Of a stretch of 64,000 nucleotides of DNA, positions 1 through 64,000 are shown piece by piece. The stretch is from Bdellovibrionales bacterium (lineage in GTDB: Bacteria > Bdellovibrionota > Bdellovibrionia > Bdellovibrionales > UBA1609): assembly GCA_965219095.1 (NCBI GenBank), contig CBDCMT010000001.1, positions 992,001 through 1,056,000 of the forward strand, written 5' to 3'. Each line of letters starts with the position of its first letter. Position 1 is the first letter of the stretch. Below the pieces are notes generated by a model. It was not told where the DNA came from, did no database searches, and saw nothing but the letters and a program-made list of their open reading frames with translations. The position numbers were made by a program, and so were the translations under genes.

Positions 1-1300
1 TGCAAAAATCTCTTGGCCAATACTCCAATGAAATATTAAGCATGGTCTATGCTCACTGTTTAGATTACAAAAGCCTTAGAAAAATGCCAAAATGGTATGA
101 GAGAACAGATTTAAACACTTTGCTAAATTTAGAGGATCTAACCGAAAGTCGTTTGCTTTCTGCTCTAGATTCTTTAGAGAGTGATCCAGAAAATTTACAG
201 AAGAAAATATTTCAAGGTGTTCAGAAAAGGTACAATCTTGAGCTAAAAGGGTTGGTGTACGATGTTACCAATACATACCTTTATGGTAGCAAATGTCAGC
301 TTGGAAAATTAGGAAAGAGTAAGGATGGGAAACGTGGAAATCCTTTGATTCAAATTGGTTTGGTGACAACTCAAAAAGAAAGAATACCAGTGTTTCATAA
401 AACTTTTAGTGGAAACATACACGATAGCAGGACTCTACTAAGTTTATCCGATGGATTTGCAAACTATGGACTAAGTGGAGGAATGTTTGTTTACGACAGA
501 GGCATTTTTTCAGAGAGAAACCTCAATGAAATCAATGATTTGGGCTGGAATACGCTTTGTGGGATTGCTCTCAGAAAAAAAGAGAAGGATTTGATTAGAA
601 AAATGATAAGGCTAGACTCTATTGTTGATGTATCCCATCGCATCAGGTTATCAAGTGGTACCTTGTATGCTCAGAGCATTAATCACAATGTTGGAAAAAT
701 CAAAGGACGTTTAGTTGTTTGTTACAATCAAAGGAGAGCTTTAGATATAAGAGAATCTCGTTTGGACGAAATTGCAAACGCACAAATTCTTTTGTCTAAA
801 AATATAAAACCAGGTTTGGAAAAATACCTTACTCCAACAGGAAGATTAAGGAGAGATCGGTTGAATTTAGAATCTGAGTTTGATGGTTACTCTTGTATAT
901 TTTCTACAAAAAAGATCTCTGCAAAAGATATTGTTAATTTGTACTATAAGAAAGAGGTAATCGAAAAATTTTTTAGGACCTTAAAGGGAATAACAAATTT
1001 GAGACCAATTCGTCATTGGCTTTACAACAGAGTTCAATCACATGTCTTTATATGCTATTTATCTTGTCTGATACTTTCAATTCTAAAAATGAAGCTTGAA
1101 AAGATGCAGATGTCTCCAGAGGAAGCTCTTGAAGAACTCGGTAGCATGTATAATGTCTATCTTTATGACCGAAAATAAAACTAGACTTATCAAAACAGTA
1201 GCTTTGAATAAAGTTCAAGAAAAAATACTAAGATTTATTGGAAAAAGTCTTGTCAAAAAAACGTCCGTCTGTAGTGTACATTTTTGAGCACGAACTCAGG
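1..1300 (+). mobile_element. IS1634-family element (left part outside window)
   Basis: Transposase with YDVTNTY, LIQIGL, VYDRG and RPIRHW motifs. Right end gtagtgtacatttttgagcacgaactcagg (1271-1300) resembles the terminal IR of the second IS1634 at 26206-26235. Confidence 0.85.
42..1287 (+). pseudogene. IS1634-family DDE transposase, 5' partial, frameshifted near 1170
   Basis: ORF 42-1178 continues in another frame (KTVALNKVQEKIL...VHF, to 1287), matching the C-terminus of the copy at 23030-26089. Confidence 0.8.
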
Positions 1301-1540
1301 TTAATTACTATATAGAGTAACGGACTGCTCTAAAAAATTCAACTAAAAAATTTTGCATTGTAATTTTTACATATGATTTTAAAATTTTTATACCTCACAG
1401 CTAAACCACAGCATTCAAGCACTTACTTCCTAATACTTTATAGATACTGATTGCACTTCAAAATCCACATATAGAGAGTGGGGTCTAGTTTTTGTTGAAA
1501 TGTCTTGATAACACAGAGTTTTATGTAAACAATATTTTTT

Positions 1541-2135
1541 ATGGGAGCCTTGTTATCAAAAAAAAAGCGTCAAGAGCTTTTATCAGCATTAAAGTGAGAA
1601 GATAAGAAAAGATATGCTTATCGGCTCCATATCATTCTTCTGTTAGATGATGGTTATAGTCAGCGATAAGATATCGGAACTATTTTTTCTTGATCCAGGT
1701 TCTATTAACCGTAAGTCGGTTTTTTAACAGCCCTTGACTCCTATAAGAAGATGTTTCTTAGATTTTAAAGGAGAAGTTTTTATTGATCTTGTTGTAAAAC
1801 AAGCTTGAACAAGCCTGTAAGACGTTTTCCTAAGATCTTCCCCGTTACAAAAGTATTAGAGATAGAATAATTCTTAGTTTTTTTTCGTATTGTGATTTTC
1901 TTTGTGCTTTATTTTTTAAGAACCCCCCTCCTTATAGGAGTCAAGGGCTGTCAGACAACCGAGTTACTATTAACCGATGGCTTCAGAAGTATAAAGAAGG
2001 AGGAATAGACCTTTTAATAGCAGCTTCCTATGAGAATAGCACTAAACGTTCTAAGCTTTCTCTTAAAGAGGAAAAAGCCCTTTCGTCCCATTTGAGTAAG
2101 AATCTTTATCATAAGGCCAAGGACATTGCTGTGTA
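1541..2135 (+). pseudogene. Degenerate IS630-family transposase N-terminal fragment
   Basis: Reads MGALLSKKKRQELLSALK*EDKKRYAYRLHIILLLDDG, similar to the N-terminus of the intact IS630 transposase at 32005. Has stops and is interrupted by the MITE at 1711-1967. Confidence 0.75.
1711..1967. mobile_element. 257-bp non-autonomous IS66-derived MITE
   Basis: Ends gtaagtcggttttttaacagccc / gggctgtcagacaaccgagttac. Body is the reverse complement of the IS66 right end (6001-6211). 8-bp TSD tattaacc at 1703-1710 and 1968-1975. Confidence 0.9.
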
Positions 2136-2209
2136 TATAGTGAATACGCTTAGATTTTCCTGTCGATTCTCTAGAGAAAAAACTTGAAAACCTAAACGGA
2201 AGCACTATA
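2136..2209. mobile_element. Miniature IS630-end element (about 70 bp)
   Basis: Right end gaaaacctaaacggaagcactata is identical to the IS630 right IR at 33020-33043. Left end tatagtgaatacgcttagattttcc resembles the IS630 left IR. TA at both ends. Confidence 0.75.
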
Positions 2210-2466
2210 TAGTATTGCTCTTAGCTCTCAGGCCTCATTTCTTTTAATTTGAAATAAAAAGTTCAATAAGAACCTTGTTTATAATATATGTTATATGTTA
2301 TGCTATATGCCATGTTTAGATGTTAAGATTTCCTCTAAAAAGGAGATGTTTCATCAGAAAAAAAAGATTCTCTTTGGATCTAAAAGTAGAACCTTAGAGT
2401 AATAAAAGGTGTAAGGATTTTCTATCTTGATATCTTTTATAGATTTATAGATAGGAGAAGAGAAAA

Positions 2467-3366
2467 ATGAAATATTTACTATTTTTTTTGTTTTATACAT
2501 CGCTTTTGACGTTAAGAGCAGAGACAGCTTTAGTTCAAAAAATTCTAGTAGAAAAAGGAGATGTCCTTACATATCCTTCAGATCTTAAACCGGTTAAAAT
2601 AGAAGCTTTCATGAATGGTTGGTTTTATGCTTGTGCAATTATGCCGGGAGATTTTTTTGAAATAACTTCAATTCTTAATTATCAAGGAAATAGCAGAAGT
2701 GAAATGTCTATCAAAAAAATAGGAGGAGCACCTGGAGATCAAAAAATCTGTCCTATAGGTAGCCTTATTGACCATGGACTACAAGGAACATATGAGAAAA
2801 TCAGAACAACAAAACTAGGAGATTTTCCTAGAGTGGTTAATAAGCTTTTTTATCCCTTTATTTTTGTATCTGAGAATTTAGAAAGAGTTCAAGAAAGAAA
2901 AAATTATCCTAAACTGGAAAATATAACTTTATCAAATTCTGAAACTATCATGTTTCTTAGAGAAGATAGCATCATTAAATATCCTCTGAATGCACCTTTT
3001 AGAAAAGTGATAATTACATCTTTTTTTTCTTCTTTTCATTGCACTGTAGCTCCAGGGGATTCTTTTAAAGTGGTACACATTATTGAATCTTTACAAAAGG
3101 GTGGTGCTTCAGTAAGTCTTGAAAAAACAGAAAGAACATCTGAGGAGCATGGAATTTGCCCTAAAAAAAGTGAGATAACTATCGATATAATACCATGTGA
3201 ATTAATAAAAACGAAAGAAGGTGTTCCGGAAGGTGTAAACTGCAAACTTTCTTTTGGAAAACTTTTTAATTCAGTTGATAAAGGTGATTTTAATAATGAA
3301 GAAATTCTTAAAATTCCTTCATATGATCCTGTAAATGCACCTTTAGATGATTCTTTAGATTGGTAA
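2467..3366 (+). CDS. Secreted hypothetical protein with an internally duplicated Cys-containing domain
   Basis: RBS aggag, N-terminal signal peptide, and two similar blocks (YP...C.(I/V).PGD.F...ICP..S). Confidence 0.75.
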   Translation: MKYLLFFLFYTSLLTLRAETALVQKILVEKGDVLTYPSDLKPVKIEAFMNGWFYACAIMPGDFFEITSILNYQGNSRSEMSIKKIGGAPGDQKICPIGSLIDHGLQGTYEKIRTTKLGDFPRVVNKLFYPFIFVSENLERVQERKNYPKLENITLSNSETIMFLREDSIIKYPLNAPFRKVIITSFFSSFHCTVAPGDSFKVVHIIESLQKGGASVSLEKTERTSEEHGICPKKSEITIDIIPCELIKTKEGVPEGVNCKLSFGKLFNSVDKGDFNNEEILKIPSYDPVNAPLDDSLDW

Positions 3367-3480
3367 AACCAACCATTCAAAAAATACAAAATCAAAGATA
3401 GATTCAATCGAAGAGAATATCCGTAATCCCCTTAAATTTTCAGAAAAGACACTTTCATAATTGGTATTAGTACTACTTTG

Positions 3481-3642
3481 GCAAGTGAATTAAATTGTGT
3501 AACTGGCTTTAAATGAATTTTCAAAGAAGTGGTCTCTTAAGTATCCTAGCATAGAAAAGTCTTAGGGAACTCACTGGGATAATTTAATTTACAAGATCCG
3601 TGTTTTATATTTAATTTACAGGCTCCTCTGATTTACAGGCTC
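3481..3642. repeat. Cluster of IS256-like terminal repeat remnants
   Basis: aattaaattgtgtaactg plus three inverted (atttaa)tttacaggctc/tttacaagatc copies. A related end gagcttgtaaattaaattgtgtaactg lies at about 27079-27106. Family assignment is from recollection of IS256 ends. Confidence 0.5.
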
Positions 3643-3860
3643 AAAGTTCATGATTTTCTTAGGGATTAAAAAAACTTTTCTCGAATGACATCAAAAAAAT
3701 CATAAAAATACTTTTTTACGTTCGACTAACCTAGACTTTTGGCAATTTTTCACGTTCGACTAACTAAAGAAAGAGTAAAAAGGCGAGCAGGTTTAGATAA
3801 AACGTAACTCGGTTATCTGACCGCCCTATCTGAGTTTAAATTTCTCTTATAAGTTTTTCT

Positions 3861-3908
3861 GCCTCCTCAAAAGAACCTCCGGGAACCCACAGATTCTTTT
3901 GAGGAGGC
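3861..3908. mobile_element. 48-bp ISL3-end miniature (two right ends, inverted)
   Basis: gcctcctcaaaagaa-cctccgggaacccacagattcttttgaggaggc is built entirely from the ISL3 right end seen at 25586-25621. Confidence 0.85.
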
Positions 3909-4213
3909 AAAAAAGAAGATACAGCTTTGTCGAGAGAAGAATTCCAACAAGAAGCTTATACGCTACCCAGAAGCACTTAAAAGAGAGATTCTAGATTTTT
4001 TGAAAGAAGGAAAGGTTTCTAAATTTTGTAAAGAAGCAAAAGTCAGCCTCTCTACAATCAATAACTGGAAGAAGTCTTATGTTTAACAGTTTCTCACAAG
4101 AAGTCTCTTTTTAAGGCCGTTTCTTTGAAAAAGGAAAAGTCATATGAGGATAAGAAGGTCTTAGTCTTAAAGGGTCTAAATTGGGAAGAGGTTTTAGAAT
4201 TAGTGAGGAGTTT

Positions 4214-4543
4214 ATGATTTTTTTATCTGAAGGCTATCGTATTTTTGTCTACTCTCAAAAGATAGACATGCGATGGAGTTTTGAGAGGTTGAGTTATCTG
4301 GTGAGAAGTGAGATGGAAGGAGAGATCAACTTAAGAGATCTTTATCTCTTTCTAGGTTTTAACAGAAAGAGATTAAAAGGTCTGTTCTATGATGGGAGTG
4401 GTCTTGTTTTACTAACAAAGAGGATGGAGAAAGAAAGGTTTATGAGTTTAAGTGATTTAAGTTCTCCCGAGTTAACAAGGAGTGAATTGAATCTTTTAGT
4501 TCATGGTTCGATTTTAAGAAAGTACGAGCTTAAGAAAAGATAA
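4214..4543 (+). CDS. tnpB: IS66 accessory protein TnpB (orf2)
   Basis: IDMRWSFERL, LYLFLG and LFYDGSGLVLLTKRME match IS66 TnpB motifs. RBS gaggag before ATG 4214. Confidence 0.85.
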   Translation: MIFLSEGYRIFVYSQKIDMRWSFERLSYLVRSEMEGEINLRDLYLFLGFNRKRLKGLFYDGSGLVLLTKRMEKERFMSLSDLSSPELTRSELNLLVHGSILRKYELKKR

Positions 4544-4732
4544 TTTTTTTAGATTATTTTTTTAAATTTTTTTTATTTTTTTTTAAAAAAAAGCTTGCAA
4601 AACAAAAAAAGACGTGTTGACATTAATGTATGCAGATGAGTCTTTTTCCCCATTTAAAAAAAAAGCGAAAACCCTGAATATAAATATCTTCCTTCGTTTA
4701 TTCGAGAGGAAAAAGATCTGGAAAATGTAAAG

Positions 4733-6008
4733 TTGATTTTCAATGAATTCATTCATCTTTATAAAAAAGAAAATAAGCGTTTAGAAAGAGAGTTAAATGA
4801 GCTTAAGAAGAAAAAAGCTCAAGAAGATCAATTAAAGCTTTTTAATGATGATCTACTTAGTAAGTTCAAGAAAATAGTATTTGGAAAATCCAGTGAAAAA
4901 AAGAAAACTATCTTCTCGTAGTAGAAAGAAGCTTAAAAAGACAATTCTGCTTGAATCTGAGAGTTTAGTTCCTGCTCCTAAAGAAGAGGAGATGAAGAAT
5001 TTAGAAGAAATAAAAGTAGATCATAAGCTCACAGACGAAGAACTTTCTGATATAGCACAGCAGTATGGTTATCCTAAGGACAGTGAGTGGGAGGAATTAA
5101 AGATTCAAGACGTGTCAGGAGAGCTTGATGTTCATGTAAAAAGCTATGTAAGAAAAAAGCATCGTCTTTACAAGTATGAACTTCCCCAAAAAAGTGGACA
5201 GTTTTTTGGGGGAAGATCAAAAGAGGAGCTTCTTAAACTAGACAGAACGATTCATATTGATGAAACTCCATGGCCTATTAATAATTCACATCAAAAGGAC
5301 GGCTACATGTTTGTTATAAGTCATCAGGGAGGAAGTTTTTATTACTTTAGTGAGAGCCGTTCAGCTTGTTCTGTTAAAGAACTCTTGGGGTCTTATAAGG
5401 GGCCTATTTTAACAGATGGCTACGCTAGTTATAAAACACATTTTAAGGGTGAAAAGGGAATTGATCTTGCTTTTTTTTGGTCTCATGCGAGAAAAAAGTT
5501 TATTGACATAGAACAGAATTACCCTGAGGAGTATGGAAAAGTATTAAAGCTTATGGGGGAGATTTTTAAAGTTGAATCAAAAGCAAAAACTTATGAAGAG
5601 TTCAAAAGTTTAAGACAAACAGAATCAAAGGATTTAGTTCTTAAACTCCAGGATCTGTATTATGAGCTTTATGGAAAAGCTCGTCCTGAGAGTGGGTTAA
5701 AAAAGGCTATTGATTATAGCTTTAACCATTGGGATGGCTTAAATTTATTTTTAGAAAATGAGAAAATTCCTATGACAAACAATGAAGCAGAAAGAACGAT
5801 TCGGCATTCTGTGATGGGAAGAAAGAACTTTCATGGGTCAAGGACTCAGAGAGGAGTTGAAACAGCATCAGTACTTTACAGTATTGTGGAAAGTTGTAAG
5901 AAGGTGGAATTAGATCCTAAGGACTATATTTTAATGGTTGTGGGAAACTCCCTCGATAAGATACCTATTAAAACGCCTTTTGAGTATACAAGTGAGCTTC
6001 GTTCTTAA
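4733..6008 (+). pseudogene. tnpC: IS66 transposase TnpC, frameshifted with an internal deletion
   Basis: FGKSSEK, IHIDET, LTDGY, WSHARKKF and TNNEAERTIR motifs split over ORFs 4733-4921 and 4881-6008. The region between the zinc-finger-like segment and IHIDET is replaced by a 43-bp IS end hairpin. Confidence 0.85.
5177..5219. mobile_element. 43-bp TG...CA IS3-family-like miniature or scar
   Basis: tgaacttccccaaaaaa-gtggacag-ttttttgggggaagatca is an imperfect palindrome with IS3-type TG/CA ends. Confidence 0.65.
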
Positions 6009-6455
6009 AGAATAAAGCACAAAAAAAATCAAAATTACGAAAAAAAACTAAGAATTATTCTAAAGAACTTCTCTAATACTTTTGTAACGGGGAAGGCCTT
6101 AGAGAAATGTTTTACAGGTTCATTTTACAACAAGATCAATAAAAATTTCTCCTTTAAAATCTAAGAAATATCCTCCTTCATAGGACAAGGGCTGTTAAAA
6201 AACCGACTTACGATAAAACTAACCTGCCTTAAATGGCTATGAATTCAGGGTACTGTATTTAAAAAAGATTACATAAAAGCAATTCGGTTTTTAAGTCGCC
6301 CTTAATTTATGCTGACTACACTTCAAAAATCTCCTTTTTATTTAGCTAGAAAAAGGGAATTTTTGAGTAACTCGGTTTAAAAACTGAATTACAAACAAAC
6401 TCTAAATTTCACCGGAAAACCTAAAAGTACTGTCGCTGTATTTATGAACTGCTTA

Positions 6456-7553
6456 TTAAGCCACTCTTTTTGAACTCATTTTAAAAATCAAAACAATAAG
6501 GATAGAATTTGCTATCCAAGAAAAAATACCAGAGGGAAGGAGAACTTGTTTTTGAGAAGCACCTGTGGATAGTACATGAAGAATCCAATAACCTGCTGTG
6601 AGACTCAGGGCTAAAGTTAAAGGATTGTAACCTGTTTTTGAATTATTTCGAATACCTATGAGACTACCTAGAAGAGCTAAAAGGAGACAAGAAAAGGGCA
6701 GTGCAAAACGCTCTTGTATAAGAGAACGCCATTTTTGTTTTTCTAAAAGTTTATTTGTTTTTTTAAGTTTACTTTTTAATTGTCTATAAGTATAGGTATT
6801 GAGGTTCTTTTTACTTTCTTTTTGTGAATGAAAAAGAAGATTCATTTCATAGCTGTCAAAATGAGCTTTCATATAGTTGCTATTTTGAATTCTATGAAAG
6901 CTTCCCTTATAAAGTTTTAATAAAGGTATAGTCTGATTTTTAAGTTTTATAAACTCACCAGATTTTGCCAGTACAGTAATAGAATCTCCAGACTCTCTTT
7001 CATCTTTAATGAAAATATTTTCTATTTTATTCTTTTTGGAATCACTGTCCTCTACATAAATGGTTAAATTCTCAAAATTTTTTATAAAAATTCCCTTCTG
7101 TATGAGAGTACTCATTTTAGAAATACGAATCTCCTCCTTTGTTTGTTGTAGATTGACCTCAGCTAAAGGGCTTAAATATAGATTGAACTGAAAATGAAGC
7201 CACATTGTTAAAAATCCTAAGACTATAGCAGGGCTTAACAGATCTTTCTTCCTAAATCCTAGAGAACTAAAAGCTATAACTTCGTTCTTAAGTGACAGCT
7301 TTGAGTAAGTTGTTAAACTTGCTAAGACACTAGATATAGGTAACATAAAGGGTGTCGCTTTAAAAATAAGGTCTTTTACCATTTCTAAAATTGTTAAAAA
7401 AGAAACTTCGTAAATAAGAAAAAATTCAATCAGTTGAATCAAGTCAAACATAAGAAGTATAAATAAGAAAAGAATACAAGAAATCAAAAAAGAGATAAAG
7501 AGATCTAAGAAAATATAAAAAAATATTCTTTCATTTTTAAAAAATGTCATCAT
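6456..7553 (-). CDS. lptF: LptF/LptG-family LPS export permease
   Basis: Three TM helices, LSLKNEVIAFSSLG motif, periplasmic beta domain, QERFALPFSC, then three more TM helices. Confidence 0.8.
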   Translation of the reverse strand: MMTFFKNERIFFYIFLDLFISFLISCILFLFILLMFDLIQLIEFFLIYEVSFLTILEMVKDLIFKATPFMLPISSVLASLTTYSKLSLKNEVIAFSSLGFRKKDLLSPAIVLGFLTMWLHFQFNLYLSPLAEVNLQQTKEEIRISKMSTLIQKGIFIKNFENLTIYVEDSDSKKNKIENIFIKDERESGDSITVLAKSGEFIKLKNQTIPLLKLYKGSFHRIQNSNYMKAHFDSYEMNLLFHSQKESKKNLNTYTYRQLKSKLKKTNKLLEKQKWRSLIQERFALPFSCLLLALLGSLIGIRNNSKTGYNPLTLALSLTAGYWILHVLSTGASQKQVLLPSGIFSWIANSILIVLIFKMSSKRVA

Positions 7554-7618
7554 TTTACTAATGATTATAGTTTAAAGAAAAGCTACAAAGAGGTCAAGGG
7601 TGTTTGACAGGGATTGAG

Positions 7619-9634
7619 TTAGGAACCTAATTTTTTATTAGTAAGCACCTTTTTGACAAAAGTCCCTAAATCTTCATCAAGTAGAGCTTTTATGGTAAAA
7701 GATTTCTCTTCTTTCCTTCCACAAATCTTGTCAATTTCTATTTCAGCTTCTTGAAAATCAGGCTGCAAAACAGAAGCTTTTTCAAAATTAATAAGAGCCT
7801 TGTCTTTATCTCTTTCAAGAAGTCCCATAAGTCCTTGTACATAGAGATAATAAGCATTATGCCTTTCTTCGTAGGGAATTTTTGCAAGATCATCGTAAAT
7901 ACTTCTTATAAAATGAGGGTATTTTTTAGGGTTTGCAAGACAGAGTTTTAATTTAGCCCAAACGAGATAAATCATATAGTCATTAGGAGGACTCTTTGAT
8001 TTTCCGATTTTCTCCAGACTTTCTAGAGCCTCTTCAAAACGAGTTTTCTTTAGTAAACTTTTACACTCATTCATTAAAGTTTCAGATTCTAAAATTTGTT
8101 TGAGCTTTATAATCTCTTGTCGTTTATCGTAGATTCGTCCATCTTTAGAACTTACTTTAATGGTTCTGTAAGATTCATTGATAACGTTAAATATATTTTT
8201 ATAAAGATCTAGAATTTTTTTAGGGGATTTACTGGGAGCTTTATCAGGATGAAAGCTTTGGCTCAATTGCTTGTAGCTCATATTGACTTGATCGAGAGAG
8301 GCTCTCTCTTTTAATCCAAAAATCTCATGAGCTTTTTTGTGTTTGATAGAGTTATAAATATGAGTCAATCTCTCATACTCCCTTTCATGGTCATCGAATG
8401 TACTCTCTTCGAGGCCTATAATTCCCACAGAAAGAAGCCCATAGATCCCTAATAAAAAATTTTCAGAGTTTTTATTTTTTTCTAAAAAATCGTTAAGGGA
8501 AAGGGGAAGTTTGGTTTTTTCTAATTTTTCATAAGTATCCTTTAAGAATTCTAGAGATTTGTAACGTTCAAAGAGATTCCAATCAACTCCCTTTGTAAGA
8601 TTGTAATTAATTTTCGAAGAAAAAAAGCTCTTTAACCATTCAACTTTAAATTTAGGTAAAGCGATATTTTTTAGAAAGTAAAAGTTGATCATGGATTCAT
8701 ATTTTTCTTTGAATTCTGGCAGAGTTGCAAGCATCTTATGGTAATCTTTCTGAGTTTCTCTTTTATAAAATTTTACAAAAATCTCTTTGTTTTCAAAAAT
8801 TTGACTAAAGCGAATTAAAAACTGCTCTCTATAAATAATACCAATAGCATGAGGACTTAGCATGTTAGCTTCAACAAGTCTTTGCCCAATCAAACCTATA
8901 TCTTGAGCGAATACTTCTGGGTTTTCCTTAAGAATTTGTCCCTTAATAAGGCTTTTTGATATGGCAATAGCAAGAAAGCGAGATTTTTCATTTTTTTCTA
9001 AATTCATTTTATAAAATAAGCCGTCTTTTAGAGAAGCACCTCCCACACTCTCTCCTTGAGAATTAGAAAACTCTAAGTACCCTGAAATTCCTAACTTTTG
9101 ACATTTATGAAAAATAAAAAAGATTTCAAAGCCATTTATTTTTTTAGGTCCAGATGTGTTTAAGACTTCAAGAAAGAGAGATTCCGTAATAAGTTCCTTT
9201 TTGTTAAATCCTAAGGCCGTTAAATCCTGATCTGTATTGTCTGCATTGGAGTTATTTTTATTTTTTATTTTGTGTTCACTTTTTTCTATGTAATGAATCA
9301 GATCATTATTAGAAAAGGGTTTTCTTAAAAACCCTACGGCATAACTCTTTCCCTTGTACATTTCAAAATTCTCCTTACTATAAACACCACTGATGAAAAT
9401 AATAGGTATGAATTGTTTTGTCTCTTTTTGTATTCTTTCAGCAAGTTTAAAGCCACTTTCCTTGGGTAAAAGGCAGTCTAAAATAGCAAGCTTATAGTTT
9501 TGAAAGATAATGTTCTTGAAAGCGGTTGTAGGATCACTAAAATAGTCAACTTCATAGCCGGATTCTCTTAAAAACCTTATAAAAGGGAGAGAGGCTTTTT
9601 TGGAATCGTCAATAAAGAGAATTTTTGGCTTCAC
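7619..9634 (-). CDS. Response regulator receiver + J domain + TPR protein
   Basis: REC motifs (IDD, ILD, ISG, KP), J domain with FHPDK, C-terminal TPR-like helices. Confidence 0.85.
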   Translation of the reverse strand: MKPKILFIDDSKKASLPFIRFLRESGYEVDYFSDPTTAFKNIIFQNYKLAILDCLLPKESGFKLAERIQKETKQFIPIIFISGVYSKENFEMYKGKSYAVGFLRKPFSNNDLIHYIEKSEHKIKNKNNSNADNTDQDLTALGFNKKELITESLFLEVLNTSGPKKINGFEIFFIFHKCQKLGISGYLEFSNSQGESVGGASLKDGLFYKMNLEKNEKSRFLAIAISKSLIKGQILKENPEVFAQDIGLIGQRLVEANMLSPHAIGIIYREQFLIRFSQIFENKEIFVKFYKRETQKDYHKMLATLPEFKEKYESMINFYFLKNIALPKFKVEWLKSFFSSKINYNLTKGVDWNLFERYKSLEFLKDTYEKLEKTKLPLSLNDFLEKNKNSENFLLGIYGLLSVGIIGLEESTFDDHEREYERLTHIYNSIKHKKAHEIFGLKERASLDQVNMSYKQLSQSFHPDKAPSKSPKKILDLYKNIFNVINESYRTIKVSSKDGRIYDKRQEIIKLKQILESETLMNECKSLLKKTRFEEALESLEKIGKSKSPPNDYMIYLVWAKLKLCLANPKKYPHFIRSIYDDLAKIPYEERHNAYYLYVQGLMGLLERDKDKALINFEKASVLQPDFQEAEIEIDKICGRKEEKSFTIKALLDEDLGTFVKKVLTNKKLGS

Positions 9635-9737
9635 AGTACAATTTCGGTATTTTTCTTGAATTTCTTAAGGTTTTGTGCTTTACTTTGGTCTAGTTCGGGT
9701 GTTTCTCCGAGCCATGACTATAGAAAGGAGTATAAAA

Positions 9738-10064
9738 ATGGCTATACAAAGTTTAACTGATGCAGAGTTTCAAAAAGAAGTGGTTCATTCTAAAAAGACT
9801 GTCCTCATTGATTTTTGGGCTGAATGGTGCGGGCCTTGCCGGGCTTTAGCTCCTAAAATCGAACAATTAGCAGAGCAGGTTCAGGATATTGAGGTGTTTA
9901 AAATCAATATCGATGAAAATCCAGAGGTAGCTTCACAATACGGTGTAAGAGGGATTCCTACTTTGCTTTTTTTTGATCAAGGCGAGCTAAAAGACAAGCT
10001 TGTAGGAAACCACAGTCTTGATAAATTAAAACAGTTTGTCCAAATCACTAAGGATTCAAAATAA
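9738..10064 (+). CDS. trxA: Thioredoxin
   Basis: DFWAEWCGPC and RGIPT motifs. RBS aaggag before ATG 9738. Confidence 0.95.
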   Translation: MAIQSLTDAEFQKEVVHSKKTVLIDFWAEWCGPCRALAPKIEQLAEQVQDIEVFKINIDENPEVASQYGVRGIPTLLFFDQGELKDKLVGNHSLDKLKQFVQITKDSK

Positions 10065-10982
10065 AGGCTTAACTCTTTTTTGAAGGGCCTTTTTATGAGG
10101 TTTTTTGTACTTGTGTTTTAATTTATAGTGGTATCTACAGTTTTTGGAGCAAGTCTGAAGGCTTTGGTCATCTTTTTCAAGACAGCGTGAACATACGAAC
10201 TCTAAGTTTTTACATTGTTTGCACTGAATTTTAGATGACCCAGGATCTCCACAGTGAACACAAAGGTAATAAGTGGAAGAAGGTTCGAGTTTTTGATCCA
10301 CAGAAGCTCTATGATCAAAAACAAAGCACTCTCCCTCAAAGTTTTTATAAGGAAACTTTTGAAGATAAGCTAAAATTCCCCCTTCTAATTGGTAAACATG
10401 TTGAAAGCCTTTATTTTTCATTTCTAGAAGAGCTTTTTCACACCGCACTCCCCCTGTACAATAAATCAATGTCTTTTTATCTCTTTTTATATTTGTTTTC
10501 TGAATCCAATGAGAAAAATTTTGAAAGCTCTCCAACTTAGGATCAACAGCTCCTTTAAACCGACCTAACTTTGTTTCATAGTGATTTCTTATGTCAATGA
10601 TCGTTACATTTTCTGTTTCTATGACCTTCTGCCATTGGCTAGAACTTAAATGGTTACGTTTATGTTGAGGAACTAAAGAGGGGTTAAAAGCTATAAGCTC
10701 TTTTCTTAAAGCCACTTTTAAACGGGAGAAAGGGTTAAAATGACAAGTATTGTCTTTAAAAGAATTTTTTGTAGGACATAGATTTTCAAGGTAGTTTTTT
10801 ACAACCTCAACCCCTAGGTGAGGGCCTGAAAAAGAACAGTTCATACCTTCAGGACTTAAAATGAAAAGACCTTTTAGCCTCTCATTTAAAGCTTTTTGGT
10901 ACAGTTTATCCCTAAAGTCTTTAGATGTGATATGAGTGGCTTTAAAAAAAGTGTAAAAGGAAGAAACTATAAAACTTTCCAT
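10056..10982 (-). CDS. trhO: Rhodanese-domain tRNA uridine(34) hydroxylase (UPF0176/TrhO family)
   Basis: IDIRNHYETKLGRF, YCTGGVRCEKA and GECFVFDHR motifs with a C-terminal Cys cluster. An alternative upstream start lies at 11000. Confidence 0.88.
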   Translation of the reverse strand: MESFIVSSFYTFFKATHITSKDFRDKLYQKALNERLKGLFILSPEGMNCSFSGPHLGVEVVKNYLENLCPTKNSFKDNTCHFNPFSRLKVALRKELIAFNPSLVPQHKRNHLSSSQWQKVIETENVTIIDIRNHYETKLGRFKGAVDPKLESFQNFSHWIQKTNIKRDKKTLIYCTGGVRCEKALLEMKNKGFQHVYQLEGGILAYLQKFPYKNFEGECFVFDHRASVDQKLEPSSTYYLCVHCGDPGSSKIQCKQCKNLEFVCSRCLEKDDQSLQTCSKNCRYHYKLKHKYKKPHKKALQKRVKPLF

Positions 10983-11049
10983 AACCTTGCTATAGCACAA
11001 GAGAAGTTATCTATTGTCAAGAAATAAAAAGATGTGTTAGCTTAAGTCC

Positions 11050-11988
11050 ATGTCTTTACTACTTAAAAATTCATCACATCCCTTAGAAGTAACCAAAATG
11101 ACAAAAAAGTTTAGATCTTTTACAGCTGTGAACAAAATTTCCTTTGAAGTTGAAAGAGGGAAGATTTTTGGTCTTTTAGGACCCAATGGAGCTGGCAAAA
11201 CGACAGCCCTTTCTATATTTGTAGGCCTTCATCATCCTACCTCTGGCTCCGTTCTTATTTTTGGCCACAATCCTTTCAAAGAGCCTTTGAAGACGAAACC
11301 ACTTTTAGGCTTTGTTCCTCAGGAACTCATCAATTATCCCTTTTTTAACGTAGAAGAAATCCTTAAGTTCTGCTCAGGCTATTATGGTATTTTGAGAAAC
11401 CGTAAAAGAAGAGAGTACCTTCTTAAAAGACTCGGTTTATGGGAACATAGAAAAAAACATGTTAAAAATTTAAGCGGTGGAATGAAAAGACGGCTTTTAA
11501 TTGCTAAGTCTCTCCTTCACTCTCCACAGCTTCTTTTTCTCGATGAGCCTACAGCAGGTGTGGACGTTGAATTAAGGGATAATCTTTGGGAATTTGTAGG
11601 AGAACTGAAAAAAGAAAATGTTTCTGTTCTACTCACAACTCATTACTTAGAGGAGGCAGAAAAGCTTTGTGATGAAGTAGCTGTTATGAATGAAGGCTGT
11701 CTGAAGGAAAAAGATTCTACAAAAAATATCATATCTTCCTTTTCCCATAGGAGAGTAAAAATTTTACTGAAAAAAAATGCTCCTACCCCCTTTAATGAAT
11801 CCCCTTTTTTGCTTTCACAAAAAAAAGAACTCATCATATTAAAGATTCCCTACAATTATAGTTTGGTACAAGTCCTGAAAGAAACAAAAGTTGACTTAAA
11901 TCATATAGAAGAAATTTTTACTCAAGAAGGGAGCCTTGAAGAGGCCTTTAAAAAGATCATAAAAAAGGGTGCTAAGCAAAATGATTAA
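11050..11988 (+). CDS. ABC-2 type transporter ATP-binding protein (YadG-like)
   Basis: GPNGAGKT, LSGGMKRR, LDEPT and TTH motifs. Confidence 0.92.
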   Translation: MSLLLKNSSHPLEVTKMTKKFRSFTAVNKISFEVERGKIFGLLGPNGAGKTTALSIFVGLHHPTSGSVLIFGHNPFKEPLKTKPLLGFVPQELINYPFFNVEEILKFCSGYYGILRNRKRREYLLKRLGLWEHRKKHVKNLSGGMKRRLLIAKSLLHSPQLLFLDEPTAGVDVELRDNLWEFVGELKKENVSVLLTTHYLEEAEKLCDEVAVMNEGCLKEKDSTKNIISSFSHRRVKILLKKNAPTPFNESPFLLSQKKELIILKIPYNYSLVQVLKETKVDLNHIEEIFTQEGSLEEAFKKIIKKGAKQND

Positions 11989-12775
11989 TCGTATGTTGTG
12001 GATGCCCTTTTTATCTCTCTTTCATAGAGAGATTAGAAGAATTTGGAAAGCTGTGACACAAACTGTTTTAGCTCCTGTTTTTAACTCAGCCCTTTATATT
12101 TTTATTTTTGGAATTCTTTTAGGAAAAAATATTAATCTTGCAGAGGGATGGAACTATTTATCTTTTTTAATTCCTGGTGTGATTATGATGGGATGTTTGA
12201 ACCAAGCTTTTGCTAATACAACAAGTTCTATTATGCAATTAAAATACGCAGGAGAGCTTCAAGACTTAAAAGTGGCTCCCCTCACAGAATTACAGATTCT
12301 TTTAGCTTTTAGCTTATCTTCTTCTCTAAGAGGTATGGTTGTAGGGCTTAATATTTTTTTTATAGGGCAAGTAATTTCTTTTTTTCAAAATGGAAGTTTT
12401 TTAACTGTGGAGCACCCTTTTTTAGCTCTCCTTTTCGCTTTTATAGGAACTCTTATTTTTGGCAACTTAGGAATTGTAGTGGGCTTTTGGGCAAAAAACT
12501 TAGAACAAATGGCTGCTATTAGTGGCTTTCTAATGCAACCTTTGGTTTATTTAGGAGGTGTGTTTTACTCTCTTGAAAATTTACCTCGATTTTGGAGAGC
12601 TTTATCAGAATTGAATCCTATTGTTTACATTGTGAATGGCCTTCGTTATGCTTTTTTAGATCAATCGGATTTTTCTATAGAGACTTGTTTTAAGTGGAGT
12701 TTTGGTTTAATAGTTTTTTTCTATGTAACAGCTTATTTCTTTGTAAAAAAGAGCTCTTATGTGAGAAGTGTTTAA
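11981..12775 (+). CDS. ABC-2 type transporter permease (YadH-like)
   Basis: Six TM helices, LGGVFY and NPIVYIVNGLR motifs. Overlaps the ATPase stop. Confidence 0.9.
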   Translation: MINRMLWMPFLSLFHREIRRIWKAVTQTVLAPVFNSALYIFIFGILLGKNINLAEGWNYLSFLIPGVIMMGCLNQAFANTTSSIMQLKYAGELQDLKVAPLTELQILLAFSLSSSLRGMVVGLNIFFIGQVISFFQNGSFLTVEHPFLALLFAFIGTLIFGNLGIVVGFWAKNLEQMAAISGFLMQPLVYLGGVFYSLENLPRFWRALSELNPIVYIVNGLRYAFLDQSDFSIETCFKWSFGLIVFFYVTAYFFVKKSSYVRSV

Positions 12776-12900
12776 AAATGATTCCTCTGATTTTTCCATA
12801 AAGTGACTAAAAGGAGATTGTTCATAAAGTCGTTAGGGTTTGAAGAAGGGACTCCCCCTGAGCTAACTTATGGTAACTGTTCACTTAAATTCTAGTGATT

Positions 12901-14358
12901 TTAATGTTTAGAGAGGTATTCAGTAGCTATGTCAACGAAGGATAGATTCTGTTTTTTGGCCGTTCGAGCGACACTCATCATAACCTCTTGGTTATGTGCT
13001 CCCTGTTCTGAGCGATTGCAATAAGAGATTTTTCTCATAAGTACAGCAGGCCTAATTTCCCTCTCTCCATAATTGTTAGTGGGGTCTACTCCAGTCTTAA
13101 TGAAAGTATAAATTTCATCTCGATATTTGACCAAACGTTTACAAAGTCTTTGTAAGTCATGGCTTCTGTATTTTTTTGATACCCATTTTTCTGTATCACA
13201 CATAAGCAGTTTGTATTTTCGATCGATATTCTCTTTACTCTCATATTCATTTTGCAACCTTTTTCCCCTCTTGAAAAAAAGTTTGGCTCTCTTAGAAAAC
13301 TGAGCAATTTCTTTGCTTTTAGGATGTTTTTCTTTTAGCCCATGAAGCTCCCTTAAAAGATGGGGCCAACATTTTTGCTTTTGACAGTCAATCTTGTTAT
13401 AGGCAGCATAAAAATCTGAAACTAAAACTCCACGAAAAACTTCTCCAAGAACATTTTTAACTACATCTTGCGAACGAGTTTGATCAATCTTATAAAATGA
13501 CACATCATCATTTGAAAAACTCCAGAGCCAATGACTGTTCCCATTCACTCTCCATCCTGTCTCATCAGCATGCAAATGCCCCTGCTCCGATAACACGGAC
13601 TTGATATCCTCGTAAGCCCCCTCAAACTTCCTTGCCGTACGACTTATAATCTCTGACAAAACACCACGACTGATTTCCATACCATATTGATCAGACAAAA
13701 GATTTGTTATTTTACCAAAACTTAAACCCAACTCATATTTCCAATAACACACTTGAGCATGAAACTTAGGACCATAAAGACTCGCTCCCAACTTATCACT
13801 GACAGAAACCTCCTTGTTACAACAACTGCACCAACTCCAGCCTAAAATGTGTTTCGTGGTGATGACTTGACTTACAGGTGGTAAATCCACCTGATAGTGA
13901 ACATGCCACTTATGAGAGGGAGGAAGATCAGAGTCACATTTACTACAAACCAGTGAAGTCCAAGTGGTCTCCTGATCCGCTTCCTCAGGCCTTTTTCTTC
14001 GATGAACTTTATGACCCTTTTTAGGACCCTTCTTTTTTCCTTTTTTAAGGCTTCCATCTGGATTTTTATTCTTGTTCTTTTTAGCCCACTTAGGAGGCTT
14101 GCGTATTGATTGAAGCTCCTCTTTTAGTTTCTTATTTTCTTTTTTAAAATGTTCATTATCTTTTTTTAAACGCTTGTTCTCTTCTTCTAAACGCTCACGC
14201 TCTTCTTCTAAATGCTTGTAATCTTCTTCTAAATGCTCATGCTCTTCTTCTAAATGCTTGTAATCTTTTTCTAAACATTTTATTTCTTTTTGTGCTTTCT
14301 TAAGCACTATATAGTCCTTTCCGTTTAAGTTTTTAGAATCTAAAGGAAGAATTATCAT
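12901..14358 (-). CDS. IS66-family transposase with N-terminal heptad repeats
   Basis: Coiled coil, CxxC motifs, HADETGW, LVSDFY, CWPHLLRE and TNNYGEREIR. Confidence 0.92.
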   Translation of the reverse strand: MIILPLDSKNLNGKDYIVLKKAQKEIKCLEKDYKHLEEEHEHLEEDYKHLEEERERLEEENKRLKKDNEHFKKENKKLKEELQSIRKPPKWAKKNKNKNPDGSLKKGKKKGPKKGHKVHRRKRPEEADQETTWTSLVCSKCDSDLPPSHKWHVHYQVDLPPVSQVITTKHILGWSWCSCCNKEVSVSDKLGASLYGPKFHAQVCYWKYELGLSFGKITNLLSDQYGMEISRGVLSEIISRTARKFEGAYEDIKSVLSEQGHLHADETGWRVNGNSHWLWSFSNDDVSFYKIDQTRSQDVVKNVLGEVFRGVLVSDFYAAYNKIDCQKQKCWPHLLRELHGLKEKHPKSKEIAQFSKRAKLFFKRGKRLQNEYESKENIDRKYKLLMCDTEKWVSKKYRSHDLQRLCKRLVKYRDEIYTFIKTGVDPTNNYGEREIRPAVLMRKISYCNRSEQGAHNQEVMMSVARTAKKQNLSFVDIATEYLSKH

Positions 14359-14371
14359 ATGAAACTATTTT

Positions 14372-15903
14372 GTAACTGCTCACCTACATTGTTCAGTTAT
14401 CCCTAACTTTAGACCTGTTTTAAGATAAAAGTCTTGCTCTTACAGATTTTCTTTTAAATACTCTTTTCAAATGACAATAAATAAGACCTCCATCAGAAAT
14501 GAGATTGAAAATATAAGAAGTGACTTTGATAAGCTTGCAAAGAAAGGTTCTGTGCCTACTGAGATTTCTGTGGTTTTTGAATCTCTCTTTAAGGTTGTGA
14601 ACATTCTGATTGTTGTGCTTTTAGAAAAACAGGTTCGAAAAAATTCCAGCAACAGCGGTCTTCCTCCTTCGCAAGATTTTAGTCGTCAAGGGAATCGTAA
14701 TAAGAAAGCTAGTGGGAGTCAAAAAAAGGGCTCTAGACTTGATAACAGTAAAGATACAAACAGTGAGGAGACTGTCTCTCCCTCAGAGTGTTCTCAGTGT
14801 GGGATGTGTTTAAAGACAGCAGAGGTAAAAAGCCTTGAGAAGCGTAAAAAGATTGATATTTTTTATGAAATTCAGACCCATACTGTAACTTCTGAAGTTA
14901 AGGATTGTCCCTCATGTGGAGCTAGAAATAAAGGTCAATTCCCTAAAGGTATGAGTGGTCCTCTTCAGTATGGTATAGGCATTAGAGCTTCCATCATCAA
15001 TTTCATTATAGTTCAGATGCTGTCTTTTCAACGTGTTGGGGAACATTACATGGGGCTTATAGGTCGAATGATTTCTCCTGCAGTTATGTTGAGATACATT
15101 GCTGAATTAGGAGAGTTTCTTAAAAGTTGGGAAGAGCAGATGAAAGAAAAGATACTTGAATCAGAGGTCATTCATGTTGATGAGACCTCTATGAGGGTTA
15201 AGGGTAAAAACTACTGGATTCATACTTATAGTTCAGGAGAATTAGTCTTGCAGTTTCTCCACCTTTCAGGTGGAAGGGAAGCCATAAAAGATATTGGTCT
15301 CTTGGATAGATATGCAGGAGTGCTTGTGCATGATTGTTGGAGTCCTTACTTTTGTTATGATAAGATAACTCATGCTTTGTGTGTGGCTCACCTTTTGAGA
15401 GAGCTTAAATTTATAGAAGAAAGCAATGGATTCAAATGGGCTATAAATCTCAAAAAACTTCTTAAAGAGACTGTGGAGTTAGTTCATAAAAAAGAGTCAA
15501 GAGTTCTGACTCAAAAAGAGTACGAAACTCTTCAGAGAAGGTATAGGAGTATTCTTACAAAAGGCTTAAAAGAGCTTCCAGAATTTCCTAAGAAAAATGG
15601 CAAGAAAGGACGAATAAAGCATACACAAGCTCAGAACCTTTGGCTGCGATTTAAAAAGTATGAAGCAGAAATACTGTACTTTGCTAAAAGAAAGAACGTA
15701 GATCCTACTAATAACAGAGCTGAAAGAGATCTAAGAATGACTAAAGTGAAAAAGAAAGTGTCAGGGTGTTTCAGAACAGAAGAAATGGCGAAATATTTTT
15801 GTCGTATTACCAGCTATGTTAAAACAATGAGAAATAGAGGGTATTCTTCTTTAGAAGCCATCTCTATGGCTTTAAATAAAAACTTACGAGAGTGAGCAGT
15901 TAC
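14372..15903 (+). mobile_element. Single-ORF IS66-family element B (intact copy)
   Basis: IRs gtaactgctcac / gtgagcagttac. 8-bp TSD actatttt at 14364-14371 and 15904-15911. Confidence 0.93.
14471..15895 (+). CDS. IS66-family transposase
   Basis: NSSNSGLPPS, HVDET, VHDC, CVAHLLREL and TNNRAERDLR motifs. Confidence 0.93.
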   Translation: MTINKTSIRNEIENIRSDFDKLAKKGSVPTEISVVFESLFKVVNILIVVLLEKQVRKNSSNSGLPPSQDFSRQGNRNKKASGSQKKGSRLDNSKDTNSEETVSPSECSQCGMCLKTAEVKSLEKRKKIDIFYEIQTHTVTSEVKDCPSCGARNKGQFPKGMSGPLQYGIGIRASIINFIIVQMLSFQRVGEHYMGLIGRMISPAVMLRYIAELGEFLKSWEEQMKEKILESEVIHVDETSMRVKGKNYWIHTYSSGELVLQFLHLSGGREAIKDIGLLDRYAGVLVHDCWSPYFCYDKITHALCVAHLLRELKFIEESNGFKWAINLKKLLKETVELVHKKESRVLTQKEYETLQRRYRSILTKGLKELPEFPKKNGKKGRIKHTQAQNLWLRFKKYEAEILYFAKRKNVDPTNNRAERDLRMTKVKKKVSGCFRTEEMAKYFCRITSYVKTMRNRGYSSLEAISMALNKNLRE

Positions 15904-16345
15904 ACTATTTTTTAAAACAAATGACGATTTATCAATACTTTTGAATAAAAACTAGACCCTAACTCAAAAAATCTGAAAATCTAAACGAAAAATATCATAT
16001 AACATTATAGGCATAGGAGCTTTTAGTGAAATTTCAACAATTTACTAGAATTTTTCTGAACAGTTACAACTTATGGTATTATTAATAAATAGGCCTTCTC
16101 CTAAAAAAGTGGACAGTTTTTATGCTCTTAAAGCCCAGAGAGTTAAAATAAACGAATAATAGAAATAGATTTTATAGACAATCAATAAAGAAAGAGTTAG
16201 TGCCAGAAAGACAGTCTTGGTGATCTAGACAGTTCAGTAACCGTATGCAAAAAAAATGTCTTTTTTTGTCAATGACTTACTTTTCTTGCTTGACTGACTG
16301 GTCATCCATATGAGTATGTAGTAAAAAATCTATTGTTTTTTGCTA

Positions 16346-17044
16346 TTAGAGAGACTGAGAGATTCTTTTTTTTGAAAGTATGTAGTAGGTTTTATCAATT
16401 TCACATCCATGAAAAGTTCTACCGTTTTCAAGTGCAGCAAGGGCTGTGGTTCCACTTCCCAAAAAAGGATCCACAACAAGATCTCCTTCATTGCTGTGTT
16501 TTTTCACTAGCTCAGAAAAAAGCTCTAAAGGTTTTTGTGTAGGATGGATTTTTTCTCCTTTATGCCTTGGTATAGGGTATTCATAAACCCCCTTATCATA
16601 ACTTCCATGGAAAGTAGGCAAGCCTTCTTTAACACATGAAATGGCCACTTCTCGACTATTGGAAAGGTAGGTCGATTTCATATTAAGAGGAACAGGATTT
16701 GTTTTTTCCCATATTAAGAGTCTTAGCATTTTGAAACCTGCTTTTATCAAAGCTCTTGATAAATCAGAGATTTTCCACAAATCATACCATAAAATAGCTG
16801 TACCTCCTTTCCGTAAACATTTAAAGGACAACTCAGAAAACCGATCAAGGTTAATAGTTTTATGATCCCAACTTCCAAAATCCATACTGACAGCAAACCT
16901 TTCCACACCCCTTTTAACGCTTTGAAACCCTGTTTTTTTACTAATTGCATAAGGAGGGTCTGTGAGTATTAAATCTACAGAGTCTTCCTCCAGCTCCATC
17001 ATAAAGCCTTGAAAATCACAGTGTTCTATACGATAAAGATTCAT
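16346..17044 (-). CDS. Orphan site-specific DNA methyltransferase (N4/N6, beta-class order)
   Basis: TDPPY precedes HPTQKP and DPFLGSGTT. No adjacent restriction endonuclease. Confidence 0.9.
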   Translation of the reverse strand: MNLYRIEHCDFQGFMMELEEDSVDLILTDPPYAISKKTGFQSVKRGVERFAVSMDFGSWDHKTINLDRFSELSFKCLRKGGTAILWYDLWKISDLSRALIKAGFKMLRLLIWEKTNPVPLNMKSTYLSNSREVAISCVKEGLPTFHGSYDKGVYEYPIPRHKGEKIHPTQKPLELFSELVKKHSNEGDLVVDPFLGSGTTALAALENGRTFHGCEIDKTYYILSKKRISQSL

Positions 17045-17384
17045 AATCAGTATTGCTCCTTAAACTTTTTAACATTAGCTTCGATTCTAACAAAAAAAAA
17101 TCCTAAAAAGCAAAAAAACCTCTAAAACCTTCATGACTAAAAACGTCATAGCCTGTTAAATTTGCAACCCACTGTAATCACTTGATTTTAAAAAATTTTT
17201 GGATGAAATGTCTAAAATTTAGTCACTTAGCAAAAAAAAGAGAAATTCTAAAAAGCTATAAAAAAACAAGAAAAAACAATAACTTAGGAAAAATTCTCAT
17301 TTTGGCACAAAACTTGAATGTTAAAAGAATAAGGAGCTATATAAAGCTCTAAAGAGAGGAAATTTTACAGCGGAAAGATAGTAA

Positions 17385-18581
17385 ATGCGTAAATATAAGT
17401 ATTTGAAACAGTTAAGGCCATTAGGACTATTTTTATGTCTTTATTTCTATACAGCTTGTTCTAATGTTGAGTTTAGTCATCAGTACTCTTATCAAGAAGG
17501 CGAATTCTTTGTAGGTCATGTTGATATCTTATTTGTTGTGGATAATTCGGGCTCTATGTCCTCTGAACATAAACATATAGCTTCTCGATTTAATATGTAT
17601 ATTAAATCTTTAGATGAGTCAGGTTTAGATTATCAAATTGCTATGATCACTACAGATGTTTCAGCTTCCCCTAATAATTCCCAGCATAAAAGCGGAAATG
17701 GCGACGGAGCTTATCAAGATGGTAAATTTCTTGAATTTGAAGAAGGTGTTACTATCCTCACAGAAGATCATTCTAGAAGAGTTGAACTTTTTAGCCGTTT
17801 GATTCAAAGAAAAGAAACTATTAGCTGTGAAATGAATAATTTCGTAAATGATGAGTGTGCTTCTTTTGATGAAAGAGGAATTTATGCTGCTAGTTTAGCT
17901 ATAGAAAGACGAGATAGAAACTTTTTTAGAAAAGGAACTCATTTGGCTATTGTGTTTATTTCTGATGAAGACGAACGATCAACAGGAGGAGAGCCTTCAA
18001 ATCATATCACTCTTCCTGAAGAGTATTTAACTTTAGATTCTAAAGATAAACCTGAACATTTGGTAGAAACTGTAAGCCATTTAAGTACTCAAAAATCTTT
18101 TTCCGTTTACTCCATTGTTGTGAAGCCAGGCGATTCAACTTGTCTGAAAAAACAAAGGGATCAAGGAGAGTTTTTCTCCGGAGAGTATGGTGATTTGTAT
18201 GCTTCTTTAGCAGAACCTTCCATACAGTTAAAAGATCTGGGTCTTATTATGGATGGGTTTTTAGGAAATATCTGTGCTTCCAATTACGGAAGTCAACTAG
18301 ATGTTATGGGACAAAAAGTCTCTGAAGACTCTAAAAAAATTCAACTCTCCTGCAAGCCTTTGGAATCATCTTCGCAAAATCAAACAGATCAAAACAATGA
18401 AAGTGATCAGTCTATTGTAGACTTAACATTTTATTTTGAAACCGATAAAGGGCAACCCTACGATTATAGGGGTACTTATTCTATAGATGGTAGCAATGTG
18501 TTGACTTTTTCTCCAACCCTTCCTCCTGGAATAAAAGTAAGATATGAATATACCTGTCCTTTGAGAAACAATAACAAATAA
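17385..18581 (+). CDS. vWA-domain lipoprotein
   Basis: Lipobox-like YTAC, MIDAS DILFVVDNSGSMS, and FISDEDE. Confidence 0.85.
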   Translation: MRKYKYLKQLRPLGLFLCLYFYTACSNVEFSHQYSYQEGEFFVGHVDILFVVDNSGSMSSEHKHIASRFNMYIKSLDESGLDYQIAMITTDVSASPNNSQHKSGNGDGAYQDGKFLEFEEGVTILTEDHSRRVELFSRLIQRKETISCEMNNFVNDECASFDERGIYAASLAIERRDRNFFRKGTHLAIVFISDEDERSTGGEPSNHITLPEEYLTLDSKDKPEHLVETVSHLSTQKSFSVYSIVVKPGDSTCLKKQRDQGEFFSGEYGDLYASLAEPSIQLKDLGLIMDGFLGNICASNYGSQLDVMGQKVSEDSKKIQLSCKPLESSSQNQTDQNNESDQSIVDLTFYFETDKGQPYDYRGTYSIDGSNVLTFSPTLPPGIKVRYEYTCPLRNNNK

Positions 18582-18606
18582 CTTGAATATTGCTCTTACA
18601 AAGTTT

Positions 18607-18654
18607 GCCTCCTCAAAAGAACCTCCGGGAACCCACAGATTCCCGGGAGGAGCC
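18607..18654. mobile_element. 48-bp ISL3 miniature (right end + left end)
   Basis: gcctcctcaaaagaacctccgggaacccacagattcccgggaggagcc. Termini equal both ISL3 IRs. Confidence 0.85.
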
Positions 18655-19654
18655 TTATAATTTAAGTGACGAGAAGACAATAGAAATGTTCAAAGAGAGT
18701 CCTCAATGGCAGTATTTTTGTGGTCAGCCTTTTTATTCTTATGAAGATCCCTGTGATAGAAGTTCATTGACTAACTGGAGAAAGAGGATGGGGGCTGAGA
18801 AGATAGAAGTTCTCTTAGAGGAAACCATTGATTTAGCTTTGAGAGAGGATTTTGTAAAAAAAAAAGAGTTTGAGAATGTAGTTGTTGATACAACTGTTCA
18901 AGAGAAAGCAATAGCTTTTCCTACAGACAGCCGTCTTTATTACAAAGCTTTAAAGACTTTAGTTCACAGGGCTAAAAAAGAGGGTTTAGTTTTACGTCAA
19001 AGCTATAAAAGAAAGGCCAAGGAGTGTTTGTTTAAGAATGCTCGTTATGCTCATACAAGAAAAATACGTTTAGCAAGAAAACAGCAAAGAAAGCTTCATA
19101 CTTATCTAGGTCGTGTGATAAGAGATGTTACAAGAAAAGGAGGTCCTAAGTTCTTGGAAGAGAATACATCTTTAAAAAGATGTTTATCTTTATGTGTAAG
19201 AATTTATAACCAAAAAAGAGGGGATAAGAACAAGGTGTATAGTGTTCATGCTCCTGAGGTTTATTGCATAGGGAAGGGCAAAGCCCATAAAAAATATGAA
19301 TTTGGCAATAAGGTGAGTGTGGCAACTTCATCAAAAAATTGCTGGGTTTTAGGGGTAAAGTCATTTGAAAAAAATGTATCAGATGTTCACAGTTTAAAGC
19401 CAGCCTTATCTCAAGTTGAATCCTTAACAAAGGTTAAGGCAAAAAATTTGTATGTAGATAAAGGTTATCGTGGCAAAGAGCATCATCCTTCGGGAGTTAA
19501 TGTTCATATTGGGGGAATGAGTAAAACATTAAGTCCCTACAAAAGAAAACTTCACAGAAGAAGAAGTTCAGTTGAGGCAATCATTGGTCATATGAAAATA
19601 GATTCTCGTATGGGAAGGAACTTTTTATTAGGATCACAAGGGGATGCTATTAAT
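18655..19654 (+). pseudogene. IS5-family transposase truncated at both ends
   Basis: VVDTTVQEKAIAFPTD, GKGKAHKKYEFGNK, YVDKGYRG and RRSSVEAIIGHMK motifs. The N-terminus is replaced by the mini-ISL3 and the C-terminus after GDAIN by foreign DNA. Confidence 0.88.
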
Positions 19655-19799
19655 TGTAATAGTCGCAACTTAGTCTCTACCAATCTTTCCAGCAAGACTT
19701 TTTTCAGTAACTTAACTCTTCCTGATAAATTTCTAAAAACAAAGCTTCAAAAATTCGAAAAAACATACCTAACTGCAATTCACTAATGCAACTATCACA
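19655..19799. mobile_element. 145-bp TGT...ACA-ended miniature element (IS481-like ends)
   Basis: Imperfect IRs tgtaatagtcgcaacttagt / actaatgcaactatcaca. Begins exactly where IS5 homology stops. Confidence 0.55.
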
Positions 19800-19852
19800 T
19801 CTAAGAAATATCCTCCTCGTAGGAGTCAAGGGCTGTTAAGAAGCCGACTTAC
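19800..19852 (+). repeat. Solo IS66 right end
   Basis: tctaagaaatatcctcc...gggctgttaagaagccgacttac matches 6160-6211. Confidence 0.8.
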
Positions 19853-20132
19853 CTAAAGAAGATTTAATTTTCTATGGGCTGAAATTTTATATTTTTCTAA
19901 CAGAAATTGGTTTTTTGAGGTGACTTGAAGGAAGCAATCCTAGGGAGTATTAACTGTCAAATATAGCTTAGTAAAATTTATAAAAAGCTTGTAAAAAATA
20001 TAGTAAAAAAGTTAGTTGAACTTTTTTAATTGTCTTACTGTATAAAAAATGATAATAATGATGAAAAAATAATTGCGCTGGGTGTTTCAGTTAGTTTCAG
20101 AGGATAAATACGATTTTAAGGAATACAATTTT

Positions 20133-22505
20133 ATGAACTTTAAAACCTTCTTGTTTGCTTTAAGCTTTTCAGTTTTTTTCTCATTCTCGCAGTCCACTTT
20201 TTCACAAACTCATGTGAGTTCAGACCAACTCACCGAAGCTATCAAAGAAGCTCGCCTCACAAATCCAGAACTTCGGTACATCAAAAACTTAGCTAAAAGA
20301 ATGGGAGTCCGGGTCTGGCTTTTGGGAGGATCAGCCTCCAGCTTAGCTTACTATGTGAAAAAGGATCTAGAACGAAAGAAAGATAAGAACAAGGGCTGGT
20401 TTAAACCCCAAAAAGAACATTTCGATTACGACTACACAAAGATCTTTTTTCCCACTCAGGATATAGATTTAGTCGTAGAAGGGGGGTCAGAGGAAAAAGT
20501 CTCAAGGCTAGAAGAAGAAATCTCTAAAAAGTTTCCCTACTTTCAAGGAAATAGCAATAAAAGTGCTTGGGAGGTAAGGCCTTTAAGAGAATCAAGAGGT
20601 CCAAAGGCACCTTTATTGGAAGGAGATGTATTAAAACAGCATACCGATTCTTATTCTGTGATGATGATAGAACTGAGCGAATCTAAAGATCCTGTAGTAA
20701 GAAGCATCAAGGAGTGGGATTCCAGAAACCCTTCCCTTTTAGAAGATCTTCTAAAAGGAGAAATAAGCTATTATGATTCAAAAAATCATAAAGAAACTCA
20801 AAGGTACAACGAGGGTATGAATCCTGAGATCTTTTCAGTCATCCGTTATTTGATTAAAATGTTTCAGTATGAACTAAAGCCTAAAAAAGAAGATTTAGAA
20901 AGGATTAAAGAAATTATAAATGAATTTTCAGCTTCAGAATTAAAAACAGGTTATGCGAAGTTCTGGTGGGAGATGAATGTAAGAAAATTATTTATGCAAA
21001 ATTCTGATCTAGAGAGAACTTGGAGAGTGCTTGATGAATTAGGTTTAAAAGAAAAGCTCATAAGCTTGGGAGGGGATCAAAAGAGAAAAGAAAGTCTTGC
21101 TTTTTGGTTTCATAAAGAGCCTTTAAGAACTAAAAAAATAAGAGAAGGAGAGGGAAGGACAGCTAAGGATCTGGGAATAGAGATCGTATCTCATGAAACA
21201 AGTGATTTTGAAGCTTATGAAATTATAACAAGATCTCTTGAAGGAAAGCCTAATATTTTTATTTCAAGAAAAAATGCTAAGGAGGAGGCTGCAGCATTTG
21301 GAGAGGGCTTGTACACAATGAAAGGGCTAACAGGAAGAGCCGGAACTGGTTTTACGATCCGGTTTCATGTACACCCTGAAGCAAGAGAGGGAGCGGATTT
21401 TGCATTAGATGGTGATATAGTTATTTTTCGCAACAAAGCTGTACTGAGAGTAATTCCTGATAGCTTTAATCTAAGTCTAAATTTCAGAGAATTTTTCGAG
21501 TTTTTGAAAAGAAGTGAAAAAAACTGGGACAATGAAAAAGGCTTGTTAGAAAGGTTAAAAAGAAAAAATCGTGAATTATTAAACAGTAAAGTCAGTGATA
21601 AGGATCTAGATTATGTTTATAAAGAGATTGTTTTAGATTCAATTGAAGGGAAAAATTCTTCATGGGAAGTTATCCTTCAAGAATGGCTTAAAAAATGGCT
21701 TACAATGGATATTTCCTTAAAGGATAAGGAGGTGATGAAAATACTGAAGTATTTGATCAAAGAAGGAGACTCTAGGGTTAGTTCCTATATTTTAGAGCAT
21801 TTGTTATTAAAAGACTTAGTGATTCAAGAATACCATGAGGAATGGATGAAGTTAGTAAAATATGTAATTGAAAGAGGCTTTGGCTCATATATTATAGAGT
21901 TCGTTTTATCAAAAGACTTAGTGATTCAAGAATACCATGAGGAATGGATGAAGTTTATGGAAGTTTTGATGAAAAAACACCACTATAGCGTATATATTTC
22001 AGAGTTCGTTTTATCAAAAGACTTAGTGATTCGAGAATACCATGAGGAATGGATGAAGTTTATAGAAGTTATGATTGAAAAAGGCTATGGCGTAGTACAT
22101 GTTGTGGCTAAAGTTTTATCAAAAAATTTAGTGATTCAAGAATACCATGAGGAATGGATGAAGTTTATGGAAGTTTTGATTAAACACAACTACTATGGCA
22201 AATTTATTTTACGATTCGTTTTATCAAGAGATTTAGTGATTCGAGAATACTATGAGGAATGGATGAAGTTTATGGAAGTTTTGATTAAACGAGACCGTAT
22301 CGCAAGACATCATGTAACCAAGACTTTATTAGACAAGTCAGTAATTGAGAGCCTCCAGAAAGGAAAATTAGCTCAAACTTTGATTGAAAAAGGTATCCTT
22401 ACTAGATCCATAAAAAAAGAGTTAGCTAAAAAAGATACTCAGTGGAAAGAATGGCTTCAAACTACGAGAAGAAAAAAAAGCTTTTTCTGCAAATTTCTTT
22501 TTTAA
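20133..22505 (+). CDS. Secreted multidomain protein: nucleotidyltransferase-like, ADP-ribosyltransferase-like and tandem helical repeat regions
   Basis: Signal peptide MNFKTFLFALSFSVFFSFSQS, then VWLLGGS...DIDLVV, SHET...FGEGLY, and five 34-35 aa repeats. Confidence 0.7.
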   Translation: MNFKTFLFALSFSVFFSFSQSTFSQTHVSSDQLTEAIKEARLTNPELRYIKNLAKRMGVRVWLLGGSASSLAYYVKKDLERKKDKNKGWFKPQKEHFDYDYTKIFFPTQDIDLVVEGGSEEKVSRLEEEISKKFPYFQGNSNKSAWEVRPLRESRGPKAPLLEGDVLKQHTDSYSVMMIELSESKDPVVRSIKEWDSRNPSLLEDLLKGEISYYDSKNHKETQRYNEGMNPEIFSVIRYLIKMFQYELKPKKEDLERIKEIINEFSASELKTGYAKFWWEMNVRKLFMQNSDLERTWRVLDELGLKEKLISLGGDQKRKESLAFWFHKEPLRTKKIREGEGRTAKDLGIEIVSHETSDFEAYEIITRSLEGKPNIFISRKNAKEEAAAFGEGLYTMKGLTGRAGTGFTIRFHVHPEAREGADFALDGDIVIFRNKAVLRVIPDSFNLSLNFREFFEFLKRSEKNWDNEKGLLERLKRKNRELLNSKVSDKDLDYVYKEIVLDSIEGKNSSWEVILQEWLKKWLTMDISLKDKEVMKILKYLIKEGDSRVSSYILEHLLLKDLVIQEYHEEWMKLVKYVIERGFGSYIIEFVLSKDLVIQEYHEEWMKFMEVLMKKHHYSVYISEFVLSKDLVIREYHEEWMKFIEVMIEKGYGVVHVVAKVLSKNLVIQEYHEEWMKFMEVLIKHNYYGKFILRFVLSRDLVIREYYEEWMKFMEVLIKRDRIARHHVTKTLLDKSVIESLQKGKLAQTLIEKGILTRSIKKELAKKDTQWKEWLQTTRRKKSFFCKFLF
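21810..22331 (+). repeat. Five in-frame 102-105 bp tandem repeats (KDLVIQEYHEEWMKF...VLS)
   Basis: Unit starts at 21810, 21912, 22017, 22122 and 22227. Near-identical core ttagtgattc(a/g)agaatac(c/t)atgaggaatggatgaagtt with a variable second half. Confidence 0.95.
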
Positions 22506-22526
22506 AAAAAAATAATCCTGTAATTT

Positions 22527-22601
22527 ACCCAAATTCCACGCTAAAAATGATCACTACTGGTTTTCATTTCTCTGAGAAGTTTTTTGTCAATAGCCTTTAT
22601 G
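22527..22601. repeat. Solo IS1634 end (75 bp)
   Basis: Identical to 23016-23090. Confidence 0.9.
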
Positions 22602-24098
22602 TGTAATAGACGTCTATCAAAAAGTATGTCAAGAAAAAACACTTCTCCATTTACAAAAAATATAAAAAATTTTTTTTGCATACGGTCACGAATATTCTAA
22701 TCATCTAAGAGAAAACTTCCTGCATTTCCTTTCCATTTTTAATGACTCTTCCTTTACACATTGTAAAACAAACATATTCCTATTATGCGTCTATCTGAAC
22801 CTTTTTTAGTTTTAAATCATGAATTTATTCCGAAGATTTAAAACTTTAGATTATAGTAAATTTCAGGAATAGAGGATGTGCTATTCGTTAACATGAACCT
22901 TTTATAAGTATCGCTATTATTAAGCTATCTACCCTCACCTCATAAAGTCATTATTTGTATTGTTACTTACTATGCAAGAAACTTTAAACAGATGATTTTA
23001 TAAGGTTGTTTTATTACCCAAATTCCACGCTAAAAATGATCACTACTGGTTTTCATTTCTCTGAGAAGTTTTTTGTCAATAGCCTTTATGATATTTTCTT
23101 GAATTTTGCTTAGAGCAACTGTTCAAGACATTTGAATTTTTTTCTTTTTATCAGAAAAATAAACTTTGTACAGGTTCTCTAGCTCTTTTAATGCTTGAAT
23201 TGGCGAAATATCCAAATTGTAGAGATGTAACTTTAATACGGAAAGCAGAAGATAAGATAAATAACAAATAAAAACATGAGCCACTACTCTGTTGCAAAGC
23301 CAGTGTCGCACAGGATTTAAATTTGTAACTCCTTTTAAAATTCTGAAAGCTCTTTCTACGACATCTTTATCAAAATAAAGTTTGACCATATCTTTACCAG
23401 AAATATTCTTTGTAGAAAATATACAGGAGTACCCATCAAATTCTTCTGCTTTTTTCAGCTCCCGATCCTTGATCTTTCCTGTGGGAGTTAGATATTTTTT
23501 CAGCCCCTCCTTAATGGACTTGTTTTGAGATAGACAGTTTTGAGCAGCAACTATCTCATCATATCTCGCCTCTCGAATTGCATCCTTTCTTTTATGGTTG
23601 TAGCAGATTGCCAGTTTTCCTTTAACTTGGCCAAATGTATAATTCATGCTTTTAACGTAAAAAGTATTCTTGTTCAAAATTACCCTATTTGAAACGTTTA
23701 CTATAGAACCGGACTTTAAAAAATTTCGTACTGTCTTCTTCTCAACCTCTCTCATAGGAATTCCGCACAATGTATTCCAACCCAATTCCCCTGTAAGAAA
23801 GGTTTTTAGACGATGCTATACCTCGATCATACACCAATAGGCCAGAACGAAGATTGTATTCTGAAAAACTATTAACAAGTGCCGTCAATGTCCTGCTATC
23901 GTGAATGTTACCCTTAAAGGTCTTGTGAAAAACAGGAATCCCTTCTTCTTGAGTTACAGCAAGACCTATCTGAATCAGAGGACTCTTCCTTTTCCCATCT
24001 TTGCTGTACCCTGGGTTACCTAGTTGACATTTACTTCCATAAAAATAAGTGTTAGTAACATCAGACAATTTTATTAGATGATAACTTGTATTCTTTTT

Positions 24099-25621
24099 GG
24101 CTCCTCCCGGGAATCTGTGGGTGAAAAGTAGTAGAAATCCCCCAAAAGAGCTCATATTAATCAAAGTAAGAGTTAAGACATCCTATCTTGTATTTTTGAG
24201 TTCTTTGAGGCTCTTACTGGCCTCTATCACCTCCGGTGATTGAACTCAAAAACATTCATTTTATTTGCTTTTATTTGCTGTGTTACATTAAAATTTTAAA
24301 AAAGAAGCACCTACTTCCCAGATGCCTTAAAATGTTATTCAAAAAAAAAAAAAAAAGGAGGGAAGAGATGCTTTTGAAGACTATACTAAATGATTGTTTA
24401 AGATGGAAGTCTTTTGTATACGGAGACATTTATTTTTCAAAAGATAGAAAGTCAATTAATGTTCCTATTAAGGCTCGTAAAAATGGCCAAGCTTTTTGTA
24501 GTGTTTGTAAGAAGCCCTGTTCAGTGTATGACAGCAGTAAATCATCACGGGACTTTGAATCCCTTCCTATTTTAAGTTACAGGGTGTTTTTTGTTTATTT
24601 TGTAAGAAGAGTTAATTGTCCTTGCTGTGGGGTAAAAGTTGAGTATTTACCTTGGGCCGATGGTAAGAAGAGTTTAACGATCTTTTACATGAAGTATTTA
24701 GCAGACTGGTGTCGTCACCTGTCTTGGAAAGAGGTTTCTTGTAAGTTTCATGTCAGTTGGAATCAGGTCTATGCTTCGGTAGAATGGGTCGTAGAATATG
24801 GTTTAAAACAAAGGGTTTTAAAGGGAATACAAGCTATAGGTGTAGATGAAATACAATGGAAAAAGAACCATCAGTATCTCACCTTAGTCTATGAAATAAG
24901 CAAAGAAAGTGTTCGTTTGCTATGGATAGGAGAAAAAAGAACAGAAAAGAGTTTTAGAAAATTCTTTGATTTACTAGGAGAGAAGTCAAAAGATATACGG
25001 TTTGTGTGTTCTGATATGTGGAAGCCTTATTTAAAAGTCATAAAGGAGAGGGCAAGTGGAGCTTTACACATATTAGATCGGTTTCATATCGTAGCAAGAC
25101 TCAATAAGGCTTTAGACGAAGTGAGAGCTTCAGAACACAAAAAAATGAAAGAAGACGGGTATGAACCCCTTTTAACAAAAGCTAGATGGCCCTTGTTAAA
25201 AAATGCAGAAAATTTAAAATCTTATGAAAAAGTAAAATTAAGGCATTTAATACAGTACAATTTAAAAAGTATCCGCTGTTATCTTTTAAAAGAAGACTTC
25301 CGACAGTTATGGACCTATGTTTCACCAACTTGGGCTGGTAAATTTATAGACAGTTGGACGAGACGAGTCATGCTTTCAAAAATTGAACCTATGAAAAGAA
25401 AAGCAAAAACCATACGAAGACATAAGCTACTTATTCTTAATTACTTCAAGGCTAAAAAAACCTTCTCCTCAGGGATTGTAGAGGGTTTAAACAACAAAGT
25501 AAAACTCACTATGAGAAAATCTTACGGCTTTAGAACCTCTAAAGCTATAAAAATCGCCTTATATCATAACCTTGGAAAACTGCCAGAACCTCCGGGAACC
25601 CACAGATTCTTTTGAGGAGGC
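24099..25621 (+). mobile_element. ISL3-family element, copy 1
   Basis: IRs ggctcctcccgggaatctgtgggt / acccacagattcttttgaggaggc. 8-bp TSD ttcttttt at 24091-24098 and 25622-25629. Confidence 0.95.
24368..25615 (+). CDS. ISL3-family transposase
   Basis: CxxC zinc finger, IGVDE, SDMWKPY, LDRFH and EGLNNKVK...YGFR. RBS ggagg before ATG 24368. Confidence 0.95.
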   Translation: MLLKTILNDCLRWKSFVYGDIYFSKDRKSINVPIKARKNGQAFCSVCKKPCSVYDSSKSSRDFESLPILSYRVFFVYFVRRVNCPCCGVKVEYLPWADGKKSLTIFYMKYLADWCRHLSWKEVSCKFHVSWNQVYASVEWVVEYGLKQRVLKGIQAIGVDEIQWKKNHQYLTLVYEISKESVRLLWIGEKRTEKSFRKFFDLLGEKSKDIRFVCSDMWKPYLKVIKERASGALHILDRFHIVARLNKALDEVRASEHKKMKEDGYEPLLTKARWPLLKNAENLKSYEKVKLRHLIQYNLKSIRCYLLKEDFRQLWTYVSPTWAGKFIDSWTRRVMLSKIEPMKRKAKTIRRHKLLILNYFKAKKTFSSGIVEGLNNKVKLTMRKSYGFRTSKAIKIALYHNLGKLPEPPGTHRFF

Positions 25622-26323
25622 TTCTTTTTTAACATTTTCAAAAATACGTTTCTGCAAAGATGGAGCCTTGGATTCGTTAAGCTGATCGAGAGCTGAAAAA
25701 AGCCTTCTTTCAGTCAGCCCATCTAAGTTTAAAATGCTGTTTAAATCTGTTCGTTCATACCATGATGGCATATTATTGACGCTTCTGTAATCCAAGCAAT
25801 GAGCATAGACCATACTTAGTATTTCATCTGAATAATTGCCAAAAACTTCGGGAAGACCAACTTTTTTTGCAAGGGCATGAAGAACAATCAAGGGACCACT
25901 GATCTTAACTTTATCGAATTGAATGTTCTCGGAAGATATAGAGATAACACGCTTATGATTCACTTCCTTTCCAAGATATCTCAAGTACTTCTGTACGACC
26001 TTGCCCTTGACCCGGACATTTTTCACCTCTGCTAAATAAGTGCTGCCTCCTCTTTTAATCTTCTTTATAAAACTCATAGTAGTTACCATTATGGTAACTA
26101 CTTAAAAATAGAATGGCAAGAGCTTTTCACAGAAAAAAAAGGCAATAACTCCATTTTTACTGGAAAACTTCCATCTTATGGAACTTATCTTACTGTTAGA
26201 GCAATGTAGTGATCATTTTTAGCGTGGAATTTGGGTTTATTATTATTTACATTTTTACGTTCTCCATAAGGTTTATATTTTTTCCCAGACTTGAAAACAC
26301 CTAAAGTTAAAGCTGCAATTCTT

Positions 26324-26735
26324 CTAGTTGGTAGCATTTCTAGCAGTGTGTGGTGGTAAATTTTTTTTGATCAATTCTTCATAAAAATCATTAAATTCAT
26401 TGTTATTTCCTATAACTGAGAGTGCAGCTATCTTAAAAACACTTTTCATTTGTGGGCAAAACCTAGACTTCTTAGTTCCATAAGACCTTCCACTACTCAT
26501 TTTATGTAGCTTTACAAGTCCGCAGTCCACTCCACCAGGAATTACGTTTAAATTGGTGAGGCACTACAACCCTGGCTACAATCTTGATAGCCTTGATAGA
26601 ACCAATTCCTGGAATGCTACTAAGATTTCTAATATCTTTGTGTTTTTTACTTAGCCTCTTAAACTCTGCTTCATAACGTGCTTTCTCCTCCCCATAAGAA
26701 CTGATAGCTTTATCTAAGCCTTCTAGAACAAATAT
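26324..26735 (-). pseudogene. IS110-family transposase C-terminal relic
   Basis: Minus strand reads LSSIPGIGSIKAIKIVA, then CGL...SSGRSYG in a shifted frame (Transposase_20-like). Confidence 0.65.
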
Positions 26736-27214
26736 AATCGGCCAAAAGAGATCTGCTATGTTGTTGGAATCAGTAAAAAATAAATAAATATAAATAACTT
26801 ATCTATTACTGTAAGCACCTTGATTTTCCTGAAACTTCTCGATAGTACCTACATTTTAATTATTGATCACCTACAGATCACACATAAAATTAAGAAAATA
26901 ATTTTATATGAGGAGTTCAAAAATTGTTAGAGGTATCCCTTGAAAATTGGAATCAAAGACAAAAGCTTAGCTTGCGCCATATAAATAATACTCTTCATTC
27001 GTGAGATCATAAGCATCATTTAGATCAGAAATAGATCAGAAAGTCGTATTTGATTGAGTGTTTTCTTTCAATAGAAGCGAGCTTGTAAATTAAATTGTGT
27101 AACTGATTTTTTTATTTTAAATTTTACCCTCGGTAAATCATCTATGAAAAAGCTAAACGAAATCACTATAATAAAGCAAACAGTAAGGTAAAGCAATGGC
27201 TTTAAATTAGACCC

Positions 27215-27508
27215 TCAATAGTCATAAGGGACATCGTAAATTGATTTTGGTTTTCTTCTGTTTCTCCATGAGTTACCCTTATCATAGGGATCATTATTTG
27301 GTCCATAAAGCCTTGGTCGGTTATAGGAGTCTTGATAGCGACCATCTCCGCCCAATCTTCCACCTGGTCTTACATCAGCAGCTCTTCCTCCGCACCTTTT
27401 TCCAAGAGAATCGGTTTGCCAAGAATAATCGCAATTGCCAGAAACAGCATCAAGTGGTATAAATGCTAAAAATAACCCTATAGCAATAGATGAAAAAGTT
27501 TTCTTCAT
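27215..27508 (-). CDS. Small secreted protein with C-x12-C (GKRCGGRAA..RPGG) motif
   Basis: RBS aaggag before ATG 27508 (MKKTFSSIAIGLFLAF signal peptide). The longer ORF call is probably over-extended. Confidence 0.75.
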   Translation of the reverse strand: MKKTFSSIAIGLFLAFIPLDAVSGNCDYSWQTDSLGKRCGGRAADVRPGGRLGGDGRYQDSYNRPRLYGPNNDPYDKGNSWRNRRKPKSIYDVPYDY

Positions 27509-27763
27509 AAAATTCTCCTTCCTTAAAAGAAGTATAACACAAAGCTTATGCTTTTCATAAGAAAAATTTGATCTGTAAAATAATGATACACTTGTAAAAG
27601 AAAATAAAAACCTAATAAACCTACTCCAAGTTCTAACGTCAAATATATTCATCAACATCTAGATGATAATATTCCTAATTTACTTGGCGAAGCAAAATTT
27701 TATATAAATCCATGTTATCATGGAGCTATGCAAGTTAAATTTTACACTGGAGCAAGTTAATTT

Positions 27764-28081
27764 ATGAATAGAACTTGGAATACCAAAAGAAATGGAAAAA
27801 ACTTCTCAAAAGAAGAGGAGCTTATAATCTGGAAAAAAGCTACGGCTATTCTTGGACATGATCCCTATGTAGTTCGCCAAGATAAATGTGGAGCAATGAT
27901 TGATTTCAATGAATACGGAAATACTTCATCAAAATACGGCTGGGAAATCGATCATATTGTGCCAGTTTCAAAAGGTGGGGGTGATGAACTTAAAAATCTT
28001 CAACCACTTCAATGGCAAAATAACCGATCTAAAGGTGATGATCCTGACGATCCATCTCAATACTGCAGAGTCACAAGCTGA
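27764..28081 (+). CDS. HNH endonuclease
   Basis: WEIDHIVPVSKGGGDELKNLQPLQWQNNRSKG motif. Confidence 0.9.
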   Translation: MNRTWNTKRNGKNFSKEEELIIWKKATAILGHDPYVVRQDKCGAMIDFNEYGNTSSKYGWEIDHIVPVSKGGGDELKNLQPLQWQNNRSKGDDPDDPSQYCRVTS

Positions 28082-28229
28082 GTAAAAATCCTAATCCAAT
28101 AAGCAATAAGTCAAAATCTCCGTGAAAAAGACTAAACTCATTAAAATGACTTGTTTTTTAGGGTTTTTTGGATTAAAATAATAATTGCAAGAAAGTTAAA
28201 AAACACATGCAGTAAAAAAAGGAGAAGAA

Positions 28230-29186
28230 ATGGCAACGGCAGAACAAATTAAAACTTTAATAAAATCACATCTTCATAATGAAAATGATCGTTTTTTAAC
28301 AACAGCATTACAGTTAGCTGCTTATGAAGCTCATAGGGGACATACAACGCTTGCTCGCGAAATCCGTTCTATTATAGATGATAAAAAGGTATCTCAGATT
28401 AAAGTTGTTTCTTTTCAAAGAGATTTAAGTGAGTTTGTTATTTCATCAGAACCAAAAACTAGGCTTGTAGATATTATCTTAAAACTAAATCTTAGAAAAA
28501 GAGTAGATAAAGTTCTTAAAGAATATTATCAAAAACATAAGCTTTTGAAACATGGAATGACAAATAGAAGAAAAGTTTTATTGGCAGGTCCTCCTGGAAC
28601 AGGAAAAACAATGACTGCGTCTGTTATCGCAGGAGAATTGAAACTCCCTCTTCATACGATACAGATGGATAAAATTGTGACTAAGTTTATGGGAGAAACA
28701 AGTGCTAAGTTGAGACAGGTTTTTGACACTATTGAGGAATCTATAGGTGTTTTTCTTTTCGATGAATTTGATGCTATTGGCTCTGAAAGAGGAAGGGAAA
28801 ATGACGTTGGCGAAATGAGAAGAGTTCTAAATTCTTTTTTACAGTTTATTGAGAGCGATAATTCTAAAAGCATTATCATTGCAGCTACAAACAACATGAA
28901 ACTCCTTGATCAAGCTCTTTTCCGTAGATTTGATGATATTTTGTATTACAACCTGCCAACTGAAGAAGAAACTATGAAATTAATAGAAAACAGACTGGCA
29001 TCATTTCTTGGAAATCTTAAAGCAGAACATCTTGTCGCTGAAACAAAAAGCCTAAGTCATGCAGAGATCGTTCAAGCTTGCTATGATGCTGTGAAAGAAG
29101 CTATTTTAGAGGACAAAACAACTGTATCAAAGAGCCTTATCTTTCAGATGTTTTCTGATAGAAGGTCAGCTTACAGCAGAAAGTAG
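28230..29186 (+). CDS. ietA: AAA+ ATPase, IetA-like
   Basis: GPPGTGKT, LFDEFD, AATN and LFRRFD motifs. Lies 12 nt upstream of an S8 protease. Confidence 0.8.
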   Translation: MATAEQIKTLIKSHLHNENDRFLTTALQLAAYEAHRGHTTLAREIRSIIDDKKVSQIKVVSFQRDLSEFVISSEPKTRLVDIILKLNLRKRVDKVLKEYYQKHKLLKHGMTNRRKVLLAGPPGTGKTMTASVIAGELKLPLHTIQMDKIVTKFMGETSAKLRQVFDTIEESIGVFLFDEFDAIGSERGRENDVGEMRRVLNSFLQFIESDNSKSIIIAATNNMKLLDQALFRRFDDILYYNLPTEEETMKLIENRLASFLGNLKAEHLVAETKSLSHAEIVQACYDAVKEAILEDKTTVSKSLIFQMFSDRRSAYSRK

Positions 29187-29198
29187 CTTTAATAATTT

Positions 29199-31700
29199 AT
29201 GCCAAAAAAATCTTTTTCTCATATCTTTATTTCCAGACCTACTGAAACTCCCAACTATACTTCTCCAAGGGGAGGCGGAGGAAGTACTAATATCCCAAAA
29301 AGAAATCGCCATCAACATGGCCGTTTTTTAAAAAGAAAGTTTAAAACCCTATGGAAAGAATCAAAAAAAGAAAATGAAAAACTTAAGGCTGTTGGGTTAT
29401 CTGCTAAAAATGGCATCTATGTTGAATTTCAAAGCCAAAACGACTTTGATCTTATAACAAAAAGTTTAGAAAACATTAGTCAGGGTGTCCGTATTTTAAA
29501 CATTCGTGAGGATCACAAAAACGACAAAAAAATAACTTTAGCAACCGTTTATATTCCAAATAATAAAGCTTCATATTTTTTGAAAAAGATAGAGGATTAT
29601 TTAAGAAAAAATACTCCAAACAACTCCCCCAAAAACAAGAATCTCATAAACTCTATTGAAGATATTCGCTTAGCTGTTTTAGATTCTTTTTGGCAGGATA
29701 ATAAAAAATTAATGCCAAGAAACAATCAGGTTGTGGGGTGTGAAGTTTGGCTTAGAGTGAGTTCGATACAGCAAGAAATCTCTGATTTAAATGACTCTTT
29801 TTTTTCTCTTTGTTCTAAATTAAAGATCAAATTCCTTAATGAGCAAAAAATTTCTTTTCCAGAAAGACTTGTTGTTTTAATTCATGCTAATAAAAAACAG
29901 TTGTTAGACTTAATTAAGTCGAGTGATCACATAGCTGAATTTCGTCGAGCTAAAGAGACGGCTAAGTTTTGGCTTGACCAAGAAAATATAGAACAACTAG
30001 AGCGGGTGAGGGATTTAGAAAAGAGGTTATCTATTGATCAAAAATCTAAGATTTCCATTTGTCTTTTAGATACAGGAGTCAATAATGGTCATCAACTCAT
30101 AGCTCCTGTTCTATCAGATGAAGATTGCCATACTGTAAACCAAAAGTGGGGAATTGATGATAGTAATGGTCATGGAACTTTAATGTCTGGCTTAGCTATT
30201 TATAGTGATTTGCAAGAAGCTCTTAGAAACCAAGAAACTGTAAATATTCGACACAAATTAGAATCTGTTAAACTTATTCCGCCCCCTGGGCAATATAATC
30301 GAAGAGACCTATATGGGGATATCACAAAACAAGGCATTAGTGAGGCTGAAATTGCAAAGCCTGAAAATAAAAGAGTTATATGCATGGCTATCACAAGTAA
30401 TGATGATAGAGATAAGGGGAGGCCTTCTTCATGGTCTGGAGCTTTAGACCAGATTACTTCGGGTGCAGAAGATGATAAAAGAAGACTTTTTATTGTATCT
30501 GCAGGTAATATAAAAAATGATGTTAAAGAGTTAAAAAATTATCCAAAGAATAACATAACCAATGCTGTTCATGATCCTGCACAATCTTGGAATGCATTAA
30601 CAGTTGGGGCCTATACAAAAAGAGTTTCGATTACAGATGAAAAATTAAAAGGATACACTCCATTGGCAAAAGAAGGAGAGCTTTCTCCTTTTAGCACAAC
30701 TTCTTGCTCTTGGGAAACAAAAAAGTGGCCTCTAAAACCAGATATTGTTTTAGAGGGTGGAAATATAGCCATTCATCCTAATGAAGACATTTCTGCAGGA
30801 AATGAAGACCTCCACTTATTATCTCTAAGTCACAGGCCTCAAGAAGCTCAATTTAATATTATTAATGGAACAAGTGCAGCCGCAGCTCAAGCAGCTTGGA
30901 TAGCTTCTCAAATTCAGGTTCAGTATCCCAAAATATGGCCCGAAACTATTCGAGCCTTAATGGTTCATTCTGCTGAATGGAATGAATCTATGAAAAATCA
31001 ATTTTGGGATGAAAATAAATCAGATAAACATAACTATAGAAATATATTAAGAATTTTTGGTTATGGAGTCCCTAATTTAGAAAGAGCCATTTCATCGTAT
31101 AACAATAGTTTAACCCTGATTTCTGAACAAGAACTGCAGCCATTTACAAAAAATCAGTCTAGTTATTCAACAAAAGATATGCATTTTTATGAAATGCCTT
31201 GGCCTAAAAAAGAGTTAAGAGGATTCCCTGATAACACTTCAGTTCGATTAAGAATTACACTTTCTTATTTTATTGAACCGGGACCTGGTGAAATTGGCTG
31301 GAAAGACAGGTATCGTTATCCTTCTCATGGATTAAGATTTTCCCTTTGCAATCCTCAAGAAAATAAAAATGAATTCATACAGAGAGTTAATAAGTCTGTG
31401 AGAGATGAAGATTATGATAGCAGTTCAAGTTCATCAGACTCTCGCTGGATTTTTGGCTTTAACAATAGAGATTTGGGATCAATTCACAGTGATATTTGGG
31501 AAGGGCTTGCTCCTGAAATTGCAGAATGTAATTTCATATCTGTTTATCCAACAATTGGTTGGTGGCGAGAGCGTTCTCATCTCAAAAAGTTTGATAAAAA
31601 AGCAAGGTATTCATTAATCGTTTCTCTGTCAACACCAGAAGAAAATGTTGACATTTACACTCCTGTAAGAAATCAAATAACAACTACTGTTCCAATATAA
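29199..31700 (+). CDS. ietS: S8 (subtilisin-like) serine protease, IetS-like
   Basis: Catalytic triad LLDTG, HGT and NGTS, oxyanion SAGN. No signal peptide. Paired with an AAA ATPase. Confidence 0.82.
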   Translation: MPKKSFSHIFISRPTETPNYTSPRGGGGSTNIPKRNRHQHGRFLKRKFKTLWKESKKENEKLKAVGLSAKNGIYVEFQSQNDFDLITKSLENISQGVRILNIREDHKNDKKITLATVYIPNNKASYFLKKIEDYLRKNTPNNSPKNKNLINSIEDIRLAVLDSFWQDNKKLMPRNNQVVGCEVWLRVSSIQQEISDLNDSFFSLCSKLKIKFLNEQKISFPERLVVLIHANKKQLLDLIKSSDHIAEFRRAKETAKFWLDQENIEQLERVRDLEKRLSIDQKSKISICLLDTGVNNGHQLIAPVLSDEDCHTVNQKWGIDDSNGHGTLMSGLAIYSDLQEALRNQETVNIRHKLESVKLIPPPGQYNRRDLYGDITKQGISEAEIAKPENKRVICMAITSNDDRDKGRPSSWSGALDQITSGAEDDKRRLFIVSAGNIKNDVKELKNYPKNNITNAVHDPAQSWNALTVGAYTKRVSITDEKLKGYTPLAKEGELSPFSTTSCSWETKKWPLKPDIVLEGGNIAIHPNEDISAGNEDLHLLSLSHRPQEAQFNIINGTSAAAAQAAWIASQIQVQYPKIWPETIRALMVHSAEWNESMKNQFWDENKSDKHNYRNILRIFGYGVPNLERAISSYNNSLTLISEQELQPFTKNQSSYSTKDMHFYEMPWPKKELRGFPDNTSVRLRITLSYFIEPGPGEIGWKDRYRYPSHGLRFSLCNPQENKNEFIQRVNKSVRDEDYDSSSSSSDSRWIFGFNNRDLGSIHSDIWEGLAPEIAECNFISVYPTIGWWRERSHLKKFDKKARYSLIVSLSTPEENVDIYTPVRNQITTTVPI

Positions 31701-31795
31701 ACAATGGATTCCTTCTTTCCATAAAATCCTCTCCCTAAGAAAAACTTATAAGAGAAATTTAAGCTTGGATAAGACGGTCAGACAACTGAACTTAC
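31701..31795 (-). repeat. Solo IS66 left end including RBS and start of tnpA
   Basis: Reverse complement gtaagttcagttgtctgaccgtc...aaatttctcttataagtttttct matches 3804-3860. Confidence 0.75.
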
Positions 31796-31904
31796 TGCTC
31801 ATCAGCCCAAACCTCAAAGTATTTTCTAGGTATGATTTTCACACTAAAAGTTAGCTTAAAAGTAGTTTTTTTATTTTTTCGGAGATACGTTTTTTCTTGG
31901 TATA

Positions 31905-33041
31905 TAGTGCTTCCGCTTAGGTTTTCCGTTTTTTTTTGAGTTGAGGTCTAGTTTTTATTCTAAGGCCTTGATAAAAAGTCATTTATTTTTAAAAATAGTT
32001 TCATATGTCAGGGTTTCTATCAAAAAAAGAGCGAAAAGATTTACTCTATGAACTATCTCTAGAGAAAAATATTAAATACGTAAAAAGGATTATGACAATT
32101 CTCCATTTAGATAAAGGTGAGTTGTGTAAAGATATTTCCCGTTTTCTTTTCATTGATGAGGGCACGATAAGAGCCTGTAGAGATCGTTATAACAAAGGTG
32201 GGATAGAGTGCTTAATCAACGACAATTACAACCCTAAAAGGTCCTTTTTAACTAAAAAAGAGGAGAAAATGCTTTTAAAGGAGTTAGAAAAAAGAATTTT
32301 TCCGTCATCACAGTCTGTTATTCAGTTCATTGAGGAGAATTTTGGTGTTACGTACTCAACAAGTGGTGCGATTGATCTTCTCCATCGCCTTGGTTTTTCT
32401 TATAAAAAAGCCACAGCGATACCGGGTAAGGCAAAGAGAGAAGAGCAGAAAAAGTTTGTGCGTAAATACAAGAGAATTAAAAAGAAAGACGGTCCTGTTT
32501 ACTTTGCTGATTCCACACATCCTGAGTGGGGCCCTACGATTTCATATGGTTGGATAAGAGAGGGTAAGAAGTTTGAAGTGAAGACCAATTCAGGCTGGAG
32601 AAAAAGAGTGAATGTTTGTGGAGCTATTGAGATCAATAGTTTGAAGACGGTAGTCAGGAGTTATAAGACAGTTAACCATGTTTCCATATGTGATATGCTC
32701 CATCATATTCGCAAGAAGCATCCCGATGAAAAAGAGATTCATCTTATCTTAGATGGGGCCGGATACAATAGATCGAAGTCTGTCAAGAAGTTAGCGAAAG
32801 AGTTGAATATAAAACTTGTTTATCTTCCTCCGTACTCACCGAATTTAAATCCTATAGAAAGACTTTGGAAGTTTATGAAAAAAGAGGTCACGGCGAATCG
32901 ATATTATGAAAACTATGACGATTTCAAGGGAAGTTTAAGTCAATTTTTTAGAGGAATACGAAAACACAGATCTAAATTAGAAACTTTGATAACTGATAAC
33001 TTCTCTATCTTAGGAAACTGAAAACCTAAACGGAAGCACTA
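31905..33041 (+). mobile_element. IS630-family element
   Basis: IRs tagtgcttccgcttaggttttc / gaaaacctaaacggaagcacta, with TA duplicated on both sides. Confidence 0.92.
32005..33021 (+). CDS. IS630-family transposase
   Basis: LHRLGFSYKK, ILDGAGY and LPPYSPNLNPIERLW motifs. The first catalytic motif reads FADS. Confidence 0.93.
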   Translation: MSGFLSKKERKDLLYELSLEKNIKYVKRIMTILHLDKGELCKDISRFLFIDEGTIRACRDRYNKGGIECLINDNYNPKRSFLTKKEEKMLLKELEKRIFPSSQSVIQFIEENFGVTYSTSGAIDLLHRLGFSYKKATAIPGKAKREEQKKFVRKYKRIKKKDGPVYFADSTHPEWGPTISYGWIREGKKFEVKTNSGWRKRVNVCGAIEINSLKTVVRSYKTVNHVSICDMLHHIRKKHPDEKEIHLILDGAGYNRSKSVKKLAKELNIKLVYLPPYSPNLNPIERLWKFMKKEVTANRYYENYDDFKGSLSQFFRGIRKHRSKLETLITDNFSILGN

Positions 33042-33694
33042 TATTTATCGGTTAAAAATTTGAGCTCATATATCGAAAAATTATTAAAAGTAGTCTCTAA
33101 ATCATCCATATCATTTACATCAGATGGTGATAGCTTGTCTAAAGACTCCTTGTATTGCTTTATTAGAAATTTTTCTTGTGTGCCTGCTATTTTCTGTAAG
33201 TTAGAAATATACTCATTCATAATACTGATTAGATTATCTTCGTTTAATTCACTCTCTTGTTTTGCATGAAAATAATTATTTCTTCTTTTAATAATTTTAG
33301 TAGAAGATTTTTCTAAAGAGTTGTCCTTTTCTGCAATGGTTCGAAATAGGCGAAAAACTGTCTTTTCATTAACTATAGAAAAGCTCGAAGGATGGATCTT
33401 CTCATCGCCTCCTACATACAGATCATTTTCTTCTCTAGAAAACCCACTTAAAGCAATAGAACGCTCCCTCTTCAGGGTATGATCATTTAATATACGGCTT
33501 AATTGATGATAAACTAAGGTCATGTAGAAAAGGTGGAGATAATAGAAAGCCCCCGTATAAATTTCAGATTCTATACATTTTGAAAAGCTTTTTAAATTAT
33601 ATTTTAAATATGTATTAGTTTTGCTATCAGATCTTATAGGAGTAAATTCGCATATTTGTGTTATTAAATTTTCCAAAACTACTTTGAATTCCAA
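33026..33694 (-). CDS. Putative HEPN-like protein (RNNYFH, RxxxxH), C-terminus clipped by IS630
   Basis: Predicted helical protein overlapping the hsdMS stop. Removing IS630 restores ...KYTKKKRISEKIKKLLLS* ending at 31851. Confidence 0.6.
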   Translation of the reverse strand: MEFKVVLENLITQICEFTPIRSDSKTNTYLKYNLKSFSKCIESEIYTGAFYYLHLFYMTLVYHQLSRILNDHTLKRERSIALSGFSREENDLYVGGDEKIHPSSFSIVNEKTVFRLFRTIAEKDNSLEKSSTKIIKRRNNYFHAKQESELNEDNLISIMNEYISNLQKIAGTQEKFLIKQYKESLDKLSPSDVNDMDDLETTFNNFSIYELKFLTDKYSASV

Positions 33695-36162
33695 ACTTCT
33701 TCTATTTTTTTCTTAATTTTATTTTCGTTTATTTCGATTAGTTTTTTACAAGAACTGACACAGTCTTGCTCTTTTTCAATTTCAGCGACAATTTCTTTTT
33801 GAACTGAGAGAGGAGGGAGGGGGATTTGGATTTTTTCTAAATTACCTTTTGTTATATGGACTAAGCCCACTCCTCCATGTAAATTTTTTTCAACTTCAGA
33901 AACAACTTTTTTTAAGGATAAGTGTAAAAATTTTCTTATATACTTTGAAGAATGTTCAACCTTAAAAATATGTTGGTTCAATATCCCCATACCTTTATCC
34001 CATATATGAGAACCAAAGGAAGTTCCTTTTGAGCCAGACCATGAAAACAAAAGATCTCCTTTGTTGACTAGATACGTATCGTCAATTTTCTTAGAATAAT
34101 AATTGAAACTTGCATTAGGATTATTTAAATTCTGAATCCTTATTATAGGGATTCCAGATTCACTTTCTTTTTCCCAATCTGATGGCTTGAATGCCTTTCC
34201 ATTTATAAAATTACAAACATCCCCCAACTTCACCATAGGCCATTTGGGATCAATTTTAAAAGTCGGTTTCCAGTTTTCAACAACCTGTTTTGCACCATCA
34301 ATAATTTTTTGATAGCCGTCAATTTCAGCGACAATTTCTTTTTGGATTGAGAGAGGAGGGAGGGGGATTTGGAATGGGGATAGGTTTTGTCTAGTAATCT
34401 GAGGTTGTGCTGAACCTGAAATTATTTTAGATAAATCAGCTTCTATCAAGAGGTTAAATATAAATTTTTTATTTAACTCCTTTTCTTTTATTGGTTTTAT
34501 AACCATAGCATTACCAGTAATCCAAGATTGCTTTTCAGAAATATTGATATTTCCACAAGTTGCACCCCTACAAGTAACCAAAACCTCACTTTCTTCGTGA
34601 TTATATTTATCATATTTGCCAATAGGACCATTAGCACCAAAGACGACATATTTTCCAGACGAACTCATTTCTTTTTGCGAGATTGTTTTTGGTTGATAAA
34701 TCTCACACACATCCCCCAGCTTCACCATAGGCCATTTGGTAACAACCTTTTTCTGTGGTCTATAGAGATTCCCACTTAAATTCCAACTTCCTTCATCAAT
34801 AATCTTTTTCTTCTTACACCAAAAAGAAACCTCACTCTTTTCTTTGTTCTCCTTAGACCAAGATTTTAAAACTCGAAAAGCTTCTGGCAAATCATTTTCA
34901 TCAATCTTTCTTCGAGTAGCTCCAAGTTCAAAGCCATCATTTTGTACGTTCACAAATAAAATCTCATCGGACTTTTTAGCTCTTTTTCTATCTAAAAACA
35001 AAATAGAAGTTTTAACACCACTATAAGGCTCAAACACTTTAGCTGGAAGACTCACTACAGCCCAAAGGAAACTCCTTTCTACAAGCATTTTTCTTAAAGC
35101 CTTGTAAGCTTTGTCTGATTTAAAGATAATTCCCTCCGGCACAATAATACCTGCTCTTCCATTTAGCTTTAAGTGCTCTGCTATGTAATCTACAAATAAA
35201 ACTTCTGAGCGATTGGCTCGTACTGAAAACCTATTATGTGGCCTAATACCTCCTTTAGGCGTCATAAAGGGAGGGTTAGCTAATACGACATCAAAATCAT
35301 TTCCCCAACGATTATCACTTGTTAAGGTGTCGTATTCAAAAATTTTAGGCTCTTTAAACTTATGAAGGTACATATTAACTAATGCAAGCTTTACCATATC
35401 AGGAGATATATCATAACCTTCAAAGTTTTTCTGTAACTGTTTTCGCTCACTCAGCTTTAGCTTTTTACCTTCGTATCTGCCATTACTTTGAATTTGAATA
35501 GATAAACCGTCGTTTTCACTTCTTTCAAAACTGTGTTCAGGTTTTTTTGGATCATAATTCCTAGAGTTATTTTTAACAATATGTTTATAAGATGAAATTA
35601 AAAACCCTCCTGTCCCACAAGCTGGATCAAGCACTGATTCATTTTTCTTAGGATCTAAAACCTCCACAATAAAGTCGATAATATGTCTTGGCGTCCTAAA
35701 CTGCCCTGCATCTCCTTGGCTTCCTAAAATAGAAAGTAAATACTCAAAAGCATTGCCTAAATTTTCACTGTCATCATAGCTAAACCAGTCAATTTCTTTT
35801 AGGAATAAGCTTAAAGTTTCTGCATCTCTATAGGGGAGAAAAGCATTTTTAAAAACGTCTTTAAAAAGAGAGGGCAGTGTTTTATGTGTAGGGATTTGGT
35901 TAATAGCTTGAATGTAAAGATCAAGTCGTTCTTGGCCTGATAGCTTTTTTTCAATAATTTTAGGCCAACTGTATTTTTTAAACTCCCCTATAAAATAGGA
36001 AGCGTTTCCTCCATTCTCTCTAGACTCTTGATCTATGTCGTCCATAAATTTGTAAATTAAAGCTGTGGTAATTTGATCCACTTGAGCTTTGGGGTCGGGG
36101 ACTTTACCTACAAGGATGTTTCTCGCAGAGTCTATTCTTCTTTTTGTTTCTTGATCTAACAT
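33679..36162 (-). CDS. hsdM: Type I restriction-modification fused methyltransferase-specificity subunit (HsdM-HsdS)
   Basis: GQFRTPR, DPACGTGGFL and NPPF, followed by two TRDs bounded by duplicated KWPMVKLGDVC and QIPLPPLSxQKEIVAEI. Confidence 0.92.
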   Translation of the reverse strand: MLDQETKRRIDSARNILVGKVPDPKAQVDQITTALIYKFMDDIDQESRENGGNASYFIGEFKKYSWPKIIEKKLSGQERLDLYIQAINQIPTHKTLPSLFKDVFKNAFLPYRDAETLSLFLKEIDWFSYDDSENLGNAFEYLLSILGSQGDAGQFRTPRHIIDFIVEVLDPKKNESVLDPACGTGGFLISSYKHIVKNNSRNYDPKKPEHSFERSENDGLSIQIQSNGRYEGKKLKLSERKQLQKNFEGYDISPDMVKLALVNMYLHKFKEPKIFEYDTLTSDNRWGNDFDVVLANPPFMTPKGGIRPHNRFSVRANRSEVLFVDYIAEHLKLNGRAGIIVPEGIIFKSDKAYKALRKMLVERSFLWAVVSLPAKVFEPYSGVKTSILFLDRKRAKKSDEILFVNVQNDGFELGATRRKIDENDLPEAFRVLKSWSKENKEKSEVSFWCKKKKIIDEGSWNLSGNLYRPQKKVVTKWPMVKLGDVCEIYQPKTISQKEMSSSGKYVVFGANGPIGKYDKYNHEESEVLVTCRGATCGNINISEKQSWITGNAMVIKPIKEKELNKKFIFNLLIEADLSKIISGSAQPQITRQNLSPFQIPLPPLSIQKEIVAEIDGYQKIIDGAKQVVENWKPTFKIDPKWPMVKLGDVCNFINGKAFKPSDWEKESESGIPIIRIQNLNNPNASFNYYSKKIDDTYLVNKGDLLFSWSGSKGTSFGSHIWDKGMGILNQHIFKVEHSSKYIRKFLHLSLKKVVSEVEKNLHGGVGLVHITKGNLEKIQIPLPPLSVQKEIVAEIEKEQDCVSSCKKLIEINENKIKKKIEEVWNSK

Positions 36163-36171
36163 AATTAAAAT

Positions 36172-38697
36172 TTAATCCATATAAGTATTTAATGTCACAT
36201 AGTTTTTTACATACTCTGGGACTTTAGTCTGCCACTTAGTGTTGCCATTTAATGCCTTGAAATCCGTCATGCTAAAACCTGTGTAGTTGTGGAGATCCCC
36301 ATATTTCTTACTATCAATGATTTTCCTAAATTCACTATCTACAATATAAACACTCAAATAATTCTTAATAGGGAGAACGTGCTGATTTTCTGGCTTATAA
36401 ATAGAGACAAATTTCTCACACTCATCTTCTAAAAGTTCTTCTCTAGTTGGAAAACGATCAATAAAGCCAAAAGTTCGCTCTAAAACCTCTTTCCATGAAA
36501 GCCTTCTATCTAGATTTTCAGATATTCTTATCTTCTCTAAATTCAAATAAAGCTCTGGTTTATCCTCGTATTCATATCTTACAATATTTTCTGCCACTTG
36601 CCAATTCTCCTCTTCAACAGCCTTTTTGATTCGATTATCATTATAAAAAACCTCTTTAGCCTTACCCCATAATTCTCTATCAACTTTCATGCCAGCCTCA
36701 CCTACCTGTATTTCAGAGATAGTGCTTATTTTGTCCGGAACATGGATTTCAATCTCATCTATAGTTATGGGAGGACTTTCTTCTCCACTCCCGGCTTCTG
36801 CAGTTAATTGAGGTAGCTTTAAAGCTTCATCATAATTAAATTTTTCTTCAAAATACTCACAATTGGCAAAAAAATCAAAGAGTTTAAATTTTTCCTTTTC
36901 TATTTGGTGTTTTTTCTTGTTCTTGTCCTCATATTTAAATACAAACTTTCTCGTTCCTCGTCCTTTCATTTGCACAAAGTTAGTTGGAGAAAAAATTGGT
37001 CTCATTAAGCAGAGGTTTAAAATGTCTTGGCAGTCATAACCTGTTGTCATCATGCCTACTGTGACACAGACTCTTGTTTTACTGGTTTTATAGCCCTCTA
37101 AAAATTCTGTATAACCACTAAGTTTGTTGTTGGCAAAAAGAATAGTGTTTTGTTGAGAGTTTTCTGTATCAGAAGTGACTTGTCTAGCAAAATCTGAGTT
37201 GTATTTATCAGGCCACATCTTTTGAGCCATTTGATTTAAGATATGAGTGATTTTAGAAGCATGTTTTTGACTTACACAAAAAATGATAGATTTGCCAATT
37301 TCACCACTTATAGGATCTTTCAAGGCCTCTTCAAGGAAACTTTTACAAAAGACAATATTCGTTTTCTCGGAAAAGAACTTTTTCTCAAAATCCTTATTAA
37401 AAAAGGCTTGTTCTTCTTCACCCTCAGTATTTTCTATTTTAATGCTATATCCTTTTTCTGATAAAAGCTTTGTAGTAATTTCAGTTCTTGCATCGACAAC
37501 TATGGGGTTGATAAGATAGCCTTCGTTAACTCCGTCAACAGGACTATATTTAAAAGTAGGCTCACTGTTTTCACAGCCAAAGGTTGTATAGGTATCAAGC
37601 AAGAGTCTTCTCTCCCATTTTCTTTGGTCTTTTTCTGAAAGCTCCAGTTTATCTACATTTTTTAAATAGTCACGAGGAGTAGCGGTTAACCCCAACTTGT
37701 ATCCAATAAAGTACTCAAAGACAGAGCGACTGTTTCCGCTCATAGAGCGGTGAGCTTCATCTGAGATCAAAAGATCAAAGTCTGTTGGGGAAAAATGTTT
37801 CTTGTACTTATCCCCAGTTAAGAGGCTTTGAATTGTTGAAACAACAATTTCTGTTTTATTCCAATCGTCTTTATTTTGTTTATAGATTACACATTGGTAA
37901 TCTTTTTTTAAGTAATCTTGAAAATTTTTATAGGCTTGATCTTCAAGTTCTAGCCTATCTACTAAGAAAAGTACTCTTTTAGCATTTCCTGTTCTCAAAA
38001 AAAGTTTAATAATGGCAGCAGAAAGTAGAGTTTTACCTGTTCCTGTTGCCATTTCAAAAAGAAACCTTTGATTTCCTTTTTTTATTGACTCTTGAAGAGC
38101 TTTAACAGCATTTAACTGGTAGGGGCGTAAAATACGAACATTGCCCATTTCACAAATTTCTTTTCTGTATTGTGGATTACTCCAATTTGAATCCGCTAAA
38201 AGCTCAGGTTTCTGAGAAACAGCAATATAATCTTCCTCAACAGTTTCATTATGTAACAACTTAGGATTTGGCTGAAAATTCATTCTGTAAGTTAAAGACT
38301 CTTGGCTTGGAAGTTCTCTTATGATCTCAGGATTTCCTGTTTCTAAATCCCAAAAGTAATGAAGATTTCCATTTGATAAAATAACAAAACGAACGTTGAG
38401 ACCATGAGCATATTTTCTAGCCTGTTCTTTTCCGTCCAATGGATTTTTTTCTTCCTTTTTAGCCTCTAAAACCACAAGGGGAAAATTATTTTCATCGAGA
38501 AGTAAATAATCCACAAAACCATATTTTGTTTTTTCAAAGTCGTTTCCATGAGAAGCAATTTCACTTTGTGTGATTTTAACATTGGGTTCAAGCCTGATAT
38601 TAGCTTTACCATTGTTGTCGTCAGAAAATCGCCACCCTGCTTTTTCAAGGAGTTTGTTAATTTTTATGCGAGATTGGGCTTCTTTTTTGTTGGGCAT
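36172..38697 (-). CDS. hsdR: Type I restriction endonuclease subunit R
   Basis: N-terminal DYLL...LEAKK nuclease motif, MATGTGKT, DEAHRS, LTATP, TTGYD and QMKGRGTR. ATG at 38697, 2 nt after the TIR stop. Confidence 0.92.
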   Translation of the reverse strand: MPNKKEAQSRIKINKLLEKAGWRFSDDNNGKANIRLEPNVKITQSEIASHGNDFEKTKYGFVDYLLLDENNFPLVVLEAKKEEKNPLDGKEQARKYAHGLNVRFVILSNGNLHYFWDLETGNPEIIRELPSQESLTYRMNFQPNPKLLHNETVEEDYIAVSQKPELLADSNWSNPQYRKEICEMGNVRILRPYQLNAVKALQESIKKGNQRFLFEMATGTGKTLLSAAIIKLFLRTGNAKRVLFLVDRLELEDQAYKNFQDYLKKDYQCVIYKQNKDDWNKTEIVVSTIQSLLTGDKYKKHFSPTDFDLLISDEAHRSMSGNSRSVFEYFIGYKLGLTATPRDYLKNVDKLELSEKDQRKWERRLLLDTYTTFGCENSEPTFKYSPVDGVNEGYLINPIVVDARTEITTKLLSEKGYSIKIENTEGEEEQAFFNKDFEKKFFSEKTNIVFCKSFLEEALKDPISGEIGKSIIFCVSQKHASKITHILNQMAQKMWPDKYNSDFARQVTSDTENSQQNTILFANNKLSGYTEFLEGYKTSKTRVCVTVGMMTTGYDCQDILNLCLMRPIFSPTNFVQMKGRGTRKFVFKYEDKNKKKHQIEKEKFKLFDFFANCEYFEEKFNYDEALKLPQLTAEAGSGEESPPITIDEIEIHVPDKISTISEIQVGEAGMKVDRELWGKAKEVFYNDNRIKKAVEEENWQVAENIVRYEYEDKPELYLNLEKIRISENLDRRLSWKEVLERTFGFIDRFPTREELLEDECEKFVSIYKPENQHVLPIKNYLSVYIVDSEFRKIIDSKKYGDLHNYTGFSMTDFKALNGNTKWQTKVPEYVKNYVTLNTYMD

Positions 38698-38699
38698 TT

Positions 38700-39194
38700 T
38701 TACCTTCCAGCTTGTTGAGCCGCTTTTTCGATCCAATCCCCTAAGCTTTGATGACCACTGTCAGTTATCCAGTTATAATAAGAACAACAAGGATATTCCA
38801 GAGTTCCACCATTATTGCTCTTGAAATTCATTGGTGGCTTGCTAAAAGGGTCTTCCCCCTTAGTTGATATATTACCATTTTGATCTTTTACATTATGAAT
38901 GTAAACCCCAAGTAAACCATTTTTTCTATCAAGACTCTTTCTTATTTCATAATTAACATATTGACTCTCAGAAGTACTGGAGCCAATTAAAACACAAGTA
39001 ACAGAAGTTCCTTTCAACTGCTCATCTATCCACTTTTCAATTGCTTCTTCTGTTCCTTTTTTAACCTTCTCAATATCAGAAGAGTCTATAAAGCCTGCGT
39101 TTTCATAGCTTCCTTTAGTAAGCCAGCTATGTCTAACTTGATTTATTCGCCAAACATCATCCCAATCAAAACTAAAAAATACTTTTCTTGCCAT
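38700..39194 (-). CDS. ThsB-like TIR-domain protein (MTH538/DUF1863 family)
   Basis: RKVFFSF, IDEQLKGTSVTCVLIG and YVNYEI (putative catalytic Glu). RBS aggag. Confidence 0.88.
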   Translation of the reverse strand: MARKVFFSFDWDDVWRINQVRHSWLTKGSYENAGFIDSSDIEKVKKGTEEAIEKWIDEQLKGTSVTCVLIGSSTSESQYVNYEIRKSLDRKNGLLGVYIHNVKDQNGNISTKGEDPFSKPPMNFKSNNGGTLEYPCCSYYNWITDSGHQSLGDWIEKAAQQAGR

Positions 39195-39212
39195 TTGTCA
39201 TACTCCTTTTAT

Positions 39213-39635
39213 TTAATAATTTGATTGCATTGTTATGAAGAAAACTAAAAATACAAATAATAACTGACCTATATAGAAAATGTTTAAAGTTAATGAAAAC
39301 ACAGATAAAATCCAATTACATTTTGATTTTTCAAAGTGTTTCGCCACATTCATTTCAAATTCAGTATCTTTTTGCACTCTCACATCATTATAAACTTTTC
39401 GAAATAATCGCTCCTGCCATAAAAAATACCCGTCTAAAATCCAAAAAAATATAACAGGAACAGAAAAAGATAAAATAATATATGGATTTTCCACATCAAA
39501 TCTTGCTATTAAAACAATAGAAGCAACAACCAAGGTCATACTCCAACCTTTTAAAAGAAAAGAGTTATGAGCTATTCGATTGACTACCTTTTGTATCATC
39601 TCTAAATGTCGAACTACCTTTTCTTCTGAATCCAT
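39213..39635 (-). CDS. Small multi-pass membrane protein (HLEMIQ...NSFLLKGW...LDGYFLWQERLFR family)
   Basis: About three hydrophobic segments. Stop lies 18 nt upstream of the TIR start. Confidence 0.85.
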   Translation of the reverse strand: MDSEEKVVRHLEMIQKVVNRIAHNSFLLKGWSMTLVVASIVLIARFDVENPYIILSFSVPVIFFWILDGYFLWQERLFRKVYNDVRVQKDTEFEMNVAKHFEKSKCNWILSVFSLTLNIFYIGQLLFVFLVFFITMQSNY

Positions 39636-39785
39636 AAATAACCCTAACCTCTTTCTTTATACTTAAAATTCTAATAAAAAAGTAGTTCTAATCATTAGAC
39701 ACTCAACATCATTTTGTTGAGACTTTTCTCTAGAAACTGGGAGCCCTCTCATTTTGTAGGAGCATAACATAATTAAAGCATTTTT

Positions 39786-39859
39786 GCCTCCTCAAAAGAA
39801 TCTGTGGATTTCCGGAGGTTCTGGCAGTTTTCCAAGGTTATGATATAAGGCAATTTTTA
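39786..39859 (-). repeat. Solo ISL3 right end
   Basis: Matches 50122-50195 with a few substitutions. Confidence 0.88.
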
Positions 39860-39922
39860 GGAATGGTATTACTCATCCTCTCTCTCATCAAGCTCTTTTT
39901 TAGTCTCCCTTTTTTTGTGCTG

Positions 39923-40561
39923 TCAGTTATTTTGGTTCTCAAAATGTTCAAAGGTTTTACGGCTAAACTTTCCAAAAGTAATGATTTCTGTTCGTGGTAT
40001 AATGACTTCCATATCAATCAAATCAAAGTGGTTTTCATATTTAGGATAATAAGTGTTCCAGACTACCTCCTTTGTTTCTTTTTTTCTGTATCCACTCTTA
40101 AACGGTACTATAGAAATTGTTTGAGACTCATGTCTTGATTTTGGATTTTCTGGATATTTCCATAAAAGACCTTGATAGGTCTTTCCGTTTTTAAGAGTCA
40201 TTAAAACTTCTTTTTTGTCCCATTCAATACATTTTTTATAAAAGTTATCTTGTACTGGTAGAAATATCCACTTAGCAATGAATTCAATTTGAGCTAATAA
40301 TAGTAAAGCAGGCGTAAAAATTAATGATGCAATTAATAATATAAATAATTTCTTTTTTAGCCCCTCAAGACTACATGTTTCCATAATTAATTCAGCAGGA
40401 AGCCAAGTTAAAGCTGCTATCAAAACAAGGGTAAAAATATAAGGCCAGCCTGAAAGATTAACAGCTGTTGCTGCTAATCTTTTAGCAGGCCTATGTTTAT
40501 TATAAAAATGAATGAAAACTATTCCGGGAATAGCCCAAAGAATATTATGAAAGTCTAGCAT
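39923..40561 (-). CDS. Membrane protein with C-terminal Sm-like beta domain (DUF6338-like)
   Basis: Three N-terminal TM segments, then VLMTLKNGKTYQG and PFKSGYR...VIIPRTEI. Confidence 0.7.
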   Translation of the reverse strand: MLDFHNILWAIPGIVFIHFYNKHRPAKRLAATAVNLSGWPYIFTLVLIAALTWLPAELIMETCSLEGLKKKLFILLIASLIFTPALLLLAQIEFIAKWIFLPVQDNFYKKCIEWDKKEVLMTLKNGKTYQGLLWKYPENPKSRHESQTISIVPFKSGYRKKETKEVVWNTYYPKYENHFDLIDMEVIIPRTEIITFGKFSRKTFEHFENQNN

Positions 40562-40567
40562 CTGGTT

Positions 40568-40789
40568 TTATGAGCTTTGTTTTTTTGCAACTGATTTGTT
40601 ATGAGCTCTAATTGCTCGTTGTACTTCGGGATCATTCCAGAGCTCTTCTGCTGTTGGCCAAGGTTCTGCTGCTGTTCCTTTTTTACGGAAAAGCCAGTTT
40701 CCATAACCTAATTTTTGTTTTTTCTCTTTTGTTTTTTGTGTTGGTTTCACCCTATCTTTAATCCTTTTGGCCATAAATAAAAACCTCAT
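40568..40789 (-). CDS. Small basic hypothetical protein
   Basis: Stop lies 6 nt upstream of the DUF6338-like gene, same strand. Confidence 0.6.
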   Translation of the reverse strand: MRFLFMAKRIKDRVKPTQKTKEKKQKLGYGNWLFRKKGTAAEPWPTAEELWNDPEVQRAIRAHNKSVAKKQSS

Positions 40790-40976
40790 TACCTAATTCT
40801 CATTTTACAGTCAAAAAAAGCAAAGAGCAAGTTAAAAAATCACGGAAATTTCTTGGTGTATTATAAAGGTGCCAAAAAAGAATACGTTGTCTTGTGACGT
40901 GGGCTTGGAGCTATCAACCATTTGATGAGGATGTCCGTAATCCCGTTAGACTTTCCAGAAAGGGCATTTTTTGTAC

Positions 40977-41035
40977 CCTGAGTTTAGCTCAGGGGAGTCC
41001 TTTTTTCCAATCCTAACGATTTTACGGACAATCTT
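40977..41035. repeat. IS-end-like repeat shared with about 12815-12872 (inverted)
   Basis: ttagctcaggggagtcc...ctaacga.ttta.g.acaatct is the reverse complement of the sequence into which IS66 element A inserted. Confidence 0.6.
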
Positions 41036-41106
41036 GTCCTGGAAAAAGTGGAGTCAACATACAAGCCGTTATAAAAAACTATGTTAAGTACTAAGGAAGC
41101 CAGGGT

Positions 41107-41469
41107 TCAGGTCAGCTTCGAGTGAAACTGTAAGGGTAAGGACCCCGCACTTGTGCGGGGGGCATCTATTTTTTCCTGAGAATCATAGAACTTCTTTCTT
41201 AACCTTTCAAAAATAGCTCTATCGTAACGAGATGTTCTTTCGAATAAACTTTTGTAGTACATAATTTCATTAAGGTCGTTATCAGAGTATTGAGCTTTAT
41301 GAAGAGCAAAGTTTTTAAAAAAGTCACTTAGTTTTTTTTCTATGTATCCATTATCAAGACTTTCTATACTTACAGACACTCTGAAAGTAGAGCCACCACC
41401 TGCATAAACACTTTCAAGGAAACTGAAAGTAAGTAAGATTGATAAAATAATAATACTACCTTTTTTCAT
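41107..41469 (-). CDS. Secreted hypothetical protein
   Basis: Signal peptide (VYA cleavage), RBS aggagg, ATGA overlap with the upstream gene. Confidence 0.75.
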   Translation of the reverse strand: MKKGSIIILSILLTFSFLESVYAGGGSTFRVSVSIESLDNGYIEKKLSDFFKNFALHKAQYSDNDLNEIMYYKSLFERTSRYDRAIFERLRKKFYDSQEKIDAPRTSAGSLPLQFHSKLT

Positions 41470-41990
41470 TTTGCCTCCTTTAAACTTTTCATAGATGAAA
41501 TTTGGATTGCATTAAGTGTTATATTGTATATGTTACCGCTAGTGATTGGTTTTGACAAAGAAAATAGCTTATCAATAAGTTTTATATATTCCTCTCTAAA
41601 TGTTTCCATAGTGGTATCATTTGTAGCAACGACTGTATTTTCTCCATGCTTAAGATTATCTGTATCTGTTTTCAATAAAGCGTCCTTACTTTTAAGAATA
41701 TGACAATTCACGCTTTTGTTTCTTGAGAAGTTTTCTCCTGTAAGAATAAAGTTTAGCTTCCTAGCTCGATAAAAATCTCCATCTTTTACAAGAAGCCCTA
41801 ATTCTCTTAACCCTTCTATAGCCTCATTTGCTTCTTTAAGATTGACTTGAAAAATCTCTGCTACAACTTGAGGTGAGGATTTGAGTGATTTCATAGTTAA
41901 ATAAGCGTGGAGTGCTGTCCATAGGGTTAAAGACAGCCATTTGTCGTACAGTGTTTCTAGTTGAGTTTGTTTTTCTTTATTTATATTCAT
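41466..41990 (-). CDS. Winged-helix / DUF4423-like protein
   Basis: EAIEGLRELGLL wHTH-like segment and C-terminal IYNITL strand typical of DUF4423/TIGR02147 proteins. RBS aggag. Confidence 0.6.
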   Translation of the reverse strand: MNINKEKQTQLETLYDKWLSLTLWTALHAYLTMKSLKSSPQVVAEIFQVNLKEANEAIEGLRELGLLVKDGDFYRARKLNFILTGENFSRNKSVNCHILKSKDALLKTDTDNLKHGENTVVATNDTTMETFREEYIKLIDKLFSLSKPITSGNIYNITLNAIQISSMKSLKEAK

Positions 41991-42003
41991 TTTTCTCCTT
42001 TCT

Positions 42004-42426
42004 TTAACATTCTAGATAGTGTTTAAGCCTGTAATAAGATTCTCCTAATTTATTTTTTGAGGCTTTTCTTTCTGTTGTTTTTAGCACTTCTTTTAAAAGA
42101 ACTCGCTTTTCAAGTTCATTAAAATGATTCATAAGGTTTGTAACATCTCGTCCTATACGAATGTCACCTTCTTTTTGGCTAGAGGAGAGTTTTTCATCTA
42201 ATAGAGACTTTAAATCAATTCCTAAAATCTCTAAAAGACAAAAAAGATGTCTTGATTTCAAACTAGTCCTGCCATTTAAAAATTTACTTAGAGATGTATT
42301 ACTAATGCCCATAATTTTAGAAGCCTGACTGATACTCATTCCTCTTTCTTTCAGCAAAGAAGCCATTTTCATAGGAACTGGCCCATTGATTGCTTTTATT
42401 CTTAACATACAGGATAAGGCTATCAT
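42004..42426 (-). CDS. XRE-family HTH transcriptional regulator
   Basis: MSISQASKIMGISNTSLSKFLNG helix-turn-helix. The true start may be 42372. Confidence 0.82.
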   Translation of the reverse strand: MIALSCMLRIKAINGPVPMKMASLLKERGMSISQASKIMGISNTSLSKFLNGRTSLKSRHLFCLLEILGIDLKSLLDEKLSSSQKEGDIRIGRDVTNLMNHFNELEKRVLLKEVLKTTERKASKNKLGESYYRLKHYLEC

Positions 42427-42497
42427 GGAACTTTCTAAAAGAAAACCCCTCTAAAATAAATTTATTTAGTTGTAAAATTTACAAGTATGATTTCTCT

Positions 42498-42609
42498 AAC
42501 AAACATAAACTTTAGTTAAAAAACTATCTTCTTTTTTAACTAAAGTTTATGTTTGTTGTCTAAAGTTCCCATCTTCTAACTAAAGATCAAAAGCCATGGT
42601 CTTTAGTTA
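42498..42609. promoter_or_regulatory. Paired inverted repeats (candidate oriT or operator)
   Basis: Perfect 26-bp IR at 42498-42523/42532-42557 and a 13-bp IR with 1 mismatch at 42577-42609. All four arms contain taactaaag. Confidence 0.7.
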
Positions 42610-42708
42610 AAATTTTCATTTTTTTTCAAAAAAAACAAAAAAATCCTTTTTTTTCATTTAATTTAAATTCTAGGAAAGAAAAATACCTTTTCTAGAAAGG
42701 AGGAAAAA

Positions 42709-42849
42709 ATGAAAAATAAAATAAAAAATGGAAGAAAGAGAAAGATCTCAAACAGAAGACCAAGTCCTGAACTTCTTGAGTTTTTGTGTGAATACAATGA
42801 AGACTTGAAAAAGTATATGGAATTAAAAAAATACATAGTCTATCACTAG
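42709..42849 (+). CDS. 46-aa basic leader protein of the transfer operon (not in ORF track)
   Basis: Strong RBS aaggagg, MKNKIKNGRKRKISNRRPSPELLEFLCEYNEDLKKYMELKKYIVYH, stop 12 nt before the next ATG. Confidence 0.6.
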   Translation: MKNKIKNGRKRKISNRRPSPELLEFLCEYNEDLKKYMELKKYIVYH

Positions 42850-42861
42850 AAGGGAGTAAAA

Positions 42862-43668
42862 ATGACTTTAAAAACTACGATTTATTTTTTAAGCCTTACT
42901 CTGATGTCTTGTGCTGGGGGTTTAAATTTCAAAAATTTTGAAAAAGAGTTTAAAGAAATAAAAGATATTTCTTTCTTAAATGATGAGATAAAGGCTAGAA
43001 ACATTTTTTTCAAAAAAGGTGTGTTCGTAACTTATGGACAAAATGTTTTTGTCGAAGCTGAAACAATTTATTTTGATGACACAGTGATTGAGACTTTTCC
43101 TGAAGGGAAGAGAGCAGGTATAGGCTTTAAGGGACGAGATGGAGGGGTGATTGAGTTCAAAGCAAAAAAAATTGTGGGAAAACTCCATGTAATTTTACGT
43201 GGGGAAAATGGTGGTCAAGGGCTTAAGGCTCGTAATTTAGAAGCTTATGAAGGAATGGGAAGAAAAGGTCGTGACGGAAAAGCTTCAAGATATAGTTGCT
43301 CTCGCATGAGAGGAGAAAGAGAGTGTCACTGTATATTGGTTCGTCATGGGGAAGATGGTGGTCGTGGAAAAAGAGGACTTCAGGGTGGCAGTGGTTTTAG
43401 GGGCGGTGATGCTGGTGTTTTTCTTATCCGTGCAAAAGAAATGAGTGAGTTTGAGCTAAGTTATAAAAGTGTAGCAGGAGGTGGTGGTAAAGGTGGTTTT
43501 GGTGGAAAAGGCGGCAGAGGGGGAAAGGGTGGAAAGTCTGATCATTCAAAATTTTGCCACGCTTATGAAGGAAAACACGGAAAACAAGGTTTAAGAGGCC
43601 TGACAGGAGAAAAAGGAGAGAAAGGACAAGAGGGTCTGTTTAAAATTAGGAAAAAGTTTTACCAGTAG
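42862..43668 (+). CDS. Lipoprotein with Gly-rich collagen-like (G-x-x) segments
   Basis: Lipobox LMSC, repeated GxxGxxG tracts and interspersed Cys. Confidence 0.8.
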   Translation: MTLKTTIYFLSLTLMSCAGGLNFKNFEKEFKEIKDISFLNDEIKARNIFFKKGVFVTYGQNVFVEAETIYFDDTVIETFPEGKRAGIGFKGRDGGVIEFKAKKIVGKLHVILRGENGGQGLKARNLEAYEGMGRKGRDGKASRYSCSRMRGERECHCILVRHGEDGGRGKRGLQGGSGFRGGDAGVFLIRAKEMSEFELSYKSVAGGGGKGGFGGKGGRGGKGGKSDHSKFCHAYEGKHGKQGLRGLTGEKGEKGQEGLFKIRKKFYQ

Positions 43669-43677
43669 GTGCTATCT

Positions 43678-44201
43678 ATGAAGACACTCATTATCTTAGC
43701 CTCTTTTTTTCTTGTATCTTGCTCTCATTTTTCAAACTCTCAAACCAAAAGAGATGTTTTCAAAAAAGTAGCTTTAAGTATCGTGGTTGGCGGTATTTAC
43801 GGCTCTACTTTGAAAGAAAACAAAAAGAAGAATGTTCTGCTCTTTTCCAGTCTTTTAGGTTTAGGGGTAGGAGTTTATGGTCTTTATCATCTTGATGAAA
43901 GTAAGCAACTTAAAGTCTTAAAAAACAACTTTCAGAATTAAAAGAAACAAAGGGTCTTACTTTTTTAGGGAAAAATAAAGCTCTCCTGCAACAAGGAGAA
44001 GTTCCTTTTTATAAAAAAGGACTTCCTTCTCATTTAAAGCACCTTGTTGTACCCAGCGAATGGAGTCTTTATGAGTTGGAAGAGGAAATAGGTGGAAAAG
44101 AATGGATACAAGTTGAAGTTTTGAAAGTTTTAAAAGGAAATAGGCTTTTTGAGTTAAAGCCTTCAAAAATCAACCCTTATTTACGAAAGGAGATGAAATG
44201 A
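43678..44201 (+). pseudogene. Lipoprotein with glycine-zipper TM pair, frameshifted at an A-run
   Basis: Lipobox LVSC. The ORF stops at 43941 but a shifted frame (KQLSELKETKG...RKEMK*) is open to 44201 and overlaps the pilin ATG as ATGA. Confidence 0.65.
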
Positions 44202-44464
44202 AAAAGCATATAATCTTTATGTTCATTTTAATGATTTGTTTTTGTCTTGAGGCACGAGATTTAGAAGCCAGTTTAAGAGACATCAGTGAGACTGTAAGAA
44301 GTATAGGGATCATTTTAGGTGTTCTTTCTTTTTTGGTTTCAGGAGTTTGTTTTTACTTTTCAAAAAGTACAGGCATAGAGAGGTTTCAATCAGCAGCTGT
44401 AGGAACGCTTATTTTTGCCACCTCATCGACTATTTTTTCTATTATTTTTAATTCATTTAACTAG
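44198..44464 (+). CDS. VirB2/TrbC-like pilin
   Basis: 88 aa with signal peptide and two hydrophobic helices, located upstream of VirB3/VirB4-like genes. Confidence 0.75.
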   Translation: MKKHIIFMFILMICFCLEARDLEASLRDISETVRSIGIILGVLSFLVSGVCFYFSKSTGIERFQSAAVGTLIFATSSTIFSIIFNSFN

Positions 44465-44476
44465 AGGAAGGAAGTT

Positions 44477-44749
44477 ATGCACAGTTCAAAGATATTAAAT
44501 AAGCAGTCAAATTTTTTAGGTCTAAGTACTTCTGATTTTCTTTTTTTAAGTGGGTTTTACATGCTCTCTCAAGCTTTGCTTTTCCCTTTAGGTTTTGAGT
44601 TTTTTGGATTGATCCTTGTTATTCTACTTTTGTTTTTCCTGATTCCTATAAGGTTAAAGTACAGAAAGAAAATTATAAGAAATACTCTTTTTTATCTTTT
44701 TATAAAAATTTTTAAACGAGGATTTGTGAATGTTTATAAAAAAGTATGA
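44477..44749 (+). CDS. VirB3/TraL-like membrane protein
   Basis: 90 aa, FLGLS motif and two TM helices, between the pilin and VirB4. Confidence 0.65.
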   Translation: MHSSKILNKQSNFLGLSTSDFLFLSGFYMLSQALLFPLGFEFFGLILVILLLFFLIPIRLKYRKKIIRNTLFYLFIKIFKRGFVNVYKKV

Positions 44750-46826
44750 GAAACTAAAGGACTACACTTGGCTTTCTAGAGGATTTTTAGGGAAAACCTT
44801 TAAGCTGTGTTTAAAAGATTTTGAAAGCCTTGAGAACGAAAACCTTTACAATTCTATAGAGAATTTTTTAAAGAACTTAAGAGTAGAAGACTACGCTAGC
44901 TTTTCTTTGTTTTCCAGTGTTTCTTATGACTCTAGCTTTGATAACAAGAGGAGAAATGATTTAAAAAAGGTTGGTTTTGTGAAAAAAAGACTTTTTTTCA
45001 ACATCTTCTCTCAAAAGAAAACCCCTCTTTTTTGTAAAAAAAGTGAGATTTTTGAGCAAATGGAAAGCATCAATCAGTTTTCTGATAGCTTTCTAGAACT
45101 AAAGCCTATTTTCATTAAATCCTTTTTTAAAAAACTATTTAATGTTGAAAGGTTAAAACTTGAACCTTTTGGCTTTTCTAACAAAGACGAGGTTTTAGGG
45201 ATTTTAAAACTTCATACTCTTTCTAGCTCTCTTTTAGATTTAAAAAATCTAATTTTTTTAACAGAAAGACTCCCTCTTCCTTTTGAGTATCATATAAAGA
45301 TCAAAAAAATTGATAAGTTCAAACAAAGAGCAAGCCTTTCAAGACAAACTAAGCAGGAGGCTAGAGAGGTCAGTCAAGAGAGTTTTTTACGCTATCAGGC
45401 TACTCAGGAAGCCTTGTGTGATATGGAGCTTAGAGGAAATGATTTTTTTCAGTTTGAGGTGCACGTTGTGTTAAGAAGGGATTCCAAAAGAGTTTTGAGA
45501 AATGACCTTCTTCTTTCTCAAAAAGAACTTACTTTACTTGGTGATTTTCACATGGAAACTGTGGGAGCTTTTTCTTCCTTTTTATCTTTATTACCAGCCC
45601 ATAGTTTCCATGTTCCTTTAATATGTCAGGATAGAGAACTGGGGTGTTTTCTCCCTCTTTTCACAAGAGGAGTAGGAGGGTTTCAAGCCTCAAAATCCTC
45701 TCTTATTTATCACAGAGTTGATCAATCTTTAGATGAATTTAATCCTTTCCACAAGGATTATGATAACTACTGCGGAGTGGTTATTGGAAAATCAGGACGG
45801 GGGAAGTCTGTTTTTACTAATCTTCTTCTTGGCAGTCTTTCTTATGACCAAAGCCTTAAAGTCATTTTGGTTGATGTAAAAGGTTCTTATCAAAAGAGAA
45901 TTAAAGAGCTTGAAGGACAAACTTATAACATATCGGTGGACAAGTCTTGTGCTCTTGACCCTTTTAGACAGCTTACAAACAAAAAAGAAAGTATTGAAAT
46001 CATTTTATCTTTTTTGAAATCTTTAATTGCAGAAAAGCTCTCACCTCGAGAAGAATCAAACCTTGAAAGAAGCCTTATAGAGTACGCAAGCCAAGCTCAA
46101 ACCCCAAGCCTAGAAGAGTTTGTAAAAACATTAAAGAGTTTTCAAAAAATACACATTTTAGAGAGGTGGACTAAAGGCTCTTTAAAAGAAAATATTTTTT
46201 CAAACTCAGACTCCAATTTTGAATTAAAAAATCTAAATTATTTTAACTTTAGTGAAATTATGACAGCTCAAGATAGGGACACCTCTTTAGCTGTCATGTC
46301 GGCTGTGATGAGTGAGTTCTCTCACCAGCTCTTAGAAAAAGAAGATCATGACAAACTCATTTTTATTGTGGATGAAACACCTTTTTTCATTCAGCACTCT
46401 TTTGAGACCTTTAAACTTTTGAGTAAAAACGTAAGAAAGCTTAACGCTTCTCTTCTTCTTATAGCTCAAGTTTCAAGTGATTTGATTTTAGGGGGTGACA
46501 GGTCTCTTATTGACAATAGTGAATTTAAAGTTCTTTTTTCCCTTGATGACCAAGAAAAGGTCTTTCAGCAAAGATTTTCTCTTAGAGAAGAGGAAATGGA
46601 GGTTTTAAAACAATTAAGGACAAAAAAAGGTGAATACTCTCAGTTTTTATTGAAAGACTCACTTTGTTCTAAAGTGGGGTTTTTACGATTAAGTGACAAA
46701 GAGTACATACAAGTCACAACAAACCCTAAAGAGTTTCAAAAACTAAACACTCTTAAAAAAATGTACCCTTTTTATAGTGATGAAACATTATCCCAAGCCT
46801 TTAGATTTTTAGAGAGGTTATCATGA
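44730..46826 (+). CDS. virB4: VirB4/TraC-family T4SS ATPase
   Basis: GKSGRGKS, LVDVKGSY, IVDE and RKLN...IAQ motifs. Confidence 0.88.
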   Translation: MFIKKYEKLKDYTWLSRGFLGKTFKLCLKDFESLENENLYNSIENFLKNLRVEDYASFSLFSSVSYDSSFDNKRRNDLKKVGFVKKRLFFNIFSQKKTPLFCKKSEIFEQMESINQFSDSFLELKPIFIKSFFKKLFNVERLKLEPFGFSNKDEVLGILKLHTLSSSLLDLKNLIFLTERLPLPFEYHIKIKKIDKFKQRASLSRQTKQEAREVSQESFLRYQATQEALCDMELRGNDFFQFEVHVVLRRDSKRVLRNDLLLSQKELTLLGDFHMETVGAFSSFLSLLPAHSFHVPLICQDRELGCFLPLFTRGVGGFQASKSSLIYHRVDQSLDEFNPFHKDYDNYCGVVIGKSGRGKSVFTNLLLGSLSYDQSLKVILVDVKGSYQKRIKELEGQTYNISVDKSCALDPFRQLTNKKESIEIILSFLKSLIAEKLSPREESNLERSLIEYASQAQTPSLEEFVKTLKSFQKIHILERWTKGSLKENIFSNSDSNFELKNLNYFNFSEIMTAQDRDTSLAVMSAVMSEFSHQLLEKEDHDKLIFIVDETPFFIQHSFETFKLLSKNVRKLNASLLLIAQVSSDLILGGDRSLIDNSEFKVLFSLDDQEKVFQQRFSLREEEMEVLKQLRTKKGEYSQFLLKDSLCSKVGFLRLSDKEYIQVTTNPKEFQKLNTLKKMYPFYSDETLSQAFRFLERLS

Positions 46827-47434
46827 CAAAATTTTTCACCCCCTTAATTTTATTATTTTGTCATGATGCCTCTTGTTTTATCGATGCTTTTTTTAAGCCT
46901 GTAGAAAAGGTAGCTGACAAGGCTTTAATTTTAGATTCTCTTTCTGATCTGTTAAACGAGTTAAAGGGTAACAAAGACCTTGAGAAAGAACTCAAGCTTT
47001 TAAGCCAAGACATTTCTGATTTTGAACATGAAGCAAGAAGCTACAAGTACCTTTCAAAAGACCTTAGAAATATCTTAAACCCTTCTTTCAACTCTCTTCA
47101 AAGCCTTCACCAGAAGATCAGATATTCTACAAACTATATGAGAAGAGTAAAAAATTTCAAGAAAAGACTTCTTAACAAGTTCGGATCTTCGTCTTCTGCA
47201 GTAACAGCTAGTGAACAGATGAATACCAACTCTCTTTTGAACGAAACTTTAAGAAATCAGCACCTTTCAGAGATAAGAAGAGAGAGAAAAAGAATCGCTA
47301 AACAAAGACAAAAATTAAAGTCTTTGAGAGATGAAAAACAGTTTTTAAAAAAGCAATTTCACGAGATCAATAGACATTCTAAACATTATGGTTTTGGAGC
47401 CTTCTTTCCTTTTAAGAACAGGAGTGAGAAATGA
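46823..47434 (+). CDS. Secreted coiled-coil T4SS protein (VirB5/TrbJ-like by position)
   Basis: Signal peptide, helical, ATGA overlaps on both sides. Confidence 0.5.
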   Translation: MTKFFTPLILLFCHDASCFIDAFFKPVEKVADKALILDSLSDLLNELKGNKDLEKELKLLSQDISDFEHEARSYKYLSKDLRNILNPSFNSLQSLHQKIRYSTNYMRRVKNFKKRLLNKFGSSSSAVTASEQMNTNSLLNETLRNQHLSEIRRERKRIAKQRQKLKSLRDEKQFLKKQFHEINRHSKHYGFGAFFPFKNRSEK

Positions 47435-48543
47435 CAGATTTCCCTTTTCATTATGATATTTTCTTAAAAATGCTTGATGTTTTTAAGTCTTTTAGAGGTG
47501 AGCTTATAAAGTTCTTCCCTCTAGTTTTTCTTTTCAGAGTTATTTTTAGTTTTATAACTTTTAAAAATACTAATGATTTTATGACTCTTTTGAAAGACAC
47601 TTTTATTTTATGGGGTTTATTTTACTTTTTTTACGATTTTGTCATTTTTTCAGTTCAGATTCCTTCTTTTTTAAGCTCTACGTTTCAAACAGATGAAATC
47701 TTTGAAGTCATTTTAGAAGATAACAGTTGGTTTACCTTTTTTACAGCAAGGTTAGGCAGTTGGTTTGCTGTTTTATCTTATTGGATCAGTTTTGGGCTTT
47801 ATATTTTTATGATCTCTCTTTTTATTCTCTTTAGCCCCTTTGTGTTTTTTATGAGTTCAAGTCTTTCTTCTTATGGAGCGTTCAAAGTTTTCTTAAGCTC
47901 ATTTATTTTCATTCTTCTTTGGCCTATTTTTTGGTATGGGATCAACTTTACTTTAGTTGAAATTCTCTTAGGAGAAAATGCTTTTGTAAATCATGTTATT
48001 TTGATCTTAGGAAATTTCTTAAAGGTTATTTTTCCTTTATTTTTTATAGGTTTTATAGCCAAGTTTTCATTAGTCAGTAAGCTAGGCTCTGTTGCAAAAG
48101 GAGTTGGTCTTGTAGGAGCTTCAAAGTTTGCAAACAATAAAACTGTGCAAACTATAAAAGCTGTAGGAGGTGATCATTACCTCACCCAAGCCTCTAAAAC
48201 TTTTCATCAAGCTAAGAAGAATCTTTATAAAAAACTAGGAGGTAATCCTTTCCATATGAAAAATGACATCACTCATACCTATAACCACAATAAAAAAGAC
48301 TCTATAGCAACTCATTCTCACTTCTTACAAAAACAAAGCTCTTCTTCTCACGACAAAAAAACTCACCTTAAACACAAAAGCAAAACTCAAGATTTCTATG
48401 AAAAAAACCTCGTCCTTAGAGATAGACCAATGATAAACTCTCAAGACATAGGTTCAAAGAATTTTGAACCTCAAAATTCACAAAAAAAATCACTAAACGA
48501 AAGGAGACAAAATGAGAACATTTCTAAAACTCATCAAAGATGA
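47431..48543 (+). CDS. VirB6/TrbL-like polytopic membrane protein
   Basis: Five or six TM segments (ILLWPIFW) plus a low-complexity hydrophilic tail. Confidence 0.65.
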   Translation: MTDFPFHYDIFLKMLDVFKSFRGELIKFFPLVFLFRVIFSFITFKNTNDFMTLLKDTFILWGLFYFFYDFVIFSVQIPSFLSSTFQTDEIFEVILEDNSWFTFFTARLGSWFAVLSYWISFGLYIFMISLFILFSPFVFFMSSSLSSYGAFKVFLSSFIFILLWPIFWYGINFTLVEILLGENAFVNHVILILGNFLKVIFPLFFIGFIAKFSLVSKLGSVAKGVGLVGASKFANNKTVQTIKAVGGDHYLTQASKTFHQAKKNLYKKLGGNPFHMKNDITHTYNHNKKDSIATHSHFLQKQSSSSHDKKTHLKHKSKTQDFYEKNLVLRDRPMINSQDIGSKNFEPQNSQKKSLNERRQNENISKTHQR

Positions 48544-49051
48544 ATTTGTGTTTTATACATTGATTCTTTCTCTGTTCTTATGGGGCTTTTCTTCAAGCCT
48601 TTACTTAATTTTTAAAGAAGATAGGAGTTTTGTTATAGAAAAAGACTCTCAAGGGTTTTTAAAGATTCTAGGAACTAAAGACCTTTCTTCTAGAAGAGAG
48701 GTGTTTTTAAGGTTGTTTGTCATACTAAGTTTTAACTACGATACAAGTTCTTTTAAAAAGAACCTGTCTATGGCAGGAGAGCTTATGAGTGATGAGTTTT
48801 GGAGAAAAAAGAGAGCTTATTTTCTTAAAGTCTTTGAAGAGGTGAGGATGAAAAAAATCTCTCAATTTGCAGAGATTTCAAAACTCATAGAAACTTCAAA
48901 CAATACTTATAAAGCTCATTTGAACATCATTATCTTTCAAGGCAAACAAAAGACTGAAAAAAAGGGAAAACTTCTCATCAAGCTGCAAAGTGCAGAAATG
49001 AGAGCTCAAAATTTATATGGATTCGAGGTGTATGATGTTCAAATTTTATAG
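48512..49051 (+). CDS. VirB8/TraE-like bitopic protein
   Basis: N-terminal TM, FNYD helix, and C-terminal strand with NLYGFEV (NPxG-like). Confidence 0.65.
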   Translation: MRTFLKLIKDEFVFYTLILSLFLWGFSSSLYLIFKEDRSFVIEKDSQGFLKILGTKDLSSRREVFLRLFVILSFNYDTSSFKKNLSMAGELMSDEFWRKKRAYFLKVFEEVRMKKISQFAEISKLIETSNNTYKAHLNIIIFQGKQKTEKKGKLLIKLQSAEMRAQNLYGFEVYDVQIL

Positions 49052-50121
49052 TATATTGGTGCTTCTGTTTTTGTAACTGCTCACTCTCGTAAGTTTTTAT
49101 TTAAAGCCATAGAGATGGCTTCTAAAGAAGAATACCCTCTATTTCTCATTGTTTTAACATAGCTGGTAATACGACAAAAATATTTCGCCATTTCTTCTGT
49201 TCTGAAACACCCTGACACTTTCTTTTTCACTTTAGTCATTCTTAGATCTCTTTCAGCTCTGTTATTAGTAGGATCTACGTTCTTTCTTTTAGCAAAGCAC
49301 AGTATTTCTGCTTCATACTTTTTAAATCGCACCAAAGGTTTTGAGCTTGTGTATGCTTTATTCGTCCTTTCTTGCCATTTTTCTTAGGAAATTCTGGAAG
49401 CTCTTTTAAGCCTTTTGTAAGAATACTCCTATACCTTCTCTGAAGAGTTTCGTACTCTTTTTGAGTCAGAACTCTTGACTCTTTTTTATGAACTAACTCC
49501 ACAGTCTCTTTAAGAAGTTTTTTGAGATTTGTAGCCCATTTGAATCCATTGCTTTCTTCTATAAATTTAAGCTCTCTCAAAAGGTGAGCCACACACAAAG
49601 CATGAGTTATCTTATCATAACAAAAGTAAGGACTCCAACAATCATGCACAAGCACTCCTCCATATCTATCCAAGAGACCAATATCTTTTATGGCTTCCCT
49701 TCCACCTGAAAGGTGGAGAAACTGCAAGACTAATTCTCCTGAACTATAAGTATGAATCCAGTAGTTTTTACCCTTAACCCTCATAGAGGTCTCATCAACA
49801 TGAATGACCTCTGATTCAAGTATCTTTTCTTTCATCTGCTCTTCCCAACTTTTAAGAAACTCTCCTAATTCAGCAATGTATCTCAACATAACTGCAGGAG
49901 AAATCATTCGACCTATAAGCCCCATGTAATGTTCCCCAACACGCTCTAAAAGACAGCATCTGAACTATAATGAAATTGATGATGGAAGCTCTAATGCCTA
50001 TACCATACTGAAGAGGACCACTCATACCTTTAGGGAATTGACCTTTATTTCTAGCTCCACATGAGGGACAATCCTTAACTTCAGAAGTTACAGTATGGGT
50101 CTGAATTTCATAAAAAATATC

Positions 50122-51641
50122 GCCTCCTCAAAAGAATCTGTGGGTTCCCGGAGGTTCTGGCAGTTTTCCAAGGTTATGATATAAGGCGATTTTTATAGCT
50201 TTAGAGGTTCTAAAGCCGTAAGATTTTCTCATAGTGAGTTTTACTTTGTTGTTTAAACCCTCTACAATCCCTGAGGAGAAGGTTTTTTTAGCCTTGAAGT
50301 AATTAAGAATAAGTAGCTTATGTCTTCGTATGGTTTTTGCTTCTCTTTTCATAGGTTCAATTTTTGAAAGCATGACTCGTTTCGTCCAACTGTCTATAAA
50401 TTTACCAGCCCAAGTTGGTGAAACATAGGTCCATAACTGTCGGAAGTCTTCTTTTAAAAAATAACAGCGGATACTTTTTAAATTGTACTGTATTAAATGC
50501 CTTAATTTTACTTTTTCATAAGATTTTAAATTTTCTGCATTTTTTAACAAGGGCCATCTAGCTTTTGTTAAAAGGGGTTCATACCCGTCTTCTTTCATTT
50601 TTTTGTGTTCTGAAGCTCTCACTTCATCTAAAGCCTTATTGAGTCTTGCTACGATATGAAACCGATCTAATATATTCAAAGCTTGACTTGCCCTTTCCTT
50701 TATTACTTTTAAATAGGGCTTCCACATATCAGAACACACAAACTGTATATCTTTTGACTTCTCTCCTAGTAAATCAAAGAATTTTCTAAAACTCTTTTCT
50801 GTTCTTTTTTCTCCTATCCATAGCAAACGAACACTTTCTTTGCTTATTTCATAGACTAAGGTGAGATACTGATGGTTCTTTTTCCATTGTATTTCATCTA
50901 CACCTATAGCTTGTATTCCCTTTAAAACCCTTTGTTTTAAACCATATTCTACGACCCATTCTACCGAAGCATAGACCTGATTCCAACTGACATGAAACTT
51001 ACAAGAAACCTCTTTCCAAGACAGGTGACGACACCAGTCAGCTAAGTACTTCATGTAAAAAATTGTTAGGTTTTTCTTCCCATCTGCCCAAGGTAAATAC
51101 TCAACTTTTACTCCACAGCAAGAACAATTAACTCTTCTTACAAAATAAACAAAAAACACCCTGTAACTTAAAATAGGAAGGGATTCAAAGTCCCGTGATG
51201 ATTTACTGCTGTCATACACTGAACAGGGCTTCTTACAAACACTACAAAAAGCTTGGCCATTTTTACGAGCCTTAATAGGAACATTAATTGACTTTCTATC
51301 TTTTGAAAAATAAATGTCTCCGTATACAAAAGACTTCCATCTTAAACAATCATTTAGTATAGTCTTCAAAAGCATCTCTTCCCTCCTTTTTTTTTTTTTT
51401 GAATAACATTTTAAGGCATCTGGGAAGTAGGTGCTTCTTTTTTAAAATTTTAATGTAACACAGCAAATAAAAGCAAATAAAATGAATGTTTTTGAGTTCA
51501 ATCACCGGAGGTGATAGAGGCCAGTAAGGGCCTCAAAGAACTCAAAAATACAAGATAGAATGTCTTACTCTTACTTTGATTAATATGAGCTCTTTTGGGG
51601 GATTTCTACTACTTTTCACCCACAGATTCCCGGGAGGAGCC
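50122..51641 (-). mobile_element. ISL3-family element, copy 2
   Basis: Same IRs as copy 1. 8-bp TSD aaaatatc at 50114-50121 and 51642-51649. Confidence 0.95.
50128..51375 (-). CDS. ISL3-family transposase
   Basis: 415 aa, near-identical to 24368-25615. Confidence 0.95.
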   Translation of the reverse strand: MLLKTILNDCLRWKSFVYGDIYFSKDRKSINVPIKARKNGQAFCSVCKKPCSVYDSSKSSRDFESLPILSYRVFFVYFVRRVNCSCCGVKVEYLPWADGKKNLTIFYMKYLADWCRHLSWKEVSCKFHVSWNQVYASVEWVVEYGLKQRVLKGIQAIGVDEIQWKKNHQYLTLVYEISKESVRLLWIGEKRTEKSFRKFFDLLGEKSKDIQFVCSDMWKPYLKVIKERASQALNILDRFHIVARLNKALDEVRASEHKKMKEDGYEPLLTKARWPLLKNAENLKSYEKVKLRHLIQYNLKSIRCYFLKEDFRQLWTYVSPTWAGKFIDSWTKRVMLSKIEPMKREAKTIRRHKLLILNYFKAKKTFSSGIVEGLNNKVKLTMRKSYGFRTSKAIKIALYHNLGKLPEPPGTHRFF

Positions 51642-52519
51642 AAAATATCAATCTTTTTACGCTTTTCAAGGCTTTTTACCTCTGCTGTCTTTAAAAACAT
51701 CCCACACTGAGAACACTCTGAGGGAGAGACAGTCTCCTCGCTGTTTTGTATCTTTACTGATAAGCCTAGAGCCCTTTTTTTGACTCTCCCTAGCCTTCTT
51801 ATTACGATTCCCTTGACGACTAAAATCTTGCGAAGGAGGAAGACCGCTGTTGCTGGAATTTTTTCGAACCTGTTTTTCTAAAAGCACAACAATCAGAATG
51901 TTCACAACCTTAAAGAGAGATTCAACAATCACAGAAATCTCAGTAGGCACAGAACCTTTCTTTGCAAACTTATCAAAGTCACTTCTTATATTTTCAATCT
52001 CATTTCTGATGGAGGTCTTATTTATTGTCATTTGAAAAAAGTATTTAAAAGAAAATCTGTAAGAGCAAGACTTTTATCTTAAAACAGGTCTAAAGTTAGG
52101 GATAACTGAACAATGTAGGTGAGCAGTTACCTGTTTTTTTCTGAGCTTACTTTAGCTAAAGTTCAAAGGCTTTCCAGTCAGTTTGTTAATTTATCAAAGC
52201 CTTTGAAGGTTTATGTTCATCCTGGAAGAGTGAGTCTTTTAGAGTTTCCTTGTCATATTGAAAAAACAGTTATGGGTTCATCTTCTGATCTAAAAGTTCA
52301 TATAGTAGAAAAGTATCCTAAACAGATTTTTTTATGGTTAAAAAATTACAAAGCTCAATCAACCAATCTTATTATCAACTGTGAGAAAAAAGTTTTTATC
52401 ATAGATATTTTAGCTTCTCATACTAACCACCAGGACTATGTTAAAATTTTATCTAGTTTTGAAGTCCCTAAGATAAAAGCAAAGAAGATTGACGGATCAA
52501 GAATGAAAGGACGTTCAAA

Positions 52520-53227
52520 GTGAGGTGGTTTTTCTTTTTAGTTGTTTTTCATCATTATGTTTTAGCTTTTCAAGGGGTGAAAGTGAAAATTTCCCCTTTG
52601 CCCCAAGAAAAAAGAAGGAAAATTCGCTCTCTAGAAGATTTGCCCTCTCGTAAAAACATGAGGGGAAATCTTTCAAGAGAGCTTTTAAGACATTCTTCAA
52701 AGCTGACTCAAGGTGAGGTCATTTATGTGAAAGAAACAATTCCTCGGTTAGGTGATGTTTTATCTCTTAAAATCTCTTTTGACCTTTTCACTTCGTCCTT
52801 ATTCTCGCAACCTGTCGTAGCTCAAGTGATAGGGGGAAAGTTTCAAGGCTCAAGACTTGTAGGAAAAGCAACTCTTAATACCTCTACAAAACAAGTTCTT
52901 ATTGTTTTTGAAAAAATGAAGCTTTTTAACTCAGAAAAAGAGATAAGTCTAAAGGCTCAAGTTTTTTTCAAGGATAAAAAATTTGATATGAGAAAAGTTC
53001 AGCACAGAGACTCTCAGGAGATCTTAAATTATCTTTTAGAAAGAGCCTCTTATCTTCTTAAAGAAGAGAATAAAACTCTTTCAGAAAGTCTTTTAGAGGC
53101 TAAAAACTTTCAAAGTTATTTAAAAACTGTAATAAAAAAAGGAGGTTACCTTGTTTATCTCAAAGCCCCTCTTTTTGTAAAAGCTGTTGTGCTGAAAACT
53201 CATCAAACGAAAGGAGAAAATAAGTGA
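52520..53227 (+). CDS. VirB10/TrbI-like protein (short)
   Basis: N-terminal hydrophobic segment, PVVAQV...GSRLVGKA...VLIVFEKM beta motif, downstream of the VirB9-like gene. Confidence 0.65.
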   Translation: MRWFFFLVVFHHYVLAFQGVKVKISPLPQEKRRKIRSLEDLPSRKNMRGNLSRELLRHSSKLTQGEVIYVKETIPRLGDVLSLKISFDLFTSSLFSQPVVAQVIGGKFQGSRLVGKATLNTSTKQVLIVFEKMKLFNSEKEISLKAQVFFKDKKFDMRKVQHRDSQEILNYLLERASYLLKEENKTLSESLLEAKNFQSYLKTVIKKGGYLVYLKAPLFVKAVVLKTHQTKGENK

Positions 53228-53499
53228 AAACTATCAAAATCAAAGTTAAAGAAAATCAATTTGAAAGAATAAAACAGTTAAAACTTAAGCTCAAAAAAAG
53301 AGGTTTGTCTAAAGAAGGTTTAAGCCTTGTTTTCAGCCTTATTTTTCAAAAAGCCCTAGACAAGCTAGGTGATGAGTTTTTTAGAGAGGTTTTAAATGAA
53401 CTGACCCCTATTAGTTATAAGATAGAGTGTCTTTCCCAAAATGAAGACAACAAACGTAAACTTTTAGATATGGTTGAACAAATGGAGAAAGAATTATGA
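53224..53499 (+). CDS. Small hypothetical protein, possible relaxosome accessory factor
   Basis: N-terminal KTIKIKV strand followed by helices (RHH-like pattern), coupled to the relaxase-like gene. Confidence 0.5.
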   Translation: MKTIKIKVKENQFERIKQLKLKLKKRGLSKEGLSLVFSLIFQKALDKLGDEFFREVLNELTPISYKIECLSQNEDNKRKLLDMVEQMEKEL

Positions 53500-54233
53500 A
53501 AAAAAACATATCTCTTCAAAAAAGAGATATAGAGATTATAGAGTTTTTAGAAGCTCAAAGGTTTGCCACATTAAAGCAAATTAGAAATCTCTTTTTTTCT
53601 TCTTCCAGCTCTTGTTATAAACGACTCTCTTATCTTCTTAACCAAGGCTTTGTTTCTTCTTTTTCAGTCAAAGACATTTTAAGACATTCTTTTAGAAAGA
53701 GAAGTCTTGTCAATTTAAAAAAAATAGGAGTTCAAAATAACATCAAAATCTACACCCCTAAAAATAGGAAAAAAAAGCTTATGTTTGACAAGTTTCTCTT
53801 ACATCAGCTTATTGTCAACGAAGTAGCTCTGAAGTTAAAAGAGGAGTTTTCCAGTCTTTTCATCTTGTTTGAAAAGGATTTTTATAAGTTTTCTTCTTAT
53901 TACTTAAAATCATTAAGAAAACTCAGGCCTGATTTTAGCTTAGAGGGTGAAGGCATGAAGATTGCTGTAGAGGTAGAAACAAGCCTCAAGTCAAAGAGAA
54001 GGTATTTTGAAAAAATCCATGAATATAAGCACTCTATCTATACTCATGTGCTTTATATTTATCTTACTGAACATCATAGGTGCTTTTTACAGGAAATTTT
54101 AAGACGAGCTTATTTCATAGCTCTTGCTAAACATTCAAACCCTATGAAAGTAGAAAATTATTTTTTTGGATATTTGCCTTTAAAAGATTGGATCAAAAAA
54201 ACAAATGAAAGGAGAAAGAATGAAAAAAAATGA
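53496..54233 (+). CDS. Replication-relaxation (Replic_Relax / MOBC-like) relaxase
   Basis: N-terminal wHTH (LQKRDIEII...ATLKQI...RLSYL), HQL, and RPD-x12-EVE..KS..RY (PD-(D/E)xK-type). Directly upstream of the coupling protein. Confidence 0.78.
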   Translation: MKKNISLQKRDIEIIEFLEAQRFATLKQIRNLFFSSSSSCYKRLSYLLNQGFVSSFSVKDILRHSFRKRSLVNLKKIGVQNNIKIYTPKNRKKKLMFDKFLLHQLIVNEVALKLKEEFSSLFILFEKDFYKFSSYYLKSLRKLRPDFSLEGEGMKIAVEVETSLKSKRRYFEKIHEYKHSIYTHVLYIYLTEHHRCFLQEILRRAYFIALAKHSNPMKVENYFFGYLPLKDWIKKTNERRKNEKK

Positions 54234-55059
54234 AGATTTTGATGTAGAAAAAAGTTTCAATATACTTTTTATGATTTTCTTTTTAGGGGGAGTGGTTGCA
54301 CATAAAGAGATTAAAAAAGCTCCTTATGCTTCTAAAAGGCTTGCGAAAAACTATAAATTTATAATTTGTATTTTTATTGGCCTTGTCATTTTAGAGACTC
54401 TTTTTCATTTATTTGTTTTAGACCTTTTGTTTTTCTGGTTAGCACAGCTTTTTGTATTTTGGATCTTTCAGGCTTTTTTACTTTTTATAACTTGTAATTT
54501 TTGGCTTAAGGATGAGAACATAAAATCCAAAAAACGCATTACAGTGGATCATTTGGAGGGAGAAGAAGTTGATTTCAAAACTTTTGAGAAGGCTCTTGAG
54601 TCTAAAGACTCAGCTCCTATAGGAGCCAATTTTGTCAAAAAAGAGCTTGTAAGTTTACCTGTCAGTTCTAGAACAGAACATTTACTTGTTACAGGAGCGA
54701 CAGGCACAGGAAAAACAACCTTGATGATGAATTTACTGAGGCACAGTTTTTTGCATAAACACCCTCTTGTGATCCTTGATCCTAAGGGGGAAATAAAGGA
54801 CATAGAGATGATAAAATTCCTTTTTTGTGAGTTAGGAAGAAAAGAGGAAGACTTTAAGCTTTTTTCTCTTGCACAGCCTGAAAAGAGCTTGTCCTACGAT
54901 CCTTTGAAGTATGGAACAAGTGAACAAGTGAGGTCGAAACTGATGCTTGGCCTTAGTTTTACTCATGATTATTATGCTTCACAAGCCAGTCAGTATCTTT
55001 CTATCTTGCTTTCTTGTTTTGAAGCTCTAAAAAAGAAAATGAATCTTAAAGAATTAAAA
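54220..55059 (+). pseudogene. Type IV coupling protein (VirD4/TraD-like), truncated by ISL3
   Basis: N-terminal TMs, HLLVTGATGTGKT, ILDPKG and YDPL. Walker B half absent. Confidence 0.85.
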
Positions 55060-56580
55060 GGCTCCTCCCGGGAATCTGTGGGTGAAAAGTAGTAGAAATC
55101 CCCCAAAAAGGCTCATATTAATCAAAGTAAGAGTAAGACATCCTATCTTGTATTTTTGAGTTCTTTGAGGCCCTTACTGGCCTCTATCACCTCCGGTGAT
55201 TGAACTCAAAAACATTCATTTTATTTGCTTTTATTTGCTGTGTTACATTAAAATTTTAAAAAAGAAGCACCTACTTCCCAGATGCCTTAAAATGTTATTC
55301 AAAAAAAAAAAAAAAGGAGGGAAGAGATGCTTTTGAAGACTATACTAAATGATTGTTTAAGATGGAAGTCTTTTGTGTACGAAGACATTTATTTTTCAAA
55401 AGATAGAAAGTCAATTAATGTTCCTATTAAGGCTCGTAAAAATGGCCAAGCTTTTTGTAGTGTTTGTAAGAAGCCCTGTTCAGTGTATGACAGCAGTAAA
55501 TCATCACGGGACTTTGAATCCCTTCCTATTTTAAGTTACAGGGTGTTTTTTGTTTATTTTGTAAGAAGAGTTAATTGTTCTTGCTGTGGAGTAAAAGTTG
55601 AGTATTTACCTTGGGCAGATGGGAAGAAAAACCTAACAATTTTTTACATGAAGTACTTAGCTGACTGGTGTCGTCACCTGTCTTGGAAAGAGGTTTCTTG
55701 TAAGTTTCAGGTCAGTTGGAATCAGGTCTATGCTTCGGTAGAATGGGTCGTAGAATATGGTTTAAAACAAAGGGTTTTAAAGGGAATACAAGCTATAGGT
55801 GTAGATGAAATACAATGGAAAAAGAACCATCAGTATCTCACCTTAGTCTATGAAATAAGCAAAGAAAGTGTTCGTTTGCTATGGATAGGAGAAAAAAGAA
55901 CAGAGGAGAGTTTCAACAAGTTTTTTGATTTACTAGGAGAGAAGTCAAAAGATATACAGTTTGTGTGTTCTGATATGTGGAAGCCCTATTTAAAAGTAAT
56001 AAAGGAAAGGGCAAGTCAAGCTTTGAATATATTAGATCGGTTTCATATCGTAGCAAGACTCAATAAGGCTTTAGACGAAGTGAGAGCTTCAGAACACAAA
56101 AAAATGAAAGAAGACGGGTATGAACCCCTTTTAACAAAAGCTAGATGGCCCTTGTTAAAAAATGCAGAAAATTTAAAATCTTATGAAAAAGTAAAATTAA
56201 GGCATTTAATACAGTACAATTTAAAAAGTATCCGCTGTTATTTTTTAAAAGAAGACTTCCGACAGTTATGGACCTATGTTTCACCAACTTGGTCTGGTAA
56301 ATTTATAGACAGTTGGACGAGACGAGTCATGCTTTCAAAAATTGAACCTATGAAAAGAGAAGCAAAAACCATACGAAGACATAAGCTACTTATTCTTAAT
56401 TACTTCAAGGCTAAAAAAACCTTCTCCTCAGGGATTGTAGAGGGTTTAAACAACAAAGTAAAACTCACTATGAGAAAATCTTACGGCTTTAGAACCTCTA
56501 AAGCTATAAAAATCGCCTTATATCATAACCTTGGAAAACTGCCAGAACCTCCGGGAACCCACAGATTCTTTTGAGGAGGC
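55060..56580 (+). mobile_element. ISL3-family element, copy 3 (no TSD)
   Basis: Same IRs. Flanks aattaaaa and gttttttt do not match. Confidence 0.95.
55327..56574 (+). CDS. ISL3-family transposase
   Basis: 415 aa, near-identical to the other two copies. Confidence 0.95.
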   Translation: MLLKTILNDCLRWKSFVYEDIYFSKDRKSINVPIKARKNGQAFCSVCKKPCSVYDSSKSSRDFESLPILSYRVFFVYFVRRVNCSCCGVKVEYLPWADGKKNLTIFYMKYLADWCRHLSWKEVSCKFQVSWNQVYASVEWVVEYGLKQRVLKGIQAIGVDEIQWKKNHQYLTLVYEISKESVRLLWIGEKRTEESFNKFFDLLGEKSKDIQFVCSDMWKPYLKVIKERASQALNILDRFHIVARLNKALDEVRASEHKKMKEDGYEPLLTKARWPLLKNAENLKSYEKVKLRHLIQYNLKSIRCYFLKEDFRQLWTYVSPTWSGKFIDSWTRRVMLSKIEPMKREAKTIRRHKLLILNYFKAKKTFSSGIVEGLNNKVKLTMRKSYGFRTSKAIKIALYHNLGKLPEPPGTHRFF

Positions 56581-56668
56581 GTTTTTTTAATGAGGCTTTT
56601 GTTTTTTTTCCGAACAGCTTTTTCGCATTTTTTAGGAAGACATAGATTGCTGTCAACAGTTACTTCTA

Positions 56669-57028
56669 TTAAACCCTTAGAGCATTTATATGAGTATGTT
56701 GAGTATGCTTTTTTCCAACCCTTTCTCTCTTACGTGTTTCTATCCGGCTCTCTATCTTTGTTTTATCTTTAGAAACACAAAGAAATCTTGCACTCGAAAA
56801 AGTTGAAGGACATGCTTTCTGCCTAAAGCCTGTGCCTATTATTTCCCATGGTTTAGGAACAATTTGTACTTCACATCTAGAACATATACTTCCCCTCTGA
56901 AGTATTGTATATTCCTTAGTTTGATGATTAATAGCTATTACATCTTGGGCTTTTATTCCTAAAACCTCTTTAGTAGCACAGCTAAAAATAAAAAAACTAA
57001 TAACTACAGCTATTTTTTTACAACTCAT
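56669..57028 (-). CDS. Hypothetical lipoprotein
   Basis: Lipobox IFSC and a CxxC motif. Confidence 0.6.
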   Translation of the reverse strand: MSCKKIAVVISFFIFSCATKEVLGIKAQDVIAINHQTKEYTILQRGSICSRCEVQIVPKPWEIIGTGFRQKACPSTFSSARFLCVSKDKTKIESRIETRKRERVGKKHTQHTHINALRV

Positions 57029-57201
57029 AGCTTAACTATAGAGATTGAAGCAATAAAAAACAATCTTTTTGGCTTTCTTGCTAAAGACAAATCTTTTGAG
57101 CAAAGCAATTGCCACGAAGCATTATTTTTCTTAGAGTCTTGAGACTTCTAAGAAGAAAATAGAAAATAGAAAGTAGAAAGTAGAGAATTGTAAGGAGGTT
57201 T

Positions 57202-58191
57202 ATGGTTTTGGATTTTACAGAAAAAAACAAAGCGATTTCAGAAGATTGTCAATTAGCAAGAAATGTGATTAAGGAAGTCTCTAAAGTGATCGTTGGTCAA
57301 AAGTCTATGGTGGAAGGTCTTATGATAGGTTTGTTAACTAATGGACATATTTTGCTTGAGGGTTTACCGGGTTTAGCTAAGACTTTGACCATTTCTACTT
57401 TAGCCAAAGTGACTTCCCTTAATTTTCAGAGGATTCAGTTCACGCCTGACCTTTTACCAACAGATTTGATTGGGACTATGGTATTTCATCCTAAGACAGG
57501 TGATTTTTATCCTAAAAAGGGGCCTATTTTTTCTCATATTGTTTTAGCTGATGAGATCAATAGAGCAGCAGCGAAAGTACAAAGTGCTTTGTTAGAAGCC
57601 ATGGCAGAAAAGCAGGTAACTATTGGAGAGGTCTCCTATGAGTTGGAAAGGCCCTTTTTAGTTTTAGCTACGCAAAATCCTATTGAACAAGAAGGTACTT
57701 ACCCTCTTCCAGAAGCTCAGATGGATCGTTTCATGATGAAAGTAGTTGTGGCTTATCCTAACAGAAAAGAAGAGCTTGAAATTTTGAAGTCTATGGTTGT
57801 TGAGGAGGAAAAGAAAGTGAACGTGGTGATGGGTAGGGAGGATGTGTTTCGCCTTAAAAAGACCGTTGAGTCTGTTTATGTAGACGAAAAGCTCAACACT
57901 TACATTGTGGATCTTGTTTTAGCGACAAGAGAACCTGAAAAGTATGGGCTTAGCCGCTTGAAGCCTTTTATCAATGTGGGAGGTTCTCCTCGTGCTACCA
58001 TCAACCTTTCTCGAGCAGCTAAGGCTTATGCTTTTTTAAATCAAAGAGCTTACGTGACAGCAGAAGACATAAAAGCCATTTTGTGTGAAGTTTTAGGACA
58101 TCGTTTGGTTTTAAGTTATGAAGCAGAGGCTGAGGGTGTTACTGACTACGAAATTATTAAAGAGTTAGTCCAGCAAGTTGAGGTACCTTAG
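57202..58191 (+). CDS. moxR: MoxR-family AAA+ ATPase
   Basis: GLPGLAKT, RIQFTPDLLP, LADEINR and ATQNPIEQEGTYPLPEAQMDRF motifs. Confidence 0.95.
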   Translation: MVLDFTEKNKAISEDCQLARNVIKEVSKVIVGQKSMVEGLMIGLLTNGHILLEGLPGLAKTLTISTLAKVTSLNFQRIQFTPDLLPTDLIGTMVFHPKTGDFYPKKGPIFSHIVLADEINRAAAKVQSALLEAMAEKQVTIGEVSYELERPFLVLATQNPIEQEGTYPLPEAQMDRFMMKVVVAYPNRKEELEILKSMVVEEEKKVNVVMGREDVFRLKKTVESVYVDEKLNTYIVDLVLATREPEKYGLSRLKPFINVGGSPRATINLSRAAKAYAFLNQRAYVTAEDIKAILCEVLGHRLVLSYEAEAEGVTDYEIIKELVQQVEVP

Positions 58192-59078
58192 TGGGTGAGG
58201 GCAAATTTGATCGTGATCTGATTCAAAAGGCCAAAAAGATTGAAGTTTACGCTAGAAAAAAAATTACAGACACTTTCTTAGCTGATTATCAATCTGTGTT
58301 TAGGGGCCAGGGAATGAGTTTTAGAGACTTTAGGGAGTACTCTCCTGGAGATGACATTAGAAACATCTCTTGGCCTTTAACAGCTCGTACGGGAAAGCCT
58401 TTTATTAAAACATTTGAAGAGGATAGGGAGCAGACCCTTATGTTTGTTGTGGATGTGAGTGGTTCTCAGTTTTTTGGGACCAAAAACAAAATGAAGTTTG
58501 ATTCTATTTGTCAATTTGTTGCTCTTATTGGTTTTGCAGGAGTGTTTCATCGCAACAATGTAGGACTTTGCCTTTTTAGCGATAAAGTAGAACATTTAGT
58601 CCCGCCTAAAAGAACGGTCCATCAGGTACAAAGGTTTTTATTGGATCTTTATTCCTATGAGTTCTCCCATAAGAAAACATCTCTTGTGTCTGTTTTAGGG
58701 TATTTAAGAAACTATTTGAAAAAAAAGACTTATGTGATCTTATGTAGTGATTTTATGGATCGAGATTTTGAAAAGGATTTAAAGCTTTTAGGGACAAAGC
58801 ATTCTGTTTTAAGCGTTTTTGTAGAAGATGAGGGAGAGGTTAACCTCCCTTATCTAGGACTTGTGGATTTTGAAGATCGAGAAACAGGTGAGATTTATAC
58901 TGTAGATACATCTTCTCCTTTTTTTAGAAAAGATTATAAAAAAGCCTTTTTAAAAAAAAGTTTTGAGAGGCTTGAAGCTCTTAAAAAATCTCACTGTGAT
59001 GTTTTAAAGCTTTCTACAAAAGATGATATTTTTAAAACAGTGAATCATTTTTTTCAGAAAAGGAGATCTTCGCATTGA
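58191..59078 (+). CDS. DUF58 domain protein
   Basis: FRDFREYSPGDDIRNISW and VDVSGS motifs. Confidence 0.92.
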   Translation: MGEGKFDRDLIQKAKKIEVYARKKITDTFLADYQSVFRGQGMSFRDFREYSPGDDIRNISWPLTARTGKPFIKTFEEDREQTLMFVVDVSGSQFFGTKNKMKFDSICQFVALIGFAGVFHRNNVGLCLFSDKVEHLVPPKRTVHQVQRFLLDLYSYEFSHKKTSLVSVLGYLRNYLKKKTYVILCSDFMDRDFEKDLKLLGTKHSVLSVFVEDEGEVNLPYLGLVDFEDRETGEIYTVDTSSPFFRKDYKKAFLKKSFERLEALKKSHCDVLKLSTKDDIFKTVNHFFQKRRSSH

Positions 59079-59896
59079 GTTTATGGAAATGTGAAATCAA
59101 ACCTCTTAAAAAGCCTTTGGATCAGTTAAGAGTAGGAGATAAATTTGATCTCCTTTGTTCTAACTCTGAAGGGTTTAAAAAGAAATTTGTAAAAAAGCCT
59201 TATGTTGTATTTAAGAATAAAAAAAAAGAGTTTGCTTTGCATTTGTTAGAGACAAAGCTGGATGATCATCAGAAAGCTCATTTTGAAGCTACAAGCTATA
59301 GGGCTGAAGCTCATAAAGATCTTAAATTTCAAATTACCGATGGAGAGGTTTTTTTTAACTCTCGCCTTACGTTCCAAGTCAAAAGTGTTCTTAAGCCTGA
59401 TTCTCAAATGATAGGCCCTGTAGGTCCTCTGAAAATGTCTTACGCACCTTATTTGTGGTGGGGGCTTGGTTTTATGAGTTTTGTGATTTTTGCATACATC
59501 TGTTATTTTTTTTACAGAAAGTTCAAATGGAAAAAATCTTTAGAAGACATTCAGTTTGGAAAAGAAAGAGCCTATAAGGATTTTTATAAAAAGACAAGAA
59601 AACTTTTAAAAGAACGCAAAGAAGAAAACAACAATTTCAAAGAACTTCAAAAAGAGTTCAAAGTTTTTTTAGCCTGTTGTTTTCGTATGCCTTTTCATAA
59701 AGATATTTGGAATTTATCCCATTTAAAAAGAAAACTTTATAGGAGAAATAAAAGTTATTATCAAACCAATAGTTTAGAGCTTTTTCAGCTTTTGTCGGAG
59801 CTTTCTTATGAGGGAGACTGCTCCTACGATGCTTTCTCAAATATGGTGTACCGATGTTATCATGTTTCAGAGAAGATTTTAAAGGACTGGAAATGA
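59075..59896 (+). CDS. Membrane-anchored hypothetical protein of the Bat operon
   Basis: One central TM helix, positioned between DUF58 and batA. Confidence 0.75.
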   Translation: MSLWKCEIKPLKKPLDQLRVGDKFDLLCSNSEGFKKKFVKKPYVVFKNKKKEFALHLLETKLDDHQKAHFEATSYRAEAHKDLKFQITDGEVFFNSRLTFQVKSVLKPDSQMIGPVGPLKMSYAPYLWWGLGFMSFVIFAYICYFFYRKFKWKKSLEDIQFGKERAYKDFYKKTRKLLKERKEENNNFKELQKEFKVFLACCFRMPFHKDIWNLSHLKRKLYRRNKSYYQTNSLELFQLLSELSYEGDCSYDAFSNMVYRCYHVSEKILKDWK

Positions 59897-60882
59897 TCTT
59901 TCTTTGGCCTCTTTGTTTTCTGCTTCTTATTCCTTATGTGCTTTTACTCTTCTTTTTTAAAAAAAAGAAGGCTTTTCCATTTAGTTCTGTAGAAGCTTTC
60001 TCTAAAGTCACTCCTAGTTTAAAAGTAAAGCTATCCTTTCTCCCACAGGTTTTACTACATTTCTCTTTTATATTTCTTGTTATAGCTCTTGCACGTCCGC
60101 AAGAACGTTCTGAAATGGTACAAAGACAAATTAAAGGCTTAGATATTATGATTGTTCTGGATGTGTCAGAGAGTATGTTGATTGAGGATATGAAACCTCA
60201 AAACCGTTTAGAGGCTTCAAAGCTTATGATTGAGGAATTTATTAAAAAGAAGGTTTCAGCTCGTATAGGTTTGGTTGTGTTTTCTGGAGAAAGTTTTTCT
60301 CCTGTGCCCATGACTTTAGATTATCCTTTTTTGATTCAAAAATTAAAAGAAGTCAATAGCTCGATACGAATCAAACAGGGGACAGCTATTGGTTTATCTT
60401 TACTTAACGCTGTGGATCGTTTGAAAAATTCCAAGGCGAAGACCCGTGTTGTTATTTTCTTAACTGATGGTGAGAACAATTCAGGCAACATTGCCCCAGA
60501 AGTGGCTTTGGATATTGCACAAAAGTATGACTTAAAAATTTATACCATTGCTATGGGAAAAGCAGGACCTGCTCGTATTCCTACTTATATGAAAGTTCCC
60601 GGAGGGAAAGTTATAAAAAGGTATCGTCCCTATGTAAGTCGGGTGAACAAGGGTTTACTTAAAAAAATGGCTGATACGACAGATGGACGGTTTTTTGAAG
60701 CTCAAGATAGTAGTGTGTTAAGAGAAATTTTTAAAACCATAAACTCTCTTGAGAAGTCAAAAATTAAAGTAGAAAATAAAATTCGTATTGAAGAGAAATT
60801 TCATAAATTTTTACTTTTCTCTTTTTTCTTGTATCTTATTTCATTCTTGCTTCAGGAAACTGTTTTTAGGAGGCTGAGTTAA
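59893..60882 (+). CDS. batA: BatA-like vWA protein
   Basis: LARPQ, LDVSESM, GTAIG and LTDGENNSG motifs. ATG at 59893. Confidence 0.88.
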   Translation: MIFLWPLCFLLLIPYVLLLFFFKKKKAFPFSSVEAFSKVTPSLKVKLSFLPQVLLHFSFIFLVIALARPQERSEMVQRQIKGLDIMIVLDVSESMLIEDMKPQNRLEASKLMIEEFIKKKVSARIGLVVFSGESFSPVPMTLDYPFLIQKLKEVNSSIRIKQGTAIGLSLLNAVDRLKNSKAKTRVVIFLTDGENNSGNIAPEVALDIAQKYDLKIYTIAMGKAGPARIPTYMKVPGGKVIKRYRPYVSRVNKGLLKKMADTTDGRFFEAQDSSVLREIFKTINSLEKSKIKVENKIRIEEKFHKFLLFSFFLYLISFLLQETVFRRLS

Positions 60883-61922
60883 TGTTTCGTTGGGCAGAGC
60901 CATTTTATTTTTGGTTTTTTGGTTTTTTGGTTTTTATGATTTTTTTGTATCTTTATAGTTGGAAAGCACAACAGAGGGTCTTAAGGAATCAGATAGGAGA
61001 TGAAATTTTGAAAAGCTATATGAAAACATTTTTAATAAAAAACAAAAAGCTTAAGAATTTGTTTCAAATCCTTTGTCTTTTAGGGATGGTGTTGGCTCTT
61101 TGTCGCCCCCAATGGGGACAGAAAGAGATGTTAGTGGATAGCACTGGAGCTGAAGTAGTTGTTCTTTTCGATGTATCAAAAAGTATGTTAGCTGAAGATT
61201 TAAGCCCTAGCCGGTTAGAAGCTGCTAAAAAAGAAGTAGCTAAGTGGGCTGTTAGTTCCCATGTTCAGAATAGGTTTGCTTTGATTGCCTTTGCAGGCTC
61301 TGCTGTTACCGTTTCTCCCTTAACTCAAGATGAAGATGCTTTTAAAAGTTATCTTGAGTTTTTGAGTGAGAATGTCATCACTTATCAGGGAACAAGCTTT
61401 TCTGAAGCTTTAAAGGAGGCTGAAGGAGTCTTTAAAAGAGGGGGGTTGATTGGCTCGGGAAATAAAATTGCAGGAGTGAGGCTTGTTTTACTTGTTTCTG
61501 ATGGAGAAATTCATGACAGTCTTCCAAAAGAAGCTTTAAAGTTTTTTAAGGACAATAAAATTCCTATTTTTACTCTTGGTGTGGGAACTAAAAAAGGAGG
61601 ACTCATTCCTATAAGAAATTCACAAGGTGGTTTTATTAATTATTTGCAAGATTCTAAAGGAGAGGTTGTGTTAAGCATTTTTCACAGTCAGGGGTTAAAA
61701 AGACTTGCTAAAGAAACAGGAGGAAGCTTTATTCCTCTTACGCAAGACGGCAGTCTAAAGCGAAAAATCAACGAACAGATGAACAAGCTAAAAAAATCTC
61801 AACTTAAGAGCCAAGAGGTGTTTTTAGACTTTGATGAAAAGTATTTTTGGTTTCTAATCATGTCTTCTGCTTTCTTTTTTCTCCAAAACGCTTTAAGATT
61901 AAGAAAGGAGGTCAAAGGGTGA
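60882..61922 (+). CDS. batB: BatB-like vWA protein
   Basis: RPQWG, DVSKSMLAED..PSRL, PLTQD and SDGE motifs. Confidence 0.88.
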   Translation: MFRWAEPFYFWFFGFLVFMIFLYLYSWKAQQRVLRNQIGDEILKSYMKTFLIKNKKLKNLFQILCLLGMVLALCRPQWGQKEMLVDSTGAEVVVLFDVSKSMLAEDLSPSRLEAAKKEVAKWAVSSHVQNRFALIAFAGSAVTVSPLTQDEDAFKSYLEFLSENVITYQGTSFSEALKEAEGVFKRGGLIGSGNKIAGVRLVLLVSDGEIHDSLPKEALKFFKDNKIPIFTLGVGTKKGGLIPIRNSQGGFINYLQDSKGEVVLSIFHSQGLKRLAKETGGSFIPLTQDGSLKRKINEQMNKLKKSQLKSQEVFLDFDEKYFWFLIMSSAFFFLQNALRLRKEVKG

Positions 61923-62665
61923 GAGACTTTGTCTTTTTCGTTTTCAGTTTCTTTTTTGTATTTCATGTCTTATCAGAAGATGGACCAAAAAAACTACTAG
62001 AAAAGAAAAAAAAGAGGCCCTCTCCTTCTTTTTCTACAGTTTATTACAATAACAAAGCCCTTTCTAAGCTGAAATCCCTTTTAGAAAAAAAACAAAAAGA
62101 ACCTAAAAAACCCATTGACTATGAGCTTTTAAGCAAAGCTGAAGGCCATCTTTATAAAGCTTTGAAATATGATAGTGAAAGTCCTGTTTTACATTTTAAT
62201 TTAGGAGTTTTTCTTGCTTTAAAAAACAAAGCTTCTACAGCTTTAAAGGAATGGGATTTTTCTTTGAAAAACTGGCTTCCAAAAGAACTTTTAGAAAAGT
62301 TTATGACTTTGTTTAACAAGGCTTTTTTAGAGGGGCTTTTAGGACAAAAGAAGAAGTCTTTAGAGCTTTATCAGAAAAGTTTAGAAATAACACCTGAGTC
62401 TTTAGAAGTGAGAACTAATATTGAACTTTTGTTCCAACAGCAAAAAAATCAAAAAGGAGGAAAAGAAGGAGGAGAATCAGAAGGAGAACCTTCGCAAGGA
62501 CAGGGACAAAATCCTCATGAGCAAAAACAAAAACAAAACCCCTCTCAACTTAACAAGCAACAAATCAAACAGCTCTTTAATGAGATCAAACAACAGGACC
62601 AGAACATTAAAGAAAAAAATCTTAAAAGAAACCAAAAAGGACATCACCGTGATAAGAATTGGTAG
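61919..62665 (+). CDS. batC: BatC-like TPR protein
   Basis: GTG at 61919 after aaggagg, TPR helices, NIELL, Gln-rich tail ending KNW. Confidence 0.8.
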   Translation: MRDFVFFVFSFFFVFHVLSEDGPKKLLEKKKKRPSPSFSTVYYNNKALSKLKSLLEKKQKEPKKPIDYELLSKAEGHLYKALKYDSESPVLHFNLGVFLALKNKASTALKEWDFSLKNWLPKELLEKFMTLFNKAFLEGLLGQKKKSLELYQKSLEITPESLEVRTNIELLFQQQKNQKGGKEGGESEGEPSQGQGQNPHEQKQKQNPSQLNKQQIKQLFNEIKQQDQNIKEKNLKRNQKGHHRDKNW

Positions 62666-64000
62666 TTTTTTTCTTTGCTTTTTGTTTTCATTTTTAGCTT
62701 TGTCTGAAGTGAAAAATTATGTAGATCGAAATAAAATTTATGAAAACGAAAGTGTTAGAATGACGATTTCTGTTGATGTTTCTGATAAAGAAGTGGAGTT
62801 TCCCTCTCAGTTTCAATTCAAAAACTTTCGTATTTTAAGTCGCTCCTCAAGTCAACAGATGAGTATGAGTTTTATTCAAGGAAAGATGATTCGTAAAAAG
62901 ACCAAAACTTTAGATTTAAGCCTTCAACCTAAAAGTACAGGTCAACTTACTATTGAGTCTATCAAGATCAAAGTAGGCTCGCATAACACCTTCACAAAAG
63001 CTTTAAAGATCGTAGTTTTAAAAGGAAAAAACCCTCACTCTCAAAGAACACAAAGGAGAGGGGGAACGTTTTTTTCTCCTCCTCCCTTAGGTAGATTTCT
63101 CCGCTCCCGGCCCTTTGACAATCTTGATCAGATGATTTCTAAGTCTCCTCCTGAACTTGTTTTTGAAGTGGATCAAACGAAAGCCTATGTGGGCCAAAGG
63201 ATCTTAGGACGTCTGATTCTATACTCTTCAACTCCTGTGAGAAGCACTCAGTTTGGTCAAATTCCCAACCTTAAAGAGTTTTGGAGACAGGATTTAGAAA
63301 TTTTCAATCTCTCGCGCACAGAGACTGTCATAAGAAAGGGAGAGCGTAAGTTTAAAACAGCTCTTACTTCTATGGCCTTATTTCCTTTAAGATCAGGAAA
63401 CTTTACGATTGGTTCTTTTGAAGCTGTTGTGAGTTTTTCTAGTTTTTTTGATTCAAAAAGCCTGAGGCTTTCAAGTCAGAAAAAACGTGTTCAAATCAAA
63501 GAAGTTCCTAAAGGCACTCAGCCAGAAAATTTCTCACAATTAGTCGGTGAACTTGAACTCAAAGCTGAGTTGGGTCAAAAAGAAGTGACTCAAAACAAAC
63601 CTTTTCTTTTTCACTTAACCATCGAAGGGGTTGGAGCTCTTCATACTTTTAGTCTCCCTCCTCTTGTTTGGCCTAAAGAGATTCAAGTCTATGATATAAA
63701 ATCTGTATCGGATATTTCTAGAAAGGGAGTCTCTAGGAAAGTTTTTAAAATCTATCTTGTGTCTAAGAATTCAAAAACTCTTAAGATTCCTCCCTTAACT
63801 CTTGTTGTTTTTAATCCTTATCAGAATCTTTATGAAGAACTTCGTACAAAAGAAGTTGAAGTTTATGTTAAAAAAAACATGGATCAAAAAAACACACCAT
63901 CTGTAAGTTCTTTCGTAGAAGAGGGAGAGAATAAGAAGAATTCGAGGTATGTTTTTAAACTAGATTCTAAAAATATGAAAGTGTTTTCTTTGAAAGAACT
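62649..64000 (+). CDS. batD: BatD-like protein (runs off the window end; not in ORF track)
   Basis: GTG at 62649 gives MIRIGSFFLCFLFSFLALSEVKNYVDRNKIYENESVRMTISV, later KAYVGQ and LFPLRSG. Follows batC. Confidence 0.82.
   Translation, partial: MIRIGSFFLCFLFSFLALSEVKNYVDRNKIYENESVRMTISVDVSDKEVEFPSQFQFKNFRILSRSSSQQMSMSFIQGKMIRKKTKTLDLSLQPKSTGQLTIESIKIKVGSHNTFTKALKIVVLKGKNPHSQRTQRRGGTFFSPPPLGRFLRSRPFDNLDQMISKSPPELVFEVDQTKAYVGQRILGRLILYSSTPVRSTQFGQIPNLKEFWRQDLEIFNLSRTETVIRKGERKFKTALTSMALFPLRSGNFTIGSFEAVVSFSSFFDSKSLRLSSQKKRVQIKEVPKGTQPENFSQLVGELELKAELGQKEVTQNKPFLFHLTIEGVGALHTFSLPPLVWPKEIQVYDIKSVSDISRKGVSRKVFKIYLVSKNSKTLKIPPLTLVVFNPYQNLYEELRTKEVEVYVKKNMDQKNTPSVSSFVEEGENKKNSRYVFKLDSKNMKVFSLKE

Follow-up and report, generated by a model that had tools for sequence, protein, structure and literature searches.

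To our knowledge, few back-up defences are known that come into play once restriction is blocked, namely PrrC, PARIS, retrons and Ronin. PrrC is an ABC-type ATPase domain fused to a HEPN nuclease. The PrrC that guards EcoprrI is described as tied to type I restriction–modification (RM) loci, with the RM system also found without the nuclease (10.1101/2023.04.06.535777). In Ronin, as the same source presents it, the effector gene is small and closely linked to hsdM/hsdS; the effector, RonA, is a membrane protein of 61 aa, and the system has no hsdR. HsdMS is proposed to cage RonA, and anti-restriction proteins to set it free (10.1101/2023.04.06.535777). Type V Thoeris is described as a ThsB-type TIR with a small three-helix membrane effector (ThsF, labelled DUF2270), no ThsA and often several TIRs per effector, its TIRs clustering with those of types I and IV (10.64898/2025.12.03.692087); our literature search found the name ThsF in this one preprint only. 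Lastly, engineered HsdM-S fusions are reported to restrict once supplied with HsdR (PMC6158711).

The locus compared here with these systems lies within a window of 64,000 nt, the whole stretch of DNA that was analysed, and all coordinates are positions within it. We consider it very probable that it consists of three stacked, separable predicted defence modules and is not one system; the full explanation that we prefer, a type I RM system with a Thoeris-type TIR pair and a predicted HEPN RNase backing up the RM system, is reasonably probable. The features are the following:

39213..39635, minus strand: membrane protein of 140 aa with three hydrophobic segments, PDC-M50A (PADLOC PDC-M50A, E 2.1e-38)
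38700..39194, minus strand: ThsB-type TIR of 164 aa, PDC-M50B (Pfam ThsB_TIR, E 1.7e-23)
36172..38697, minus strand: hsdR, type I restriction subunit of 841 aa (HSDR_N, ResIII, Helicase_C; REase_I 6.7e-60)
33679..36162, minus strand: fused hsdM-hsdS of 827 aa (N6_Mtase at 132-469; two Methylase_S stretches on the same chain)
33026..33676 (longest ORF from 33694), minus strand: predicted HEPN-fold protein (RxxxxH, homologues, structure model)
31903..33043, plus strand: IS630-family insertion sequence with inverted ends (transposase at 32005-33021, DDE_3 and HTH)
31851..31902, minus strand: probable displaced 3' end of the HEPN gene, ~17 codons and the stop (read-through score)
28230..31700, plus strand: ietA-ietS (PADLOC IetA 5e-74, IetS 3.6e-46)

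The five ORFs from the membrane gene to the HEPN gene were confirmed, all on the minus strand, and the domain calls of the earlier note (a ThsB-like TIR, HsdR, an HsdM-S fusion and RxxxxH) held in domain and motif scans. Its picture of five same-strand genes also stood as regards strand and the gaps of 18 nt (membrane gene to TIR), 2 nt (TIR to the hsdR ATG at 38697) and 9 nt (hsdR to hsdM-S), but not as regards a 16-nt overlap of the last two genes, which is probably a longest-ORF artefact because in 9 of 14 locus homologues the first Met lines up with residue 7 of that ORF, a TTG at 33676 that follows the hsdM-S stop by 2 nt. The start of the HEPN gene is probably this TTG. From the spacing alone we infer that the five genes are co-transcribed; scans for promoters and terminators stayed at the level of chance (36 vs 26.6 ± 6.5 and 4 vs 4.6 ± 2.1, respectively). 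The ietA-ietS pair, a separate defence system, adjoins the five-gene run and is convergent with it.

The hsdR and hsdM-S genes form an intact-looking type I RM system of a widespread clade, in agreement with what the note had proposed for the core. HsdR has its nuclease motif at 62-80 and, as an SF2 motor, Walker A at 217, DEAH at 313 and motif VI at 576, and the N6 methyltransferase chain has DPACGTGGF at 179, NPPF at 296 and two target-recognition domains; all nuclease, motor and methyltransferase motifs are present, and by analogy the system would cut unmethylated invading DNA. Unlike in the usual type I RM system, all members of this clade naturally have M and S in a single chain, a fusion that PMC6158711 describes in engineered form. 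The same fusion occurs in relatives from Bdellovibrionales, Spirochaetota, Paracoccus, E. coli plasmids and viral contigs, and the target-recognition domains diverge between paralogues. Searches for the HsdR clade found it in just 9 of 301 and 9 of 216 genomes and in 56 of 72,556 plasmid records. The slot downstream of this RM clade holds swappable defence genes, which across the loci include DarT-Macro, SIR2+HerA, Ymh, ApeA-HEPN, DUF3644, AAA_13, OLD and IetAS.

In the present locus the slot is occupied by the last gene of the run, which is a member of an uncatalogued single-domain HEPN-fold family and is the new part of the locus. Counted from the first TTG, its product has 222 aa with RxxxxH at R138-H143. 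A full HMMER scan identified 50 homologues besides the protein itself, whereas a word-index search had returned no relative. Residues E110, R138 and H143 are invariant in 37 aligned members (mean column identity 19%), and among the 14 locus homologues R and H are present in all and E in 13. The AF2 model is all-helical (pLDDT 90.7), and its top structural match is the AbiA HEPN (Z 8.1, rmsd 3.8, 128 aligned), a value that common helical bundles also reach, in a list with many HEPN rows at Z 5-7. The conserved E...RxxxxH bears out the earlier designation of the product as HEPN-like, and the fold matches, rich in HEPN rows, point the same way. Foldseek with the same model gave nothing at E<=0.001, and the family profile had no match by sequence among solved structures (best E 0.021, unrelated). 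No Pfam or NCBIfam cut-off was passed by the family: the HEPN Pfam matches were weak (RiboL-PSP-HEPN in 4 of 37 members, best 4.4e-6) and NCBIfam gave nothing better than E 0.01. PADLOC has no model dedicated to the family, with weak CARF-HEPN matches in 1-2 of 37 members; PHROGs gave one weak match (1 of 5), and the closest named Atlas cluster, AF_1680 (14% and 80% of members), is a lead only. None of the 37 members matched a P-loop family, and the PrrC models in PADLOC, Pfam and NCBIfam were not matched by the family. Our literature search turned up no account of a single-domain HEPN family tied to RM.

The location of this gene relative to RM genes was highly consistent. In all 14 other loci found the HEPN gene lies 0-1 genes behind an RM gene, and in 13 of these the RM genes are of the same hsdR clade. 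Among them are all seven strong non-self loci obtained from HEPN queries, with no reference to RM, where the RM gene ends in specificity domains; two weak genome matches, G183 (E 4e-4) and G506 (E 2.8e-4), were left out before counting, the former being a 315-aa ORF with a partial match and no RM gene near. In L145 the HEPN gene is paired with a different, single-chain R-M-S protein, and in G446 and G496 an AAA_13 gene lies between RM and HEPN. Among viral loci selected by RM (24, less L168 and L169, which are weak helicase matches, and L154, which ends before hsdM-S), HEPN occupies 8 of the 21 visible slots and occurs in 8 of 12 lineages; a scan of viral sequences with one Spirochaetota HEPN protein as the query found nothing. 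The gene is dispensable, being absent from 13 of the 21 viral loci and from 7 of 8 other Bdellovibrionales genomes with the same RM. Intact three-gene copies (hsdR, hsdM-S and HEPN) include one in G337 and one on plasmid NZ_CP025432 of Paracoccus zhejiangensis, a cultured strain; E. coli plasmids carry the RM clade without the HEPN gene.

That the HEPN gene is tied to RM in every locus found strengthens the analogy with PrrC drawn in the earlier note, for that gene only. We tentatively view the gene as an RM-dependent guard in the manner of PrrC or RonA, and it is possible, with similar reserve, that these uncatalogued stand-alone HEPN RNases are the dedicated guard of a cross-phylum two-gene type I RM clade, a sensorless analogue of PrrC. 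As with EcoprrI, a HEPN-type nuclease gene is tied to type I RM loci and the RM is also found without it; unlike PrrC, the protein here has ~220-260 aa and no ATPase domain, and it is encoded behind a fused hsdM-S. The small effector gene closely linked to hsdM/hsdS is reminiscent of Ronin, from which, as described, the locus differs in having a HEPN-fold effector and an intact hsdR. By analogy with the release of PrrC and RonA, the HEPN protein, with no sensor ATPase of its own, would be held inactive by the HsdM-S/HsdR complex; a phage anti-restriction protein jamming that complex would release it, and the freed protein would dimerise and cut tRNA or other RNA.

A rather unlikely alternative is that the region is purely a hotspot, with the HEPN protein an autonomous abortive-infection RNase, triggered directly by a phage protein, whose gene merely rides in the slot behind hsdS. 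The slot is indeed swappable, with many unrelated defence genes in it; the second hsdM-S copy in the same genome has a different stub there, and among the fold matches is a phage-activated HEPN of 218 aa (HepS, 9OIK; Z 5.8, rmsd 5.0). Near-identical RM loci also differ in the slot (L146 vs L147; L149 vs L151/L152), and the HEPN gene could therefore stand on its own and enter by recombination at the hsdS end, which is conserved. However, an autonomous gene would be expected away from RM as well, and none of the seven loci found without reference to RM was of this kind; by contrast, the TIR pair, a true free module, lies apart from RM of this clade in every other locus seen. In addition, the HEPN trees track HsdR across phyla, with two main clades in common and correlated pairwise identities (rho 0.80, n=12; 0.75, n=10 without near kin), a match that follows from linkage alone and does not imply contact between HEPN and HsdR. 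We continue to favour, with the reserve stated, the guard reading.

In this genome the HEPN gene is interrupted by the IS630 element, which sits at a TA within its final codons and has 47 matches over 1000 bp in the same genome. The last ~17 codons are clipped, and the last four encoded residues are IS-derived. The displaced 3' end was placed by reading through with X at the break, which scored 170.3 bits in this frame vs 164.4 as encoded and 167.1/164.4 in the other frames, a small margin. No contig joints across the IS site were listed, an absence that is no proof of a fixed insertion. Loss of the last helix of the HEPN protein may weaken the RM back-up step in this genome.

The membrane gene and the TIR gene form the third module. 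The earlier note had regarded this pair as unnamed, a view that we revise: it is almost certainly, on its sequence, the PADLOC candidate PDC-M50, both genes matching their own models nearly full length and adjacent, and it fits type V Thoeris. In relation to the PDC set as described (10.1101/2024.01.29.577857), the pair here differs in lying upstream of RM genes, not inside; a literature search found no description of 'PDC-M50'. The TIR also matches ThsB1 (2.6e-59, against 9.5e-55 for PDC-M50B), and its closest solved structure is B. cereus ThsB (6LHY/9B7D, E 2.5e-28), with whose Glu E83 of the YxxxE motif (Y79/E83) aligns. E83 is kept in 36 of 36 partner TIRs, and an aromatic residue at -4 from the catalytic Glu, here Y79, is given as allowed in cyclising TIRs (10.1101/2022.05.07.491051). 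The membrane protein has hydropathy peaks of 1.84, 1.89 and 2.19 (19-aa windows starting at 25, 53 and 117), 1405 homologues and no solved relative by sequence; its monomer model has three long helices at low confidence (pLDDT 66.9), and a fold search with it gave generic helical bundles alone. Unlike type I/II Thoeris, there is no ThsA here, as had been noted before: the neighbours on either side are without a SIR2-SLOG or TM-Macro domain, and no SIR2, Macro or SLOG match was found among the 30 window ORFs scanned.

Merging the 80 metagenome loci fetched at 90% identity left 61 non-redundant ones. The membrane gene has a TIR next to it in 50 of these 61, and in 8 it is flanked by TIRs on either side, the multi-ThsB arrangement known from Thoeris. 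The pair was present in all five plasmid loci opened and in 4 of 6 viral loci, and it occurs in 8 of 301 genomes of this bacterial order and also on Bacillaceae plasmids. HsdR, HsdM-S and HEPN had no blast match in any of the 80 membrane-gene loci, with RM genes near the membrane gene under-sampled, since the sequence extends 3 kb to either side in only 13 of the 61. The pair was likewise absent beside the RM clade in 8 other Bdellovibrionales genomes and 22 viral loci. The TIR pair is thus shown to travel independently of the RM system. An unrelated type I RM lies close to the pair in one viral locus and one genome (L179, L123).

We judge it likely that the pair is type V Thoeris (ThsF + ThsB), with the membrane protein as the probable effector ThsF. 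Three helices, a wide spread and a TIR closest to type I ThsB all agree with the description of that type (10.64898/2025.12.03.692087) and speak against assignment to another one, such as type IX or an unverified transmembrane effector with a different signal. This alternative is unlikely, although the same preprint lists 29 putative Thoeris types, several with transmembrane effectors, and the closest Atlas family of the membrane protein is 8xMP (0.87). It also draws on a difference from ThsF as labelled there: the protein had no match to DUF2270 at E<=0.05, with 2 of 64 relatives matching weakly (best E 0.046), and DUF2270 members were found in none of the 151 and 251 genomes searched. As a predicted type V Thoeris pair, and by analogy with what is reported for that type, the TIR would turn NAD+ into 3'cADPR upon infection, the signal would open a ring of the three-helix protein that damages the membrane, and the effector oligomer would kill or stall the cell.

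That all five genes are one integrated system, in which the TIR pair and HEPN both guard the RM, is highly improbable and largely refuted already by the neighbourhoods: it has in its favour the single strand, the gaps of 18, 2, 9 and 2 nt and a public-run contig that spans the membrane gene, the TIR and most of hsdR with no differences (probably source data, not independent), but the five-gene set is absent from all 22 viral loci, all 8 other Bdellovibrionales genomes and both plasmid types opened, and in G236 an HsdR of the same clade and the TIR pair are ~40 kb apart. One named or conserved five-gene system was ruled out on the same neighbourhoods. The proposal of an RM core flanked by two further defence modules therefore survives as architecture and not as one conserved set; when neighbourhood conservation was checked, the RM relatives carried varied cargo and none carried the pair.

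The TIR pair is just another member of a catalogued system. If the guard reading of the HEPN family is true, a minimal sensor-less HEPN protein would be the simplest such guard, serving one RM clade that extends from Bdellovibrionales to Spirochaetota, Paracoccus and prophages.

All five same-strand ORFs described in the earlier note were found on the minus strand at the positions reported, and the gaps of 18, 2 and 9 nt were confirmed from the ORF coordinates. The features are as follows:

39635-39213, minus strand: membrane gene, ORF
39194-38700, minus strand: TIR gene, ORF, 18 nt after the membrane gene
38697-36172, minus strand: hsdR, ORF, 2 nt after the TIR gene
36162-33679, minus strand: hsdM-S, ORF, 9 nt after hsdR
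ending at 33026, minus strand: predicted HEPN-fold gene, first TTG at 33694, likelier start TTG at 33676
31903-33043: IS630, interrupting the end of the HEPN gene

The reported 16-nt overlap between the last two genes holds only if the first TTG is taken. Since the initial Met of 9 of 14 homologues lines up with residue 7 (TTG 33676, 2 bases past the hsdM-S stop), the true spacing is probably, as judged from this alignment, a 2-nt gap. The IS630 element, which has 47 matches over 1000 bp in the 3.1-Mb source genome, supplies the last four residues of the HEPN ORF, and the catalytic motif is situated well upstream of the break. The tail is longer in most homologues than in the present ORF. When the translation was continued across the break, with an X marking it, and scored against a family profile built without the window protein, one far-side frame added 17 residues and gave the top score (170.3 bits, versus 164.4 for the protein as encoded and 167.1 and 164.4 for the other two frames).

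The description of the locus was largely correct, but the reading of the five genes as one system was not supported by the neighbourhood comparison. The membrane gene was absent from the RM locus in 8/8 other Bdellovibrionales genomes, 22/22 viral loci and both plasmid types opened, and conversely no match to HsdR, HsdM-S or HEPN was identified in any of 80 metagenome loci of the membrane gene (80 loci merged at 90% identity to 61, only 13 of which span 3 kb on both sides). Genes in the slots flanking hsdM-S encode DarT-Macro fusions, SIR2+HerA, Ymh, ApeA-HEPN, DUF3644, AAA_13, OLD-type, STAND and IetAS proteins. The locus is a defence hotspot, and the membrane-TIR pair is a lodger there. The DarT-Macro proteins are single chains of ~400 aa, encoded within or just after the RM clade in five Bdellovibrionales genomes (loci L103, L105, L106, L107 and L108; four confirmed by Pfam, L107 judged by eye). 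At four further loci (L158-L160 and L167) a ThsB-type TIR comes after hsdM-S, next to unannotated proteins of 255 aa and 243 aa and without the PDC-M50A-type membrane family; these are perhaps another Thoeris type.

The membrane-TIR pair is catalogued already: the membrane protein matches PADLOC PDC-M50A (2.1e-38) and the TIR matches PDC-M50B (9.5e-55) as well as ThsB1 (2.6e-59). The nearest solved relative of the TIR is B. cereus ThsB (E 2.5e-28). Among 36 partner TIRs, E83 is retained in all, and the position -4 from it is always aromatic (Y in 19, W in 14, F in 3), a residue reported to be required for ADPR cyclisation (10.1101/2022.05.07.491051). The membrane-protein family is large (1405 matches). 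A TIR adjoins the membrane gene in 50 of the 61 merged loci (30 downstream, 12 upstream, 8 on both sides), at 5/5 plasmid loci opened, at 4/6 viral loci and in five of seven other same-order genomes with a match; of the other two, one has its TIRs on the facing strand and one has a fragment. Of the 11 remaining metagenome loci, two carry a DUF4062 protein, and most of the others end at contig edges. At L065:980-3763 and L077:1940-4693 the partner of the membrane effector is a DUF4062-NB-ARC-TPR protein in place of a ThsB TIR, which suggests an NLR-like signal source. Type V Thoeris is described as ThsB with a three-helix effector, ThsF, a 3'cADPR signal and a predicted heptameric channel (10.64898/2025.12.03.692087), and the window pair agrees with that description in having a ThsB-type TIR beside a small membrane effector. 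DUF2270, the defining label of ThsF, was unmatched by the window membrane protein, and two of 64 relatives matched it weakly, with E 0.046 at best. We consider it likely that the pair is a type V Thoeris; it adds a further member to a system that is already in the catalogue.

Taken part by part, the RM core is ordinary, but it falls in a distinct two-gene clade. The nuclease and motor motifs are preserved in HsdR, and motifs I and IV in HsdM-S, which also has two TRDs; engineered M-S fusions are reported to be active (PMC6158711). Relatives 48-72% identical were found in 9/301 genomes of the same order, in 9/216 genomes of a second phylum (a set centred on a Salinispira record), on 56 plasmid records, of which 55 are enterobacterial and 1 is from Paracoccus, and on 22 viral contigs, nearly always in the order hsdR then fused hsdM-S. 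The source genome has a second, broken copy (G000:C2:1140500-1144547), whose methyltransferase part is 94-100% identical to the window copy per 50-aa bin, whereas the TRDs are merely 16-32% identical, the usual specificity swap. Behind it lies a stub of 74 codons that by eye resembles the beginning of an IetA-type ATPase and is interrupted by a further copy of IS630. Beyond the HEPN end of the operon lie ietA and ietS, a pair convergent with it, and then an HNH gene, and VirB4-like genes are found 5 kb away on the opposite side. The region 44198-49051, with a VirB4/TraC-like gene, small pilin-like ORFs and many IS elements around, is probably a decaying conjugative element bearing the defence island. 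Two unlike short dispersed repeats border the operon (39775-39860 and 31708-31795, with 114 and 27 genome matches, each of at least 70 bp); they may be MITEs or the remains of IS ends. The stretch 39923-40789, upstream of the operon and on its strand, holds two ORFs, one membrane-like of 212 aa and one of 73 aa, for which a family search gave no match. They have a second copy (95% identical, C2:1240577-1242268), and another genome, G236, carries a homologue close to its RM locus.

No family in Pfam, PADLOC, NCBIfam or PHROGs covers the predicted HEPN-fold protein, for which 50 homologues were recovered in a 50%-identity library. Over 37 aligned members M58, E110, R138 and H143 are invariant at a mean column identity of 19%, and Pfam HEPN matches in family members are weak. 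The structural model is confident (pLDDT 90.7), and its best match was the HEPN domain of AbiA (Z 8.1, rmsd 3.8, 128 aligned), with sacsin, AF_0298, SsR10, LsoA/RnlA, Csm6 and HepT also among the matches; chance similarity between helical bundles can give Z values as high as these. Queries with HEPN only yielded seven strong loci besides that of the window: one among 300 genomes (G337), three among 351 (G446 and G496, which are near kin, and G755), one plasmid among 72,556, one phage record among 50,697 and one viral contig. In all seven the HEPN gene comes immediately after, or one gene after, an RM gene with specificity domains at its end: six follow hsdR-hsdM-S of the same clade as in the window, and one follows a single-chain R-M-S protein. 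Conversely, among RM-selected viral loci with a visible slot, 8/21 (8/12 lineages) have a HEPN gene, which directly follows hsdM-S in six and is separated from it by one ORF in two. In total, 14/14 other HEPN loci are RM-linked and retain the R and H.

Pairwise identities of HsdR and HEPN correlate (Spearman 0.80 over 12 loci, and 0.75 over 10 once near kin were removed; permutation p <0.001), and the two trees, from which L140, L145 and L164 were excluded, share the same two supported clades. Since linkage alone can produce such agreement, it shows long co-travel, not contact. An alternative is an autonomous phage-triggered RNase that only favours the RM slot, which we regard as rather unlikely. 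In the protein itself there is no ATPase or other sensor domain, and an informal look at the loci opened showed no small gene recurring behind it as a partner, which makes the RM complex the most plausible restraint. PrrC and RonA are thought to be restrained by the RM complex and released by anti-restriction proteins, and they resemble the present family in that the effector always occurs with RM while RM often occurs without the effector (10.1101/2023.04.06.535777). By analogy, the RM complex would keep the HEPN-fold protein inactive until anti-restriction proteins release it, and we propose it, in preference to the autonomous RNase, as a candidate RM guard, a role that is quite possible and somewhat short of probable. 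In the literature searched we found no description of this family, although subscription papers and preprint supplements (PDC and Thoeris tables) might contain one. RM guards as a kind are already known; the RM-tied HEPN family would add a new one and is the part of the locus worth testing.
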